In this document: positions 1 through 64,000 of the stretch, piece by piece | Layout: every line of letters begins with the position of its first letter | Numbering within the stretch: the first letter of the stretch is position 1 | Source: an uncultured Clostridia bacterium | GTDB taxonomy: Bacteria; Bacillota; Clostridia; Oscillospirales; Acutalibacteraceae | Reading direction: 5' to 3' | DNA length: 64,000 bases | NCBI GenBank assembly: GCA_944380675.1 | Contig: CALWIH010000002.1 | Span: forward strand, 280-64,279 | Translations under genes and position numbers: made by a program | Notes under the pieces: model-generated | The model's database searches: none | Told to the model about the DNA's origin: nothing | What the model saw: only the letters and a program-made list of their open reading frames with translations

Positions 1-2253
1 GCCGGTCTTCACGAACTCGTAGCGGATGGCCTGCAGGTAATGGCGCATATGCACCTCTTTGCCGTCGCCGTCGGAGGCGGCAAGGAAGGCGGCGTTCAGG
101 ATGCAGTTCTTGATGTTGCCTCCGACGAACTCGAACCGTTCCGCAAGGAAGCGCAGGTCGACGTCGTCGGCCAGAGGGGTGCCCTTCGGGATCGTCGTCT
201 TCCAGAGGATGTAGCGCGTCTCCGGGTCAGGGAACTGGAACTCGACGATGAACTTCATGCGGCGGAAGAACGCCGGGTCGATGTTGTGCTTGTAGTTCGT
301 CGCGAGGACGGACACACCGTCGTACGCCTCGACCTCCTGCAGCAGGAGGGCCGTCTTGTTGTTGTTGCTCGCCTGGTTGCTGCCGCCGTCGTCGCTGCGC
401 TTGGCGAAGAGCGTGTCGCACTCGTCGAAGAACAGAACGACGTTGCACTTTTTCGCCTCGCGGAAGATCATCGAGATGCTCTTTTCCGTCTCGCCGACGT
501 ACTTGTCGATGACCTTCGAGAGGTCAACGCGGTACAGCTCGAGGTTCAGCGCGTTCGCGAGCACCTGCGCGCACATCGATTTGCCGGTGCCGGGCGCGCC
601 GAACAGCAGCACGGAAAGGCCGCGGCCGTACGGGTACTTGCGGTTGTAGTCCCACTGCTCGTACACCTGCTTGCGGTAGCGCATCTGGTCGCACGCGTGC
701 TCGAGCGCTTCGCGCTGATCCTTCGACATGACGATGTCGTCCCAGGTGTAGGTGGCCTTGATCTTCGTGGCCTTCTTCGTCAGCTCGTGGCTCATCTGGT
801 TGTAGCACGCCTGGAAAAGGCACGAGCGCACAATGTTGAGATATTTCGCCATCGCCGAGAGCGACTTCGCCTGGCGCAGGGCGTTCTTGATTTTTCCGGG
901 GGTAAAGAGGAATTTCGTCGCCATCTCCTGCAGGTCGACGTCGTTGCACAGGACGTAGTCCTTCGCGTAATGACGCCACACCTCCTCGCGCTCCTGATTG
1001 CTCGGCGTCGGGATCTCGAGCTGCGTGAACTCGATCTGCGTCATCTCGCGCAGAGGAAGCTTGTCACGGCTGACGGTGAACGTCGTGATGCCGTGCTTCG
1101 AGAGCTTCTCGAAGGCCAGATCCATGTAGCCGAAGAACTTCTCCTTCTCCTCCTCATGGTACTCGAGGCTGTCGAGGCAGCAGCAGGCGTCGAGCAGGAT
1201 GCACTCGCGGCACAATCCCCAGAGCGCCTTCTCCACGAAGGAGAAATCATACGCGAACAGCTTGCTGCCGTTGACGGAGACGCAGGCGAGCCCGCGGTCG
1301 GCGCAGAAATGGCGGATGGTGAATTTGCGCCCCGCGCCCTCGTCGCCGAAAAGCGAGAACAGACGTGTGCCGTCCTCGTAGGAGATGGTGAGCGCGTCGA
1401 GCACCTCGCGGTTCGCGATGAACGGATCGAGCTCCTTGTCGTCCGTCAGAAGGGTGAAGAAGCGATCGTAGGTGTCGTCGATCCGCTCCGGATGCTTGCC
1501 GAACAGGAAGTCGATGAGACGCTTGTCGGGCGAAATCGGCGTCGAGAACGGCATCGACGGATCGATGCGCAGGTCAATGACGGGACGGAGCGTCTCGAGC
1601 GCCAGCGACATCTCGCCGTACGCCGTCGTCATCGAGAAGCCGTCTCTGTAGTAGACGCGGGCGGCGGACTCAACCGTCGGCGTCGGGGAGGAGCCGTTCT
1701 GGTTGACAATCTGAAAAATGGACGCGTAATTCGTCTGCGTCGAGGAGAGAATCGCGCACGCAAAGCAGAACAGCGTGAAGTCGTCCATTTCGAGCTTCTC
1801 GCTGAGCGCGTAGAGCGGCAGCGGTGTGACGGCGGGGTCGGTGTGCGCGGCGCGGCTTCGCACATAGCGGAACAGCTCCTCAATGGAGGGAGCCGAAGCC
1901 TCCTGCACGGCGGCGCTCTCCGGCTCAGCCTGCGCGAAGCCGGCGAACAGCTCCATCAGATCGCTGTCCTCCTCGAGCGCGGAGATCCCCTCCGGCGCGG
2001 ACTCCGGCGCTTTCGGCGCGGTGCGGGCGGAGAAGTCGGCCAGATGCTTTTCACAGAGGCTGTAGGCGGAATCGATATCGGGGTACAGAATGTTGCGGAA
2101 GCTCCCGTCCTCCCGGGCAAAGAGATCCATCAGGCTTCGGATATGGGAGGAGAGCTGCAGGTCGACGCAGGAGAACAGATAATCTGTGTATTCGCCGTAG
2201 CTTTCAAACGGCTTCTCCATCGTCTCGGGGGAAAAAACGGCGGTCAAATTCAT
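1..2253 (-). CDS. AAA+ ATPase, eCIS Afp15/Pvc15-like (3' end runs off the window edge)
   Basis: Missing from the ORF track; read by hand from ATG at 2253 (MNLTAVFSPETMEKPF...), open to base 1. C-terminal AAA module has Walker A LFGAPGTGKS, YRVDLSKVIDKYVGETEK, Walker B LFFDECD and ATN..IDPAFFRR. A degenerate first module (GDEGAGRKF) lies upstream. Confidence 0.9.
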   Translation of the reverse strand, partial: MNLTAVFSPETMEKPFESYGEYTDYLFSCVDLQLSSHIRSLMDLFAREDGSFRNILYPDIDSAYSLCEKHLADFSARTAPKAPESAPEGISALEEDSDLMELFAGFAQAEPESAAVQEASAPSIEELFRYVRSRAAHTDPAVTPLPLYALSEKLEMDDFTLFCFACAILSSTQTNYASIFQIVNQNGSSPTPTVESAARVYYRDGFSMTTAYGEMSLALETLRPVIDLRIDPSMPFSTPISPDKRLIDFLFGKHPERIDDTYDRFFTLLTDDKELDPFIANREVLDALTISYEDGTRLFSLFGDEGAGRKFTIRHFCADRGLACVSVNGSKLFAYDFSFVEKALWGLCRECILLDACCCLDSLEYHEEEKEKFFGYMDLAFEKLSKHGITTFTVSRDKLPLREMTQIEFTQLEIPTPSNQEREEVWRHYAKDYVLCNDVDLQEMATKFLFTPGKIKNALRQAKSLSAMAKYLNIVRSCLFQACYNQMSHELTKKATKIKATYTWDDIVMSKDQREALEHACDQMRYRKQVYEQWDYNRKYPYGRGLSVLLFGAPGTGKSMCAQVLANALNLELYRVDLSKVIDKYVGETEKSISMIFREAKKCNVVLFFDECDTLFAKRSDDGGSNQASNNNKTALLLQEVEAYDGVSVLATNYKHNIDPAFFRRMKFIVEFQFPDPETRYILWKTTIPKGTPLADDVDLRFLAERFEFVGGNIKNCILNAAFLAASDGDGKEVHMRHYLQAIRYEFVKTG

Positions 2254-2966
2254 CACGATTCTCCTTCGTCCTGAGAGTAGTGAAACACATAGCCCGCGCC
2301 GCGAACCGTGCGGATGAGGCCGTTGTGCTCCGCTCCGATTTTTCTGCGAAGATTGGAAATATGTACCATCACGGTGCGCGTGTCGCCGCAGCTGTCCGTG
2401 TTCCAGACGTTCTCATACAGCTCGTCGTACAGAAGCAGCGTGTCCGGGTGCCGGATCATGTACATCAGGAGATCAAACTCGATGGCGGACGTCGGGACGA
2501 TCTCGCCGTCTCTGCGCACCTCGCGCAGATCGGTGTCCACCGTCAGGCTTCCGAACTCCAGCCGGTGGGGCTTTTCCTGGCGCTTCAGGCGTTCCTCGTA
2601 GAGCTCCCGCTTGCGCAGGTTCGCCTGAATGCGGGCGATCAGCTCGACGTGCTTGACCGGCTTGACCATATAGTCGTCGCCGCCCTGATCGAGAGCCGAG
2701 ATGATGCTTTCGCTGTCGTCGAGGCAGCTGAGAAAGAGGATGGGGCACAGGCTGTCCTTCTCCCGAATCAGCGGACACAGGGAGTTCCCTCTGCCGTCCG
2801 GCAGGATGGAATCGAGCAGGACAAGCTGATAGCTGACGCGCTCGAGCAGCTCCCGCGCTTCGCCGCAGCTTGCCGCTATGTCGACCGCATATCCGGCGTG
2901 GGTGAGATAGAAGGATGTGATGTTGGCCAGATCACAGTCATCCTCTACCAATAAAATGCGGTTCAC
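2253..2966 (-). CDS. OmpR/PhoB-family response regulator
   Basis: Receiver motifs ILLVEDD, LVLLD, DDYMVKP; winged helix RTVMVHISNLRRKI...TVRGAGY. Its TGA overlaps the ATPase ATG (TGATG). Confidence 0.95.
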   Translation of the reverse strand: MNRILLVEDDCDLANITSFYLTHAGYAVDIAASCGEARELLERVSYQLVLLDSILPDGRGNSLCPLIREKDSLCPILFLSCLDDSESIISALDQGGDDYMVKPVKHVELIARIQANLRKRELYEERLKRQEKPHRLEFGSLTVDTDLREVRRDGEIVPTSAIEFDLLMYMIRHPDTLLLYDELYENVWNTDSCGDTRTVMVHISNLRRKIGAEHNGLIRTVRGAGYVFHYSQDEGES

Positions 2967-3053
2967 AGGCTGAATGCCTCCTTTTGGATGGACCCCCGGT
3001 CTGAACTGTGAGGGTGAGCTGTTCCGCTTCGGCAGAACATAAGAATTATTTTT

Positions 3054-3082
3054 ATTGTATCATGTGCCGTTTTCGCTGTCAA
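3054..3082 (-). promoter_or_regulatory. SigmaA-type promoter for the regulator-ATPase operon
   Basis: Minus strand reads TTGACA-N17-TACAAT with a TGn extended -10, about 90 bp upstream of the regulator start. Confidence 0.75.
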
Positions 3083-3178
3083 ATCCGTAAGGAAAGAGCG
3101 GGAAAGAAAAGCTGTCGTGCTTTCAGAGCGCAGGAAAAGCAGGCATATGCAGAAAAAAGAGGAAAAATCCAGATTGTG

Positions 3179-3202
3179 TGCAAGATTCATTTGCATCTTG
3201 CA
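3179..3202. promoter_or_regulatory. Palindromic operator candidate TGCAAGAT-N8-ATCTTGCA
   Basis: Perfect 8-bp inverted repeat in the divergent intergenic region, overlapping the kinase -35. Confidence 0.45.
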
Positions 3203-3219
3203 GAAATATACGATATAAT
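3191..3219 (+). promoter_or_regulatory. SigmaA-type promoter for the histidine kinase
   Basis: TTGCAT-N17-TATAAT ending 35 bp upstream of the kinase ATG. Confidence 0.65.
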
Positions 3220-3254
3220 GAATCCGTTATTTTAGACAGAATGGTGGGTCTGAA

Positions 3255-4271
3255 ATGGAGGCCACGCGCGTTTTGGTTTTGGCTGCCGCCTCTCTCCTGG
3301 CAGCCGGTCTCGGGGCTCTTCTCCCGGAGCTGCCCTTTCCTGTTCGGCTTCTGCTGATTGCCGCGGCGGCCGGACTGACGGCGCTGCAGCTGTCCTTCTG
3401 TTTGCAGGCCGGAGCGGAGAGGGAGAAAAAGCTTCGCGAGACGCAGCTCCGCCTTGAGGAGGCGGAGCGCCACGGGGAGGAGGCTGCGCAGCGCGTGCGC
3501 GAGGAGGCGCAGAAACGGCAGGCGCAGACAAAGGAAAAGCTCGCCGCGTTTTACAGCAAGGCCTCGCACAGCCTTCGCGTCCCGATTTCCGTCGTGCAGG
3601 GATATGCCGATCTGCTCGGCAGCGGGCTGATTCAGGATGAGAGCGTCAGAAGGGAATACCTCAATAAAATCCGCGAGCGCACGGAGTATATGAGCACCGT
3701 TCTCGGCCAGCTTCTCGCGGAGGCCCGCGTGCAGACCGATCTCAGCATTGCCTTCTGGGACAGGTTTGACCTGGTGGAGCTGCTGCGTCAGATTACCGGC
3801 GATATGCAGGAGGCGGCCCTGAAGCTCGGCACAACCATCCGCCTCGTGTCCGAGGTGCGCCGCCTTCCCTTTGAGGGGGACAGGACCCGGCTGACGCGAG
3901 CCTTCTACAATATCCTGGAGAACAGCCTCAAATATATGAACGCCGCGGGCCGCATCACGGTGACGCTCTCCGTCGTGGAGGGAAAGCAGGTCTTCCTTGT
4001 CTTCAAGGACGACGGCGCCGGGATGGATCGCGAGGAGGCAGAGCACGTCTTCGAGCTGAACTACCAGGGCTCGAACGGAGGGCAGGGCAACGGAATGGGG
4101 CTCTATCTGGTGTATGTCACGGCGCTCGCGCATCACGGAAGCGTCAGCGCGCGCAGCGCGCCGGGAGCCGGTATGACCATCCGGATGCTTCTTCCGCTGG
4201 AGCAGAGGGAGAACGCGGCCCGCAGCCGTGCGCGGGAGGCCGCGCAGCCGGATACGGAAAACGCATCGTGA
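3255..4271 (+). CDS. Sensor histidine kinase (two close N-terminal TM helices, no extracellular domain)
   Basis: H-box SHSLRVPISVVQGY, N-box NILENSLKY, G1 DDGAGM, G2 GNGMGL; 338 aa. Confidence 0.93.
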   Translation: MEATRVLVLAAASLLAAGLGALLPELPFPVRLLLIAAAAGLTALQLSFCLQAGAEREKKLRETQLRLEEAERHGEEAAQRVREEAQKRQAQTKEKLAAFYSKASHSLRVPISVVQGYADLLGSGLIQDESVRREYLNKIRERTEYMSTVLGQLLAEARVQTDLSIAFWDRFDLVELLRQITGDMQEAALKLGTTIRLVSEVRRLPFEGDRTRLTRAFYNILENSLKYMNAAGRITVTLSVVEGKQVFLVFKDDGAGMDREEAEHVFELNYQGSNGGQGNGMGLYLVYVTALAHHGSVSARSAPGAGMTIRMLLPLEQRENAARSRAREAAQPDTENAS

Positions 4272-4323
4272 CGATTGAGGAAATACTTTGTCCAATATGT
4301 CGAAATTCTGCGGAAACACCGTC

Positions 4324-4343
4324 TTTTTAGAAAATCTTTAGAA
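4324..4343 (+). promoter_or_regulatory. Direct-repeat regulator box TTTAGAA-N4-TTTAGAA (copy 1)
   Basis: TTTTTAGAAAATCTTTAGAA, 11-bp period, lying where the -35 of the main operon promoter should be; 19/20 identical to the reverse complement of 42438-42457. Confidence 0.6.
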
Positions 4344-4360
4344 AAGTATGAACGAATTTA

Positions 4361-4369
4361 TGGTATGAT
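4361..4369 (+). promoter_or_regulatory. Extended -10 element of the main eCIS operon
   Basis: TGGTATGAT (TGn-TATGAT) with no recognisable -35 hexamer at 17 bp. Confidence 0.45.
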
Positions 4370-4468
4370 AGGGAGGGTAAAATAGTCCGTTTGAAATGAC
4401 GCGCCGCCGGGCGCTTTTCAGGTTCAGGGAGAGACAGGAACACAAAAATCTGCTGTGAGGTGTATTTC

Positions 4469-6256
4469 ATGGAAAATCGTCAGCTTCTGCCGTTTGAACG
4501 AAACCGCTATTACGTCGGCAAGCTTTTGACCTCTGCTGATTTTCAGGCCGAGCAGAGCTACTTTAACAATAAACGCCGCTTTCTCAATCAGATGATGTTT
4601 GGAGCGGGGATCGTCTGCGGGCTGAGCGTATACAGCCTCGATGATCTCTCCGTCATGGTGGAATCCGGCGCAGCCATCGACGGCCTCGGCCGCGAGATTG
4701 TGGTGGAAAATTCCGTCGTGCGCAAGCTTTCCGCCATCGAGGGCTTCGAATCCCTCACCGGCGAGCACGCCGCCCTCTGCCTGCGCTATCGCGAGGAGGC
4801 CGTGCACCCCGTCTGCACCGTCAACCGGATGGAGCGCGACGAGGAGTATGAGCTCAACCGCCTGCGCGAGGGCTGGGAGCTTTTCCTTACCGACGCGTCG
4901 GAGCTCGGCGGGGAGGAGGCCCCGGAGTCGGAGTTCCTCCTGCAGTCGACGCTCTATGAGGACGCCGATTATTCCGTCACCGTGACGGCGCCCGCCGTCG
5001 CGAGCTGCGGCAGCGCTCTGAAGGTGCTGGTTCGCATTCAGAAGACTTCTGAGGCGGACGGCAGATTTTCCATCGACGGCGTCCTGCAGGCGCCCGCCTT
5101 CCTCACGTCCGACGGCGGCCATGAGGCACGGATTCACGCGGTGGATCTCGCTTTGGAGAAGGACGAGTATTTTGACTGCGTCTGCTGGCTTTCGGCGCAG
5201 CAGCCCGCCGACGAGGCGATTCTGCTGGCAAAGACGGACACGATGCGCATCACGGTCAACGGAGCGGAAAAGCCTGTGCCCGATTCCTTCCTGCTCAAGC
5301 TTTCGGTCTCCTCCGACTCTGTTGAGGACATCCTCTCCCGCGAGGTGGGCCGCGCCAGCCTCGAGACGCGCAGCTTTTCCGCGCCGCCCGAGTACATCCG
5401 GCTCGCCGACATCACCCTGCAGCTGACGAAGAACGCCTACATCATCGACCGCGTCGAGGAGCGCGGCGTGAAGAAATATCTCCATACGACCTCCGGCGAG
5501 GAGACGCGCCGCGCCTACGCGGAATGGTTCTCCGCCGCCGGGACGGACGCGCCCGCCGCAGCCGCGCAGCTGCGCGAGCAGAGAACCGGCGGCCTGACCT
5601 TCCAGGAGCCGCTTTACGCGACCGGCACCTGCGAAATCCCGCTCGGCGACAGAGCGCGCCGCGGCGAGACCTTCTTCTCCGGCGAGATCATGCACGGCCT
5701 CGGCCCCGGCAACGTCTTTGTCCAGGTCGGCTTCGAGTATCTTGCCGAGGACTCCCGCCTCTTCTCGACGGCCCGCAACACGATTTACGGCGACGTCTCC
5801 CTTTTTGAGGCGGAAAAGCTTCCCGTCCCGACGGCGCAGACGGCCGTGAAGGTCATGAACGACCGCGGCAGCTTCGTCGTCGCGGCGCGGCTCGAGAAGG
5901 AGACGTCCTATGTGATGCTCCTCATGCGCTGGGTCGCCGTCAAGATGCCGTCTGAGGACGACCGCGCTCTCCTGCAGAAGATCGCCGACAAGAGCATCAG
6001 CGCCGTGCAGCCCACGATTCTTCTCGGGACGCACGAGAGCTGCTACTTCAACGTCCGCTTCCGCAACATGGAGCCCTGCGGCCTGACGTACGAGCTGACC
6101 GACAGGGATTCCGGCGAAATCACGCCCGACGGCGTATATACGGCGCCGGCGCGCGAGGGCGTGTACGAGATCCGCATCAGCTGTGCCGACGCGCCGCTGA
6201 TCTGCACCTATGCCTATGCGATCGTGAAGAAAAAAGAGCGCGGGGAAGGCGAATGA
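4469..6256 (+). CDS. CIS-associated protein with N-terminal fibre/baseplate-anchor-like domain and C-terminal Ig-like domain
   Basis: ATG 4469 follows GAGGTG (ORF track opens at GTG 4460). I recognise the N-terminus PFERNRYYVGKLLTSADFQAEQSY...RRFLN..FGAGIVCGL from phage-tail/CIS loci. C-terminus GEITPDGVYTAPAREGVYEIRI looks Ig-like. Confidence 0.55.
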   Translation: MENRQLLPFERNRYYVGKLLTSADFQAEQSYFNNKRRFLNQMMFGAGIVCGLSVYSLDDLSVMVESGAAIDGLGREIVVENSVVRKLSAIEGFESLTGEHAALCLRYREEAVHPVCTVNRMERDEEYELNRLREGWELFLTDASELGGEEAPESEFLLQSTLYEDADYSVTVTAPAVASCGSALKVLVRIQKTSEADGRFSIDGVLQAPAFLTSDGGHEARIHAVDLALEKDEYFDCVCWLSAQQPADEAILLAKTDTMRITVNGAEKPVPDSFLLKLSVSSDSVEDILSREVGRASLETRSFSAPPEYIRLADITLQLTKNAYIIDRVEERGVKKYLHTTSGEETRRAYAEWFSAAGTDAPAAAAQLREQRTGGLTFQEPLYATGTCEIPLGDRARRGETFFSGEIMHGLGPGNVFVQVGFEYLAEDSRLFSTARNTIYGDVSLFEAEKLPVPTAQTAVKVMNDRGSFVVAARLEKETSYVMLLMRWVAVKMPSEDDRALLQKIADKSISAVQPTILLGTHESCYFNVRFRNMEPCGLTYELTDRDSGEITPDGVYTAPAREGVYEIRISCADAPLICTYAYAIVKKKERGEGE

Positions 6257-6296
6257 CGCCCGGTATCCTCGCAGCGTGAAAGGGGGGTGAGGCAGG

Positions 6297-7151
6297 TTGG
6301 TTTTTCATGCGGATGATATGCTCCTTTCACCCGTCCGGGAGGTGCTCCGCGGGCCGGTGAACGATATCCTGGTCTGCCGGGATCTGCGCTCCTCTGCGCG
6401 CAGCAGCTACCTCCTGATCGCGATTCGCGACAGAGAGACGGCGAGGCGCGTCCTCGCTGTGCTGCAGAGCTCCCAGCGGGAGACGGGGGGAAAGAGCCCG
6501 TATCTGAAAATGTTCACGGAAAACGAGTATCTCTGCTTCCTGTTCGAATACCGCCCCGAGCGCCGGCTTGACCGCTTTTCCGACGGCCAGCTCACGACGC
6601 CGCAGTCGCGCGAGCGCGTGTGCGTCAACCTTGTGATGGAGTGCCTGTCGAGCGCGCTGCCGTTCCCGCTTCTTTATCTTGCGCTTGAGAAGGAGAACGT
6701 CCACCTGCTGCAGGACGACGGCGTGTATCTCACCTGCTGCTTCGATCTCAGCCGCCTCGACGAGTCGATCGGCGAGGCCGAGTGCGCGGATCGCTGCGTG
6801 CAGATCCTTCTCGACCTTCTGCGCCGCCAGTCGCGGCGTCAGCTCAAGAGCTTTGAGCTTCTGCGGAAAAAATCCGAGCGCGGCGCGTACGGGAGCCTTC
6901 CGGAATTATACCGCGATATCCGCTTCTCCTCGCTCCCCGAGCAGAAGACGCCGTTCCGCAAACGGTTGGCGGCCTTCTGGGAGCGAAACAAGGATCTCTT
7001 TTTCCGCATTCTGCTGCGCGTCTGCGTGATTCTTGCCGCCGCGGCGGTGATTATTCTGATTTGCCAGCTTCTGTTCGGCGGATTCCCGCTGCTTCGCCTG
7101 TTCCAGAACACCTTTGAGGTGATTGGGACGGAAAATCTGACGATGGCCTGA
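6297..7151 (+). CDS. Membrane-anchored protein with probable pseudokinase fold
   Basis: TTG start. LEKENVHLLQDDGVYL resembles the kinase catalytic-loop region without HRD or DFG. Single C-terminal TM (ILLRVCVILAAAAVIILICQLLF). Confidence 0.5.
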   Translation: MVFHADDMLLSPVREVLRGPVNDILVCRDLRSSARSSYLLIAIRDRETARRVLAVLQSSQRETGGKSPYLKMFTENEYLCFLFEYRPERRLDRFSDGQLTTPQSRERVCVNLVMECLSSALPFPLLYLALEKENVHLLQDDGVYLTCCFDLSRLDESIGEAECADRCVQILLDLLRRQSRRQLKSFELLRKKSERGAYGSLPELYRDIRFSSLPEQKTPFRKRLAAFWERNKDLFFRILLRVCVILAAAAVIILICQLLFGGFPLLRLFQNTFEVIGTENLTMA

Positions 7152-7167
7152 AAGGAGGAAGCCCGGA

Positions 7168-9696
7168 ATGAAAAAAGCGATTGCAGCCGTGGTGCTGCTC
7201 GGCGTTCTGCTTGCCGCCGTGCTCGCCGCGACGCCCTCGGGTCTTCCCAATCTGTCCGGCGCGCAGCATACGCTGGCCCTCACGGAGGATCAGACGGCTT
7301 ATGTCGCGGAAAACCGCGAAGCCGTGTCGTGGATCTATGGGCTTGACAGCGCGGGCGCCGTGCAATCCGCTTATATGGACGCGGAGGGCCATCGGATTCT
7401 TCTTCTCACGGCGTTTGAGAACAATGTCTATTTCGTGCGCGCGTCCCGTTCCTCTGAGAATTGGGAGCTTTGTCTGCTGAAGGACGCTGAGGCGGAGACT
7501 GTCTTCTCCTCCTCGAGGGACTATCCCGATCCGCCGTCGTCCGTCAGCGTCTCTGATTCCGGAATTGATTTGACCTTCCTCGACGGGGAGGACGTCAGCG
7601 TCTGCCGCGTCTCCGGCGAGGGCGAGCCCGTCGAGCTTCTTACGGCGGACGCGCAGGGTGCTCCGGTGACGGCCGCCTATGCCGGCGGAAAGCTCTATAC
7701 CCTCATGACGGACGGGACGATCCGCACCTACAGCGCCGGCGGCACGGCGGACGCGGAGGAGCTCGGCGGCTTCTCGCTGCTCTCCGTCTCGCAGGGTTCC
7801 GTCTGGGCTTACCGGCAGGAGACCGGCTCCGCGTGCGCGGGCGCATCGGCTGTCCGCACCGGTTCCGGCGACGAGCTCAGCAGCGGAGATGTTCTCTGCG
7901 GCGCGCATACCGAAAACGGCGGCGCCGTTCTCTCCGCGGAAAACGGGGAGACGGTCCTCGTCCGGTCGGGCGCTCAGGTTGTCCGCCAGAGTCCGTCGGC
8001 GTCCTTCCGTTTCCGCCTTGTTTTCAAGCTGCCGCTTCTGCTCGCTGTGATGGCGGCGTATCTCGTGTGCGCCGTCGTGCTGCTGCTGACCGTTTTCCTC
8101 TGCGGAAGGGCGAAGCGCCTCGCCGCCCGCGTGACGGTCTGCTGCGCCTGCCTCTTCCTGTTTGCCGCCGGTATCGCCGGCATGATCGCCGTTTCCCGCT
8201 CCGCTGCGGCCGAGGAGGCTTCTCTGCTCGCGCAGGCTCAGACCGCCGGCCAGCTGCGCGCCGATTCGATGGAGAACCTCGCGCTGATCGACACGGAGGA
8301 CGCACTGCTTCCGCTGCTTGACGCCGGGCAGAGCGGCGAGGTGCGGTATGACGCCGTTCTTCTGACGCCGGAAGGCGACAGCGTCCTTCTCTCCTGCCTG
8401 TCTCCGGCCGGAACGCCCGCCCGGACGGCCCTCGGCGCCGAAGCCGGCGCGTTCGCCGAAGTTTGCGCAGAGACGGGGACGAACGCGCAGGCCGTGTTCC
8501 GCAGCGGGACGCTTTGTGCCGTCGACGTGCGCTCCGTGTACTGGTACGGCAGCGAGAGCGCCCGGCTTGTCACCCGTGTCTCCCGCGCGGCGGGAGGCGT
8601 CGACTGGCTCGGCTGCTTCCTGGTTCCCCTGCTCGCCGCCCTCGCGGCCATCTTCGCCGTCGCGATGCTTTCCTTCACGATGCTGCGTCCCCTTCGCCAG
8701 ATGACGCGCCGGATGCGCGCCGTCTCCGTGGGAGATTTCGTGATGCCCGCGATGCGTACGGGCTCCGACGAGGTCGGCGAGATGTGGCAGTCTCTGCGGG
8801 AGATGGCCGTCGCCCTGCGGATCAAGGATTATGAAACGAATGCCACGGTGCGCTCTTTTTACCGGTTTGTGCCGCGCGGCCTTGAAAAGCTGCTTGACCG
8901 GGCCTCCGTCATGGAGACGAGCCTCGGCGATATGGCGAACGTCTCCGGTACGGTGGCGGTGCTCTCCATCCAGAACCGGGAGGATATGCGCCAGCGCCTT
9001 GACGACGACGGCTTTATGAGCTTCTTGAACGACAGCTACTCCGTCGTCGACCGCCAGCTCACGGAGCACGAGGGCTTCCTGCTCTCAAGCGGCTTCGACC
9101 TCGAGGGACTTGACCTGCTGTTCCGCGACTCGTCCGATCAGGGGCTGTCCTTCAGCCTCGGCCTGCTCGGCGAGGTCAACGGGATGGCAAGGGAGCAGGC
9201 GCCGGACTTCTTCCTGTTCCTGCACAGCGTGACCTTCCTCTACGGACTCGTCGGCACGGAGCAGCGCAACTTCTCGCTCCTGTCGTCGTCCGAGCTCTCC
9301 TTCCTCAAGACGCTCTCCCCGAAGTTCCGCCGCACCGGCGTGCGCATCGCGGCGACGGAGGCGTGCCTGCGTTCCATGACGCAGCCGTGCGCGTCCCGGT
9401 ACATCGGCTTTGTCTCGTCGGAGGACGGCAAATACACCTATAAGCTTCACCAGATCCTCGAGGGGTGCTCCGATATGGAAAAATCGCTGTGCCTCTCATA
9501 CGACGATAAATTCCAGAAGGCGATCGGCCTGTTCTGCCAGAACGATTTCTATCTCGCGAGAAACCTGTTCTCCGCCGTCCTCAAGCTCAACCCGGCGGAC
9601 GGCATTGCCCGCTGGTATCTCTTTGCCTGCGAGCACTATTTCAATAACAGCGAGCCGGGCGGAGAGGTTTACAGCCTGTTCGGCATTGAAGATTGA
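7168..9696 (+). CDS. Membrane sensor with HAMP, degenerate class III nucleotide cyclase domain and C-terminal TPR-like region
   Basis: Signal/TM, extracellular region and further TMs; HAMP LRPLRQMTRRMRAVSVGDF...DEVGEM; cyclase-type SFYRFVP..LL...LGD...TVAVLSI...FLN; TPR-like tail FQKAIGLF...ARNLFSAVLKLNPADGIARWY. Confidence 0.75.
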   Translation: MKKAIAAVVLLGVLLAAVLAATPSGLPNLSGAQHTLALTEDQTAYVAENREAVSWIYGLDSAGAVQSAYMDAEGHRILLLTAFENNVYFVRASRSSENWELCLLKDAEAETVFSSSRDYPDPPSSVSVSDSGIDLTFLDGEDVSVCRVSGEGEPVELLTADAQGAPVTAAYAGGKLYTLMTDGTIRTYSAGGTADAEELGGFSLLSVSQGSVWAYRQETGSACAGASAVRTGSGDELSSGDVLCGAHTENGGAVLSAENGETVLVRSGAQVVRQSPSASFRFRLVFKLPLLLAVMAAYLVCAVVLLLTVFLCGRAKRLAARVTVCCACLFLFAAGIAGMIAVSRSAAAEEASLLAQAQTAGQLRADSMENLALIDTEDALLPLLDAGQSGEVRYDAVLLTPEGDSVLLSCLSPAGTPARTALGAEAGAFAEVCAETGTNAQAVFRSGTLCAVDVRSVYWYGSESARLVTRVSRAAGGVDWLGCFLVPLLAALAAIFAVAMLSFTMLRPLRQMTRRMRAVSVGDFVMPAMRTGSDEVGEMWQSLREMAVALRIKDYETNATVRSFYRFVPRGLEKLLDRASVMETSLGDMANVSGTVAVLSIQNREDMRQRLDDDGFMSFLNDSYSVVDRQLTEHEGFLLSSGFDLEGLDLLFRDSSDQGLSFSLGLLGEVNGMAREQAPDFFLFLHSVTFLYGLVGTEQRNFSLLSSSELSFLKTLSPKFRRTGVRIAATEACLRSMTQPCASRYIGFVSSEDGKYTYKLHQILEGCSDMEKSLCLSYDDKFQKAIGLFCQNDFYLARNLFSAVLKLNPADGIARWYLFACEHYFNNSEPGGEVYSLFGIED

Positions 9697-9724
9697 CCGG
9701 TATTCGGGGAAAGGCGGGTGACCG

Positions 9725-10984
9725 ATGAACAGAATATTGCAGACGCTGTACGCCTCGATTCAGGCGAAGGTCATGGGTCTGTGGACGAAAATCCGCCTTT
9801 GGACCAGCCGGGCCTATTGGGAATCGAAGGGGATCACCACCCTTCGGCAGTTCTTCTCGAAGCTCCTGAGCATCAAGCCGCGGGACAAGACGGACTATTA
9901 TTCCGTATCCCGATGGCTTGTCAGCAAGCGTCTTGCCTTTGCGCTTGTGGTGCTGGTGGGACTGGCGAGCGTTTTGTACATCCTTGTTTTTTCCCCGGTC
10001 AATTCCCTGTTCCAGAGCGACGGGACGACGCTTCCCACCTATTGGTACAATTCCATCCCGCTCAAATTTGCCGGCGGGAAGGTGCAGATTCTTGCGGCGG
10101 ACGGCCACCTCGCCTATGTCGGCGACGTCGCCGACGGGGAGGCCGCGGGCGCAGGAAGCCTGTACCGCGCGGACGGCAGCCTCGTGTATGAGGGCGCCTT
10201 CGCCGAAAGCCGCTACAACGGGACGGGCAGCCTGTATTTTCCCGACGGCGTGCTCCAATATCAGGGCGAGTTCGCGGACAACCTCTATCAGGGGCAGGGA
10301 AAGCTTTACCGCCAGACCGGCGTGCTGGAGTATGAGGGCGAGTTTCTCAAGGGGATGAAGTCCGGCGCGGGCGTGCTGTACAACAGCGGCGGGACGCCGA
10401 TCTTCACCGGGAATTTCCTCGCGGACCGGCTTCTCTACGCCGAGTTTGTCGGCAAGACGACGGCGGAGGCCTCCCAGATGTACACGGGAAGCATCAGCGT
10501 GTACAGTTCGTCGAACGAGTACTGCGCGTCCATGGACGAGATCCATGCCGTCTACACGACGGCAGACGCCTCCGACACGCTTTCCGAGGAGTGGACGATC
10601 AGCCAGGTGCTCGTGGAGGATTCCGTCTTCCCCACTGCGGAGGGGGAGATTTCCACCATCAACGAGCTGACCGCCTATTTCGGAGAGCCCTCCTACTTCG
10701 GCTACACCTGGCCGACGCTCACGGAGGCCGTCGCGATCCGCAGGCTGAGCGAGGCGGGGAAGGGCCGCTTCGCCGACATCGAGATGGAGACGACGTCGTC
10801 GCTCCGGGATGTCGTCACCGTGAATTCCTACGATTTGGACTATGAGCTTTACATCTATACCTACGAGATGGACGGCCTGACGTACACCTTCTACTGCGAT
10901 TCAAGTACGTCGAGCTTTTCCATGTACGCGATTGAACAGAGCGATTCGGCTTCGGCGGAAGCGCAGCAGGAAGGAGGAGAGTGA
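9725..10984 (+). CDS. MORN-repeat membrane protein
   Basis: One TM (LAFALVVLVGLASVLYILVF) followed by repeats YEGAFAESRYNGTGSLY, YQGEFADNLYQGQGKLY, YEGEFLKGMKSGAGVLY. Confidence 0.85.
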   Translation: MNRILQTLYASIQAKVMGLWTKIRLWTSRAYWESKGITTLRQFFSKLLSIKPRDKTDYYSVSRWLVSKRLAFALVVLVGLASVLYILVFSPVNSLFQSDGTTLPTYWYNSIPLKFAGGKVQILAADGHLAYVGDVADGEAAGAGSLYRADGSLVYEGAFAESRYNGTGSLYFPDGVLQYQGEFADNLYQGQGKLYRQTGVLEYEGEFLKGMKSGAGVLYNSGGTPIFTGNFLADRLLYAEFVGKTTAEASQMYTGSISVYSSSNEYCASMDEIHAVYTTADASDTLSEEWTISQVLVEDSVFPTAEGEISTINELTAYFGEPSYFGYTWPTLTEAVAIRRLSEAGKGRFADIEMETTSSLRDVVTVNSYDLDYELYIYTYEMDGLTYTFYCDSSTSSFSMYAIEQSDSASAEAQQEGGE

Positions 10985-10986
10985 GA

Positions 10987-13029
10987 ATGAAGAGGAGACG
11001 GAGCCTGCGGCAGGCAGTCAGCGTGCTGCTCTGCTTCTGCCTGATTGCGCCCCTGTTTGTCCTGTCGCCCGTCAGCGCGGCGGCTCCGAAAACGCTCCAG
11101 CTTCAGCAGGCCAGACGAATGGTGCTCACGAACAACTCCGAAATCACAAAGACGTACAACGAGATTCTTCTGAAGGAAATCCAGTATACGGAGGCCGTAA
11201 AGGAAATCAAGGCGAAGGTCAAGAACCTCACAAGCTTCCGCTGGACGCCGCTGCTCAGCTTCAAGTTCCCCGAGCAGCTCGACATGAGCGAGGAATATGA
11301 CCTCAACGTCAAGCCTCTCAACCTGCAGACGGAGATTGACGTGCTCCGCCACAAGATGGCGATGATGGAGTACGACGAGCTCGCCCGCATCAACAACGCG
11401 TTTCTTGACGCGTATGTCTGTCAGGAGAAGGTCTCCTTCAACGAGGAGCGGCTTTCCGCCGCGGAGACCGACCTCGCGAGGAACAAGGCGCGGCTGACAA
11501 CCGGCGAGGCAACGCAGGCCGACGTCGACACGATGCAGTCCACCGTCGATTCGCTCACAAGCGACCTCGCGCAGCTCAAGCGAAACCTGCAGACGGCGCT
11601 CGAGGAGGTCAGCGACCTCATCCACCTCGACGTGACCTCCGGCTACACGCTCGCCAGCCCCGTGGTGGACGCGCAGATCCCGCGCGGCGACCTCGAGGAT
11701 ATCATTGAGCACGCGATGGAAAACAGCCAGACGATCTATGAGGCGAAGATGGCCGTCTCCACCGCGCAGGTCAACCTCGATTCCTATGAGTCGCTCATGC
11801 GCAGCCAGTACGGCTCCAAGCTGAATGTCATCAACAACTTCCTGACGCAGGTCAGAAACGGCGAGGACGTCGATTACGCGGCTTTCCAGCTCAAATACAA
11901 CGAGATGCTTGCATCCTTCGATCGGCCGTGGAACGGCTCCGTCCGGATTTTGTTCTTCAAATTCACCAAGGAATGGTTCAAGGGCGAGATCGACGGTACG
12001 CGCTATATCGAAAACGACCTCTATGCTCTGATGACGGCGTGCAAGGAGTATACGACCGCCGTTACAGAGCTGGAAGCCGCGGAAAAGACGCTGCGCAGCG
12101 AGATTACCTCCAGCTACGAGGCGATCGTCACGGCGCGCAACGCCTACCTCGGCCTTGTGGAGTCCACGGAGCAGGCGAGAGAGGACCTCGAGCGCCTCGT
12201 CGCCCTCAACCAGCTCGGCAAGGCGGAGTACAGCGAGGTCAAGACAAAGCAGGACGAGTACCAGTCCAATCAGCTCGACATGATCGACGCGCTCGCCACC
12301 TACGACGAGCTCCTCTTCAATCTTGACGCCACGACGTGCGGCGCGATTACCCCCTATCTCGAGGGGACGAGCGTGAGCACGAGCGCCGGCTCCGGCGGCG
12401 ACAGCATCGTCACCGACGACGCGACCGTGCCGCACTATTACATCTATACCGACATTTCCGACATGGTTTTCGTCTTCGGACTTGAGATTCCCGAGGAGTT
12501 CGAGCCCGCCGTCACCGATTATGAAATCTGGTACAGCGGCACGCAGATCGGCGAGCGCACGCCCGTCGGCGAGCAGCTCCGCCATCTCGCGCTCGACTAC
12601 AAGGGCACCTGCACCCTGACGGTCCGCCTCTACGAGGGCGAGGACTTCGTCACGGAGTGCGAGATCGATACGACGGTCACGCGCGACATTCTTCCGATCG
12701 AGGCCGCGCAGGCGGAAACCGTGCCCGAGGACACGCAGTGCGGCGCCTACTCGGTCGACACCGTCTCCCACGGCTCGCTGAGCACCAGCACGCTGACGCT
12801 CTCGCTCGACGCCTCCACCGGCGCGAAGTACTTTACCCTCGTCAGCGGCAGCGGTTCGAGCGTCTATACGGAGGAGCCCGTCGCGGCGGACGATACCTTC
12901 TCGTACCTGACGCTGCTCATCAGCAGCCTGTCCGACGTGACCATCCGCCTCTACGACGCGGACAAGAACGAGATCGGCACAGCCTATTTCAACGAAGATA
13001 CCCAGACCATCTGGATGACGGCGCAGTGA
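10987..13029 (+). CDS. Secreted TolC/outer-membrane-efflux-protein-like helical protein with C-terminal beta-rich extension
   Basis: ATG 10987 after AGGAGG; signal peptide ending VSA/AA. Two TolC-like repeat starts (TLQLQQARRMVLTNNSEI; DLEDIIEHAMENSQTIYEAKMAV), each followed by long amphipathic helices. Confidence 0.6.
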   Translation: MKRRRSLRQAVSVLLCFCLIAPLFVLSPVSAAAPKTLQLQQARRMVLTNNSEITKTYNEILLKEIQYTEAVKEIKAKVKNLTSFRWTPLLSFKFPEQLDMSEEYDLNVKPLNLQTEIDVLRHKMAMMEYDELARINNAFLDAYVCQEKVSFNEERLSAAETDLARNKARLTTGEATQADVDTMQSTVDSLTSDLAQLKRNLQTALEEVSDLIHLDVTSGYTLASPVVDAQIPRGDLEDIIEHAMENSQTIYEAKMAVSTAQVNLDSYESLMRSQYGSKLNVINNFLTQVRNGEDVDYAAFQLKYNEMLASFDRPWNGSVRILFFKFTKEWFKGEIDGTRYIENDLYALMTACKEYTTAVTELEAAEKTLRSEITSSYEAIVTARNAYLGLVESTEQAREDLERLVALNQLGKAEYSEVKTKQDEYQSNQLDMIDALATYDELLFNLDATTCGAITPYLEGTSVSTSAGSGGDSIVTDDATVPHYYIYTDISDMVFVFGLEIPEEFEPAVTDYEIWYSGTQIGERTPVGEQLRHLALDYKGTCTLTVRLYEGEDFVTECEIDTTVTRDILPIEAAQAETVPEDTQCGAYSVDTVSHGSLSTSTLTLSLDASTGAKYFTLVSGSGSSVYTEEPVAADDTFSYLTLLISSLSDVTIRLYDADKNEIGTAYFNEDTQTIWMTAQ

Positions 13030-13051
13030 CGCCGGGAAAGGAGGGGACGAC

Positions 13052-15733
13052 GTGAAGCGAAGGAGAATTCTGGCGACAGCGCTCGCACTTGCCGCCGTCG
13101 CGGTGATCGGCGTGTTTACCGTCCTGGTACAGGCAGTGTGGAACGAGGACGAGGCCGTTCATATCACGCCCTCCGAAATTGAGAATTCGACCCTCGCCAT
13201 CGGCACCCATCTCATTCACCTCTCCGCATTGACGGACGAGCTGTACGAGATTGCCTCCACCTCGGCGGAGGAGTCGGGGCAGGGCGAGGTTTACTACAAA
13301 TCCGAGCTCGCCGACGGAACATGGTTCAACATCACGACCGCTTCCTCGCTCGAGGATATCACGACGGGCGGCACGCCTGTGCTCGAGTCGGAGATTGCCG
13401 AGCTGTTCTTTACCCATCACACGAAGTCGGACGGCGTCACCTACGACCTGCGCACCGGCGAGGCCGTGAATCCGTACGACATCGTCGACCCGTACGACAT
13501 CGAAACGCTCGACGAGCTTCTTCCGCTCAAGAATCAGTATGAGCTGATCCGCGAGATGCAGGGAGACAGCGCCGCCGGCAAGGAGAAGATTGCGAAAATC
13601 GAGGCGATTCTCCGCACCGAGGTCAGAAACGAGACGACCGATCGGTGCGACGCCAATCTGGAAGCGCTCCGGCGCTATTACAACGTCCTCGCGGAGAACG
13701 ACGCTCCCGCCGATCAGCTGAGCGCCGTCCAGGAGGTCATGACCGCTGTCGACGCGACGCGCCGCGCCGAGGTCTTCTCGACGCTCGAGACGATCCTCAA
13801 CGAGTTCGCGCAGGAGCTGCCCCGCATCGAGGACACCGCCGGCAGCGAGGAGGAGGAGGGCTCCGAGGGCCGCAGCCCGGACACGGAGCTGCAGTCCGCG
13901 GCGAACGACAGCCTCTCGAACGTCCAGTCCTCGCTCATCGAATACCAGGGCAAGATGCTCGACGAGGGCACGACCGTCGCCTCCTCTCTCAAATTCACCT
14001 ACTCCAACGACCTCATCGACCATGCCAACGCCGACAATCACGCCGCGTGCGACGGCGACGTGCAGAACCTGCTGCACCTGTCGAATATTTCCTCCGGCGT
14101 TGTCGCCGATAAGCAGGGCGAGCTCGATCTGCTCGACGCTTCGATTCTCCCCGCGGCGACCCAGGCGTATCAGGACGGCCTCTCAGCGGGCGTCAGTGCG
14201 GACTACGTCGCGGCGGCAGCCTCCAATTCGTCCGCGGCCCTGCTCCAGCAGCTCATCAAAACGAATCAGAGCAACGTCAACACCTCCCGCAACGAGCTTG
14301 AGACGTATATCTCCGCGAAGGTGCTCCGACTCTCGAACGAGGACGGCAAAGCGTTTCTCAACGAGCGGCTCGAGCAGACGCAGGAGTATTACAGTCTTGT
14401 CCCGAACGACGATTTCTCCGCCAGCATGGGGGAGACGATCGACAGTCACATCGAGTTCCTGACCGATCAAATCCGCCAGCTGGAGCTCGACGCCGGCGGC
14501 AATGAGCTCGACCGGCTGATAGCGGAGAAGGCGTCGCTCCAGACGGACTATATGTCCGCGCTCGACGAGAACGATCTCATGGGCGCGAAGGCGATAGAGG
14601 AGCAGATTGCCGATCTTGACGCGAAAATCGAAGCGCTTCAGAATGAGCAGACGGACGCGCTCAACGCCGCGCAGACAGCTCTGTCGGAGCTTCAGGAGCA
14701 GCTGGCGAACGCAGAAGCGGGCAGCGCCGAGGCCGCCGCTCTCGAGAGCGAAATTGCCGCCCTCAAGGCGGAAATCTCCTCCCTTGAGTCCGGGATGAGC
14801 GAAAATTCGCTCGGCGAGCTCGTCGCCCGCCTCAAGGCGGAATGCCTTGACATCATCGGCGAGACCTCCTCGGACGATCCGCTGCGCGATACGCTGCAAA
14901 ACGATATCGACACGCTCGCTTCCCTCCTCGATCAGAACGTGAAGCTCGTCTTCCCGGCGCTGCAGGACATCTATTCGGCCCTGCTCGAGGAGCGCGATCT
15001 CAACGGCGACAGCTCCTACGGAGACGAGATCGCCGCGGTGGAGGAGGCCATCCTCGGCAGCAAGACCGCCTACGACGCCTCGCTGCAGGGAGAGCTCTCC
15101 GCAGATCGAATCCAGGAGATCGCGGACGGCTTCCTCGAGGGAGAGGCTGATTCTCTGCTTAATTCCGGCGCGGGACTGACCCTGGGGTCGGGAAGCGGTT
15201 CCGGAGCGGGATCCGGAACGCCGGACGTCACGTCCCTCTCCGAGTTCGAGAAGAACGCCGTGTACCTGCTGGGCCTGCAGAAATTCTACGACGCGACCCA
15301 CAGCGCCGCGGCTCTCCGGCTCATCGGCTCCAACGCGCAGAAGCAGATGAATCTCGGCAATTCTCTCGTTTTCCGTCAGGTGGAGGATCCGTCCATGGAA
15401 TACGTTCCCGCCTCGAGCGCCGCGCAGGCGGCCGGCCTGCGGTATGTCTGGAATCAGAACAAGAGCCAGGGCACGCTCGCGAAGGGCAGCCTCTACTATA
15501 CCTTCGCCGCCTACTCGGATCTCGTGCAGCGCGGAAGGACGGAGGACAGCTATGAGCAGATGACAAAGGCGGCCAAGCTGACGGGTGAGACGCTCTATCT
15601 GCCGGAGGACTACACCGGCGAAGCGTTCTCCGTTACGGCCTGCTATCTGACCCAGACGGCGTATGCCGTGATAGAGCGCGAGGATCTCACGCTCCTGGCC
15701 GACGAGCTTTGTTCGCTTCTTCTGGCAGCCTGA
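13052..15733 (+). CDS. Large N-terminally anchored coiled-coil protein with C-terminal copper-amine-oxidase-N (stalk)-like domain
   Basis: N-terminal TM/signal; heptad-rich middle (IEEQIADLDAKIEALQNEQ...LESEIAALKAEISSLE); GS linker; C-terminal YVPASSAAQAAGLRYVWNQ...TLYLP. Confidence 0.6.
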   Translation: MKRRRILATALALAAVAVIGVFTVLVQAVWNEDEAVHITPSEIENSTLAIGTHLIHLSALTDELYEIASTSAEESGQGEVYYKSELADGTWFNITTASSLEDITTGGTPVLESEIAELFFTHHTKSDGVTYDLRTGEAVNPYDIVDPYDIETLDELLPLKNQYELIREMQGDSAAGKEKIAKIEAILRTEVRNETTDRCDANLEALRRYYNVLAENDAPADQLSAVQEVMTAVDATRRAEVFSTLETILNEFAQELPRIEDTAGSEEEEGSEGRSPDTELQSAANDSLSNVQSSLIEYQGKMLDEGTTVASSLKFTYSNDLIDHANADNHAACDGDVQNLLHLSNISSGVVADKQGELDLLDASILPAATQAYQDGLSAGVSADYVAAAASNSSAALLQQLIKTNQSNVNTSRNELETYISAKVLRLSNEDGKAFLNERLEQTQEYYSLVPNDDFSASMGETIDSHIEFLTDQIRQLELDAGGNELDRLIAEKASLQTDYMSALDENDLMGAKAIEEQIADLDAKIEALQNEQTDALNAAQTALSELQEQLANAEAGSAEAAALESEIAALKAEISSLESGMSENSLGELVARLKAECLDIIGETSSDDPLRDTLQNDIDTLASLLDQNVKLVFPALQDIYSALLEERDLNGDSSYGDEIAAVEEAILGSKTAYDASLQGELSADRIQEIADGFLEGEADSLLNSGAGLTLGSGSGSGAGSGTPDVTSLSEFEKNAVYLLGLQKFYDATHSAAALRLIGSNAQKQMNLGNSLVFRQVEDPSMEYVPASSAAQAAGLRYVWNQNKSQGTLAKGSLYYTFAAYSDLVQRGRTEDSYEQMTKAAKLTGETLYLPEDYTGEAFSVTACYLTQTAYAVIEREDLTLLADELCSLLLAA

Positions 15734-15751
15734 GAAAGGGAGGACAGCAAA

Positions 15752-16345
15752 TTGGCAGATTACTCCATTATTTCCGACGTCTCGGCGTACCTCGTGAAGC
15801 TGCTCCGCCAGCGAATGTGCCCGGAGCCGATTCCCTCGCCGAACAATATCGAGGTTTCCTCCCCCGCGGAGCAGGACGTCGACTATATCCTGGGCCTCTA
15901 CCTCTACGACATCCGCGAGGAGGGGGAAATATCCGTCCCGCCGCTTGTCGGCGCGGGCAGGACGCGCCTGTCGCGTCCGCCGAAGCCGTACAGCCTCTAC
16001 TATATGCTGTTTATCAACGGCTCGTCTCAGATGGGCCTGAAGGCGCACGATATTCAGAAAATCATCGGACGCGCCGCCCAGGTCATCAACGACGGCAATA
16101 TCGTCTATCCGAACCAGCTGCAGACCTGGCTGGAATCCCCGGAGGCGCCCATCAGCATCACGCCCTCGAAGATTTCCCTCGAGGATAAGGTGCGCGTGTG
16201 GTCGGCCATCAATAAGCCCTACCAGGTCAGCCTGTTTTACAAGGCCGCGCCCGTGCTGCTCTCGAGCGAGATCATCGTTGACGCGCCGCGCGTCACGCAG
16301 GCGGACTTCACGCTCCACCTGACGGGCGAAAGCAGGGAGGGATAG
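15752..16345 (+). CDS. DUF4255 / Pvc16-Afp16-like tail terminator (cap) protein
   Basis: TTG start after GGGAGG. Motifs ISDVSAYLVKLL, LGLYLYDIRE, PYSLYYML, SLEDKVRVWSAINKPYQVSLFY. Confidence 0.85.
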   Translation: MADYSIISDVSAYLVKLLRQRMCPEPIPSPNNIEVSSPAEQDVDYILGLYLYDIREEGEISVPPLVGAGRTRLSRPPKPYSLYYMLFINGSSQMGLKAHDIQKIIGRAAQVINDGNIVYPNQLQTWLESPEAPISITPSKISLEDKVRVWSAINKPYQVSLFYKAAPVLLSSEIIVDAPRVTQADFTLHLTGESREG

Positions 16346-16348
16346 CCG

Positions 16349-25375: not shown

Positions 25376-26203
25376 ATGGCGGTACCGGCAGCTCTCAGCG
25401 CATTGGGCTCGGCTCTGACAACAAATGTGTTGGGCATCACCGAAAAGGCAACCTTGACCATCGTCACAGGAAGCGATTCCGACGCGTCCGGAGCTGCGGG
25501 AAGCGCGGCAGGATCCGTGGCCGGAGCCGCGGCAGGAGCGGCAGGCGCCGCAGCAGGAGCGGCAGGCGCCGCGGCCACGGCTCTGGGAGTCGGCACCGCA
25601 GCGGCTTCCGCGGCGGTGCCGAAAACGTACCGGATGACGGTGCAGTTCAACCCGTCCTCCATCTCGTTTCACGCTTCGACGGTGGATTCCCCGTTCCAAT
25701 ATCTCCAGCAGAAAAGCGATTCGGAGATTCCCCTGCAGGGCTTTCGCCCGCCTTCGATCTCGATGAGCGTCATGCTGATCTTCGACCAGGTGAACGTCAA
25801 GGACTGCTTCATGATGGAGAAGTTTAAGGTATCGACGCAGGATATCGCGCAGCTCGCCGTCAACAAGGGCGTCAACACCACTGTTTACTCGGTGCAGAAG
25901 CAGACGAACGCGTTTGTCGGCATGATGCTGAGCGATGAAACGAGAACCGTAACCTTTCAGTGGGCGGATCTCTGCTTCAAAGGAGAGGTTACGGAGGTGC
26001 GCGCGGACTATACGATGTTTTCCATATCGGGCCGTCCCGTGCGCAGCCAGGTCCGGCTCAATCTCTCACAGCGTTTGGATAAAAAGACGGATTACAACGA
26101 CTGGAACAAGGCCTTCGAGGCCTGCTTCCCGGAGTCGTCCGGAGAATTCGGCGGGAAGTCGGTGACCGAGCAGATCACCAATCTTGTGAATATCAACCTG
26201 TAA
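25376..26203 (+). CDS. CIS tube-initiator-like protein (Afp7/Pvc7-like), copy 2, no LysM
   Basis: MTVQFNPSSI, MLIFD, FQWADLCFKGEVTEVRADYTMFSISGRPVRSQVRL; clear paralogue of the upstream gene. Confidence 0.8.
   Translation: MAVPAALSALGSALTTNVLGITEKATLTIVTGSDSDASGAAGSAAGSVAGAAAGAAGAAAGAAGAAATALGVGTAAASAAVPKTYRMTVQFNPSSISFHASTVDSPFQYLQQKSDSEIPLQGFRPPSISMSVMLIFDQVNVKDCFMMEKFKVSTQDIAQLAVNKGVNTTVYSVQKQTNAFVGMMLSDETRTVTFQWADLCFKGEVTEVRADYTMFSISGRPVRSQVRLNLSQRLDKKTDYNDWNKAFEACFPESSGEFGGKSVTEQITNLVNINL
25532..25572 (+). repeat. 21-bp-period tandem repeat encoding an Ala/Gly linker
   Basis: GCAGGAGCGGCAGGCGCCGC at 25532 and 25553. Confidence 0.8.
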
Positions 26204-26228
26204 AGCAGCTTGGAAAGGAGGAGTCGAG

Positions 26229-27419
26229 GTGGCGCTTCTGTCATCCGCCCTCGGAGCGATTGCCGGCGCAGCAGGCGCGTCCCCTGCGCTGACATACGCC
26301 GGCCTCTCGGAGACCTATCAGGGGTTTTCGTCGCCGGAAGCCTCCGTGTATATCAACGGTTCCGATTTTTACCGGGACGATATGATCGTGACCGATATCA
26401 GCGTTGAGCTGACGAGCGGCTTTGAAGCGTCCGTCGCTTCGCTGCGCGTCTACAACGTCTTCGACAAATATACGGGTAATTTCAAGTACGACGCCATTAA
26501 GAAGCAGGTGGTGCTCGGCGCGTCGCTCGAGATTCGGCTCGGCTATCTCGGGAAGGTGATCCCCGTCTTCATCGGGTTCGTCTCGGACGTCGCCTTCGGC
26601 TTCGACCCAACGGATCTGCCGTATATTGAAATCCGCGCGATGGACGTCAAGGGCGCGATGATGTCCAACTCCTACGCCCAGCAGCTCAAGGCGGACAGCT
26701 ACGGTCAGGCGGTTTCGGAGATTCTCAAGCGTACCTCTTACGAGAAACTGCGCAAGGGAAGCATCATTACCGCTGTCCATGTGACCGATACGCCGGACAA
26801 ATCCGCGGGCGGCAAGCAGGGCGAAACGCCCTATACGGTCGAGATGGTGGAGGAGAGCGATTACGAGTTCATCGTCAAGGCGGCCAAGAAGTTCAATTTT
26901 GAGTTTTTCGTCGATCGCGGCGAGGTTTATTTCCGCAAGGCAAAGAGCGATGCGTCCGTTCTGATGGAGCTCGGCGTCGGCTCCGGTCTTGTGAAATTTG
27001 AAATCGGCTACGGCATCACCGGCCTTGTGGGTCAGGTGGAGGTGCGATCCATGGATCCCGGCACCGGAAAAATGATCTCGGCAAAAAAGAAGCTGAGCAA
27101 TACCATTTCCACCGGCTCCATTGCGTCGGGGATTGTCTCGTCGAGCCAGAAGGTGTACATCGACCCCACCGCCATGACGCAGGAGCAGGCGGACGCCAGA
27201 GCCGCGTATCTCGCGGAGGAGATTTCCTACCGCCTCGGCACGCTGGAATGCACCTGTCCCGGCATTCCCGACCTGTCGCCGGGGCGCTTTGTCAAGGTCA
27301 CGGGGCTCGGCGTTCCGGTGGACAATACGTTTTATGTGACGAACGTGATCCACGACTTCCGCACGGAGAGCGGATACCAGACGAGGCTTCTCGCAAAGGC
27401 CGCGGAGGTGAAGAAGTGA
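26229..27419 (+). CDS. Phage late-control D / gp27-like baseplate hub protein
   Basis: LEIRLGY...FIGFVSDV, IEIRAMD, ESDYEFIVKAAKK..FEFFVD, GIPDLSPGRFVKVTGLG...FYVTNVIH. Confidence 0.88.
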   Translation: MALLSSALGAIAGAAGASPALTYAGLSETYQGFSSPEASVYINGSDFYRDDMIVTDISVELTSGFEASVASLRVYNVFDKYTGNFKYDAIKKQVVLGASLEIRLGYLGKVIPVFIGFVSDVAFGFDPTDLPYIEIRAMDVKGAMMSNSYAQQLKADSYGQAVSEILKRTSYEKLRKGSIITAVHVTDTPDKSAGGKQGETPYTVEMVEESDYEFIVKAAKKFNFEFFVDRGEVYFRKAKSDASVLMELGVGSGLVKFEIGYGITGLVGQVEVRSMDPGTGKMISAKKKLSNTISTGSIASGIVSSSQKVYIDPTAMTQEQADARAAYLAEEISYRLGTLECTCPGIPDLSPGRFVKVTGLGVPVDNTFYVTNVIHDFRTESGYQTRLLAKAAEVKK

Positions 27420-28228
27420 GCTTTTACGATATCATCGGGGAAATCTCCGACAAGCAGGCGACGAAAACGCAGACGGGCGACACGAGGATCTACGGCGTTG
27501 TCATCGGCGTTGTCACCAAGAATTACGATAAGAATATGCCCGGGCGCGTCTGCGTCAATATCCCCACGCGCGACGCGGAGGCCAACGTCCTCAAATGGGC
27601 GCGTCAGGCGCTGCCGGGCAGCGGGTCCGACTGGGGCTATTACTTCCTCCCCGAGGTGGGAGACCAGGTGCTGCTCGCGTTTGAGGGCGGCAGCATCGAA
27701 AAGCCGTATATCATCGGCTGTCTGCCGAAGGACAACTCGAAGCTTCTGAGCAAGACGGTCGACGAGAGCAACCAGTTCAAGCGCATCATGACGAAGAACG
27801 GAAGCGCCGTCATCTTTGAGGACAACAAGGAAGGCGACGGCGAGAAGGATAAAATCACGGTAGAGACGGCGGGTCAGAGCCATCAAATCCTGATGGACAA
27901 CGAGAACAAGGTGATCCGCGTCAGCGATAAGAAGAAGGAAAACATGGTCGAGCTCTCAACCGAGAGCGGTCAGATGGTGATCAAGGCCAAATCGAAGCTG
28001 ACCATTCAGGTCGGCGACAACATCAAGATGATTTTCAACGGGGATTCCGGCGCCGTGCAGATTCAGGCGAAGGATTTCTCCGTTCAGGCCAGCAACAGCC
28101 TCCAGATGAAGACAGACAGTACGCTCAAGCTGCAGGGAGCGCAGATCAACCAGTCCGCTTCCTCCATGTATAAGGCGGAGAGCAGCGGCATGGTGACGAT
28201 CTCCGGCAGTCCCATCAAACTTGGCTGA
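27416..28228 (+). CDS. Baseplate spike protein (gp5/gpV OB-fold, VgrG C-terminal half)
   Basis: GTG 27416 after GGAGGTG, overlapping the gpD stop (GTGA). GVVIGVV, GRVCV, WAR, YFLPEVGDQVLLAFEGG...PYIIG, beta-repeat tail ending ISGSPIKLG. Confidence 0.9.
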   Translation: MSFYDIIGEISDKQATKTQTGDTRIYGVVIGVVTKNYDKNMPGRVCVNIPTRDAEANVLKWARQALPGSGSDWGYYFLPEVGDQVLLAFEGGSIEKPYIIGCLPKDNSKLLSKTVDESNQFKRIMTKNGSAVIFEDNKEGDGEKDKITVETAGQSHQILMDNENKVIRVSDKKKENMVELSTESGQMVIKAKSKLTIQVGDNIKMIFNGDSGAVQIQAKDFSVQASNSLQMKTDSTLKLQGAQINQSASSMYKAESSGMVTISGSPIKLG

Positions 28229-28248
28229 CAGGCGAAAGGAGCGTCCTC

Positions 28249-28674
28249 ATGGAAAATAAGATGTTTTTGGGGACCGGGTTCCATTTTCCCCCGAGCGTGG
28301 ATCCGGGCACCGGGCGGTTTCTGACGTCCTCCGGCGAGCAGAGCGTCAGGGAGTCCGTTTATCTGATCCTCATGACGCAGCAGGGGGAGAGGTGGCTCCT
28401 TCCCGGCTTCGGCAGCAACCTGATGAGCTATACCTTCATGGATCCGTCTGTCACGATGCTCAGCGTGCTTTCCAACAGCCTGCGCGCCACGCTGATGGAG
28501 CAGGAGCCGCGTATCTCCGACGTGCAGGTGGAGGTCGACCCCGAGGTGCAGGACGGCTGCCTGTTCGTCAACATCTCCTACACGGTGGCGGCCACGAACA
28601 GCCGGGACAATCTGGTATTCCCATTCTATCTGAATTCGTCGAGGGAGGAGGGTTCCGATGAGACGCAGCAATAA
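28249..28674 (+). CDS. GPW/gp25 baseplate wedge protein (Afp9-like)
   Basis: FLGTGFHFPP, SVRESVYLILMTQQGERWLLPGFGS, EQEPRI, ISYTVAATNSRDNLVFPFYL. Confidence 0.93.
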   Translation: MENKMFLGTGFHFPPSVDPGTGRFLTSSGEQSVRESVYLILMTQQGERWLLPGFGSNLMSYTFMDPSVTMLSVLSNSLRATLMEQEPRISDVQVEVDPEVQDGCLFVNISYTVAATNSRDNLVFPFYLNSSREEGSDETQQ

Positions 28675-31600
28675 CGAAGCCCTTCTCGACACGCGGGACG
28701 TCGCCGCTCTGCGCCGTGAAATCGCCGGACTCGCGGCCTCGTATACTCCCGAATGGGCGTTTTCCGAGACAAACCCCGATGTCGGCTCCGTTGTCGGCCT
28801 CGTATTCGCCAACCAGATGAGCGAAAATATCCGGAAAATGAACCTCGTGATGGAGAAGTACCACACGGAGTTTGTCAATATGCTCAATCTCTCGCTGCGC
28901 CCGGCCTATCCGGCCTCGGGCGTGGTGGTCATGAATCTGATTGCGGGGACTATCCCCGGCGTTTACGTCCCCTCCGGCACGCGCCTGATTGGCAGAAACG
29001 AGGAGGACGGCCGGCAGATTCCCTTTGAGACGACGTCGGACGTCTATGTCACGAGCGCGCGCCTGACAGACGTCTTTTCCGCCTCGGGCTCGTTCGGCAG
29101 GCTGATTCCGGCTCTCGGTGCGAGAAAGCGCAGGGAGCTGCCCGGGGAGGCCGCGGCGCCCGCCCCGGAGGAGGGAGCCGCCTCGGAGCCCCCGGTTCCC
29201 GAGGAAATCCCGCTGTTCGATTTCTCGGGCGGCGGCGTCGAGCGGTGGGCGCTTGTTTTGACGCACGACACCATTTTCCGCGTGCAGGAAAACGCGGAGC
29301 TTTGTCTGCGCCTGCGCAGCCCTGCGGGCGAGGATCTCTCCGCCGTGTTTGCCGATCCGGAGCGCTTCTCCTGGAGCTACCTCGTCGGGGAGCGGTTTCT
29401 GCCCTTCTCCCGCGCGGAGGCGGCGGACGGAACGCTCCGCCTGTACCGCGATGCGCCGGATGGGCAGGAGACCCTCGACGCGCCGGACTGCACCGTGATC
29501 TGTGTCGAAGCGCTCTCGCCCGTGCTGGAAAACATCACGCTGGGAGAGCTCTCCGTCTCGTCCCGCTGCGGCGGGATTGCCCCCGAAATCGTGTTCGACG
29601 GAACCTCGGAGCTGGATCGGGAGAGCTTCCTGCCCTTCGGGGAGATGGTCTCCCTGTTCGACGAATGCACCATCGGCGCGGACGCTGTTTTCAGCCAGAA
29701 GGACGCGATGGCGGAGCTTTCCTTCCGCCTCTCCGTGCAGGAGCGGCTCGTTCCGCTGAGTCAGGCGCAGGAGCTCGAGGAGCTGCGCATCATCAAGCGC
29801 AAGCCGCGCACCATTCAGTATCAGGCGGCGAGAACCTCTCCGCAGAAGGTGGAGCTCGAATACTTCAACGGCGTCGGCTGGCGCAGGCTTCCCTGCGAGG
29901 ACGACTGGAGCGAGCTCTTTGACGGGACGCGCACGGGGGATTTCACCATTCGTTTCCGCTGCCCGGCCGACTGGATGCCGGCTGTGTCCGGCGGCTACGA
30001 GGGGCGCTCCCTTCGCCTGCGCGTCACGCGGGCGGACGACTGCTATCTGCGTCCCTGTCTGCACACAATGCCGCGCCTTTCCCGGGTGAGGCTTTCCTAC
30101 TCGTATTTTGACGATTGGAAGACGCCCCAGCGCCTTACCTCCCTCAGCGGCACGGAGCTGTTCGATCTCACGGGAAGGATGCGCGCCGGAGAGTCGTTTG
30201 AAGCCTTCCGCGTCCTGCCGTACGCGGGCAACGCGCTGTATCTCGGTTTTGACCGCCCCATGCAGGGCGCGCCGGTCAGCATCCTGTTCGACGTGGCGGA
30301 CAACGCCAATTTTGTCGACGCGCCGCTGCGCTTTGAGTATTCCACGAGAGACGGGTTCGAGCCCCTGCGCGTGGTCGACCACACGCGGAATCTTTCGGAG
30401 TCCGGCACGGTTCTGTTCCTGCCTCCGTCCAATTTTGCGAAGCGCTCCATGGAAGGGCAGGATCGCTGGTGGATCCGCCTGGTCGACGAGAGGGGACGCT
30501 TCGACGACCCGAACGTCTATCACCCCGTCATCCGGCGTATTCTGCTTAACGCGGCGGAGGTGCGCAACCAGGTGACAATGCCCGAGGAGGTGTTCTATAT
30601 CAGCGCCTCCGTTCCGAATATGGAGTTTGCGCTTTCGTCGCGCAATATTCTTTCCGCCGAGGTGTTCGTCAGCGAGATCGGGCGGCTCTCCGTCCCGGCG
30701 ATGCGCGCCATGGCGGAGGAGAGGCCGCAGGACGTCCGCGTCGAATACGATTTTCTCGGGGAAATCACGGAGTTTTTCGTCCGCTGGACGGAGGTTGACA
30801 ATTTTGACGCCTCCCGTCCCGGCGATCGCCACTATACGCTCGACCGCATGAACAGCGTGCTGCGCTTCGGCGACGGCGTCTCCGTCGCCATACCGCCCGC
30901 GCAGAACGGACCCGCCTTCACCGTCCGGGCCGTCTGCTGCGACGGCGGCGCGGGCAATCTGCCCGCCGGCTCCATCCGCGAGCCCTTCTCGCAGCTGCTC
31001 TACGTCGACGAGCTTTCCAACCCGCTGCCGACGTCGTCGGGCAGCGATCTCGAGAGCGTCGAGAGCGCCCGCGCCCGCGGCGCGAATCTCATCTGCTCGA
31101 AGAACCGGCTTGTCAGCGAGCTCGATTTTCTGCGCGAGGTGGAGGCGTTTTCCTCATCGGTGAAAAAGGTGCGCTGCGTCGTCGGGGAGGATTTCGACGG
31201 GACGAAGCGCCCCGACGCCGTCAGTATCGCCGTGCTGACGGAGGATTTTGAGGACAGCGACCGGTCGTTTGCGAATCTGCGCGATCGCCTCTACAGCCAT
31301 CTGATGGGGAAAAGCGAGGCAACGCTTCGCGAGCTGCTGATTGGCGAGCCCTCGTGCGTTGAGATTTCCGTCTCGGTCTGGGCGGAGACGAACGATCTCG
31401 AAAGAACGCTCGAGATTCAGGAAACGCTGCGCCGCCGCATCACGGAGTTTCTCAATCCGATGACAGGCGGCAGCGGCGGCGGCTGGCCGATCGGCGTTCT
31501 GCCGGGGGAGGCTCAGCTGAGCCGGATGCTTCATTCTGTCGACTGCGGCGCCTTTGTGCTGCGGTACTGCGCGACGGCGCGCTATGTCGATCGCAGAGGC

Positions 31601-31693
31601 GTCCACGAGAAGAGCCTCGGCGATATCCGCCCGACGCCGTTCATGCTCGGCGTAAGCGGGACGCATACGATTTTTGTCCGCCAGGCGCCGTAA
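28658..31693 (+). CDS. Baseplate J-like protein (Afp11-like)
   Basis: LLDTRD...LAASYTPEW...PDVG, D.HYTLDRMNSVLRFGDG...IPP, GGAGNLPAGSI, NPLPTSSGSDLE, NRLVSELDF. Confidence 0.85.
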   Translation: MRRSNNEALLDTRDVAALRREIAGLAASYTPEWAFSETNPDVGSVVGLVFANQMSENIRKMNLVMEKYHTEFVNMLNLSLRPAYPASGVVVMNLIAGTIPGVYVPSGTRLIGRNEEDGRQIPFETTSDVYVTSARLTDVFSASGSFGRLIPALGARKRRELPGEAAAPAPEEGAASEPPVPEEIPLFDFSGGGVERWALVLTHDTIFRVQENAELCLRLRSPAGEDLSAVFADPERFSWSYLVGERFLPFSRAEAADGTLRLYRDAPDGQETLDAPDCTVICVEALSPVLENITLGELSVSSRCGGIAPEIVFDGTSELDRESFLPFGEMVSLFDECTIGADAVFSQKDAMAELSFRLSVQERLVPLSQAQELEELRIIKRKPRTIQYQAARTSPQKVELEYFNGVGWRRLPCEDDWSELFDGTRTGDFTIRFRCPADWMPAVSGGYEGRSLRLRVTRADDCYLRPCLHTMPRLSRVRLSYSYFDDWKTPQRLTSLSGTELFDLTGRMRAGESFEAFRVLPYAGNALYLGFDRPMQGAPVSILFDVADNANFVDAPLRFEYSTRDGFEPLRVVDHTRNLSESGTVLFLPPSNFAKRSMEGQDRWWIRLVDERGRFDDPNVYHPVIRRILLNAAEVRNQVTMPEEVFYISASVPNMEFALSSRNILSAEVFVSEIGRLSVPAMRAMAEERPQDVRVEYDFLGEITEFFVRWTEVDNFDASRPGDRHYTLDRMNSVLRFGDGVSVAIPPAQNGPAFTVRAVCCDGGAGNLPAGSIREPFSQLLYVDELSNPLPTSSGSDLESVESARARGANLICSKNRLVSELDFLREVEAFSSSVKKVRCVVGEDFDGTKRPDAVSIAVLTEDFEDSDRSFANLRDRLYSHLMGKSEATLRELLIGEPSCVEISVSVWAETNDLERTLEIQETLRRRITEFLNPMTGGSGGGWPIGVLPGEAQLSRMLHSVDCGAFVLRYCATARYVDRRGVHEKSLGDIRPTPFMLGVSGTHTIFVRQAP

Positions 31694-31753
31694 TCCCCAT
31701 GCGGGCGGCGGTCTGCGGAAGAAAACAATATGGGAACCGGGAGGAAATCGGAA

Positions 31754-33868
31754 ATGCTGAACAGCATCAATTTGGATGATAAGAGCTATGAGGATATTCT
31801 GGCGGAGGCCATTTCCCAGGTTCCTCTTTATTCGGACGAGTGGACAAATTTCAATCATTCCGATCCCGGCGTCACCGTCCTGCAGAATTTTTCCGCGTTT
31901 GCCCTTCTGCAGCAGACGTCCATCAACGAGATCACCGAGCCCATACGGCGGAACCTCCTGCGCCTTCTCGGCTTTGAGGCTGGGCGGGACAAGCCCGCGC
32001 GCGCGTATGTGGCCTGCACGGCGTCCGAGCGGATCTCGCTGCCGGCGCACTGGAAGTGCCGCGTCGGCTCCCTTTGCTTTGAGACGGAAGCGCCCGCGGT
32101 CGTCGAGCCCTGGGCTGTTTCCGCCTGCTATACGAAAAAGCCCGGCGGTGAGTACCGCGACGTCTCCTATCTGCTGGGCCGCGCCATTCCGGTGGACGTC
32201 GCCGTCTTCGGCAGAAGGCCGGATCGCGGCAGAACGGTGTGCTGCGCGCTCAGCGGACGCCCGGAGCCGGGCTCCGAGAGCGTGTTCTGGGTGCAGGCCG
32301 CGAAGACGGCGGGACGCAGCCCGTTCAGCGCCGAGTTTCCCGTGCGCTTCGCCGAGCTTAAATGGCAGTGCTTCACCGCGTCGGGCTGGGTCGATATGGA
32401 GGCTCAGGATGAGACGGGCGGCTTTCTGCAGAGCGGAGCCGTGCGCCTGACCTTCCCCGCCGAGCCGCTTGCGCTGTGCGCGGAGCTTCCCAAGCCCGCG
32501 TACGCCGTCCGCTGCGTCCTCACGCGCGCGGAGTACGACGTTCCGCCTCGCATCAATTCCCTGACGGGGAACCTGCTGCGGCTTGTGCAGCAGGAGACGC
32601 GCGCCGCCGCGTTTTCCTTTTGCGGCGCGCAGGAGGTGATCGTGCGCAGCGCGATGGTTTCCTACGGCAGCCTGTTTGTCTGCTGCCGCGAGGAGGAGGG
32701 CGGCCCCCTCTTCGCTTACACGGCGTGGAACGGGAAGAAAAAGCGCGGCCGCTTTTTCCAGTCCGAGCGTCTCTCCGACGGCTCCCTCGCCATTCGCTTC
32801 GACGCCGCCCGCTTCGGCTTCGGCCCCGCGCGGGACGTCCCGGACGCCGTCCTTGCCCTGTGCTGGGACGAGGAGATGATGTATCACCGCAGCCTCGGTC
32901 CCGTCTGCGGATATGAAAATCAGATGATAGAGCTCGACCAGCTCGAGCACATCGTCGGCGATTCCTTCGCCGTGCTCGCGGAGCTGACCGACCGCGAGGG
33001 AAAGGTAACGTACCGCCTCATCCCTCCCGGCCTGACGGATCCCGACGACCTGTGCTACGAGGTGCTCACCGCGCCCGGGCAGCTGCGGATCCGGGAGCCC
33101 GGCCTCGGCGGCTGCCGCCTCTTTCTCGCGTCGTGCGCCGTCACGGCGGGGAAAAACGGCAACATCCGCGAGCAGAACGCTTTTGTCCCCGTCCTTCCCG
33201 ATTCGGTTCCGGCGGGCACAACGCTCCGCAATCCTGCCGCCGGACAGGGCGGAGAGACGTACGAGACGCTGGAGGAGCTTCGCCTCCGTTTCGCCGCCGC
33301 CATGCGCAGGCCGACGACGGCGGTCACGGCGAGCGATTACGAGGATATCGTCATGAGGACGCCCGGCCTGTGCATCCACAAGGTGAAGGCCGTCGTCGAC
33401 GAGCAGGCCAACAGCGTGAGCATTGCGGTTCAGCCCCGGTCCGAGGAGCCGGAGCCGCAGATCAGCGCGGTCTATGAGCGTCAGATCCGCCGCTGGCTGG
33501 AAGCGCACCGCCTGCTTTCCGTGCAGATCCATTTGCTGCAGCCGCAGTATGTCCGCGTGAATGTCCGCGCGACGATTTTTGTCAAGAGCTATTACAGCGG
33601 CGCGAGGGAGGAAATCGAAGCCGTCCTGAACCGCCATCTTGATTTCAGCGCCGCCGATCGCGGCTTCGGGGAGATCATCTCATACCACGAGCTCGTCCGC
33701 GATCTCGAGCAGCTTCCGTGCGTCGAATCTGTTTACGAACTGTTCTTGATTCCTCTCGCAAAGAGTGATATGATGTATACAGGCCATGACGTGAAGCTCG
33801 GGAACCACAGCATCTGCCGCCCCGGTTCCTATTCGCTCGAGCTGAGCACGCGCACCGGAAGCTATTGA
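31754..33868 (+). CDS. Baseplate J-like protein 2 (Afp11/12-like)
   Basis: ATG 31754 after GGAGG. INLDDKSYEDIL...PLYSDEWTNFNHSDPGVTVLQ, AGQGGETYETL, TTAVTASDYE. Confidence 0.85.
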   Translation: MLNSINLDDKSYEDILAEAISQVPLYSDEWTNFNHSDPGVTVLQNFSAFALLQQTSINEITEPIRRNLLRLLGFEAGRDKPARAYVACTASERISLPAHWKCRVGSLCFETEAPAVVEPWAVSACYTKKPGGEYRDVSYLLGRAIPVDVAVFGRRPDRGRTVCCALSGRPEPGSESVFWVQAAKTAGRSPFSAEFPVRFAELKWQCFTASGWVDMEAQDETGGFLQSGAVRLTFPAEPLALCAELPKPAYAVRCVLTRAEYDVPPRINSLTGNLLRLVQQETRAAAFSFCGAQEVIVRSAMVSYGSLFVCCREEEGGPLFAYTAWNGKKKRGRFFQSERLSDGSLAIRFDAARFGFGPARDVPDAVLALCWDEEMMYHRSLGPVCGYENQMIELDQLEHIVGDSFAVLAELTDREGKVTYRLIPPGLTDPDDLCYEVLTAPGQLRIREPGLGGCRLFLASCAVTAGKNGNIREQNAFVPVLPDSVPAGTTLRNPAAGQGGETYETLEELRLRFAAAMRRPTTAVTASDYEDIVMRTPGLCIHKVKAVVDEQANSVSIAVQPRSEEPEPQISAVYERQIRRWLEAHRLLSVQIHLLQPQYVRVNVRATIFVKSYYSGAREEIEAVLNRHLDFSAADRGFGEIISYHELVRDLEQLPCVESVYELFLIPLAKSDMMYTGHDVKLGNHSICRPGSYSLELSTRTGSY

Positions 33869-33891
33869 TCGTGTGAAAAGGAGAGAGAGCC

Positions 33892-34953
33892 ATGGCCGCA
33901 CTCGTTAGAAAATATGTCATCGGGAAAAATCGCCTGGCGCAGGGGCTGTATCGCGGCTTTACGCTCGACGGCGGTGAGCTGCGCACCTCCGGCGAGGGCG
34001 TGCGCAGCGTTCTGTACCTGGCCGCCCTGGACAGCGCGGAGCGCGACTGCGAATGGGGCCGCCTTGCCTTTGACGCGAAGCTTGACGCCGATATGACGCT
34101 GGGCGTGCGCGCCTTTGCCTCCAACGAGCCGAAATTTGTCCGCAAAGGGCGCGTGACGGATACCGACAGCTTCCTGCTGGACGATTCCGCGGAGGATGAC
34201 GCGAAGAACGTCCTGTTTGAAAAATCGGGCGGTATCGGCGCGGCGGGCGTGACGGATCTGCTTCTGACCGGCCTTTCCGGGCGCTATCTCTGGATCAGCG
34301 TCGAGGTGCTCGGCGCGGGCAGCGCCTCGCTCGGCAATTTCCGCGTATATTCTCCCGAGGATAATTTCTTCAACAGCTTCCCGGAGGTGTACCGCACCAA
34401 CGGCGAGTTTTTCCGGCGTTATATGGCGGTGTTCAACGTCATGTACGCCGACTTTCAGGAGAAGATCGACTCGCTCGATCGCTGTCTGGACATTGATACG
34501 GCGCCCGCCTCCCTTCTTCCCGTATTTGCCCGCTGGCTCGGCCTTGAGCTGGACGGCAATTTTCTGGAGGAGGACCAGCTCCGCCGGCTGCTCAAAAACG
34601 CGTTTTCCCTCATCTCCGCGAAGGGGACGCGCCGCGCTGTGGAGGGCGTCGTGCGGATTCTGACGGACGCGCCCGTCTATGTGCTCGAGCGGCAGTCGTC
34701 CCGCGGAGGCGAAAGTCCGTATGATTTTACGGTGCTTCTCCAGTGCGCTCCCGATGAGCGCCTGTATTCGCAGCTTCAATTTCTGCTTCGGCAGTTCAAG
34801 CCCGTGCGAGGAGAGGTCAGCCTTGTCTTTCTCGGGAAAAGCGGCCGCCTCGATTCGTATGCGTGCCTTGACATCAACGCCTGCGTGACGGAGCCGCAGC
34901 CCGGCCGGGCGGACAGGGGAGCCGTTTTGAACGGTCTGACCTGTTTGCAGTAA
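33892..34953 (+). CDS. Phage tail protein I-like (P2 gpI) baseplate protein
   Basis: FPEVY, FFRRYMAVF, LDIDTAPASLLPVFARWLGL, KGTRRAVE, QFKPV. Confidence 0.8.
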   Translation: MAALVRKYVIGKNRLAQGLYRGFTLDGGELRTSGEGVRSVLYLAALDSAERDCEWGRLAFDAKLDADMTLGVRAFASNEPKFVRKGRVTDTDSFLLDDSAEDDAKNVLFEKSGGIGAAGVTDLLLTGLSGRYLWISVEVLGAGSASLGNFRVYSPEDNFFNSFPEVYRTNGEFFRRYMAVFNVMYADFQEKIDSLDRCLDIDTAPASLLPVFARWLGLELDGNFLEEDQLRRLLKNAFSLISAKGTRRAVEGVVRILTDAPVYVLERQSSRGGESPYDFTVLLQCAPDERLYSQLQFLLRQFKPVRGEVSLVFLGKSGRLDSYACLDINACVTEPQPGRADRGAVLNGLTCLQ

Positions 34954-34978
34954 GCATTTCAAAGGAGGAAACGACCTT

Positions 34979-35278
34979 ATGACGATTTCATCCAGCATCA
35001 AAGACAATCAGGCGGTGCTTCTGGTGGATGGGCGCGTGGATACGAACACGAGTCCGCAGCTTCAGAGCGCCATTCTCGGCGCCTTTCAGCGGTCGGCTCA
35101 CGTTGTGGTCGACTTTGAGAAGGTTCCCTACATCAGCAGCGCCGGTCTTCGCGCGCTCCTGATTGGCCAGAAGACAGCGAACTCGAAGCGGGCCGTGATG
35201 GAGCTTGTCCATGTCTGTCCCGCCGTGATGTCGATTCTGCAGTCCGTCGGCTTCAGCGATATTCTGACGATCCGCTGA
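34979..35278 (+). CDS. STAS anti-anti-sigma factor (RsbV/SpoIIAA-like)
   Basis: VDGRVDTNTSPQL, VVVDFEKVPYISSAGLRALL (phosphoacceptor Ser motif); AAGGAGG RBS, 25 bp after the tail-I stop. Confidence 0.93.
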   Translation: MTISSSIKDNQAVLLVDGRVDTNTSPQLQSAILGAFQRSAHVVVDFEKVPYISSAGLRALLIGQKTANSKRAVMELVHVCPAVMSILQSVGFSDILTIR

Positions 35279-35325
35279 ATCCGGATCGCTTCCCTTCCTT
35301 TTGCATACTGTGAAATGCGTAAGGT

Positions 35326-35365
35326 TGTCCGCGGACGCGAGGTGCGTCCGCCGGACAGCTTTTTT
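35326..35365 (+). terminator. Rho-independent terminator closing the eCIS-STAS operon
   Basis: Stem GCGGACGC/GCGTCCGC with outer TGTCC/GGACA, followed by TTTTTT. Confidence 0.65.
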
Positions 35366-35433
35366 GAGGTTAAGGCCCTTTTGCCGCGTCTGAGGGGCCT
35401 GTTTTCCGGGAAACACCATTTGCCCGCTGATCG

Positions 35434-35480
35434 AAAAAAGCTCCTGCGAAGGCGTCTGAGCAGCCTTCGCAGGAGCTTTT
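35434..35480 (-). terminator. Rho-independent terminator for the NRPS-phosphatase operon (possibly bidirectional)
   Basis: 18-bp perfect inverted repeat AAAAGCTCCTGCGAAGGC-N9-GCCTTCGCAGGAGCTTTT with T tracts on both strands. Confidence 0.75.
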
Positions 35481-35499
35481 GGCATTCCGGAGGAAACGG

Positions 35500-36936
35500 T
35501 CAGGTCACGTCGAGGGCAAGCATCGTGATGTCGTCAAACTGCTCCGCGCCCGCTGTGAAGGCGTCCATGGAAGCCTTGACGCCGGAGAGCAGCTGGTCGA
35601 GCGGAAGGTTGGAGGCCTGGTTGAGCGCCTGAATGAGGCGATCGTCGCCGTAGAGCTCGGTCGACGCGTTGATGGCCTCCGTCACGCCGTCCGTGTACAG
35701 GAACAGGCGGTCTCCCTTGCTGAGCTGAATCGAATCCTCGCGGTACGCCATGCCCTCGAGGCCGGCGAGGACGAAGCCGGGCTTTGTCCGGAGGAACTGG
35801 AAGCCCTCGCCGCTGCGGCGGAGCAGAGGCGGGTTGTGGCCGGCGTTGACGAACGTCAGCAGCTTCGTGTCGAGGTCGAGCACCGCCATGAACGAGGTGA
35901 CGAACATCCCCTCGCCGTTGTTCTCACAGAGCTGGTCGTTGACGCGGGTGAACACCTCGCCGAGCGGGATGCCGGGCTGTGTCTGATTCTTGATGAGCGT
36001 CTTCGTGATGACCATGAACAGAGCGGCAGGCACGCCCTTGCCGGAGACGTCGGAGATGACGATGGCGAGGTGGCGGTCGTCGACGAGGAAGAAGTCGTAG
36101 AAGTCTCCGCCGACCTCCTTCGCGGGCTCCATGGAGGCGTAGACGTCGAACTCGTCGCGCTCCGGGAAGGCCGGGAAGATGCAGGGCAGCATATCGCGCT
36201 GGATGTTCCGGGCGACGTTGAGCTCCGCCTGCGTCTTCATCGCGCGGGAGGACCACAGGGCGTTCGAGAAGATGAGCCAGTACATCACGCCGAAGACCAC
36301 GCAGATGATGAGGTAGAACAGCACAAACAGCATCCCCGTCTGCGGCAGCAGGCCGACGGCCTGCACAATCTGCACGATACAGAAGAAGCCGAAGGACGCG
36401 ATAAACGGGATCGGCACATACCGCCCCATCTTGTGGGAGAGGATGTTGAAGACCTCGATCACCGTCTTGCGGACGAACACGATCAGAATCGCGCCGATGA
36501 TGACGGCGATCAGCGCCTTCATCAGGGTAAACGGAATCAGGAACTGATAGCCCACCTCGCCGTACGGATCGATGGTGCTGATCATGGCTGTCGTCGTCAG
36601 GCCGGTGAGGAACGAGCCGACGTTCGAGATAAAGATGACGGTGACGACGGTAAAGAGCTTGGTGCTGATCGGCTCCTTGTAGAGGAAGAAGCAGGGAAGC
36701 GGCAGAAAGATCATCCATCCGAAGAAGATGAAGTAATCCCACCACTGCGGTCCGGTGACGGTGCAGCCGATCCAGGCAAACAGGAAATAGCACAGGAGCG
36801 CCGCCCCCCAGCTGAGCCAGGGCACGACAGGCTTTCGCTTGCATTCCAGCGTCATGTGCGTCAGTACGACCGCGAGACAGGCGGAGACAAGCCCCGCCGC
36901 AGCGTACCAGAAGGCGTTGGACAGTAAAATGTTCAT
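35500..36936 (-). CDS. Membrane-bound PP2C/SpoIIE (RsbU-like) Ser phosphatase
   Basis: Multi-TM N-terminus; PAKEVGGDFYDF, VISDVSGKGVPAALFM, NAGHNPP, LFLYTDGVTEA, QFDDITML, with metal-binding Asp residues intact. Confidence 0.93.
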   Translation of the reverse strand: MNILLSNAFWYAAAGLVSACLAVVLTHMTLECKRKPVVPWLSWGAALLCYFLFAWIGCTVTGPQWWDYFIFFGWMIFLPLPCFFLYKEPISTKLFTVVTVIFISNVGSFLTGLTTTAMISTIDPYGEVGYQFLIPFTLMKALIAVIIGAILIVFVRKTVIEVFNILSHKMGRYVPIPFIASFGFFCIVQIVQAVGLLPQTGMLFVLFYLIICVVFGVMYWLIFSNALWSSRAMKTQAELNVARNIQRDMLPCIFPAFPERDEFDVYASMEPAKEVGGDFYDFFLVDDRHLAIVISDVSGKGVPAALFMVITKTLIKNQTQPGIPLGEVFTRVNDQLCENNGEGMFVTSFMAVLDLDTKLLTFVNAGHNPPLLRRSGEGFQFLRTKPGFVLAGLEGMAYREDSIQLSKGDRLFLYTDGVTEAINASTELYGDDRLIQALNQASNLPLDQLLSGVKASMDAFTAGAEQFDDITMLALDVT

Positions 36937-36962
36937 TGGTTTTTCTACCTCCCCTTGGAAAA

Positions 36963-39900
36963 TTATATGCCGAACGCGCCGAGCATATCGAGGTTCGTCA
37001 GACAGGTGACAAGGTATTCGCGCGTGATTTCCGGCCAGCGGAAGCCGCTCCGATCGAGAATGCCGGAGGTCAGGCGGCAGACGCAGCCGATCTCGTAATG
37101 ACCCTCGGCTTCTCCCTGCAGCTCGGAAGCGACGTCGACCAGCAGGTCGCGCTTCTCCGGCTGAGCGAGAATGTCCGCAATTCGCTTCTCATACTCCGCG
37201 TCGCTCACGCGCTCGATCTCGTAGCCGATGTCGCCCAGGCTCTCAAAGATCGTCTGATACGAGGTGCGCTTGTCGTTGAAGATATGATAGATCGGCTGCT
37301 TCGAGGAAGCGCCCGCAAACTTGACGATGAGCTGCGCCGTGCAGTCGACGGGGGAATAGTCAACGTCCCCCGCCCAGACGGATTCCGGCGCGAAGCCGAG
37401 ACGGATGTACGTCTTGAGCCGTGAGGTGAAGGCGTTCGCCATGTGGTTGATCTGGAACTCGCCGTCCGAGAAGCGGCCCTGCAGGTTGCCGACGCGGAGA
37501 ATTTGCGCGTCCAGACCCTTCTCGATGGCGGCGAGCACCTCGCGCTCGCCGAGAAATTTGCTCGCGGCGTAATCGTTGCTCAGATCCTGCCTGAAGTAGA
37601 AGTCCTCCTCCGTCAGGAAGGGAATGCGCTCGGTGCGGTTTTCCAGGGCGAACTGGCCGATGGTCGGCGTGGAGATGTGGATGAAGCGCGCGCCGCGCTC
37701 CATGCACAGCGCGGCGAGCCGCCGCACGCCGCCGACGTTGATCTGATACATTGCGTCGCCATAGGTAAAGTGGGAAACGTCCGCCGCACAGTTGATGGCT
37801 ATGTCGAATTCCGCGGCCGTCCCGTTCAGAATATCGTCCTTTGTCAAATCGCCCTCCACGACGGAGAGGCGGCTCTCAAACGCCTCGTCGAAGCTGTCGC
37901 CGAAGTAGTAGAACAGCATCGTCTTGATTCTCTGCTCGGCGGCGAGCTTGCCCTTCGGACGCGCCATGCACAGCACGGTGCTGTCCGTCGTCTCGATCAG
38001 CTCCCGCAGAACGTGCAGGCCGAGGTAGCCCGTGGAGCCCGCGAGGAGGACACGCTTCGGCACGGGGCCGAAGGAGACGTCCCGCTTCCATTTGAGCAGA
38101 GGAGCGAGGGAGGCGTAGTCGAAGTCCGCGATCTCCGGACGCTCGGAGACGACGGGCTCCTGCCTGAGTCCGGCGCACATGAGGCGGACGGTCGGATTTG
38201 AGAAGACGGTTGAATATTTCAGCGGGATGCCTGCGGCCTCCGCCTCAATCGCGAGGTGCGCCGCGAGCAGCGAGTCGCCGCCGATCTCGAAGAAGTTGTC
38301 GTCGATGCCGATGCGCTCCTTCTCGAGCAGCTTCCCCACGATGGCGCACAGCGTTTCCTCCTGCGGCGTCTCCGGCGCGCGGTATTCGACATGGACGGAA
38401 ACCTTCAGCGCCGCGAGTGCCTTCTTGTCCGTTTTGCCGCTCGACGTGACGGGCATTTCCGGGATCTGCAGGAACGCGGAGGGCACCATATAGTACGGCA
38501 GCGTCTCCGAGAGGCGGCCGCGGAGCTCCTCGGCCGGGATCTGGCGCGGGGAGGTGAAGTAACCGCAGAGGAACTGCACCTTGCCGTCGTTTTTCAGCAG
38601 GACGCAGCAGCTCGTCACATCCGGGACGGTGCTGAAGACGGATTCGATCTCGCCGAGCTCAATGCGGAAGCCGCGCAGCTTGACCTGATCGTCCATTCGT
38701 CCGAGGTAGACGAGCTCTCCGCCCCGGCTCCAGCGGACGAGGTCGCCCGTGCGGTACATCCGCTTTCCGTCCGTTTCGATGAAGCGGGCCGCCGTTTCCT
38801 TCGGAAGATTCCGGTAGCCGCGCGCCAGCCCGACGCCGCCGACGCAGAGCTCGCCGGGGCAGCCCGCCGGGAGCAGCTGGCCGCGCTTGCCGAGAACGTA
38901 CACGGAAAGACCCTTGACCGGGACGCCGAGGTTCGCGTTCGGACTGAATACCTCCTGCGCGGAGGTTACGATAGTCACCTCGGTCGGGCCGTACGCGTTG
39001 AAGATGCGCAGCCGCGGCGCGAGAGCGCGGAGCTTTTCCCAGAGCGCCGGCTGGAAGGCTTCGCCGCCGCTCATCAGGACGTCGAGCCCCCTGACCGCCT
39101 CGCGGAAGTCCTCATAGCCGAGGTAGGAGAGGAGGCGGGAGGGCGTCGCGAAGAGAACGTTCGATTTCTCCTCCTGCATCCGCCTGCCCAGCAGGGCCGG
39201 GTTGTCAATTTCCTCCTGCGAGGCGAAGCAGACGGAGACGCCGTTGAGAACCGGCGTGAAAATCTCAAGCACGGAGATGTCGAACGAGAGCGAGCCGATG
39301 GCGTGCGCCGTGCGGCCGCACTTTGCCGTCGCCGAGATGAGCGAGCAGCTGTCCGGCCGCGCCAGGTTGACGAGGCCGCGGTGCTCAATCAGGACGCCCT
39401 TGGGTCTGCCCGTCGTGCCGGAGGTGTAGATGCAGTAGCAGAGCCCGTCCGGCCGGACATCCGCCTTTGGCGGCTCGTCGGAGAACGCGAGAGCGTCCTC
39501 GTAAAGCAGCGGGGAGATTTCCCCGGGCAGCTGCGCAAGGAATTTCTCCTGCGTGATGACGCACGAGACGCCCGCGTCGTGCAGGATGAACTCAATGCGA
39601 TCCTTCGGATACGTCGGCTCGAGGAAGAGGAAGCCCTGCCCCGCCTTGAGGATGCCGAGCACCGAGACAAAAACCGCCGGCCCTCTCGGCAGCATGACGG
39701 CCGTCAGGCGTTCTCCGCCGCCGCAGCGGGAGAGCAGCGCGTTCGCCACGGCGTTCGCGCGAAGCGACGTCTCGCGGTATGTCAGCGACTCCCCGGCGCC
39801 GCGCACGGCGCAGCGCTCCGGCGTTTTCGCCGCCTGCCGCTCAAAGAGATCGACGACGGTGTCGTTCGACGGCGCGGGCGTCAGGCTGCACTGGCCGAGG

Positions 39901-41222
39901 CGGTCGAGCAGCTCCCTTTCCTCGGCGGCGACGACGGAGAAGGCGCGCAGGGGCGCGGCGGGATTGGCCGCCGCCGTCTCGAGGATCTGCATCAGTCCCT
40001 CGTGCAGGCGGCGGATCTCCTGCTCGTCAAAGAGCACCTTGCGGTGGTCGTAAAACACGGTGTAGCTGTCGTCAAAGAGGTCGAGGACGTGCAGAATCAA
40101 TCCGCCCATCATCGTCGACGGATCGCCGAACCATACGTCGATCGGGAAGTGATAGTCCCCGACGTCGATCTTCGTCTTCTGGTAGGAGACGGACGCGTCG
40201 ATGAGGTCGCGGGCGCTGTCCTGCCCGGCGGCGGCGTCCTCGACGATCCGCATCAGCGGATATTTCTTATGCTTTGCCGCCCGCGCCGACCGCGCGGCGA
40301 CGTCCCGGCAGAAATCGAGGAACGACGCGTCCGGATCCGGCGTGCAGCGCAGCGGAAGCTCCATGACGAACATCCCCACGCAGCCGCGCTCCGCCTCGGT
40401 GTCGCGGTTCAGGCGCGGCAGGCCCATCACGACGTCCCTGCAGTCCGCGCGCTGGAAGAAGTACAGGCACAGCGCGGCCGTGAACAGGATGTACGGCTGC
40501 AGCCCGCAGTCGCGGGAAAATTCCTTGATGCGCCGCGAGACCTCCGCGGAGAGCCGGAACACGCGCCGCGAGGCCGAGCGGTCGCCCGTCGCCTCCGGGC
40601 TGAGATAGGATTCGCTCAGGGAGAGGTTCCCGAGGGCTTCCTTCCAGAACGCGCGGTCCGCCTCGGCTCCCTCTCCCCGCAGGTACGCCTCCTCCTGCGG
40701 GAGAAAGTCGACGGGGGAGGGATGACGGTGCGAGGGCGTCTGCCCGTCTCGGATCATGAGATAGTTGGAGAATATCTCAGACCAGAGCAGGCCGGTCGCC
40801 CAGCCGTCGCACCAGATATGATGGAATTTACAGAACATCCCGCTGCACCGGTCGCTGAGCCGGACGAGCCGGAACTCCACGAGAGGGGCGTTGAGGAACG
40901 CGAAGGGCCGGTGCCCCCAGCGCCGGAACGTATCCTCCTGCTCCTGCTGGGACAGCGCGCGCAGATCCTCCTCGGGAAGGGACGTATGCATATACGGCGC
41001 GATGTACTGCACGATGGTTCCCTCGGGAGAGGCAATCTGCGTGCGCGCGCCGGGATTCTCGCGGAGAAAGAGATTGACAGCCTCCTCCATGCAGTCGTGC
41101 CGCAGCGGTTCGCGCGCTTTCAGCACAAAATACAGGACGTTCACGTCCGTGCCGGAGGCGACAATTTCCTGGGAATAAATATTTTGCTGAGCCAGGGAAA
41201 GCGGGTAATAAGTTGATTCCAT
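36963..41222 (-). CDS. Single-module NRPS, C-A-T-R (thioester reductase)
   Basis: C: SLAQQ, HHIWCDG. A: YTSGTTGRPKG, NAYGPTE, YRTGD, GRMDDQVKLRGFRIELGEIE, SGK. T: FFEIGGDSL. R: LAGSTGYLG, YAASK, RVGNL. Confidence 0.95.
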   Translation of the reverse strand: MESTYYPLSLAQQNIYSQEIVASGTDVNVLYFVLKAREPLRHDCMEEAVNLFLRENPGARTQIASPEGTIVQYIAPYMHTSLPEEDLRALSQQEQEDTFRRWGHRPFAFLNAPLVEFRLVRLSDRCSGMFCKFHHIWCDGWATGLLWSEIFSNYLMIRDGQTPSHRHPSPVDFLPQEEAYLRGEGAEADRAFWKEALGNLSLSESYLSPEATGDRSASRRVFRLSAEVSRRIKEFSRDCGLQPYILFTAALCLYFFQRADCRDVVMGLPRLNRDTEAERGCVGMFVMELPLRCTPDPDASFLDFCRDVAARSARAAKHKKYPLMRIVEDAAAGQDSARDLIDASVSYQKTKIDVGDYHFPIDVWFGDPSTMMGGLILHVLDLFDDSYTVFYDHRKVLFDEQEIRRLHEGLMQILETAAANPAAPLRAFSVVAAEERELLDRLGQCSLTPAPSNDTVVDLFERQAAKTPERCAVRGAGESLTYRETSLRANAVANALLSRCGGGERLTAVMLPRGPAVFVSVLGILKAGQGFLFLEPTYPKDRIEFILHDAGVSCVITQEKFLAQLPGEISPLLYEDALAFSDEPPKADVRPDGLCYCIYTSGTTGRPKGVLIEHRGLVNLARPDSCSLISATAKCGRTAHAIGSLSFDISVLEIFTPVLNGVSVCFASQEEIDNPALLGRRMQEEKSNVLFATPSRLLSYLGYEDFREAVRGLDVLMSGGEAFQPALWEKLRALAPRLRIFNAYGPTEVTIVTSAQEVFSPNANLGVPVKGLSVYVLGKRGQLLPAGCPGELCVGGVGLARGYRNLPKETAARFIETDGKRMYRTGDLVRWSRGGELVYLGRMDDQVKLRGFRIELGEIESVFSTVPDVTSCCVLLKNDGKVQFLCGYFTSPRQIPAEELRGRLSETLPYYMVPSAFLQIPEMPVTSSGKTDKKALAALKVSVHVEYRAPETPQEETLCAIVGKLLEKERIGIDDNFFEIGGDSLLAAHLAIEAEAAGIPLKYSTVFSNPTVRLMCAGLRQEPVVSERPEIADFDYASLAPLLKWKRDVSFGPVPKRVLLAGSTGYLGLHVLRELIETTDSTVLCMARPKGKLAAEQRIKTMLFYYFGDSFDEAFESRLSVVEGDLTKDDILNGTAAEFDIAINCAADVSHFTYGDAMYQINVGGVRRLAALCMERGARFIHISTPTIGQFALENRTERIPFLTEEDFYFRQDLSNDYAASKFLGEREVLAAIEKGLDAQILRVGNLQGRFSDGEFQINHMANAFTSRLKTYIRLGFAPESVWAGDVDYSPVDCTAQLIVKFAGASSKQPIYHIFNDKRTSYQTIFESLGDIGYEIERVSDAEYEKRIADILAQPEKRDLLVDVASELQGEAEGHYEIGCVCRLTSGILDRSGFRWPEITREYLVTCLTNLDMLGAFGI

Positions 41223-41250
41223 AGGAAACGGTTCCTTTCTGTATTCAGAG

Positions 41251-41270
41251 GGGCGAAGCGCGCTTCGCCC
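41251..41270. repeat. Perfect 20-bp palindrome between the RsbW-like and NRPS genes
   Basis: GGGCGAAGCGCGCTTCGCCC; no downstream U-tract on the coding (minus) strand. Confidence 0.6.
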
Positions 41271-41351
41271 GAAAAAGCATGGGAACGCCTGAAAAAGCCG
41301 CTGCTTCCCGCCGGACAGGCGAGAAGGTCAAGGGCGGACGCGCCGTCCGCC

Positions 41352-41804
41352 TTACTTGTCTGCCGCCGCGAGCAGCTTTTTCATCATGAAGCAGTTTTGA
41401 CCGTCGCGATATTCGTAAGCGACCTCGTCCATACTCCTGCGTACCATATAAATGCCCAGGCCGCCGATTTGCCGGTCTTCGGCGCTCAGCGTGACGTCGG
41501 GATCCTCTCTGGCAAGCGGATCATACGGCGTGCCGCGATCCATGAAGTCAATCCGAATGCTCAAGGGCTCGTCCTCCAGCGTCCAGGACAGCGTCACGGG
41601 GCCGCGTCCGGGCTCGTAGGCGTAAAGAGCGATATTGACGTAGATCTCCTCTACGGCGATGTCGATCACGATCTTTTCCTCCTCCGGAACGCCGAGCGCG
41701 TCCAGCGGGGAGTTGATAAATTCGAGGACACCGTCGAGCTGCTGGGTTTCTGCCGAGATGGTGATCGTTTTCGATTTCGGAATTCCGGGACGCAGGTAGT
41801 TCAC
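41352..41804 (-). CDS. RsbW/SpoIIAB-like anti-sigma factor Ser kinase (HATPase_c)
   Basis: IAVEEIYVNIALYAY, DRGTPYDP, RQIGGLGIYMVRRSMD; GTG start. Confidence 0.92.
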   Translation of the reverse strand: MNYLRPGIPKSKTITISAETQQLDGVLEFINSPLDALGVPEEEKIVIDIAVEEIYVNIALYAYEPGRGPVTLSWTLEDEPLSIRIDFMDRGTPYDPLAREDPDVTLSAEDRQIGGLGIYMVRRSMDEVAYEYRDGQNCFMMKKLLAAADK

Positions 41805-41890
41805 AGCATCACACCCCTGTTTTCATTGCGCGCCCGCCGGTCCGTACACTTCTGTGAAGGACCGGCTCGGGCCTTCATCTTCCTATCTGT

Positions 41891-41920
41891 ATTATAAGTC
41901 CCCCGCCTTCCTTTTGTAAA
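41891..41920 (-). promoter_or_regulatory. SigmaA-type promoter for the RsbW-NRPS-PP2C operon
   Basis: Minus strand TTTACA-N18-TATAAT. Confidence 0.55.
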
Positions 41921-41946
41921 GCAAGACGAAGCGTTCGGAAAAAAGA

Positions 41947-41964
41947 TTTAGAAAAATTTTAGAA
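41947..41964 (+). promoter_or_regulatory. Direct-repeat regulator box TTTAGAA-N4-TTTAGAA (copy 2)
   Basis: TTTAGAA AAAT TTTAGAA, 11-bp period, about 27 bp upstream of the -35 of the RsbW-NRPS promoter. Confidence 0.55.
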
Positions 41965-42011
41965 ATAAAACGCGCGCCCCGGATTTGCAGCGGAGCAAAT
42001 CCGGGGCGCGC
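41962..42011 (-). terminator. Rho-independent terminator of the DUF6514-like gene
   Basis: 17-bp stem GCGCGCCCCGGATTTGC / GCAAATCCGGGGCGCGC followed on the minus strand by GTTTTATTTC. Confidence 0.7.
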
Positions 42012-42055
42012 ATTGCGGGGAATCGCCTGTGGGACGGCTTGAGCGGAAGCGGCTT

Positions 42056-42307
42056 TCAGGCCGTTTCCGTTCGGAAATCCTCCGCCAGCTCGGGAAGGTT
42101 ATCCGCAAAAACCAGTCCCTCGGCCAGGAGCTTTGCAAAGTCTGTCGCCTTGCGAAGATTTTCGGGAGTGGAGGGAAGCAGCGTTTCCGAGACGCTGCGC
42201 TCCGCAATTTCCCGGATCTCAATGCCGATTCCCTTCTCGTCCTCCCGGACGACGTACTCCATGGTCAGATGATTCCATTTTGCTTGTCCTACTACCGTAC
42301 TTGTCAT
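42056..42307 (-). CDS. Small protein resembling DUF6514
   Basis: ATG 42307 after GGAGG; pattern GIGIEI...ATDFAKLLAEGLVFADNLPELAEDF; has its own promoter and terminator. Confidence 0.65.
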   Translation of the reverse strand: MTSTVVGQAKWNHLTMEYVVREDEKGIGIEIREIAERSVSETLLPSTPENLRKATDFAKLLAEGLVFADNLPELAEDFRTETA

Positions 42308-42368
42308 GCCTCCACACCTCAATCAAAGATGATAATACAGACTTACCAATCTGCCTTTGGCAATTCTT

Positions 42369-42397
42369 ATCTTACACAATGAAGAGAGGTCGGTCAA
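42369..42397 (-). promoter_or_regulatory. SigmaA-type promoter of the DUF6514-like gene
   Basis: Minus strand TTGACC-N17-TAAGAT. Confidence 0.6.
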
Positions 42398-42420
42398 TGG
42401 GTAAAAAGACGGAAGTTTGA

Positions 42421-42560
42421 TGTGAATAAACGCCACATTCTAAAGATCTTCTAAAAATCGCACATTTTGACTCTCAAAAAACAAAAATGCCTATATAATG
42501 CGAGATTTTATTTTCTGATTTTCCGATGCATGGAAGTTATTTCCAAAGATTTGTGGATAA
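42421..42560 (-). promoter_or_regulatory. Two consensus DnaA-box matches in an AT-rich spacer
   Basis: Minus-strand TTATTCACA (42421-42429) and TTATCCACA (42552-42560), both fitting TTWTNCACA. Confidence 0.4.
42438..42457 (-). promoter_or_regulatory. Direct-repeat regulator box TTTAGAA-N4-TTTAGAA (copy 3)
   Basis: Minus strand TTTTTAGAAGATCTTTAGAA, one mismatch to 4324-4343. Confidence 0.6.
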
Positions 42561-42602
42561 AAATTACTTGAAAATAAAACTTTAGTGTCAATTTACACCA
42601 CA

Positions 42603-43349
42603 TCAGGCGAGAGGGGAATTTTCCGCTCTCCCTTCGTCGGAGAGCGTCCATCCGCAGTCGTTGTGATAGATCATGAGACGCGTCATGCCGCCGTCGATGC
42701 AGACGTTTTCGCCCGTGATAAAGCCCGCCCTGTCGGAGCAGAGATAGAGAACCATGCTGGCGATGTCCAGCGGGTTCCCGACCCTGCCCGCCGGCTGCTG
42801 AAAGGCGTCCGGACCCTCGTAGCGGCGGAACGAGGTGTCGATCCATCCGGGCGAGATGGAGTTGACGCGCGCTTTTCCGGCGAGACTGACGGCGAGCGCG
42901 TGCGTCAGCGCGGAGATCCCGCCCTTCGCGGCGGTGTAGCTCTCTGTCTGCGGCTGACTCATCCTGTCGCGCGAGGAGGAGATGTTGACGACGGACGCGC
43001 CCGGCGCGAAAAGCGGCAGCAGGAGCTTCGTCAGGTAGAACGGCGCGGCGACCCCGACGCGCAGCGCGTAGTCGAATTCCTCGTACGAGCACGCGTCGAT
43101 CCCCTTCATGACGGGCAGCGCGTTGTTGACGAGAAAGTCGACCCGCCCGTATGCGCCGGCGATTTTTTCCGCGAAGCCCTCGAGCGCCGTTTTGTCTCCC
43201 ACATCCCCGACGAAGAAGTCGTTCGGCAGCAGGTCAATCACGCAGACCGACGCGCCCGCCTTGCGGAACTCGTCCGCGACGGTTTTTCCGATACCCCTTG
43301 CGCCTCCCGTCACGACGGCGACGCGCCCCTCAAACATTCCTTCAAACAT
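42603..43349 (-). CDS. Short-chain dehydrogenase/reductase (SDR)
   Basis: VVTGGARGIG, LVNNA, VNISS, YTAAKGG, VNSISPGWI, ITGENVCIDGG. Confidence 0.95.
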   Translation of the reverse strand: MFEGMFEGRVAVVTGGARGIGKTVADEFRKAGASVCVIDLLPNDFFVGDVGDKTALEGFAEKIAGAYGRVDFLVNNALPVMKGIDACSYEEFDYALRVGVAAPFYLTKLLLPLFAPGASVVNISSSRDRMSQPQTESYTAAKGGISALTHALAVSLAGKARVNSISPGWIDTSFRRYEGPDAFQQPAGRVGNPLDIASMVLYLCSDRAGFITGENVCIDGGMTRLMIYHNDCGWTLSDEGRAENSPLA

Positions 43350-43394
43350 GGCAGTTCCCTCCCGATATTTTTCAGTGTAGTCTGCTCTGCCTCT

Positions 43395-43423
43395 ATCGTA
43401 CCCCGGCGGAAGGCAGGAGTCAA
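43395..43423 (-). promoter_or_regulatory. SigmaA-type promoter of the SDR gene
   Basis: Minus strand TTGACT-N17-TACGAT. Confidence 0.6.
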
Positions 43424-43548
43424 CCGTTTTGCCTGCCGGAGAGGGCGTTAAAAAAACCGACGGAAAATCTTCTGTATACTTTTAGACAACGGAAGCGGTA
43501 TCGCTGTGCGGAGCGCACGGCGGATGCGGGAGGGGAGGGCTTCGCCGT

Positions 43549-45186
43549 ATGGGATCCATCATCGTCTTTCTTCTGGTCGTCCTCGCGATCTATGTGCTCG
43601 TCGTCTTTATCCTTCCGCTGCTCGCCGCGTTCGGCGGAGCGGCGGCTCTGGCGATTGCCGCTGCCGCGGCGGCCGCAGGACTGGTCTTCGCGGTGAAGAA
43701 CTACCTTGCGGCAATCCGAAGCTGTGTCAGCTTCACGCACTGGGAGTGGACGCGGGACGACGAGCCCGCCAGGCGCAGCTACTTCTTCGGCCCCGGCTTT
43801 GCCCAGCTGACCGGGGCCGTCCGCACCGCCTTTCGCCTCAATGCCGCGTCCGCCGGGAAGCTCCGCGCGGCGGGCAGGCGCATCAGGGGAACGAACGGCG
43901 GCGTCCTCGGCGCGGTGCGCGCGGCGGGCGGCGCGATCTTCACGACGGTTGCCTCCGCCTGTGTCTACTGCGCCGGGGCGATCCTCTGCGCCGCGTTCGC
44001 CGCCGTACACGGAGCCGTGACCTCGCTCGTCATGGCGGCGGCCGCCGCCGTCTTCTCAGTGGTGTGGCTCGCGGACAGGCTCTATCTTCTGTGGCGGAAA
44101 ATCCGTTCCGACTGCCCGCACTGCAAGACGAGGTTTCTGATTCCGGCCTTCCGCTGCCCCGCGTGCAGCGCCGTCCACAGGAAGCTCACCCCCGGGCCGT
44201 ACGGAATCTGGACGCACCGCTGCTCCTGCGGGGAGAAGCTCCCCGCCACCTTCCTGAACGGCAGATCCCGGCTCGAGGCGTTCTGCCCGCAGTGCGGCGC
44301 GCCGATGGAGGCCTCGGACGCCCGTCCCGTCGTGTTCCAGCTCGTCGGCGGCAGCAAGGCGGGGAAGACGGTCTATCTCTCCGCGTTTTTCCATGAGTAT
44401 CTGCGCCGTCTCGCCGGAAGGAGCGTGTCCGTCACCATTCCCGAGCGGTACAGGCCGTATTTCGACGAGCTCGAAGCCTGGTACGCGGGCGCGGACTGCC
44501 CCGCCACGGCGCAGCGGAACGCGCAGATGTACCCGCTCCTGATCGACGGCCCGCTCGGCGTCCGCCGTCAGTTTTCCATCTACGACGTCGCCGGGGAGCT
44601 GTTCGACGGCCATTCCGCGGACGCGGAGCTCGTGCAGCGCCAGTTCCACTACTGCGACGGACTTCTCTTTCTCCTCGACCCGTTCAGCGGCGGTTTGCTC
44701 CGCTCCGCGAGGCTTCGCGCCGGTGAAAGCCTCTCCGACTTCAGCGAGATGCCGCCGGAGGAGGCGGCGGAGCATTTCGTCAACTACCTGATCCGTACCG
44801 GCCACGCCAGATCCGGCGCACGCTGCCGGATCCCGCTCGCGGTTCTCATCGCGAAGGCCGACGAGCGGGAGGTGAAGCGCCGGATCGGCCCCGCCAGAAT
44901 CGGCAGCGTGTTCCGCAGCGCGCCGGAGCAGTACGGGACGTACGAAAACGCCCGCGACGCCGTCTGCCGCCAATTTCTGCTGGACGCCGGCCTCGCGGCT
45001 GCCGTAAACTGCCTCGAAACCTCGTTTGTCACGGTCCGCTATTTTCCCGTCAGCGCGATGGGACACGCGCCGGACGGCACGCCGTACGAGCCCTGGGGTA
45101 TCTCCGAGGCTGTCGAGTGGATGCTCCCCCTCGCGGACAGGGAGCTTGCCGCTCTCGTCGCGCTTCCCGCGCGCGGAACCATTTGA
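43549..45186 (+). CDS. Membrane-anchored Zn-ribbon TRAFAC-type GTPase (double-GTPase system type)
   Basis: N-terminal TM helices; CPHC, CPAC, CSC, CPQC; G1 GGSKAGKT, G3 YDVAGE, G4 IAKAD, G5 VSAMG. Confidence 0.8.
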   Translation: MGSIIVFLLVVLAIYVLVVFILPLLAAFGGAAALAIAAAAAAAGLVFAVKNYLAAIRSCVSFTHWEWTRDDEPARRSYFFGPGFAQLTGAVRTAFRLNAASAGKLRAAGRRIRGTNGGVLGAVRAAGGAIFTTVASACVYCAGAILCAAFAAVHGAVTSLVMAAAAAVFSVVWLADRLYLLWRKIRSDCPHCKTRFLIPAFRCPACSAVHRKLTPGPYGIWTHRCSCGEKLPATFLNGRSRLEAFCPQCGAPMEASDARPVVFQLVGGSKAGKTVYLSAFFHEYLRRLAGRSVSVTIPERYRPYFDELEAWYAGADCPATAQRNAQMYPLLIDGPLGVRRQFSIYDVAGELFDGHSADAELVQRQFHYCDGLLFLLDPFSGGLLRSARLRAGESLSDFSEMPPEEAAEHFVNYLIRTGHARSGARCRIPLAVLIAKADEREVKRRIGPARIGSVFRSAPEQYGTYENARDAVCRQFLLDAGLAAAVNCLETSFVTVRYFPVSAMGHAPDGTPYEPWGISEAVEWMLPLADRELAALVALPARGTI

Positions 45187-45202
45187 AGGAGGCGAATCAT
45201 CC

Positions 45203-45973
45203 ATGCCGTTAAGCGAACCGTTCACATCAGACACGACCTCGATCCCTGCCGATCCTCTGCCGGAGGACGCGCTTCCCCTTCCCGGGGAGGACGCTCCGCC
45301 CGGAGACGGCGCCCCGCCGCCCGCGCGGGAGGAGCCTCCGCGCTCGGCGGAGGAGCGGCTTTCCCGGTATCACGACGCCGTCCTCGAGGCGCTGTCCCGC
45401 GGGGACGCCGCGCGGGACGAGCTGCTTTCCCGCCTGGATCGCGTCCTCGAGGCGCAGGAGAGGAGCGAGCGCCGGCTCGCTCAGGCGCTCCGCGAGAACG
45501 CCGATTTTCAGATTCAGGTGCGCCGCGGGATGCAGCAGGAGCTCGACGCGCTCCGGAAGCAGCAGGAGGGCGAGCAGTTTACCCCGCTGCTGCGCGAGCT
45601 CGCGTCCATCTATGTGGAATACGGGGCGCTTCTCGACTGCGGGGAGCTGCCGGAGCGCCCCCGGAGCAATCTTCGCGCCCTGTTTGACCAGCTCGAGGAT
45701 CTGCTCGCCGAGTACGGCGCGCAGATCTGCCGCACCGAAACAGGCGCGGAGCGCCCGGCAAGGACGTGCAGAATTGCCGCCAAGCTTCCGACGGGCGACA
45801 GGGACAAGCACAACACGGTTGCCGCGAGCAGAAAGCCCGGTGTGCTCCGCGGGCGTACCGTGCTGTACCCGGAGCTCGCCGACGTCTTCGTCTTCGATCC
45901 GTCCCTCGCGGAGGAGGCGGCGCAGACAGCTGATTCAGAAACTGACCATGCAGAAGGAGGAAACGGAAAATGA
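45203..45973 (+). CDS. GrpE-like nucleotide exchange factor
   Basis: ATG 45203 after AAGGAGG; coiled coil, then LEDLLAEYGAQ...TGDRDKHNTVAASRKPGVLRGRTVLYPELADV (GrpE beta domain pattern). Its stop overlaps the Hsp70 start. Confidence 0.7.
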   Translation: MPLSEPFTSDTTSIPADPLPEDALPLPGEDAPPGDGAPPPAREEPPRSAEERLSRYHDAVLEALSRGDAARDELLSRLDRVLEAQERSERRLAQALRENADFQIQVRRGMQQELDALRKQQEGEQFTPLLRELASIYVEYGALLDCGELPERPRSNLRALFDQLEDLLAEYGAQICRTETGAERPARTCRIAAKLPTGDRDKHNTVAASRKPGVLRGRTVLYPELADVFVFDPSLAEEAAQTADSETDHAEGGNGK

Positions 45974-47604
45974 GTACCTACGGCATCGATCTGGGGACGA
46001 CCTATTCCTGCATCGCGGCGCTTGACCGCAACGGCAACCCCGAGGTGATCCGCAATCAGATGGATCAGAGCGACACGCTCGCCTCCGCCGTCTTCTTTGA
46101 GAGCGCCGACAACGTGGTCGTCGGCAGCAGCGCGAAGGAGAGGGTCGAGACGGACGGCGACCGCGTCGTCCAGTTCGTCAAGCGCGAGATCGGCAAGCCC
46201 GACGCGCACGTCTGGGAGTTCGACGGAAAGACGTACACGCCCGTTGAGATCAGCGCCCTGATTCTCAGGCGTCTCAAGCAGATGGTCGAGGAGCAGGGCG
46301 GCACGGTGGACAACGTGGTCATCACCTGCCCGGCGTATTTCGGCCTCGAGGAGCGCAGCGCGACGAAGCAGGCCGGCGAGCTGGCGGGCATGAACGTCCT
46401 GAATCTTATCAATGAGCCGACGGCCGCCGCGCTGAGCTACTGCGCGCGCCAGTTCCAGGAGGAGAGGACGATTCTCGTCTACGACCTCGGCGGCGGCACC
46501 TTCGACGTCACCATCGTCAAAATGTCGCTGGACACAAATCCCGACGGCAGCGAGGTGCAGCGGGTGACGGTCGTCGCCACGGGCGGCAACGACCGCCTCG
46601 GCGGCAAGGACTGGGACGACATCCTCTTTGACCACATCCTCCGCGCGTGCTGCGACGAGAACGGCCTCAGGCCCGAGGACATCGACGCCGAGACGCGCCA
46701 GCTCATCCGCAGCAAGGTGGAGCTCACGAAGACGAAGCTCAGCACCGCCGAATCCGCCAAGGTGAGAATCAGCGTGGAGGGAGCCATGACGAGCCTCGTC
46801 ATCACCCGGGAGGAGTTTGAGCGCATGACCTCCGACAAGGTGGCGCAGACGATGACCTATGTGGAGTCCGTGCTGCATGAGGCGGGGGATATTCCGATCG
46901 ACATGGTGCTGCTGGTCGGCGGCTCGACCTATATGCCGATGATCCGCAGCGCGGTGGAGGCGAGATTCCCCGGAAAGGTGCAGCTCCACGAGCCGAACCG
47001 CGCCGTCGCGATGGGAGCCGCTCTCTACGCGAATATGCTGGTCGACGAGGTGATGGGAGGCGGCGCGGCCTCCGCCGGCGAAACGGGGAAGAGCGAGACG
47101 CCCCAGCCGTCTCAGACGGGCGGCGGCAGCGGCATCACTGTCTCCGTCGTCGACCAGACGCCCCGCTCGTTCGGCCCCGGCGTTCTGAACGAGGCGAAGG
47201 AGTACATCGTCGACAACCTCATCAAGAGGGGAGAGGTCATGCCCGCCGCCTGCGTCAAGACGTACTATACCGCGGCGGACAACATGGAAAAGATTGTCCT
47301 GCGCGCCTTCGAGAGTATGTGCGTCGAGGACACTCTGACGCCCTGCGTCGACAACTTCGGCGAGCCGCAGCCCACGAATCCCGCGTACGGCGTGAAGCTC
47401 CTCGGCGAGCTGGAGCTGCTGCTCCCGCCGAATACGCCGAAGGGCGCTCCGATCGAGGTGACCTTCCAGGTGGACGCGGTCGGCGTGTACGTCAAGGCCG
47501 TCAATCTCTCGACCGGCGAGCAGGTCGACACGACGCTGCGCATGGACTCCGACGTCGACACGGCAGCCAGCGCCGCCAATCAGCTCACCGTCTCCGCGGA
47601 GTAA
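45970..47604 (+). CDS. Hsp70-family protein (non-housekeeping, no C-terminal lid)
   Basis: GIDLGTTYS, VITCPAYF, INEPTAAA, YDLGGGTFDV, LGGKDWD, LLVGGST; ends at 544 aa after the beta-sandwich. Confidence 0.93.
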   Translation: MSTYGIDLGTTYSCIAALDRNGNPEVIRNQMDQSDTLASAVFFESADNVVVGSSAKERVETDGDRVVQFVKREIGKPDAHVWEFDGKTYTPVEISALILRRLKQMVEEQGGTVDNVVITCPAYFGLEERSATKQAGELAGMNVLNLINEPTAAALSYCARQFQEERTILVYDLGGGTFDVTIVKMSLDTNPDGSEVQRVTVVATGGNDRLGGKDWDDILFDHILRACCDENGLRPEDIDAETRQLIRSKVELTKTKLSTAESAKVRISVEGAMTSLVITREEFERMTSDKVAQTMTYVESVLHEAGDIPIDMVLLVGGSTYMPMIRSAVEARFPGKVQLHEPNRAVAMGAALYANMLVDEVMGGGAASAGETGKSETPQPSQTGGGSGITVSVVDQTPRSFGPGVLNEAKEYIVDNLIKRGEVMPAACVKTYYTAADNMEKIVLRAFESMCVEDTLTPCVDNFGEPQPTNPAYGVKLLGELELLLPPNTPKGAPIEVTFQVDAVGVYVKAVNLSTGEQVDTTLRMDSDVDTAASAANQLTVSAE

Positions 47605-47614
47605 CGCTCCGGAG

Positions 47615-47658
47615 GAAAAGAAGCGCGTCCTGCCCGACCGCAGGACGCGCTTCTTTTC
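47615..47658 (+). terminator. Rho-independent terminator after the first Hsp70
   Basis: 19-bp perfect inverted repeat GAAAAGAAGCGCGTCCTGC-N6-GCAGGACGCGCTTCTTTTC. Confidence 0.75.
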
Positions 47659-47761
47659 GTCCTCCCGCTAAAAAAACGCCCGGGAGGAATGCGATACAAT
47701 AGGTTCACAGAAAAAATGAGACGCTGCGCCGCCCCGACGCGGGCGGCAGGGAGGGACTGCC

Positions 47762-50011
47762 ATGGGAATCAGAGTAGGAATCGATCTCGGGACGACATAC
47801 TCCGCCGTCGCCGTCATGGACGAGAGCCGGGGGAGGCCTCAGATTGTCCCCAACACGCTCGGCGAGCGGATCACCCCCTCCTTCCTTCAGTTTACGGAAG
47901 ACGGCGGAGTCGTCGTCGGGACGGAGGCGAAGGAGGCCTTCGAGGCCGGAGAGCCCGGCTGCGCCTCCGTCTTCAAGCGAAGCATGGGCAGCGGGGAGGC
48001 GTACTGCTCCTTTTACGGAAAGACGTATACGGCGGAGGATTTGTCCGCGATCCTTCTGCGCCATCTCAGGGAGGAGGCGGAGCGCGTCACCCGCCGGACG
48101 ATCGACGAGGCGGTCGTCACGGTGCCCGCGTACTTTTACCACAGGGAGCGCCAGGCAACGCTCAGCGCCGCGAAAAAGGCCGGTCTGCGCGTCCGCCAGC
48201 TGATCAACGAGCCGACGGCCGCAGCCATGAACTACGGCGCAGACCATTGGCGTGAAAACGCGCGCGTCCTCGTGTACGACCTCGGCGGCGGGACGTTCGA
48301 CGTCACGCTCGTCGAGATGCGCGCGGGAAACCGCATGGAGACGCTGCAGACCACCGGGGATCACACCCTCGGCGGCAAGGATTGGGACGCGCGCGCCGCC
48401 GCTCTGCTCGAGGCCCGGATCGAGGAGGAGACCGGCCTCTCCGCGAAGGACAGCCCCGCCCTGCGCCAGCTCGTGAGCAGAAGCGCGGAGAGCGTCAAAC
48501 GGCAGCTGACCTCCTGCAGCACGGCCTCCGTACGGCTTGACCTGCCGGGCTGCGGAAAGTACGACGCCCTGGTGACGCTCGAGGAGTTCGAGCGCTGCAC
48601 CGGCGACCTTCTCGAGCGGACGGGCGCTCTGTGCGAAAGCCTCCTGCGCGGCCTCGCGATTACCTGGCGGGACGTCACCGACGTCCTCCTCGTGGGCGGC
48701 TCGACCAGGATGCGCCAGGTGCCGTCGTACCTCAAGCGGATCAGCGGACATACGCCGCTTTCTCAGGTGAATCCCGACGAGGCGGTCGCCCTCGGCGCCG
48801 CCATACAGGCGTGCCTGCCGCTGCCGGAGTACAGCGTGATTGCTCTGCAGCCGCCCGGCGGGAAGGGAGAGCCGTCTGCCTCTCCCGCGTTCCCCTTCCC
48901 GAGGCCCGCGGCAAAGCCCGCCGGAGAGAAGCGTTTTCTCCCCGGCCCCGTGGGACGGGAGACGCCCCTCGCGAACGCCCTTGCCATGCGCCACGCAGAC
49001 GTTGTCGCTCACGCGATGGGCGTCATCGCGGTCAACGCGGCGGGGACGGCCTACATCAACAAGACCATCGTCCCCGCCAACCAGAGGATCCCCGTCAAAT
49101 GCGCCGAGGCGTTTCATTTTTACACCGCCTCCCATGGGGACAACGAGCTGGAGATCTATGTCCTGCAGGGGACGAAGCCCCCGCTCGAGTGCCATATTAT
49201 CGGCAAATACGTCGTCTCGGGGATCCGGCACGACCGCAGGGCGAATCCGACGATCATCCGGATTCAGTACAGCTACGATGCGAGCGGCATGGTGCACGTC
49301 CAGGCGCGTCAGGGGGACGGCGAGGCGGATCTCCCGATCCGCGAGGAGCCCGTCCCCCGGGACATGAGCCGCTTCGGCAGGCCGATTGACCCCGCCGAAA
49401 GGACGCCCGCCGCGGAGCCGCTCTCCCTCGTGCTGGCGGTCGACGTCTCCGGCAGTATGCGGGGCGGGCCGATCCGCGACGCGCTGCGCGCCATGTGCCG
49501 TTTCACGGACAGCTTCGACGACTACCCCGGCGACGTCCGCATCGGCGTGATTGCGGTCTCCGACAAATCGCTGATTGTGCAGCCGCTGACGGACGACCTC
49601 GATCGGTGCAGGGAATCCATCCGCTCCATCACCTGCGGCATGACGGGCACAAGCAATTTCGCGCATCCGTTCGACGACCTCCGGTCGATGCTTGAGGACA
49701 GGCCGGGCAGGCGGATGGGCATCGTCCTCGCGGACGGCGTCTGGGCGTATCAGGACGAGGCCGTCCGCGCCGCGAAGGCGTGCCACCGCAGGCGGATCGA
49801 CATCGCCGGCGTCGGCTTCGGCTCCGCGGACGAATCGTTTCTCAGAAAAATCAGCTCCGGCGACGTGCGCTCCATGCTGGTGAAGCAGAGCGAGCTCGAG
49901 AGGAGCTTCGGCAGAATCGCGCAGGAGATCGGCGCGGGAAGAAAGGGAAAGACGGGCCGCGCCGGGGGCGAGACCGGCACGGAGACGTGGGCGGCCGTCA
50001 GCGAGCGCTGA
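47762..50011 (+). CDS. Hsp70-vWA fusion protein
   Basis: Hsp70 motifs GIDLGTTYS, TVPAYF, YDLGGGTFDV, LLVGGST; C-terminal vWA with MIDAS LAVDVSGSM, VLADG and IAGVGFG. Confidence 0.92.
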   Translation: MGIRVGIDLGTTYSAVAVMDESRGRPQIVPNTLGERITPSFLQFTEDGGVVVGTEAKEAFEAGEPGCASVFKRSMGSGEAYCSFYGKTYTAEDLSAILLRHLREEAERVTRRTIDEAVVTVPAYFYHRERQATLSAAKKAGLRVRQLINEPTAAAMNYGADHWRENARVLVYDLGGGTFDVTLVEMRAGNRMETLQTTGDHTLGGKDWDARAAALLEARIEEETGLSAKDSPALRQLVSRSAESVKRQLTSCSTASVRLDLPGCGKYDALVTLEEFERCTGDLLERTGALCESLLRGLAITWRDVTDVLLVGGSTRMRQVPSYLKRISGHTPLSQVNPDEAVALGAAIQACLPLPEYSVIALQPPGGKGEPSASPAFPFPRPAAKPAGEKRFLPGPVGRETPLANALAMRHADVVAHAMGVIAVNAAGTAYINKTIVPANQRIPVKCAEAFHFYTASHGDNELEIYVLQGTKPPLECHIIGKYVVSGIRHDRRANPTIIRIQYSYDASGMVHVQARQGDGEADLPIREEPVPRDMSRFGRPIDPAERTPAAEPLSLVLAVDVSGSMRGGPIRDALRAMCRFTDSFDDYPGDVRIGVIAVSDKSLIVQPLTDDLDRCRESIRSITCGMTGTSNFAHPFDDLRSMLEDRPGRRMGIVLADGVWAYQDEAVRAAKACHRRRIDIAGVGFGSADESFLRKISSGDVRSMLVKQSELERSFGRIAQEIGAGRKGKTGRAGGETGTETWAAVSER

Positions 50012-50038
50012 GCACGGCGCAGGAAACAGGAAAGGGGG

Positions 50039-53000
50039 ATGGCCTTGGAGAGGCGGAACTATTTTGAAATCCTCGGGCTGGAGTTCGACCCTCCCGAGCG
50101 CAGCCCGAGAAAGATCGAGCAGGCTGTCGGGGACTGGAAAAAGAGGACGCAGGAAATGCTCGCGAACGAGTCCGACAGCGCCCGCCGCGCGGCTCTCTCC
50201 GAGGAGCTGGCCCTTCACGCGCAGATGACGGCTGCGCTGAGCGACGGCAAGTCGAGAGCCGCCGAGGCGCGCGCGCTCAAGGAGCGGAGAGTCGCCGAGC
50301 TCGAGCGCCTCCTCGACATCCTGCTGACGGGCCGGACCGGCACGCCGGAGGTGACGAACGCCCAGATCCGCGGCGTCCGCGCCAAGCTCGGGCTTTCCGC
50401 CGGGACGATCGAGGAGACCTACCGGAAAAAGGGCTTTACGGTTCGCCCGCGCGGCAGCGGCGCCGATCTGAAGGAGGCGTTCCTCTCCCCGGTGGTTGCG
50501 GAGAGCGTCAGCGGAAAGCTCGCCTGTCTCCGCACGATGACGAACCCCGGCTTTTCCTGGGCGCCGAAGGTATCCGATCTGTTCGATCTGGCCTGCTATT
50601 TCAGCGGGGGCTCGGAGCGGGACGCGGCGGCGTTCCGCAGGAGAAGGACGGCGGAGCTGCGCGGCGTCATGGAATCCGGCTCCGCGCAGTACGCGAGCGA
50701 TATGAGCGAGCAGGGGCATCTGATGGCAGACCTGTTTACCGCCGGGGCGACGCAGGTGTTCGACTGCGAGGAAAGCAGGCGGCGGTATGAGCAGACGCTC
50801 GAGCGGGAAAAGCTGAGCGGCTTGTTTGCCCAAATCAAGTCCGCTCCCGAGGTCTTCAAGCGGGATCCCTATTTCGCGGAGAGCTGCCTGCAGATGATTC
50901 AGAAAAGCTTCCCAGACTATGATCTGGCGCTTGCGCTTTACAACCATGAGGCCGGCCTGCAGCTCGACCCCTACGAGCCCGCCGAGGCGCTGATCCATGT
51001 GACCTGCGCCTCCTGCAGGACGCCGGCGGCCTTCCGTACGCGCGAGGAGGCGGAGCGCGGGCAGTGCTCCGTCTGCGGCGCGCCGCTGTACCTTGTCTGC
51101 CCGCGCTGCGGGAAGAAGGTGCCCGCCTCCGCCATCCGCTGCGCGTGCGGCTTTTCCATCGGCGAGCTGCCGTTTTTTGAGGAATACTGCGAGGCGGCGC
51201 GGTCGGCGCTCCGGGAGATGAACCTCCCGGAGGCGAGAAGGCAGCTTTCCGGCGCGGAGAACGCCCATCCCGGCCATCCGAAGCTCGCCGCGCTCAGGCG
51301 GGAGCTCGAGGCCGCGGAGGAGAAATACCGCAGGCCGCTTCGTGAGCTGCAGGCGCAGATCGGGGCGGGGAGGCTGTACACGGCGCAGAAGACGATCGCC
51401 TCCCTCGCCGCCGCGCTGCCGCAGCTCAACCTCGAAGCGCAGAGCAGGCTTGTCCGCGAGGGGCTCGCCGGGGCGAAGAGGCGAATGCCTTCCGCCGGCC
51501 TTTCTCCGCGCGAGAAGGGGAACCGCTGCGCCGAGATCCTCGAGACTGTTTCCGACTATCCGCCCGCCCTCGCGCTCCTCGCCCAGTGCCGCCCGTCCGC
51601 GCCGCGCTCGCTCTGCGCGGCCTTCTCCGCCGGGGAGCCGCCGGTCTGCACGCTGACGTGGAGCGCCGCCGGCGATCGCGGCGTGACGTACTGTGTGGCG
51701 CGCGCGAAAAACGGTGTCCCGCGCCGCAGCACCGAGGGGGAGCTGCTTGCCTCCGGCCTGACCGCGCTCGAATATCGGGACAAGACGGTCGAGCCGGGCG
51801 TGCGCTACGGCTACGCCGTGTTCGCCCAGCGGGCCGGCGTCACGTCCGATCCCGCTGTCTGCGAGGCGGAGCGCCTCAGCGAGCTCGACCCCGCCTATGT
51901 CAAGGCGTCGGCGGAGGACGGCGCGTGCCGCTTCAGCTGGGTGCTGCCGAAAAACTGCGCGGGCGTACGGATTCTCCGCCGCTGCGGCGCGATTCCCGGC
52001 GACCGCCCCTCGGCGGAGTGCACGCTTCTCACGGAGTCTGTTCAGGCAAATTTCATCGATTCCTCCGCGGTGAACGGCACGACGTACGGCTACCGCCTCC
52101 AGTGCGCGTACCCCGGAGCCGGGGGCCTTCGCTTCAGCGAGGGACGCACCTTCCTGCTCCGTCCGGAGCGTCCGCCCGCCGCCCTCCGGAATCTCGCCGT
52201 GACGGCGGAAGGGCGGACGGTCACGGTACGCTGGACGCCCTCGGGAGAGGGGGACGCTGTTCTGGTGCGGGAGAGCGCCTCCCCGCCCGGCGCTTCCTGC
52301 TCCGGGAGGCTTGTCTCCGCGTCGGAGCTCAACGCCGTCCTCGGCGGCAGAACGCTCGCGCAGGCGAAAAGCTCCGCGGGACAGTGCCGCTTTGAGATAC
52401 CGCCCGACTCGGCGATCTCGCTGGCGGTGGCCGTCCTTTCCGGCTCCCGGGCGATGGTGTGCGGATTTTTCCGCGCCGCGAGCGTCGGCAGGCTTGAGCT
52501 CAGCCGGACGGGCACGCGCATGGAGGGCGCGCGCCTGCAGATCACGCTGCGCAGACTGCCCGCCCGTCTTGAGCGGATTCATTACCTCGTTTCCGGACCG
52601 GCGGGGCGGCGGTGGGCGGGGGCGGACGACGCGCGCCGCGGCGCTCTCCCGTCCGTCGCCGTGGGAGAGTACAAACGGGACGGCATGATCCTTGTCGAGA
52701 ATCCCCCGAAGGGCGAGCTGTGCCTCTCCGTCATCGGGCAGTACCGGATGCCGGACGGGAGCGCCGTCTTTTCCGACGCCGCGAAGCTGCAGGTCAGCAA
52801 CCGGCCGAAGGAGAAAATCTCCTATTCGCTCAGCTGGGAAAGCGGTCTGTTTTCCGCGCGGGCGAGGTCGAAGCGGTGCAGGCTCTGCGTCTCCTGCGAG
52901 GCGGCGCGCACGCCTGTGCTCAGGCTGGCGTACCGCACCGACGGGCATATCCCGATGCAGCTTTCGGATCCGAGAACGGTGGTGCTCCACACGATTCGGG

Positions 53001-53164
53001 AATCCGACAGAGGCTTCCCCGCCGGAACGTACGTCCACGTTATTCCGGACTCTGTCTGGAAGCAGATCCGTCCGGGGACGGAGCTGCGCCTGATGCTGAG
53101 CGAGGAGGATATGGCCGCCTATGAGCTTGTTCCCGGAAGTCTCAGCCAGCTCAGAGTACCGTAA
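50039..53164 (+). CDS. Multidomain protein: J-domain-like N-terminus, Zn ribbons, TPR-like helices, fibronectin-III repeats
   Basis: RNYFEILGL start (no HPD); CASC, CSVC, CPRC, CAC; FN3-type LTWSA...YRDKTVEPGVRYGYAVF, FSW...FIDSSAVNGTTYGYRL, NLAVTAEGRTVTVRW. Confidence 0.7.
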   Translation: MALERRNYFEILGLEFDPPERSPRKIEQAVGDWKKRTQEMLANESDSARRAALSEELALHAQMTAALSDGKSRAAEARALKERRVAELERLLDILLTGRTGTPEVTNAQIRGVRAKLGLSAGTIEETYRKKGFTVRPRGSGADLKEAFLSPVVAESVSGKLACLRTMTNPGFSWAPKVSDLFDLACYFSGGSERDAAAFRRRRTAELRGVMESGSAQYASDMSEQGHLMADLFTAGATQVFDCEESRRRYEQTLEREKLSGLFAQIKSAPEVFKRDPYFAESCLQMIQKSFPDYDLALALYNHEAGLQLDPYEPAEALIHVTCASCRTPAAFRTREEAERGQCSVCGAPLYLVCPRCGKKVPASAIRCACGFSIGELPFFEEYCEAARSALREMNLPEARRQLSGAENAHPGHPKLAALRRELEAAEEKYRRPLRELQAQIGAGRLYTAQKTIASLAAALPQLNLEAQSRLVREGLAGAKRRMPSAGLSPREKGNRCAEILETVSDYPPALALLAQCRPSAPRSLCAAFSAGEPPVCTLTWSAAGDRGVTYCVARAKNGVPRRSTEGELLASGLTALEYRDKTVEPGVRYGYAVFAQRAGVTSDPAVCEAERLSELDPAYVKASAEDGACRFSWVLPKNCAGVRILRRCGAIPGDRPSAECTLLTESVQANFIDSSAVNGTTYGYRLQCAYPGAGGLRFSEGRTFLLRPERPPAALRNLAVTAEGRTVTVRWTPSGEGDAVLVRESASPPGASCSGRLVSASELNAVLGGRTLAQAKSSAGQCRFEIPPDSAISLAVAVLSGSRAMVCGFFRAASVGRLELSRTGTRMEGARLQITLRRLPARLERIHYLVSGPAGRRWAGADDARRGALPSVAVGEYKRDGMILVENPPKGELCLSVIGQYRMPDGSAVFSDAAKLQVSNRPKEKISYSLSWESGLFSARARSKRCRLCVSCEAARTPVLRLAYRTDGHIPMQLSDPRTVVLHTIRESDRGFPAGTYVHVIPDSVWKQIRPGTELRLMLSEEDMAAYELVPGSLSQLRVP

Positions 53165-53178
53165 AAGGAGGATGAAAA

Positions 53179-54288
53179 ATGGGCTTTCGTGAATCTCATG
53201 TCCTGTGTCCGAGCTGCCTGCACGAGCTGCGCAGCGGCGACATGGTGATGGCCTGCCCGATCTGCGGGACGCACGCCGAGCCGACGGCAATGGATCTGCT
53301 TCGGCACAGGCCGCCCAGGTGCGGAAAAAAGGGCTGCGGCGGAATTGCCAGCGTGCGGCTGTGCCGCTTCTGCAAATCGCCGCTCCCCGCCGATTTCCTC
53401 GGCTGCGGCAGACATCTGCGCTTCAGTCTGCTGGGCGTCACGGGGGCGGGCAAAACCAATTTCCTGACGACCATGCTTCACGAGCTGCGCAGTGCTGCCG
53501 GATCCCCGTGGGTCGCTTCGCCGATGGATTCGCAGACGGCGGATCTCTTCCGGGAGAACGATCGCGCCGTCTATGAGCGGGGAGAGCCCGCGGCGGCCTC
53601 TCCCGCCGGCGTCGCCCCGCCGCCGCAGATTTGGCGGATCAGGGATCGGACGATGATGACCTCCTCGTTTATCCCGTCCTACTCCATGACGATCTTTGAC
53701 GGCGCGGGGGAGGACTGCGAGCGCATCAACCCCGCCATCAGCCGGTATATCGACGGCTCGAAGGCGCTTGTCATCCTGATCGACCCGCTGTCTCTGCCCG
53801 GCGTCGCGCGAACCATCTCGTCCGACGTTCTGAGCTGGTCCACGACGGCTTCCCACGGCGCGGACGTTTCCGCCGACATGGTGGACGGCCTCGCCAACTA
53901 TGTCCGCCAGGGCTGCGGACTCGTTCCCGGAAAGCTGATCAACCGGGACGTCGCCGTCGTCTTCACGAAAATTGACGCCGTGCGGGAAAGCTTCGGCACC
54001 GCGACGGTCATGCAGTCGAGCCCCCATCTCGCCGCGGGAGGCTTCGTGAAGGCGGACGCCGACGCCGTGGACGCCGAGATCCGCGACTGGCTGGAAAGCC
54101 GCGGGGAGAGCGCCTTCCTCAACGCGATTGAGACGAATTTCCGCGCGGACAAAATCCGTTTCTTCGGCGTCTCGAGCTTCGGTCATCCCCCCACCGGAAG
54201 CTCCCGTCTCGGGCGTGTCGTGCCGCATCGCGTACTCGATCCGCTGGTCTGGATGCTCTCAAAGGAGCATATCGTCCGCACTGTCTGA
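53179..54288 (+). CDS. Soluble Zn-ribbon TRAFAC-type GTPase (second GTPase)
   Basis: CPSC, CPIC, CGKKGC, CRFC; G1 GVTGAGKT, G3 FDGAGED, G4 FTKID, G5 VSSFG. Confidence 0.85.
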   Translation: MGFRESHVLCPSCLHELRSGDMVMACPICGTHAEPTAMDLLRHRPPRCGKKGCGGIASVRLCRFCKSPLPADFLGCGRHLRFSLLGVTGAGKTNFLTTMLHELRSAAGSPWVASPMDSQTADLFRENDRAVYERGEPAAASPAGVAPPPQIWRIRDRTMMTSSFIPSYSMTIFDGAGEDCERINPAISRYIDGSKALVILIDPLSLPGVARTISSDVLSWSTTASHGADVSADMVDGLANYVRQGCGLVPGKLINRDVAVVFTKIDAVRESFGTATVMQSSPHLAAGGFVKADADAVDAEIRDWLESRGESAFLNAIETNFRADKIRFFGVSSFGHPPTGSSRLGRVVPHRVLDPLVWMLSKEHIVRTV

Positions 54289-54330
54289 GAAACGCCGCGC
54301 GGTACCGGCGCAGGAAAGGATGGTTGTCTC

Positions 54331-56895
54331 ATGCTCGATCAGTTGATCTATACGCGCTGCTTCCCTCACCGCGACCTGAAGCTTCGCGGTCAGGTGGTGC
54401 GCAGCGACGGGTTCGGCGTCTTCTCCGTGAGCGCCGGGCTGCTTTCCGATGACTGCGCCGTCGACCTCGGCTTTCTGCAGGCGCGGCTGGCCGTCCCGAA
54501 CGGGGCGAAAGAGTCGTCGGAGCCGGGGCTGTTTTCGTCCTACGAGTATGTGCAGGCCGGACCCGACACGTACGCCCTCACTCTCGAGACAGCCCGCCCG
54601 CGCTGCACCGTCCCGCGCGCGGACGGGAAAAGCCACCGCTCCGGCACCTATCTCAAGCAGTGCCTCATCGGCAAGCCGGAGGGCCGCCCCGCCGACTGGT
54701 TCGGCGCGTCCGTCTGGGACGCCCACAGCCTCCCGGAGAACGACTACTATCTCGCTGGGGAAGCCGCGCCGCCGCTGCTGCCGCAGGTTTCCGCCGCGCC
54801 GCAGGGCGGGACGGCGACGCCGGAGCGCGTGCGGGCGTTCGTCCGCGGCGGCCGCGGGGAGGCCGTGCGCGCGTGCCTGTGGTTTCTCCTCTCCGAATTC
54901 GAGAAGCCCGAGGAGGAGCGCAGGGTTCTCCTCATCCGGGATTTGCCGCAGAACGTGGAGCTGTGGATCGCCGCCGTCTCCTGCGGGCTCTCCGCGCCGA
55001 TGGCGAGGCGGCTCACCTTCTCGACCAACCGCTCGCGGCTCGGCGCGCAGGCGGAAAGCGCCCTGTTCTGCGGCGCGGACGCCGGGGGGAGCGCCTCGCC
55101 GGTGACGCGCCGCCCGATCTGCATGATCGCCGGCTTTCACCCGCGCGACCCCTTCTGCGCCGGCGTCAGGGCGTTCCCGTCGGGGCGCTTCGTCCTCCTC
55201 GACGGGGAGACGAAGACGGTGAGCTGGGAGACGGACGCTTCCGTCCGCCGCCCGTATTACGACGCCGTCCTGCGAAACGACGCGGAGCTCAGCGACTTCT
55301 GCGGCGCGGTGCTGCCCGCGCTGCCGATCCGCGAGCCGACGAGCCGCCTGCCCGACCTCTTTGACGCCAGCCGGTATCTGCTCGACGCCCGCCATCCGCC
55401 GGAGAGCTGGGCATACGGAGAGACGGTTCGCTCCCTCGACGCGCTGCTGCGCTTCGGAGCGCCGGAGAGCGAGGCGCTGAGCGCCTGGCTGCTCCGCGGG
55501 ACTCTCACGGGTTACCCCGACCGCTTCGCCGCGCAGGACGAGGCGCGCGGCTTTCCGCTGCTCTCGCATATCAGAACGCTCGCCGGAGCCGCCCGTTCCG
55601 CCCTTCCCGGGCTGTTTTGCGGCGATGCCCTGGACGCGTATGCGCGGCAGATTGAGGAGTGCTCCGCTGCGTACGCCGGGACGCTTCTCGAGCTGTATTT
55701 TCTCCTGCTTTCCGGGACGAAGGGCGGGCTCGCTTCCATCCGGGAGAGCGGCGAAAAGCGCCGCTTCGTCTCCGTCTGCCTCGCAGCCCTTCTCGACGAC
55801 CGCGGCCGCCTGTCCGCCGCGCTGCAGGCGCTCGGCGCTGTCCCCGGCCTCGCGGAGGACGCCGTCCTTTCCGCGGCGCAGCATCTCGAGGAGCGCAGCC
55901 CTTCGAGATGCGGAGACTGGTGGGAGGCCGTCCTCTCGCTCGGCGGCGGCGCGGCGGAGGTCTGCCGCGCCTTGTGCCGGTCAGGCTCCGCCGATCTCGC
56001 GACGGTGGAGCGCCTTCTCGCCGGACGGGCGGAGCGGGCCGGCTCCTTTGACCGGGAGCTCGCGGACGCGTTCCGGAAGTCTGCCGCCGCGCTCGGCAGA
56101 AAACCCGAATCGGGGCGGCTTCTGTTTGCCGCATTGCTGCGGGCATCCGCTCCCGGGGAGCTGCCGCTCGCCGTCTCCTCCATCCGCGAGAGCGGCCTGA
56201 GCCCTGACACGGAGAGAGCGCTGTTCGCCGCGGCGGACGCGAAGCTCCCGCCCGGCGGCTTCGATCCGGACGGCCCGGTCTGCCGGGCGCTGGCCGGGTG
56301 GGCGGACGCGCTCGGCCTCCCCTCGAGGACGGTCTCGCTCTGCGGGCTGAGGAAAACCCTCTCCCGGGAGCGCAGGCCGGAGCGGGCCGCGGCGGCGGCG
56401 CGCGCCTTCTGCGCGAAGGGCTTTTCGGCGGACGGCGTGCCGCTCTCCGGCGGCTGCTTCGGCAGCCTCACCGCCGCGGCGGCGTCGCTTCGCAGCGCAG
56501 AGCTTCATCTCGCGCTGCTCTGCCTGTTTTCCGACACGGGGGACGCGCTCTGCCGGTATGCGGACGCCTACGCGGCGCAGGTGCTCGCCGCCACGAAAAA
56601 GCGCGAGCTTGCCGGGCAGCTTGCCGCCCTGTGCGGAGCGATGCTGCTCCCCGCGAAGCTCCCGGGCCGCTCCGCCGCCTTCGTTTCACAGGCGCAGGAA
56701 TGCCTTGAGCGCGCGGCGGTGCGGCGGCTTGCGCCGTACGTCAGGCCCGCGCTCACGGAGCAGGCCGAAAAGCTCGATACCTGTGCCCCGGCGGTGCGGG
56801 AAAAGCTGCTCGCTCTCCTGCGGGAGGCGGGCGCGAAATCTGCTTCGGAAAAGGGCGTCGGCGCGTTCCTGCGGAGGCTGTTCGGGAAGGCGTAA
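54331..56895 (+). CDS. GTPase-associated protein (GAP1-N2/M-like) with helical C-terminus
   Basis: Starts MLDQLIYTRC...GFGVFS, as I recall for GAP1-N2 domains; RRLTFST motif; directly follows the second GTPase. Confidence 0.6.
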   Translation: MLDQLIYTRCFPHRDLKLRGQVVRSDGFGVFSVSAGLLSDDCAVDLGFLQARLAVPNGAKESSEPGLFSSYEYVQAGPDTYALTLETARPRCTVPRADGKSHRSGTYLKQCLIGKPEGRPADWFGASVWDAHSLPENDYYLAGEAAPPLLPQVSAAPQGGTATPERVRAFVRGGRGEAVRACLWFLLSEFEKPEEERRVLLIRDLPQNVELWIAAVSCGLSAPMARRLTFSTNRSRLGAQAESALFCGADAGGSASPVTRRPICMIAGFHPRDPFCAGVRAFPSGRFVLLDGETKTVSWETDASVRRPYYDAVLRNDAELSDFCGAVLPALPIREPTSRLPDLFDASRYLLDARHPPESWAYGETVRSLDALLRFGAPESEALSAWLLRGTLTGYPDRFAAQDEARGFPLLSHIRTLAGAARSALPGLFCGDALDAYARQIEECSAAYAGTLLELYFLLLSGTKGGLASIRESGEKRRFVSVCLAALLDDRGRLSAALQALGAVPGLAEDAVLSAAQHLEERSPSRCGDWWEAVLSLGGGAAEVCRALCRSGSADLATVERLLAGRAERAGSFDRELADAFRKSAAALGRKPESGRLLFAALLRASAPGELPLAVSSIRESGLSPDTERALFAAADAKLPPGGFDPDGPVCRALAGWADALGLPSRTVSLCGLRKTLSRERRPERAAAAARAFCAKGFSADGVPLSGGCFGSLTAAAASLRSAELHLALLCLFSDTGDALCRYADAYAAQVLAATKKRELAGQLAALCGAMLLPAKLPGRSAAFVSQAQECLERAAVRRLAPYVRPALTEQAEKLDTCAPAVREKLLALLREAGAKSASEKGVGAFLRRLFGKA

Positions 56896-56936
56896 TAAGG
56901 AGAGCGTCCATAGACGCACAGAGAGGAGGAACATCA

Positions 56937-57191
56937 ATGGCCGGCCCCAGAAAGGTCACCCGGGAGGAGTACGACGAGTTCCGCTCCCGGATGGAGGAGA
57001 AATACGGATACGAGGGAATGTCCGACGAGGAGAAAAAGGACTTCGACGAGAAGATTGACAAGGTCGCCGTCGTCGGGGAGAAGACCGAGAACGCCGACGA
57101 CACCGGCGACAATGAGGACGACGAGCTCGAAAAGGGCGAGTTTGACGACGGTCATCCTCGCGGCGGCGACGACGATGAGGAAATCCGCTGA
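56937..57191 (+). CDS. Small highly acidic protein
   Basis: 84 aa, GAGGAGG RBS, D/E-rich; codon pattern and position fit a real gene. Confidence 0.6.
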   Translation: MAGPRKVTREEYDEFRSRMEEKYGYEGMSDEEKKDFDEKIDKVAVVGEKTENADDTGDNEDDELEKGEFDDGHPRGGDDDEEIR

Positions 57192-57232
57192 CGCAGAACA
57201 GCGCGGCGAACCACGGAAGGGAGGAGTCAACA

Positions 57233-60200
57233 TTGCCGGCCGGCACCAATTCCACCCCCTCGCCGAGAGCGGCGAGACGGCCCGTTCGGAGCCCGCGGGA
57301 CAGCGCCTTGCCCGTCCCTGCGGAGCATCCCGGCGGGAAGGCGCAGCGGAAGGCCCGCTCGATGCTGATGGACAGGGCGCAGCTCGAGCTTCTGGAAAAC
57401 AATCTGCGCCTCATCGGCCTGTATGTGAACTGCAGGCATCTGGAAATGCTGGCTCCCCCGCGCGGAGACGCCCTCTACGAGAGCCGGGTCGTCCCGATCG
57501 CGCCCGCACAGCGCAGCCGCAGCGGAATTGCCGTGTACCAGCTCACGAGGCTGATGTACAATCGCGACGAGAACAGCTATGAAAAGCTCGTGAGCGTGTA
57601 CTCGGCGATGAACGCCTTCGGCGGCCTTGTGGCGCTGATTCTGCAGAGCGACGGGGAGAGCGTCCGCCTGTACCTCGCGTCCAACACGAGCGGCGGCAGC
57701 GCGATCGCCGCCGGGCTGCTCGAGGGAAACCTGCGCGGCCAGTTTCCCGGCTGCGAGCTCAGACGCCTTCCCGACAGCGAGCGGGACGCCCTGCTCGACT
57801 CCTGGGGCGGGGCGGACGCTCTCTCCGCGGGCAGAACCGTCCGCTCCCTGAGCATGATTCCGAGCCGCCGCGAGGATGAGCGCCGCCGCGACCGGGAGTT
57901 CAGCGCGCAGGGGTATGAGAAATTCATCGACGCGATGCACGGCCGCCGCTTCACGCTCGTCGTTCTCTCCCAGCGGGTTCCGCCCGACGCGGCGGAGGAA
58001 TGCCTCGAGGGATTGGAAACCCTCTACACCGGCCTTTCCCCATGCGCGAAGGAGACGGCGTCCTACGGCGAGAATGACGCCGACTCCGTCGGCTATGCGG
58101 TGTCGAGCAGCATCGGCAGCGCGCTGAGCCGCTCCATCTCCCGTTCTTTCGGCACCTCGCACACGAGCAGCGTGTCGCGCGGGGGCAGTTCGAGCTTCGG
58201 CAGAGGATATGAGCTGTTCGGCATCCATTTCAATTCCGGCTCCGGCGCTTCCTTTTCCTCCTCCGCGGCGGACGGCAGCGTCTCGGGCGAAGCCAGCAGC
58301 GACGGCACGTCGGAGAGCTTCGGCAGCGGCGACAGCCAGAGCGCCTCCTCCTCGCGCGGGACGAACCGCTCCCTGACGGTGAGCAGGGACAACAAGGCGG
58401 TGCAGAACCTGCTCGCGAAGCTGGAGGACCACATGAAGCGCATTTCGGGAAGCCAGACCTTCGGGATGTGGAACAGCGCGTGCTATCTTGTCGCCGGCGA
58501 CGCGGCCACCGCCGCGATGGGGACGAGCACGCTGGCCGCCCTCTTTTCCGGCGACTCGCAGGCCGCGCCCCGCGCGTACTGCAGCCAGTGGGACGCCGCC
58601 TGTCCCCGGGAGCGCGACGCCGTCCTCGACTACCTCGGCAGCCTGCAGCATCCCGTCGTCAGCCTCACTGTTTTCCGGGAGACGGCGGAGCCGGACGGCG
58701 CGAAAACCCGCTCCGTCCTCCAGACGGAGCGGCTGACGCCCGCCATGATGATCAGCGGCAAGGAGATTCCGACGTTGATGGGTCTGCCGCGGAAGTCCGT
58801 CCCCGGCGTCGCGGCGGAGAGCATGGCGGAGTTCGGCCGCGGCCTCCCCGAGCCGTGGAAACGGAGCGTGAAGCGGCCGATCCGCCTCGGAACCATTTAC
58901 CACATGGGCCGGGAGGAGGCCGCGCCCGTCCTCCTGAATCTCGATACCCTCGCGTCCCACACCTTTCTCTGCGGCTCCTCCGGCTCCGGCAAGAGCAGCA
59001 CGACCTGTCATATGCTGCAGAGACTGGCGGAGAACCGGGTCCCGTTCCTCGTGGTGGAGCCCGCGAAGGGGGAGTACAAGCGGGAGTTTGCCGGCTTTCC
59101 CGGAATCAATATCTTCACCGCGGAGGAATCGCCGTACCGCCTGCTGCGCATCAACCCGTTTGAATTCTGCCCCGGCATCCATATCAGGGAGCATCTCGAC
59201 AGCGTGCTGCAGGCGGTGAGCGCGTGCTGGCCGCTGTACGGCGCGATGCCCGGCCTGCTCAAAAAGGCGTTTGAGCAGGTCTACCTCGACCACGGCTGGG
59301 ATTTGGAGCACTCCGAGCGGATTGTCCGGCGGGGGAGCAAATTTCCCGTCTTCCGCGATCTCGCCGCCGCGCTCGAGCGCATCATCGACGAGTCCCCCTA
59401 TTCCGCGCAGACGAAGGGAGACTACAAAGGCGCGCTGCTCAACCGGGTTTCCTCCCTCTGCAACGGCTTCGAGGGGCAGATCTTCGGGCGCAGCATGGGT
59501 GTTCCCGACCGCCGCCTGTTCGGCGAAAACACGATCATCGACCTGAGCAGCATCGGCTCGGAGGAGACGCGCTCCCTGATCATGGGAATTCTCATCATCA
59601 AGCTCAAAAATTACCGGAAGGCGTCTGGCGGCGCGCCGGACGGCAGCCTTGTGCACGTCACCGTCCTCGAGGAGGCGCACACCATCCTCAAGCGCTGCTC
59701 GCAGGAGACGGGCGTCGAGACGGCGAACGTGCAGGGCGCGGCTGTCGGCAGCCTCTGCCGCTGCATCGCCGAGATGCGCAGCGCGGGCGAGGGCTTCGTC
59801 GTCATCGACCAGTCGCCCGGCGCGGTCGACGAGGCTGCGATCAAGAACACGGCGATCAAGATCGTCATGCGCCTCCCGTCAAAAAAGGACTGCGAGGAGA
59901 TCGGCGCGGCGCTGAGCCTGACGGAGCAGCAGATCCGCGAGCTCAGCCGCCTCGACGTCGGCGTCGCCGCCGTGTCCCATGTCGGCTGGACGGATACCGT
60001 CCTCGCGCGGATGGGAAACGCCTGGGATCACCGGTACCGCGCGAAGACGCCGCCCGTCCTCGACAAGGGAGTCTGCACCCGCGTGCAGGGAGCCCTCGTG
60101 CAGCTCTTGTACCGGGAGCTGCGGGATGGGGAGCTCGATACCGCGTCCGGCGACGCGCAGGAGCTGCTCCGTCTGCTCTGCGACGGGCCCGCCGCGCTGC

Positions 60201-60676
60201 GGCCCGCCCTTCCGCCGGCAAAGCGGCAGGAGCTGCTCGAGGAGGTGCAGCTTTTCCTCGAGGAAAACGAACAGCTGCTCCGCGCCCGGCGCGCCGCCGA
60301 TCTCGAGCGCGTCTTCTTCGACTTCGTCTTCTCCTTTTTGCGTCTCGACAGCGTCCTGCGCATCTTTCCGCCGGTCGGGGTGAGCGCGAAATGCTCCCCC
60401 GATCCGCTGACGCCGAAGGAGGTCCGCGCCGCCGTCAGGTGGGAGGGGGAGCTGCGTCCCGCGATTGCCCGGTATCTCCATATGCCCGCGGAATGCGATC
60501 CCGACGGCGCGTACCGGTGGCCGCTCTCTCCGGAGGACGCGCAGTATTTCGGCGAGATCCTCGGCGGCCTGCTGTTCCGGTACGCCCAGCGCCGCCGGGA
60601 CGACGACCGCTGGATGAACGCCGTCTCCTATCTGCGCTCGGCAGGCTTCTTTGCGGGGCCGAGGGGAAGGCGGTGA
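57233..60676 (+). CDS. HerA/FtsK/VirB4-superfamily ATPase (DUF87-like)
   Basis: HTFLCGSSGSGKS (Walker A), FLVVEPAKGEY, LRINPF, VTVLEEAH (Walker B), EMRSAGEG, IDQSP, IKNT..KIVMRL; internal Ser/Gly-rich tract. Confidence 0.85.
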   Translation: MPAGTNSTPSPRAARRPVRSPRDSALPVPAEHPGGKAQRKARSMLMDRAQLELLENNLRLIGLYVNCRHLEMLAPPRGDALYESRVVPIAPAQRSRSGIAVYQLTRLMYNRDENSYEKLVSVYSAMNAFGGLVALILQSDGESVRLYLASNTSGGSAIAAGLLEGNLRGQFPGCELRRLPDSERDALLDSWGGADALSAGRTVRSLSMIPSRREDERRRDREFSAQGYEKFIDAMHGRRFTLVVLSQRVPPDAAEECLEGLETLYTGLSPCAKETASYGENDADSVGYAVSSSIGSALSRSISRSFGTSHTSSVSRGGSSSFGRGYELFGIHFNSGSGASFSSSAADGSVSGEASSDGTSESFGSGDSQSASSSRGTNRSLTVSRDNKAVQNLLAKLEDHMKRISGSQTFGMWNSACYLVAGDAATAAMGTSTLAALFSGDSQAAPRAYCSQWDAACPRERDAVLDYLGSLQHPVVSLTVFRETAEPDGAKTRSVLQTERLTPAMMISGKEIPTLMGLPRKSVPGVAAESMAEFGRGLPEPWKRSVKRPIRLGTIYHMGREEAAPVLLNLDTLASHTFLCGSSGSGKSSTTCHMLQRLAENRVPFLVVEPAKGEYKREFAGFPGINIFTAEESPYRLLRINPFEFCPGIHIREHLDSVLQAVSACWPLYGAMPGLLKKAFEQVYLDHGWDLEHSERIVRRGSKFPVFRDLAAALERIIDESPYSAQTKGDYKGALLNRVSSLCNGFEGQIFGRSMGVPDRRLFGENTIIDLSSIGSEETRSLIMGILIIKLKNYRKASGGAPDGSLVHVTVLEEAHTILKRCSQETGVETANVQGAAVGSLCRCIAEMRSAGEGFVVIDQSPGAVDEAAIKNTAIKIVMRLPSKKDCEEIGAALSLTEQQIRELSRLDVGVAAVSHVGWTDTVLARMGNAWDHRYRAKTPPVLDKGVCTRVQGALVQLLYRELRDGELDTASGDAQELLRLLCDGPAALRPALPPAKRQELLEEVQLFLEENEQLLRARRAADLERVFFDFVFSFLRLDSVLRIFPPVGVSAKCSPDPLTPKEVRAAVRWEGELRPAIARYLHMPAECDPDGAYRWPLSPEDAQYFGEILGGLLFRYAQRRRDDDRWMNAVSYLRSAGFFAGPRGRR

Positions 60677-60687
60677 GAGGCGGTGAG
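60668..60687 (+). repeat. 10-bp perfect tandem duplication at the ATPase/nuclease junction
   Basis: AGGCGGTGAG AGGCGGTGAG spans the ATPase stop and the nuclease GTG. Confidence 0.9.
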
Positions 60688-61267
60688 GCGTTTCGGCGGC
60701 GAGGTCCCGGAGGAGGCCGGGGCGGACGAGCATCGCGGCGAGCTGCTTGAGCAGGACGCGCCCGAGACAAAGGACGCGCGCGAGGACGATTCTCACTTCG
60801 CGTCGACGTACCGTCTGAAGCCGAACGAATCGTACGAGGCCAACGGCTACCGCTACGAGACGGATCGCTTCGGGCGCATCACCCTCTGCGAGGGAACCCT
60901 CCGCCTCGAGGAGGGGAAGCGGAACACGATGCACCAGACCGTGGCCGGCGGCGAGTACCGCCTCGAAACGGACGAGGGAGGCCATCTGATCGCGCGGCGC
61001 TTCGGCGGCTCGGAGAAGATCGACAACCTCCTTCCCATGGACGCCCATGTCAACCGTGTGGAGTACGCCGGGCTTGAAAAGGAGTGGGCGGATGAGCTGG
61101 AACGGGGCGGCCGCGTCGAGGTCAGGGTGCGGTGCGTCTATGAGAGCGATTCCGGGAGGCCGGACGCTTTTCTTATCAAGTACAAGGTGACGGACGCGGA
61201 GGGCTTCGAGCGCTTCGGCATCCGCAGAATTTCCAACATGAAACGGGGAGGCGGCGCCTGTGCATGA
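60683..61267 (+). CDS. DNA/RNA non-specific (His-Me finger) endonuclease toxin, EsaD/YeeF C-terminal-like
   Basis: YRYETDRFGRI, DEGGHLIARRFGGS, NLLPMDAHVN...YAGLEKEW, RPDAF; short acidic leader only. Confidence 0.88.
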   Translation: MRRFGGEVPEEAGADEHRGELLEQDAPETKDAREDDSHFASTYRLKPNESYEANGYRYETDRFGRITLCEGTLRLEEGKRNTMHQTVAGGEYRLETDEGGHLIARRFGGSEKIDNLLPMDAHVNRVEYAGLEKEWADELERGGRVEVRVRCVYESDSGRPDAFLIKYKVTDAEGFERFGIRRISNMKRGGGACA

Positions 61268-61697
61268 CATTCGGGAAAACAAGGAGGAGCTTTCGCGGCT
61301 TCTCGGGGCGCTCGGGAACGCGCTCGCGTCCCTCCTTCCGGGGGGATGGCGCGAGGCTGTGGCGGGATGCTTCTTCGTCGGGGAGGAGCAGGCTCCGCAG
61401 CTTCAGCTCCACGTCTTTCCCGCGGACGGGGAGGAGCCCGTCGACCTGATGGAGCTGTCCTGGGACAGCGGCGCGTTCGACGACGCCATCCTCGAGGTGC
61501 AGCGCCTCTGCGGCGGGATGAGAAGCCTCTGCGTCGGCGCGCACGACGCGTGGAGCTCGATGACCTTCCGCCTTTCCGCGGACGGCGCGTTCCGGATCGC
61601 GTACGGCTATGAGCCTATCGCCGCGTACGACGCGCGGTATGTTCTCCGGTGGCAGAGCCGATATCTGACGGAAGGAGGGGGAGCATGGGATTCCTGA
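61260..61697 (+). CDS. Immunity protein, DUF600 / YezG / EsaG-like
   Basis: Overlaps the nuclease stop; LLPGGW, AWSSMTFRLSADGAFRIAYGY, W..RYL pattern. Confidence 0.7.
   Translation: MHDIRENKEELSRLLGALGNALASLLPGGWREAVAGCFFVGEEQAPQLQLHVFPADGEEPVDLMELSWDSGAFDDAILEVQRLCGGMRSLCVGAHDAWSSMTFRLSADGAFRIAYGYEPIAAYDARYVLRWQSRYLTEGGGAWDS

Positions 61698-64000: not shown

Follow-up and report, generated by a model that had tools for sequence, protein, structure and literature searches.

What might a bacterium do with two GTPases, a GAP1-like protein and a private set of Hsp70 chaperones encoded in one row, and what is the output of such a row? The locus that raises this question lies in a 64,000-nucleotide stretch of DNA (the window) from an uncultured gut Clostridia bacterium of the Acutalibacteraceae. 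An initial annotation had read it as a seven-gene conflict system in which a chaperone cycle remodels or releases an effector. What is new here is that the unit has twelve genes and closes with a HerA-type motor ATPase, a toxin that cuts DNA and the antidote to that toxin.

Extent and class of the operon

The seven co-directional genes G1-G7 (43549-56895) were confirmed at the positions first given; they are all on the + strand and, as the initial annotation had it, are separated by short gaps or overlaps (16, -4, 157, 27, 14 and 42 bp). The unit does not end at 56895 as first proposed. Read from its sequence, it is a single-strand operon of twelve genes, 43549-62785, with SD-like sites upstream and with gaps of at most 42 bp, the 157 bp being the sole exception. 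The five added genes are, in order, G7b for a small acidic protein with repeats, G8 for a HerA-like ATPase, G9 for a nuclease of the EssD/EsaD kind, G10 for a YezG-like immunity protein and G11 for a protein of transglutaminase fold. The closest relative, 95% identical, is homologous as far as 62781, at the G11 stop codon, and beyond G11 the flanks are unrelated in every locus examined.

A neighbourhood survey, proposed with the original reading, found the seven-gene order again in at least eight independent loci (Lachnospiraceae, Oscillospiraceae, Ruminococcus, Clostridiaceae and Aerococcaceae; protein identity 27-78%), and thus the order is not due to chance. The tail G7b-G11 follows GAP1 in 10 of the 13 loci with enough downstream sequence, across families. 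The system is rare and patchy: 2 of 400 Clostridia genomes carry it, none of the 14 genomes sampled from the same family or order does, and the phage and plasmid collections searched yielded no copy. Defence-island enrichment had been suggested as another check; genes flanking the operon are mostly housekeeping, so the locus is not a defence island, and none of the PADLOC defence models hits a core gene.

G1 (43549..45186, 545 aa) is a membrane-anchored zinc-ribbon DO-GTPase. Residues 1-51 and 128-178 contain four TM-like segments, and the protein has CxxC motifs at 189, 203 and 246, a P-loop (GGSKAGKT, 267-274), DVAGE at 346-350 and AKAD at 435-438. It scores 26.9 bits against Pfam DO-GTPase2, where the cut-off is 27 (E 4.5e-6), and E 1.4e-4 against DO-GTPase1. 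Its paralog G6 (53179..54288, 369 aa; 30% identity, E 3e-11) is soluble and carries a double zinc ribbon (CxxC at 10, 26 and 62), a P-loop (GVTGAGKT, 86-93), DGAGE at 174-178 and TKID at 263-266, with a DO-GTPase1 match at E 0.0077. The GAP1-like G7 (54331..56895, 854 aa) contains GAP1-M at 27.6 bits (cut-off 24), a match found in 29 of 29 homologs. Its N-terminal third is conserved, with nearly all invariant columns within residues 1-376, and its C-terminal half is variable. Of the profiles that the initial annotation had named, DO-GTPase and GAP1-M were thus found and GrpE was not (E 0.22); Pfam GAP1-N2 (PF20013), likewise named, and GAP1-C (PF20052) do not match G7.

Kaur, Burroughs, Iyer and Aravind (eLife 2020, PMC7159879) described, computationally, GAP1-N2 DO-GTPase neighbourhoods with HSP70 and GrpE as a "second theme", together with another HSP70 in some of them and a DnaJ domain fused to an FNIII protein (~14% of GAP1-N2 neighbourhoods; actinobacteria and firmicutes). 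Because DO-GTPase1/2 and GAP1-M match and the layout agrees point by point with that description, we assign the locus, on its sequence features, to the computationally predicted DO-GTPase/GAP1 "GTPase-centric" conflict systems, HSP70-GrpE theme. The class had therefore been named correctly, and our literature searches likewise found no experimental study of it; the dedicated exchange factor with two Hsp70s, held to be the unusual part, was already in the 2020 description. Shared features include the zinc-ribbon GTPase, the 4-TM GTPase, HSP70, GrpE, the second HSP70 and the J-fused repeat protein, as well as paralogous TRAFAC GTPases with a Glu after Walker B, GAP1 downstream of a GTPase, and a Firmicutes host. 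There are also differences: G7 matches neither GAP1-N2 nor GAP1-C, a C-terminal TM helix is missing from G1 and HPD from the J-like head, and the second Hsp70 has an SBD-beta and a vWA domain instead of being NBD-only. The text of PMC7159879 contains no HerA ATPase, Endonuclease_NS_2/YezG pair, transglutaminase or small acidic protein.

A chaperone set with a GrpE fold and lidless Hsp70s

G2 (45203..45973, 256 aa) likely starts at the ATG 16 bp past G1 rather than at an overlapping TTG at 45026. Its AF2 model (core pLDDT 88-96) has a long helix, two more helices and a beta domain behind a disordered N-terminus, and the top 12 Foldseek matches in the PDB are all GrpE (including 1dkg, 3a6m, 4ani, 9bls and 8gb3; E 7e-7 to 3e-2). 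The Pfam GrpE score, as given above, and hhalign against the genome's own GrpE are not significant. It is thus the predicted fold that suggests a GrpE identity, and "GrpE-like" holds for structure and not for sequence. None of its 80 homologs, which include proteins from Leptotrichia and Erysipelotrichaceae, is annotated.

Both Hsp70s lack the alpha-helical lid. In G3 (45970..47604, 544 aa), residues 5-359 match Pfam HSP70 (E 2e-85) with intact catalytic motifs (DLGTT, KREIG, NEPTAA, DLGGGTFD), and residues 409-525 align to DnaK 409-507, which leaves no sequence for a lid. G4 (47762..50011, 749 aa) combines an HSP70 match (E 1e-97), a segment matching the DnaK SBD-beta (residues 432-519, E 8e-8) and a vWA domain (E 2e-14); its MIDAS (DVSGS, 561-565) and ATPase motifs are intact.

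G5 (50039..53164, 1041 aa) appears, from AF2, Foldseek and Pfam, to be a scaffold with a J-like head, a helical region, a double zinc ribbon, a TPR-like region and FN3-like beta-sandwiches. Residues 1-330 are modelled at pLDDT 87, and Foldseek places J domains first among the local matches, with a probability of 0.84-0.91 but E above 1. The HPD motif is found in 0 of 13 homologs, the loop after helix II reading NESD, which makes a canonical J-stimulated cycle doubtful. Pfam DZR matches 14 of 15 family members and fn3 only 3 of 15 (best E 0.0026): the "J-like" label describes a fold match at the level of probability, and "FN3" is weak. Minimal systems keep only the C-terminal ~130 aa of G5.

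The "complete Hsp70 machine" of the initial annotation is therefore complete in part. As in canonical DnaK-DnaJ-GrpE, the NBD catalytic motifs, the SBD-beta, a GrpE-fold exchange factor and a J-fold head are there; unlike it, the lid and the HPD are missing, a long Gly/Ser/Pro-rich segment replaces the inter-domain linker, and GrpE similarity is undetectable by sequence. The genome has a separate housekeeping hrcA-grpE-dnaK set on C131.

The HerA-nuclease tail and its relatives

The initial annotation postulated the release of an effector, named none, and ended before the likely candidate, the tail from 57233 onward. Just ahead of it, G7b (56937..57191, 84 aa, GGAGG upstream) is conserved in 10 loci, each time between GAP1 and HerA, and carries the motif YGYxxMSDEEKxxFD one to four times. 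G8 (57233..60676, 1147 aa) is a HerA/FtsK-type ATPase with an N-terminal domain and a Ser-rich linker; its TTG start is backed by N-terminal homology. It matches Pfam DUF87 (39.2 bits), PADLOC mad8 (E 9e-17) and HerA (E 5.5e-15) and, in the PDB, HerA 8wiv (E 2e-9) and 4d2i, and has Walker A at 581-588 and VLEEAH at 811-816. No TM segment is found in G8, the 4-TM G1 being the sole membrane protein of the operon.

G9 (60683..61267, 194 aa) is a free-standing Endonuclease_NS_2 nuclease toxin (Pfam E 5e-32) with GGHLIA at 99-104, and matches the nuclease domain of the S. aureus T7SS protein EssD (8guo) at E 1.4e-22. Its N-terminus consists of ~45 acidic, poorly conserved residues. G10 (61260..61697, 145 aa), which overlaps G9 by 8 bp, is a YezG-like immunity protein (E 3.4e-4; 21.2 bits, cut-off 21.7), and its homolog in locus L003 carries PF04634. 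G11 (61685..62785, 366 aa) has a transglutaminase core of papain-like fold (Transglut_core E 1e-5) with candidate Cys, His and Asp residues in GICSG (242-246), GHQWN (276-280) and HVDP (290-293).

Type VIIb secretion in S. aureus combines the nuclease toxin-immunity pair EssD(EsaD)/EsaG with the FtsK-type ATPase EssC. The tail resembles it in its homologous nuclease domain, its YezG/DUF600-type immunity protein and an FtsK/HerA-superfamily ATPase adjoining the toxin. It differs in that G9 is short and lacks a long N-terminal targeting region as well as one of LXG type, that G8 has a single HerA-like P-loop domain and neither FHA domains nor TM helices, and that WXG100, EsaA and EssA/B genes are absent from the operon. 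HerA-NurA, HerA with Sir2 or DUF4297 nucleases, and MADS mad8 also share the HerA-type P-loop domain and an adjoining nuclease with G8; however, every score of G8 falls far short of the cut-off of its family (32.8 bits versus 800 for NCBIfam HerA_antiphage), G8 has an extra 550-aa N-terminal region bearing the Ser-rich linker, and the nuclease here is of the polymorphic-toxin type, with an immunity protein.

G8 also has relatives in other settings. In four Clostridia genomes without DO-GTPases, homologs of 33-37% identity over ~830-970 residues, N-terminal domain included, stand downstream of two dynamin-like GTPases and a tail-anchored protein and directly upstream of a toxin-immunity pair, either WHH/SUKH or GH-E/SUFU. 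Another homolog sits inside a tubulin-theme DO-GTPase locus. Unlike the window locus, the dynamin cassettes have no GAP1, Hsp70/GrpE or transglutaminase, their GTPases are of the dynamin family, and the toxin family varies between loci. With G8-type HerA proteins next to two dynamin-like GTPases and to nuclease/immunity pairs that can be swapped, the gene content suggests "GTPase pair + HerA + toxin" as a recurrent, undescribed design; we found no published description of the dynamin-GTPase/HerA/toxin cassette.

Possible function

We favour, with a probability of about 0.55, a conflict system in which a GTP switch and an Hsp70 set control a HerA/nuclease output. The GTPase pair and GAP1 would form a membrane-proximal switch, and a foreign or infection-altered protein would be bound by the fast-evolving G5 repeats, the C-terminal half of GAP1 and the vWA domain. 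With their own GrpE to drive the cycle and the J-like head as a tether, the lidless Hsp70s would hold this complex or remodel it, and would not refold clients. The HerA-nuclease-immunity-transglutaminase tail is the likely candidate effector of G1-G7: a HerA hexamer with a nuclease that the immunity protein would silence until the switch fires. Release could come from Hsp70 stripping or from cleavage by the transglutaminase-fold protease, and the freed nuclease would cut DNA, either aborting the infection or destroying the DNA of the invader. We infer the sensor, the threshold and the remodelling steps. Evolution of the locus appears conflict-like: besides its rarity, the proteins that diverge fastest between loci are GAP1 (27-43% identity) and the immunity protein (37-47%), and dN/dS among close relatives peaks in the G5 repeats (0.5-0.7) and G10 (0.56), no value in that comparison exceeding 1.

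A non-conflict role, as a specialised membrane-proximal proteostasis, envelope or cytoskeleton-like assembly machine, would suit the Hsp70, GrpE and J-like parts, the vWA and FN3-like interaction domains and the housekeeping neighbours. We consider it very improbable given the rarity of the system, its spread across phyla (as with the G2 homologs), the nuclease toxin and immunity gene that the operon carries, and the separate housekeeping grpE-dnaK. Toxin delivery against other bacteria is a more serious contender, although we think it rather unlikely. Here the ATPase would select the EssD-like DNase while the immunity protein guards kin, Hsp70/GrpE would strip off the latter and keep the toxin unfolded, and the membrane GTPase (the dynamin-like pair in the sister cassettes) would remodel or open the membrane for export or vesicle release. 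EssD/EsaG-type pairs are families of secreted inter-bacterial toxins, and judged by these an offensive role fits equally well; swapping of toxin and immunity genes around a constant ATPase and GTPases, as in the sister cassettes (Colicin-DNase-WHH/SUKH, GH-E/SUFU), is a hallmark of polymorphic toxins; and G8 weakly matches TraG/TrwB, FtsK/HerA-family ATPases being known to power T7SS and T4SS export (PMC3482391). However, no trafficking domain, LXG/WXG or other, is recognisable in G9, the operon has no channel-like component, the toxin family is constant across the 10 loci of the Hsp70-type clade, which hold no orphan toxin or immunity arrays, and three cores (L012, L017, L022) are toxin-free.

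Since these three keep the core without the HerA-nuclease arm, the arm is not obligatory. Together with the minimal four-gene versions (L018-L020 and L027), which also lack the tail, with G8 homologs in genomes free of DO-GTPases, and with a G7-G8 spacing that varies between 0.3 and 5 kb from locus to locus and in L002 accommodates an IS insertion, they could mean that G1-G7 and an independent HerA module, G7b-G11, merely travel together as one horizontally moving block. This we regard as improbable. Close G8 homologs have a GTPase pair in every context examined (four dynamin-type and one tubulin/DO-GTPase) and never occur alone; the window shows gaps of 41 bp on each side of G7b and no terminator above chance; L005 is the most divergent locus for the core and likewise for G8-G11; and the 10 tail-bearing loci, from four families, keep an identical order and strand.

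A locus of the DO-GTPase/GAP1 class

The locus at 43549-62785 (+ strand) is genuine and well conserved, and it belongs to a known class, the paired-GTPase/GAP1 systems, whose DO-GTPases and GAP1 proteins were defined computationally by Kaur et al. (eLife 2020, PMC7159879). What is new here is its twelve-gene boundary, a nuclease effector arm, a link to dynamin-HerA toxin cassettes and an Hsp70 set that is lidless and has no HPD motif. The initial annotation had placed seven genes at 43549-56895, and seven + strand ORFs of high third-position G+C (0.82-0.90) are indeed found at these coordinates. We call them G1 to G7, or the core; they follow each other at intervals of 16, -4, 157, 27, 14 and 42 bp. 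The same annotation had recognised a conflict class known from prediction only, and in this it was right: DO-GTPase and GAP1-M models match, in the layout described by Kaur et al.

The two GTPases, G1 and G6, are paralogs (30% identity, E 3e-11). G1 (545 aa) gives borderline Pfam scores, 26.9 bits against a cut-off of 27 for DO-GTPase2 and E 1.4e-4 for DO-GTPase1, and its homologs in two related loci (L003 and L005) carry PF19975/PF19993 listings. From N to C terminus it is built of four hydrophobic TM-like segments, zinc ribbons with three CxxC knuckles, a P-loop that is intact and a Walker B of the form DxxGE; no C-terminal TM helix was seen in it. G6 is soluble, with three CxxC pairs (zinc ribbons) N-terminal of the P-loop. 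Both proteins have at Walker B the conserved Glu of the TRAFAC/DO-GTPases (DVAGE in G1, DGAGE in G6), and 42 bp downstream of G6 starts the GAP1-like protein G7, in the place where GAP1 follows a DO-GTPase.

This arrangement recalls the published GAP1-N2 type, counted in 904 organisms, which combines two GTPases, one bearing two zinc ribbons and the other four TM helices at the N terminus, with a protein whose rapidly evolving FNIII repeats stand in place of GASH (PMC7159879). About 14% of its neighbourhoods, in actinobacteria and firmicutes, form a "second theme" with HSP70 and GrpE; a subset of these has a second HSP70, and the FNIII protein is fused to DnaJ or TPR (PMC7159879). The second theme matches our locus and thus the dedicated GrpE with two Hsp70s, singled out earlier as the unusual feature, is already in print as a computational prediction. 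Shared with the theme are two HSP70 genes, a GrpE fold, a candidate J-fold head and TPR matches in 2 of 15 members of the G5 family.

Where the locus departs from the subtype is G7. Its GAP1-M domain is evident (27.6 bits against a Pfam cut-off of 24) and present in all 29 homologs, but GAP1-N2 (PF20013) was found neither at G7 in a six-frame genome search to E 10, nor in its residues 1-190 by hmmscan to E 5, nor in the 29 homologs. GAP1-C (PF20052) likewise has no match anywhere in the genome to E 10 and none in these homologs. Because both models fail on G7, we assign the subtype from context only. Within the family, conservation is strong over the first 376 residues, which hold nearly all its invariant positions, and the C-terminal half is the least conserved portion of the protein. 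The N-terminal domain is possibly a divergent N-type, and the GAP1 of this clade may be a divergent form.

In its main text, the 2020 study describes no HerA ATPase, nuclease-immunity pair or transglutaminase in these systems, and none of the corresponding terms occur in its supplement text. No experimental study of DO-GTPases or GAP1 turned up in full-text literature searches, and the 2020 analysis is still all that a 2026 preprint of the Kaur et al. laboratory cites. No core gene was matched by PADLOC; a weak PDC-M61B match to G3 (E 4e-8) was set aside as generic Hsp70 similarity.

The Hsp70, GrpE-fold and J-like proteins

The core had been read as holding a complete Hsp70 machine. The nucleotide-binding domains (NBDs), the SBD-beta and the GrpE fold are there, but both Hsp70s are lidless and the J-like head is without HPD. 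Thus, compared with the canonical DnaK/DnaJ/GrpE system, this set lacks both the HPD motif and the alpha-helical lid, and its GrpE is not recognisable by sequence.

In fact, G2 scores only E 0.22 and 11.6 bits against Pfam GrpE (PF01025, cut-off 25.8), its family profile found no GrpE among PDB sequences, and its hhalign comparison with the genome's own GrpE is not significant (E 0.53). The AlphaFold2 model, built with 28 homologs, has a confident core with the GrpE layout, in which a very long helix is joined by two shorter ones and a small beta domain, and a Foldseek search of the PDB gives GrpE proteins for each of the 12 best matches (from E. coli, Thermus, Geobacillus, M. tuberculosis and human mitochondria). 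On account of this modelled layout and these matches, we consider G2 to be a GrpE-fold protein that has diverged past sequence recognition. The gene probably starts at an ATG with GGAGG, 16 bp past G1. An overlapping TTG at 45026 was rejected as its start, since alignments with homologs begin only near residue 60. A minus-strand ORF at 45227-45811, the choice of a GC3 gene picker, was rejected too; it is a shadow of G2, which has 80 homologs.

G3 and G4 both match HSP70 in Pfam and retain every DnaK ATPase signature. G3 aligns with DnaK over the NBD and, weakly, over the SBD-beta (residues 409-525), and ends about 20 residues further on; in G4, residues 432-519 match the DnaK SBD-beta (E 8e-8) and are followed, in the lid's place, by a vWA domain whose DxSxS MIDAS is intact. 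Judged from these alignments, both are lidless, because one ends after the SBD-beta and the other has a vWA domain where the lid would be. For lidless DnaK-like domains fused to protease-effector modules, a 2025 preprint raises the idea of sensing rather than refolding proteins (PMC12642450). An ordinary hrcA-grpE-dnaK operon is present on another contig of the genome, so that the Hsp70/GrpE set of this locus is an additional one.

The presumed scaffold G5 opens with an all-helical region (residues 1-330, model pLDDT 87). No Foldseek match to this head is significant by E-value; the sole high-probability local matches are J domains (2dmx and 2qsa, 0.91; 2dn9, 0.84), and the opening residues NYFEILGL resemble the start of a J domain. 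HPD is absent throughout G5: the loop past helix II reads N-E-S-D, and here the 13 homologs have the consensus LANE[TS] and in no case HPD. "J-like" is a fair label for what is a candidate J domain only. Of the other domains first proposed for G5, the zinc ribbon is well borne out, as a double one (DZR in 14 of 15 family members), but FN3 less so, Pfam fn3 appearing in 3 of 15 with a best E of 0.0026. Fn3_SaeA_3rd is faintly matched in the L005 homolog, and residues 520-830 of G5 repeat a W...Y.Y.V pattern.

A twelve-gene unit, its recurrence and its divergence

The unit does not stop at GAP1: it comprises twelve genes, 43549-62785, and is larger than the seven first described. The five further genes, or tail, lie on the + strand and follow each other closely from G7 through G11 (41, 41, 6, -8 and -13 bp). 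G7b (56937-57191) encodes an 84-aa acidic protein conserved between GAP1 and HerA. G8 (57233-60676) is a 1147-aa HerA/FtsK-type ATPase (DUF87 at 39.2 bits, cut-off 23.2; PDB HerA matches), sharing with that superfamily the HerA central P-loop domain with intact Walker A and Walker B (GSSGSGKS at 581-588, VLEEAH at 811-816); this P-loop domain is single, and neither a TM segment nor an FHA match was found. G9 (60683-61267) is a free-standing Endonuclease_NS_2 nuclease (PF13930, E 5e-32) homologous to the nuclease domain of EssD, a type VII toxin of S. aureus (8guo, E 1.4e-22); G9 has about 45 acidic residues ahead of its own nuclease domain and no further Pfam match. G10 (61260-61697) is a YezG-like immunity protein just below threshold (21.2 bits, cut-off 21.7), whose L003 homolog has the YezG-like family on record, and G11 (61685-62785) is a transglutaminase-core protein with a Pfam match and candidate Cys/His/Asp residues. 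An Endonuclease_NS_2 toxin adjoining a YezG/EsaG-type immunity gene is also seen in the T7SSb LXG/EssD system; unlike that system, G9 has no LXG/WXG trafficking domain and G8 has none of the TM or FHA domains of the EssC-type ATPase.

The small protein G7b is very acidic and without a family match; it consists of 1-4 copies of a ~35-residue unit, (E)YDxFRxxMxxKYGYxxMSDEEKxxFDxxID, and it always sits between GAP1 and the HerA ATPase (window and matching positions, 10 loci).

The tail follows GAP1 in 10 of 13 distinct loci with enough downstream sequence, in one of the ten with an IS inserted between the two. Past G11 the genes are different and mostly housekeeping at every locus, and DNA homology between the window and its closest relative, L006, ends four bases short of the G11 stop codon. 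We considered G8-G11 as a swappable effector slot and rejected the idea: the tail-less loci have unrelated housekeeping or surface-protein genes downstream and no other effectors. Predicted promoter and terminator sites were no more numerous than in shuffled sequence and the scan is thus uninformative on operon limits.

For recurrence, 26 loci were fetched via GAP1 homologs and all were searched with the window's proteins. The seven-gene order, G1 to G7, is repeated in Lachnospiraceae, Ruminococcus, Oscillospiraceae, Clostridiaceae and Aerococcaceae, with G4 missing from one locus. Two loci (L002 and L014) have an extra NBD-only Hsp70 at the equivalent of the window's 157-bp gap, and four have a minimal version made of G1, a short protein corresponding to the last ~130 residues of G5, G6 and G7. 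G2 homologs occur in Leptotrichia and Erysipelotrichaceae too. The system is rare: a G6-like GTPase was present in 2 of 400 sampled Clostridia genomes and in none of 14 from the same family or order. We rejected carriage on plasmids or phages, as no G6 homolog was found in either collection. The flanks are mostly housekeeping and do not resemble a defence island.

Upstream, four genes lie on the - strand (35500-43349): a SpoIIE-type PP2C phosphatase (35500-36936), a single-module NRPS with C-A-T-reductase domains (36963-41222), a HATPase_c_2 anti-sigma-type kinase (41352-41804) and an SDR (42603-43349). Before them, at 20547-34953 (+), is a cluster resembling a contractile injection system or phage tail, with two CIS_tube proteins (24548-25363, 25376-26203), a YQBQ-like protein (26229-27419), Baseplate_J (31730-33868) and Tail_P2_I (33892-34953). 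Among these lie several large ORFs without a Pfam match.

The proteins that differ most between distant loci are GAP1 (27-43% identity) and the immunity protein (37-47%); the Hsp70s (55-78%) and HerA (62-71%) differ least. Against L006, an uncultured Oscillospiraceae MAG at 95% DNA identity, dN/dS is highest in the repeat region of G5 (0.5-0.7 at residues ~617-800; dS of G5 0.28), followed by G10 (0.56; dS 0.05), G7 (0.32; dS 0.065), G6 (0.15; dS 0.23) and G8 (0.06; dS 0.074); no gene or window exceeds 1 in this one close pair. The dS of G5-G6 is three- to four-fold that of G7-G8, which suggests a mosaic in which recombination has exchanged the G5-G6 segment (window 50807-62781 compared with L006).

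Individual loci add their own variations. L007 has, at 13524-14231 between its full GAP1 and HerA, a second, partial GAP1 N-terminal copy (41% identity to G7 residues 1-237). In L003 (19331-22727) and L004 (15607-19003), a protein kinase, a small vWA protein and a PP2C phosphatase come directly after the transglutaminase gene. This trio defines the "third theme" of the GAP1-N2 systems, whose themes were termed non-overlapping (PMC7159879); here it adjoins a system of the Hsp70 theme, contrary to that statement.

The HerA-like ATPase elsewhere and possible modes of action

Homologs of G8, similar over the N-terminal domain as well (33-37% identity), occur in four Clostridia genomes without DO-GTPase. 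All four loci (L042, G355:C2; L043, G294:C47; L044, G081:C5; L045, G029:C59) have a common operon, in which two dynamin-family GTPases of ~450 and ~760 aa are encoded with a small tail-anchored protein, a HerA-like ATPase of ~1080 aa, a nuclease toxin and an immunity protein. The toxin is Colicin-DNase/WHH in two loci, GH-E in one and unclassifiable in the fourth, and immunity is of the SUKH or SUFU type; we found no paper describing this operon. A more distant G8 homolog (924 aa) opens a tubulin-theme DO-GTPase locus (L046, G213:C18:4000-23900), where vWA-YtkA, a 1173-aa tubulin-like protein, DO-GTPase2 and then a large ORF are also encoded. In fact, in every readable context among the six loci surveyed the G8-family ATPase comes with a GTPase pair, and usually with a toxin-antidote pair.

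What could such a locus do? We favour, with a probability of roughly 55%, an intracellular GTP-gated immune switch; the parts list is observed, and the mechanism beyond it is what we infer. At the membrane, a foreign or perturbed protein would be recognised through the variable surfaces (the G5 repeats, the C-terminal half of GAP1 and the vWA domain). The lidless Hsp70s, with their private GrpE driving the cycle, would hold or remodel the resulting complex, and the output would be a DNase freed from its immunity protein beside a HerA motor. The nuclease and its immunity protein belong to families known from secreted inter-bacterial toxins, and the sister dynamin cassettes swap toxins as polymorphic toxin loci do, so that the locus might instead be a toxin-delivery apparatus; yet the toxin has no trafficking domain, the ATPase no TM segment and the locus no channel component, and we hold delivery to be a good deal less probable than the switch. 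That core and tail are separate systems merely travelling together seems to us less probable again. A role outside conflict is very unlikely because of the rarity of the system, its cross-phylum spread and its toxin.

Alongside the immune switch, we tentatively envision that the DO-GTPase/GAP1/Hsp70 apparatus and the dynamin pair might be alternative "heads" of one hitherto undescribed engine, a large HerA-type ATPase handling a small immunity-bound nuclease toxin. Here, once the GTPase switch has fired, the private, lidless Hsp70s with their own GrpE would strip the EssD-like DNase of its immunity protein. If true, this would be the first case in which an Hsp70 cycle triggers a bacterial toxin, be it to abort an infection or to serve a new route of export. 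The DO-GTPase/GAP1 class is among the larger predicted bacterial conflict families still without an experimental entry point, and for its Hsp70-GrpE theme no effector had been named before. This locus is a compact, complete and conserved version with an evident read-out, a DNase and its antidote beside a HerA motor, and it ties that motor to the dynamin-linked toxin cassettes. It makes directly testable what a dedicated lidless Hsp70/GrpE pair does outside folding, how a GTPase pair would gate a toxin, and whether the target is an invader or a neighbour cell.

Two minor observations concern distant members of the ATPase family. Downstream of the tubulin-theme locus, a second tubulin-like gene and a transglutaminase-like stretch are found (L061). 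At another locus (L060, G309:C30, 4101-10686), two weak Hsp70-like genes, 21-23% identical to the NBD of G4, lie a few kb upstream of a distant HerA-like ATPase, in what may be a further Hsp70-HerA pairing.
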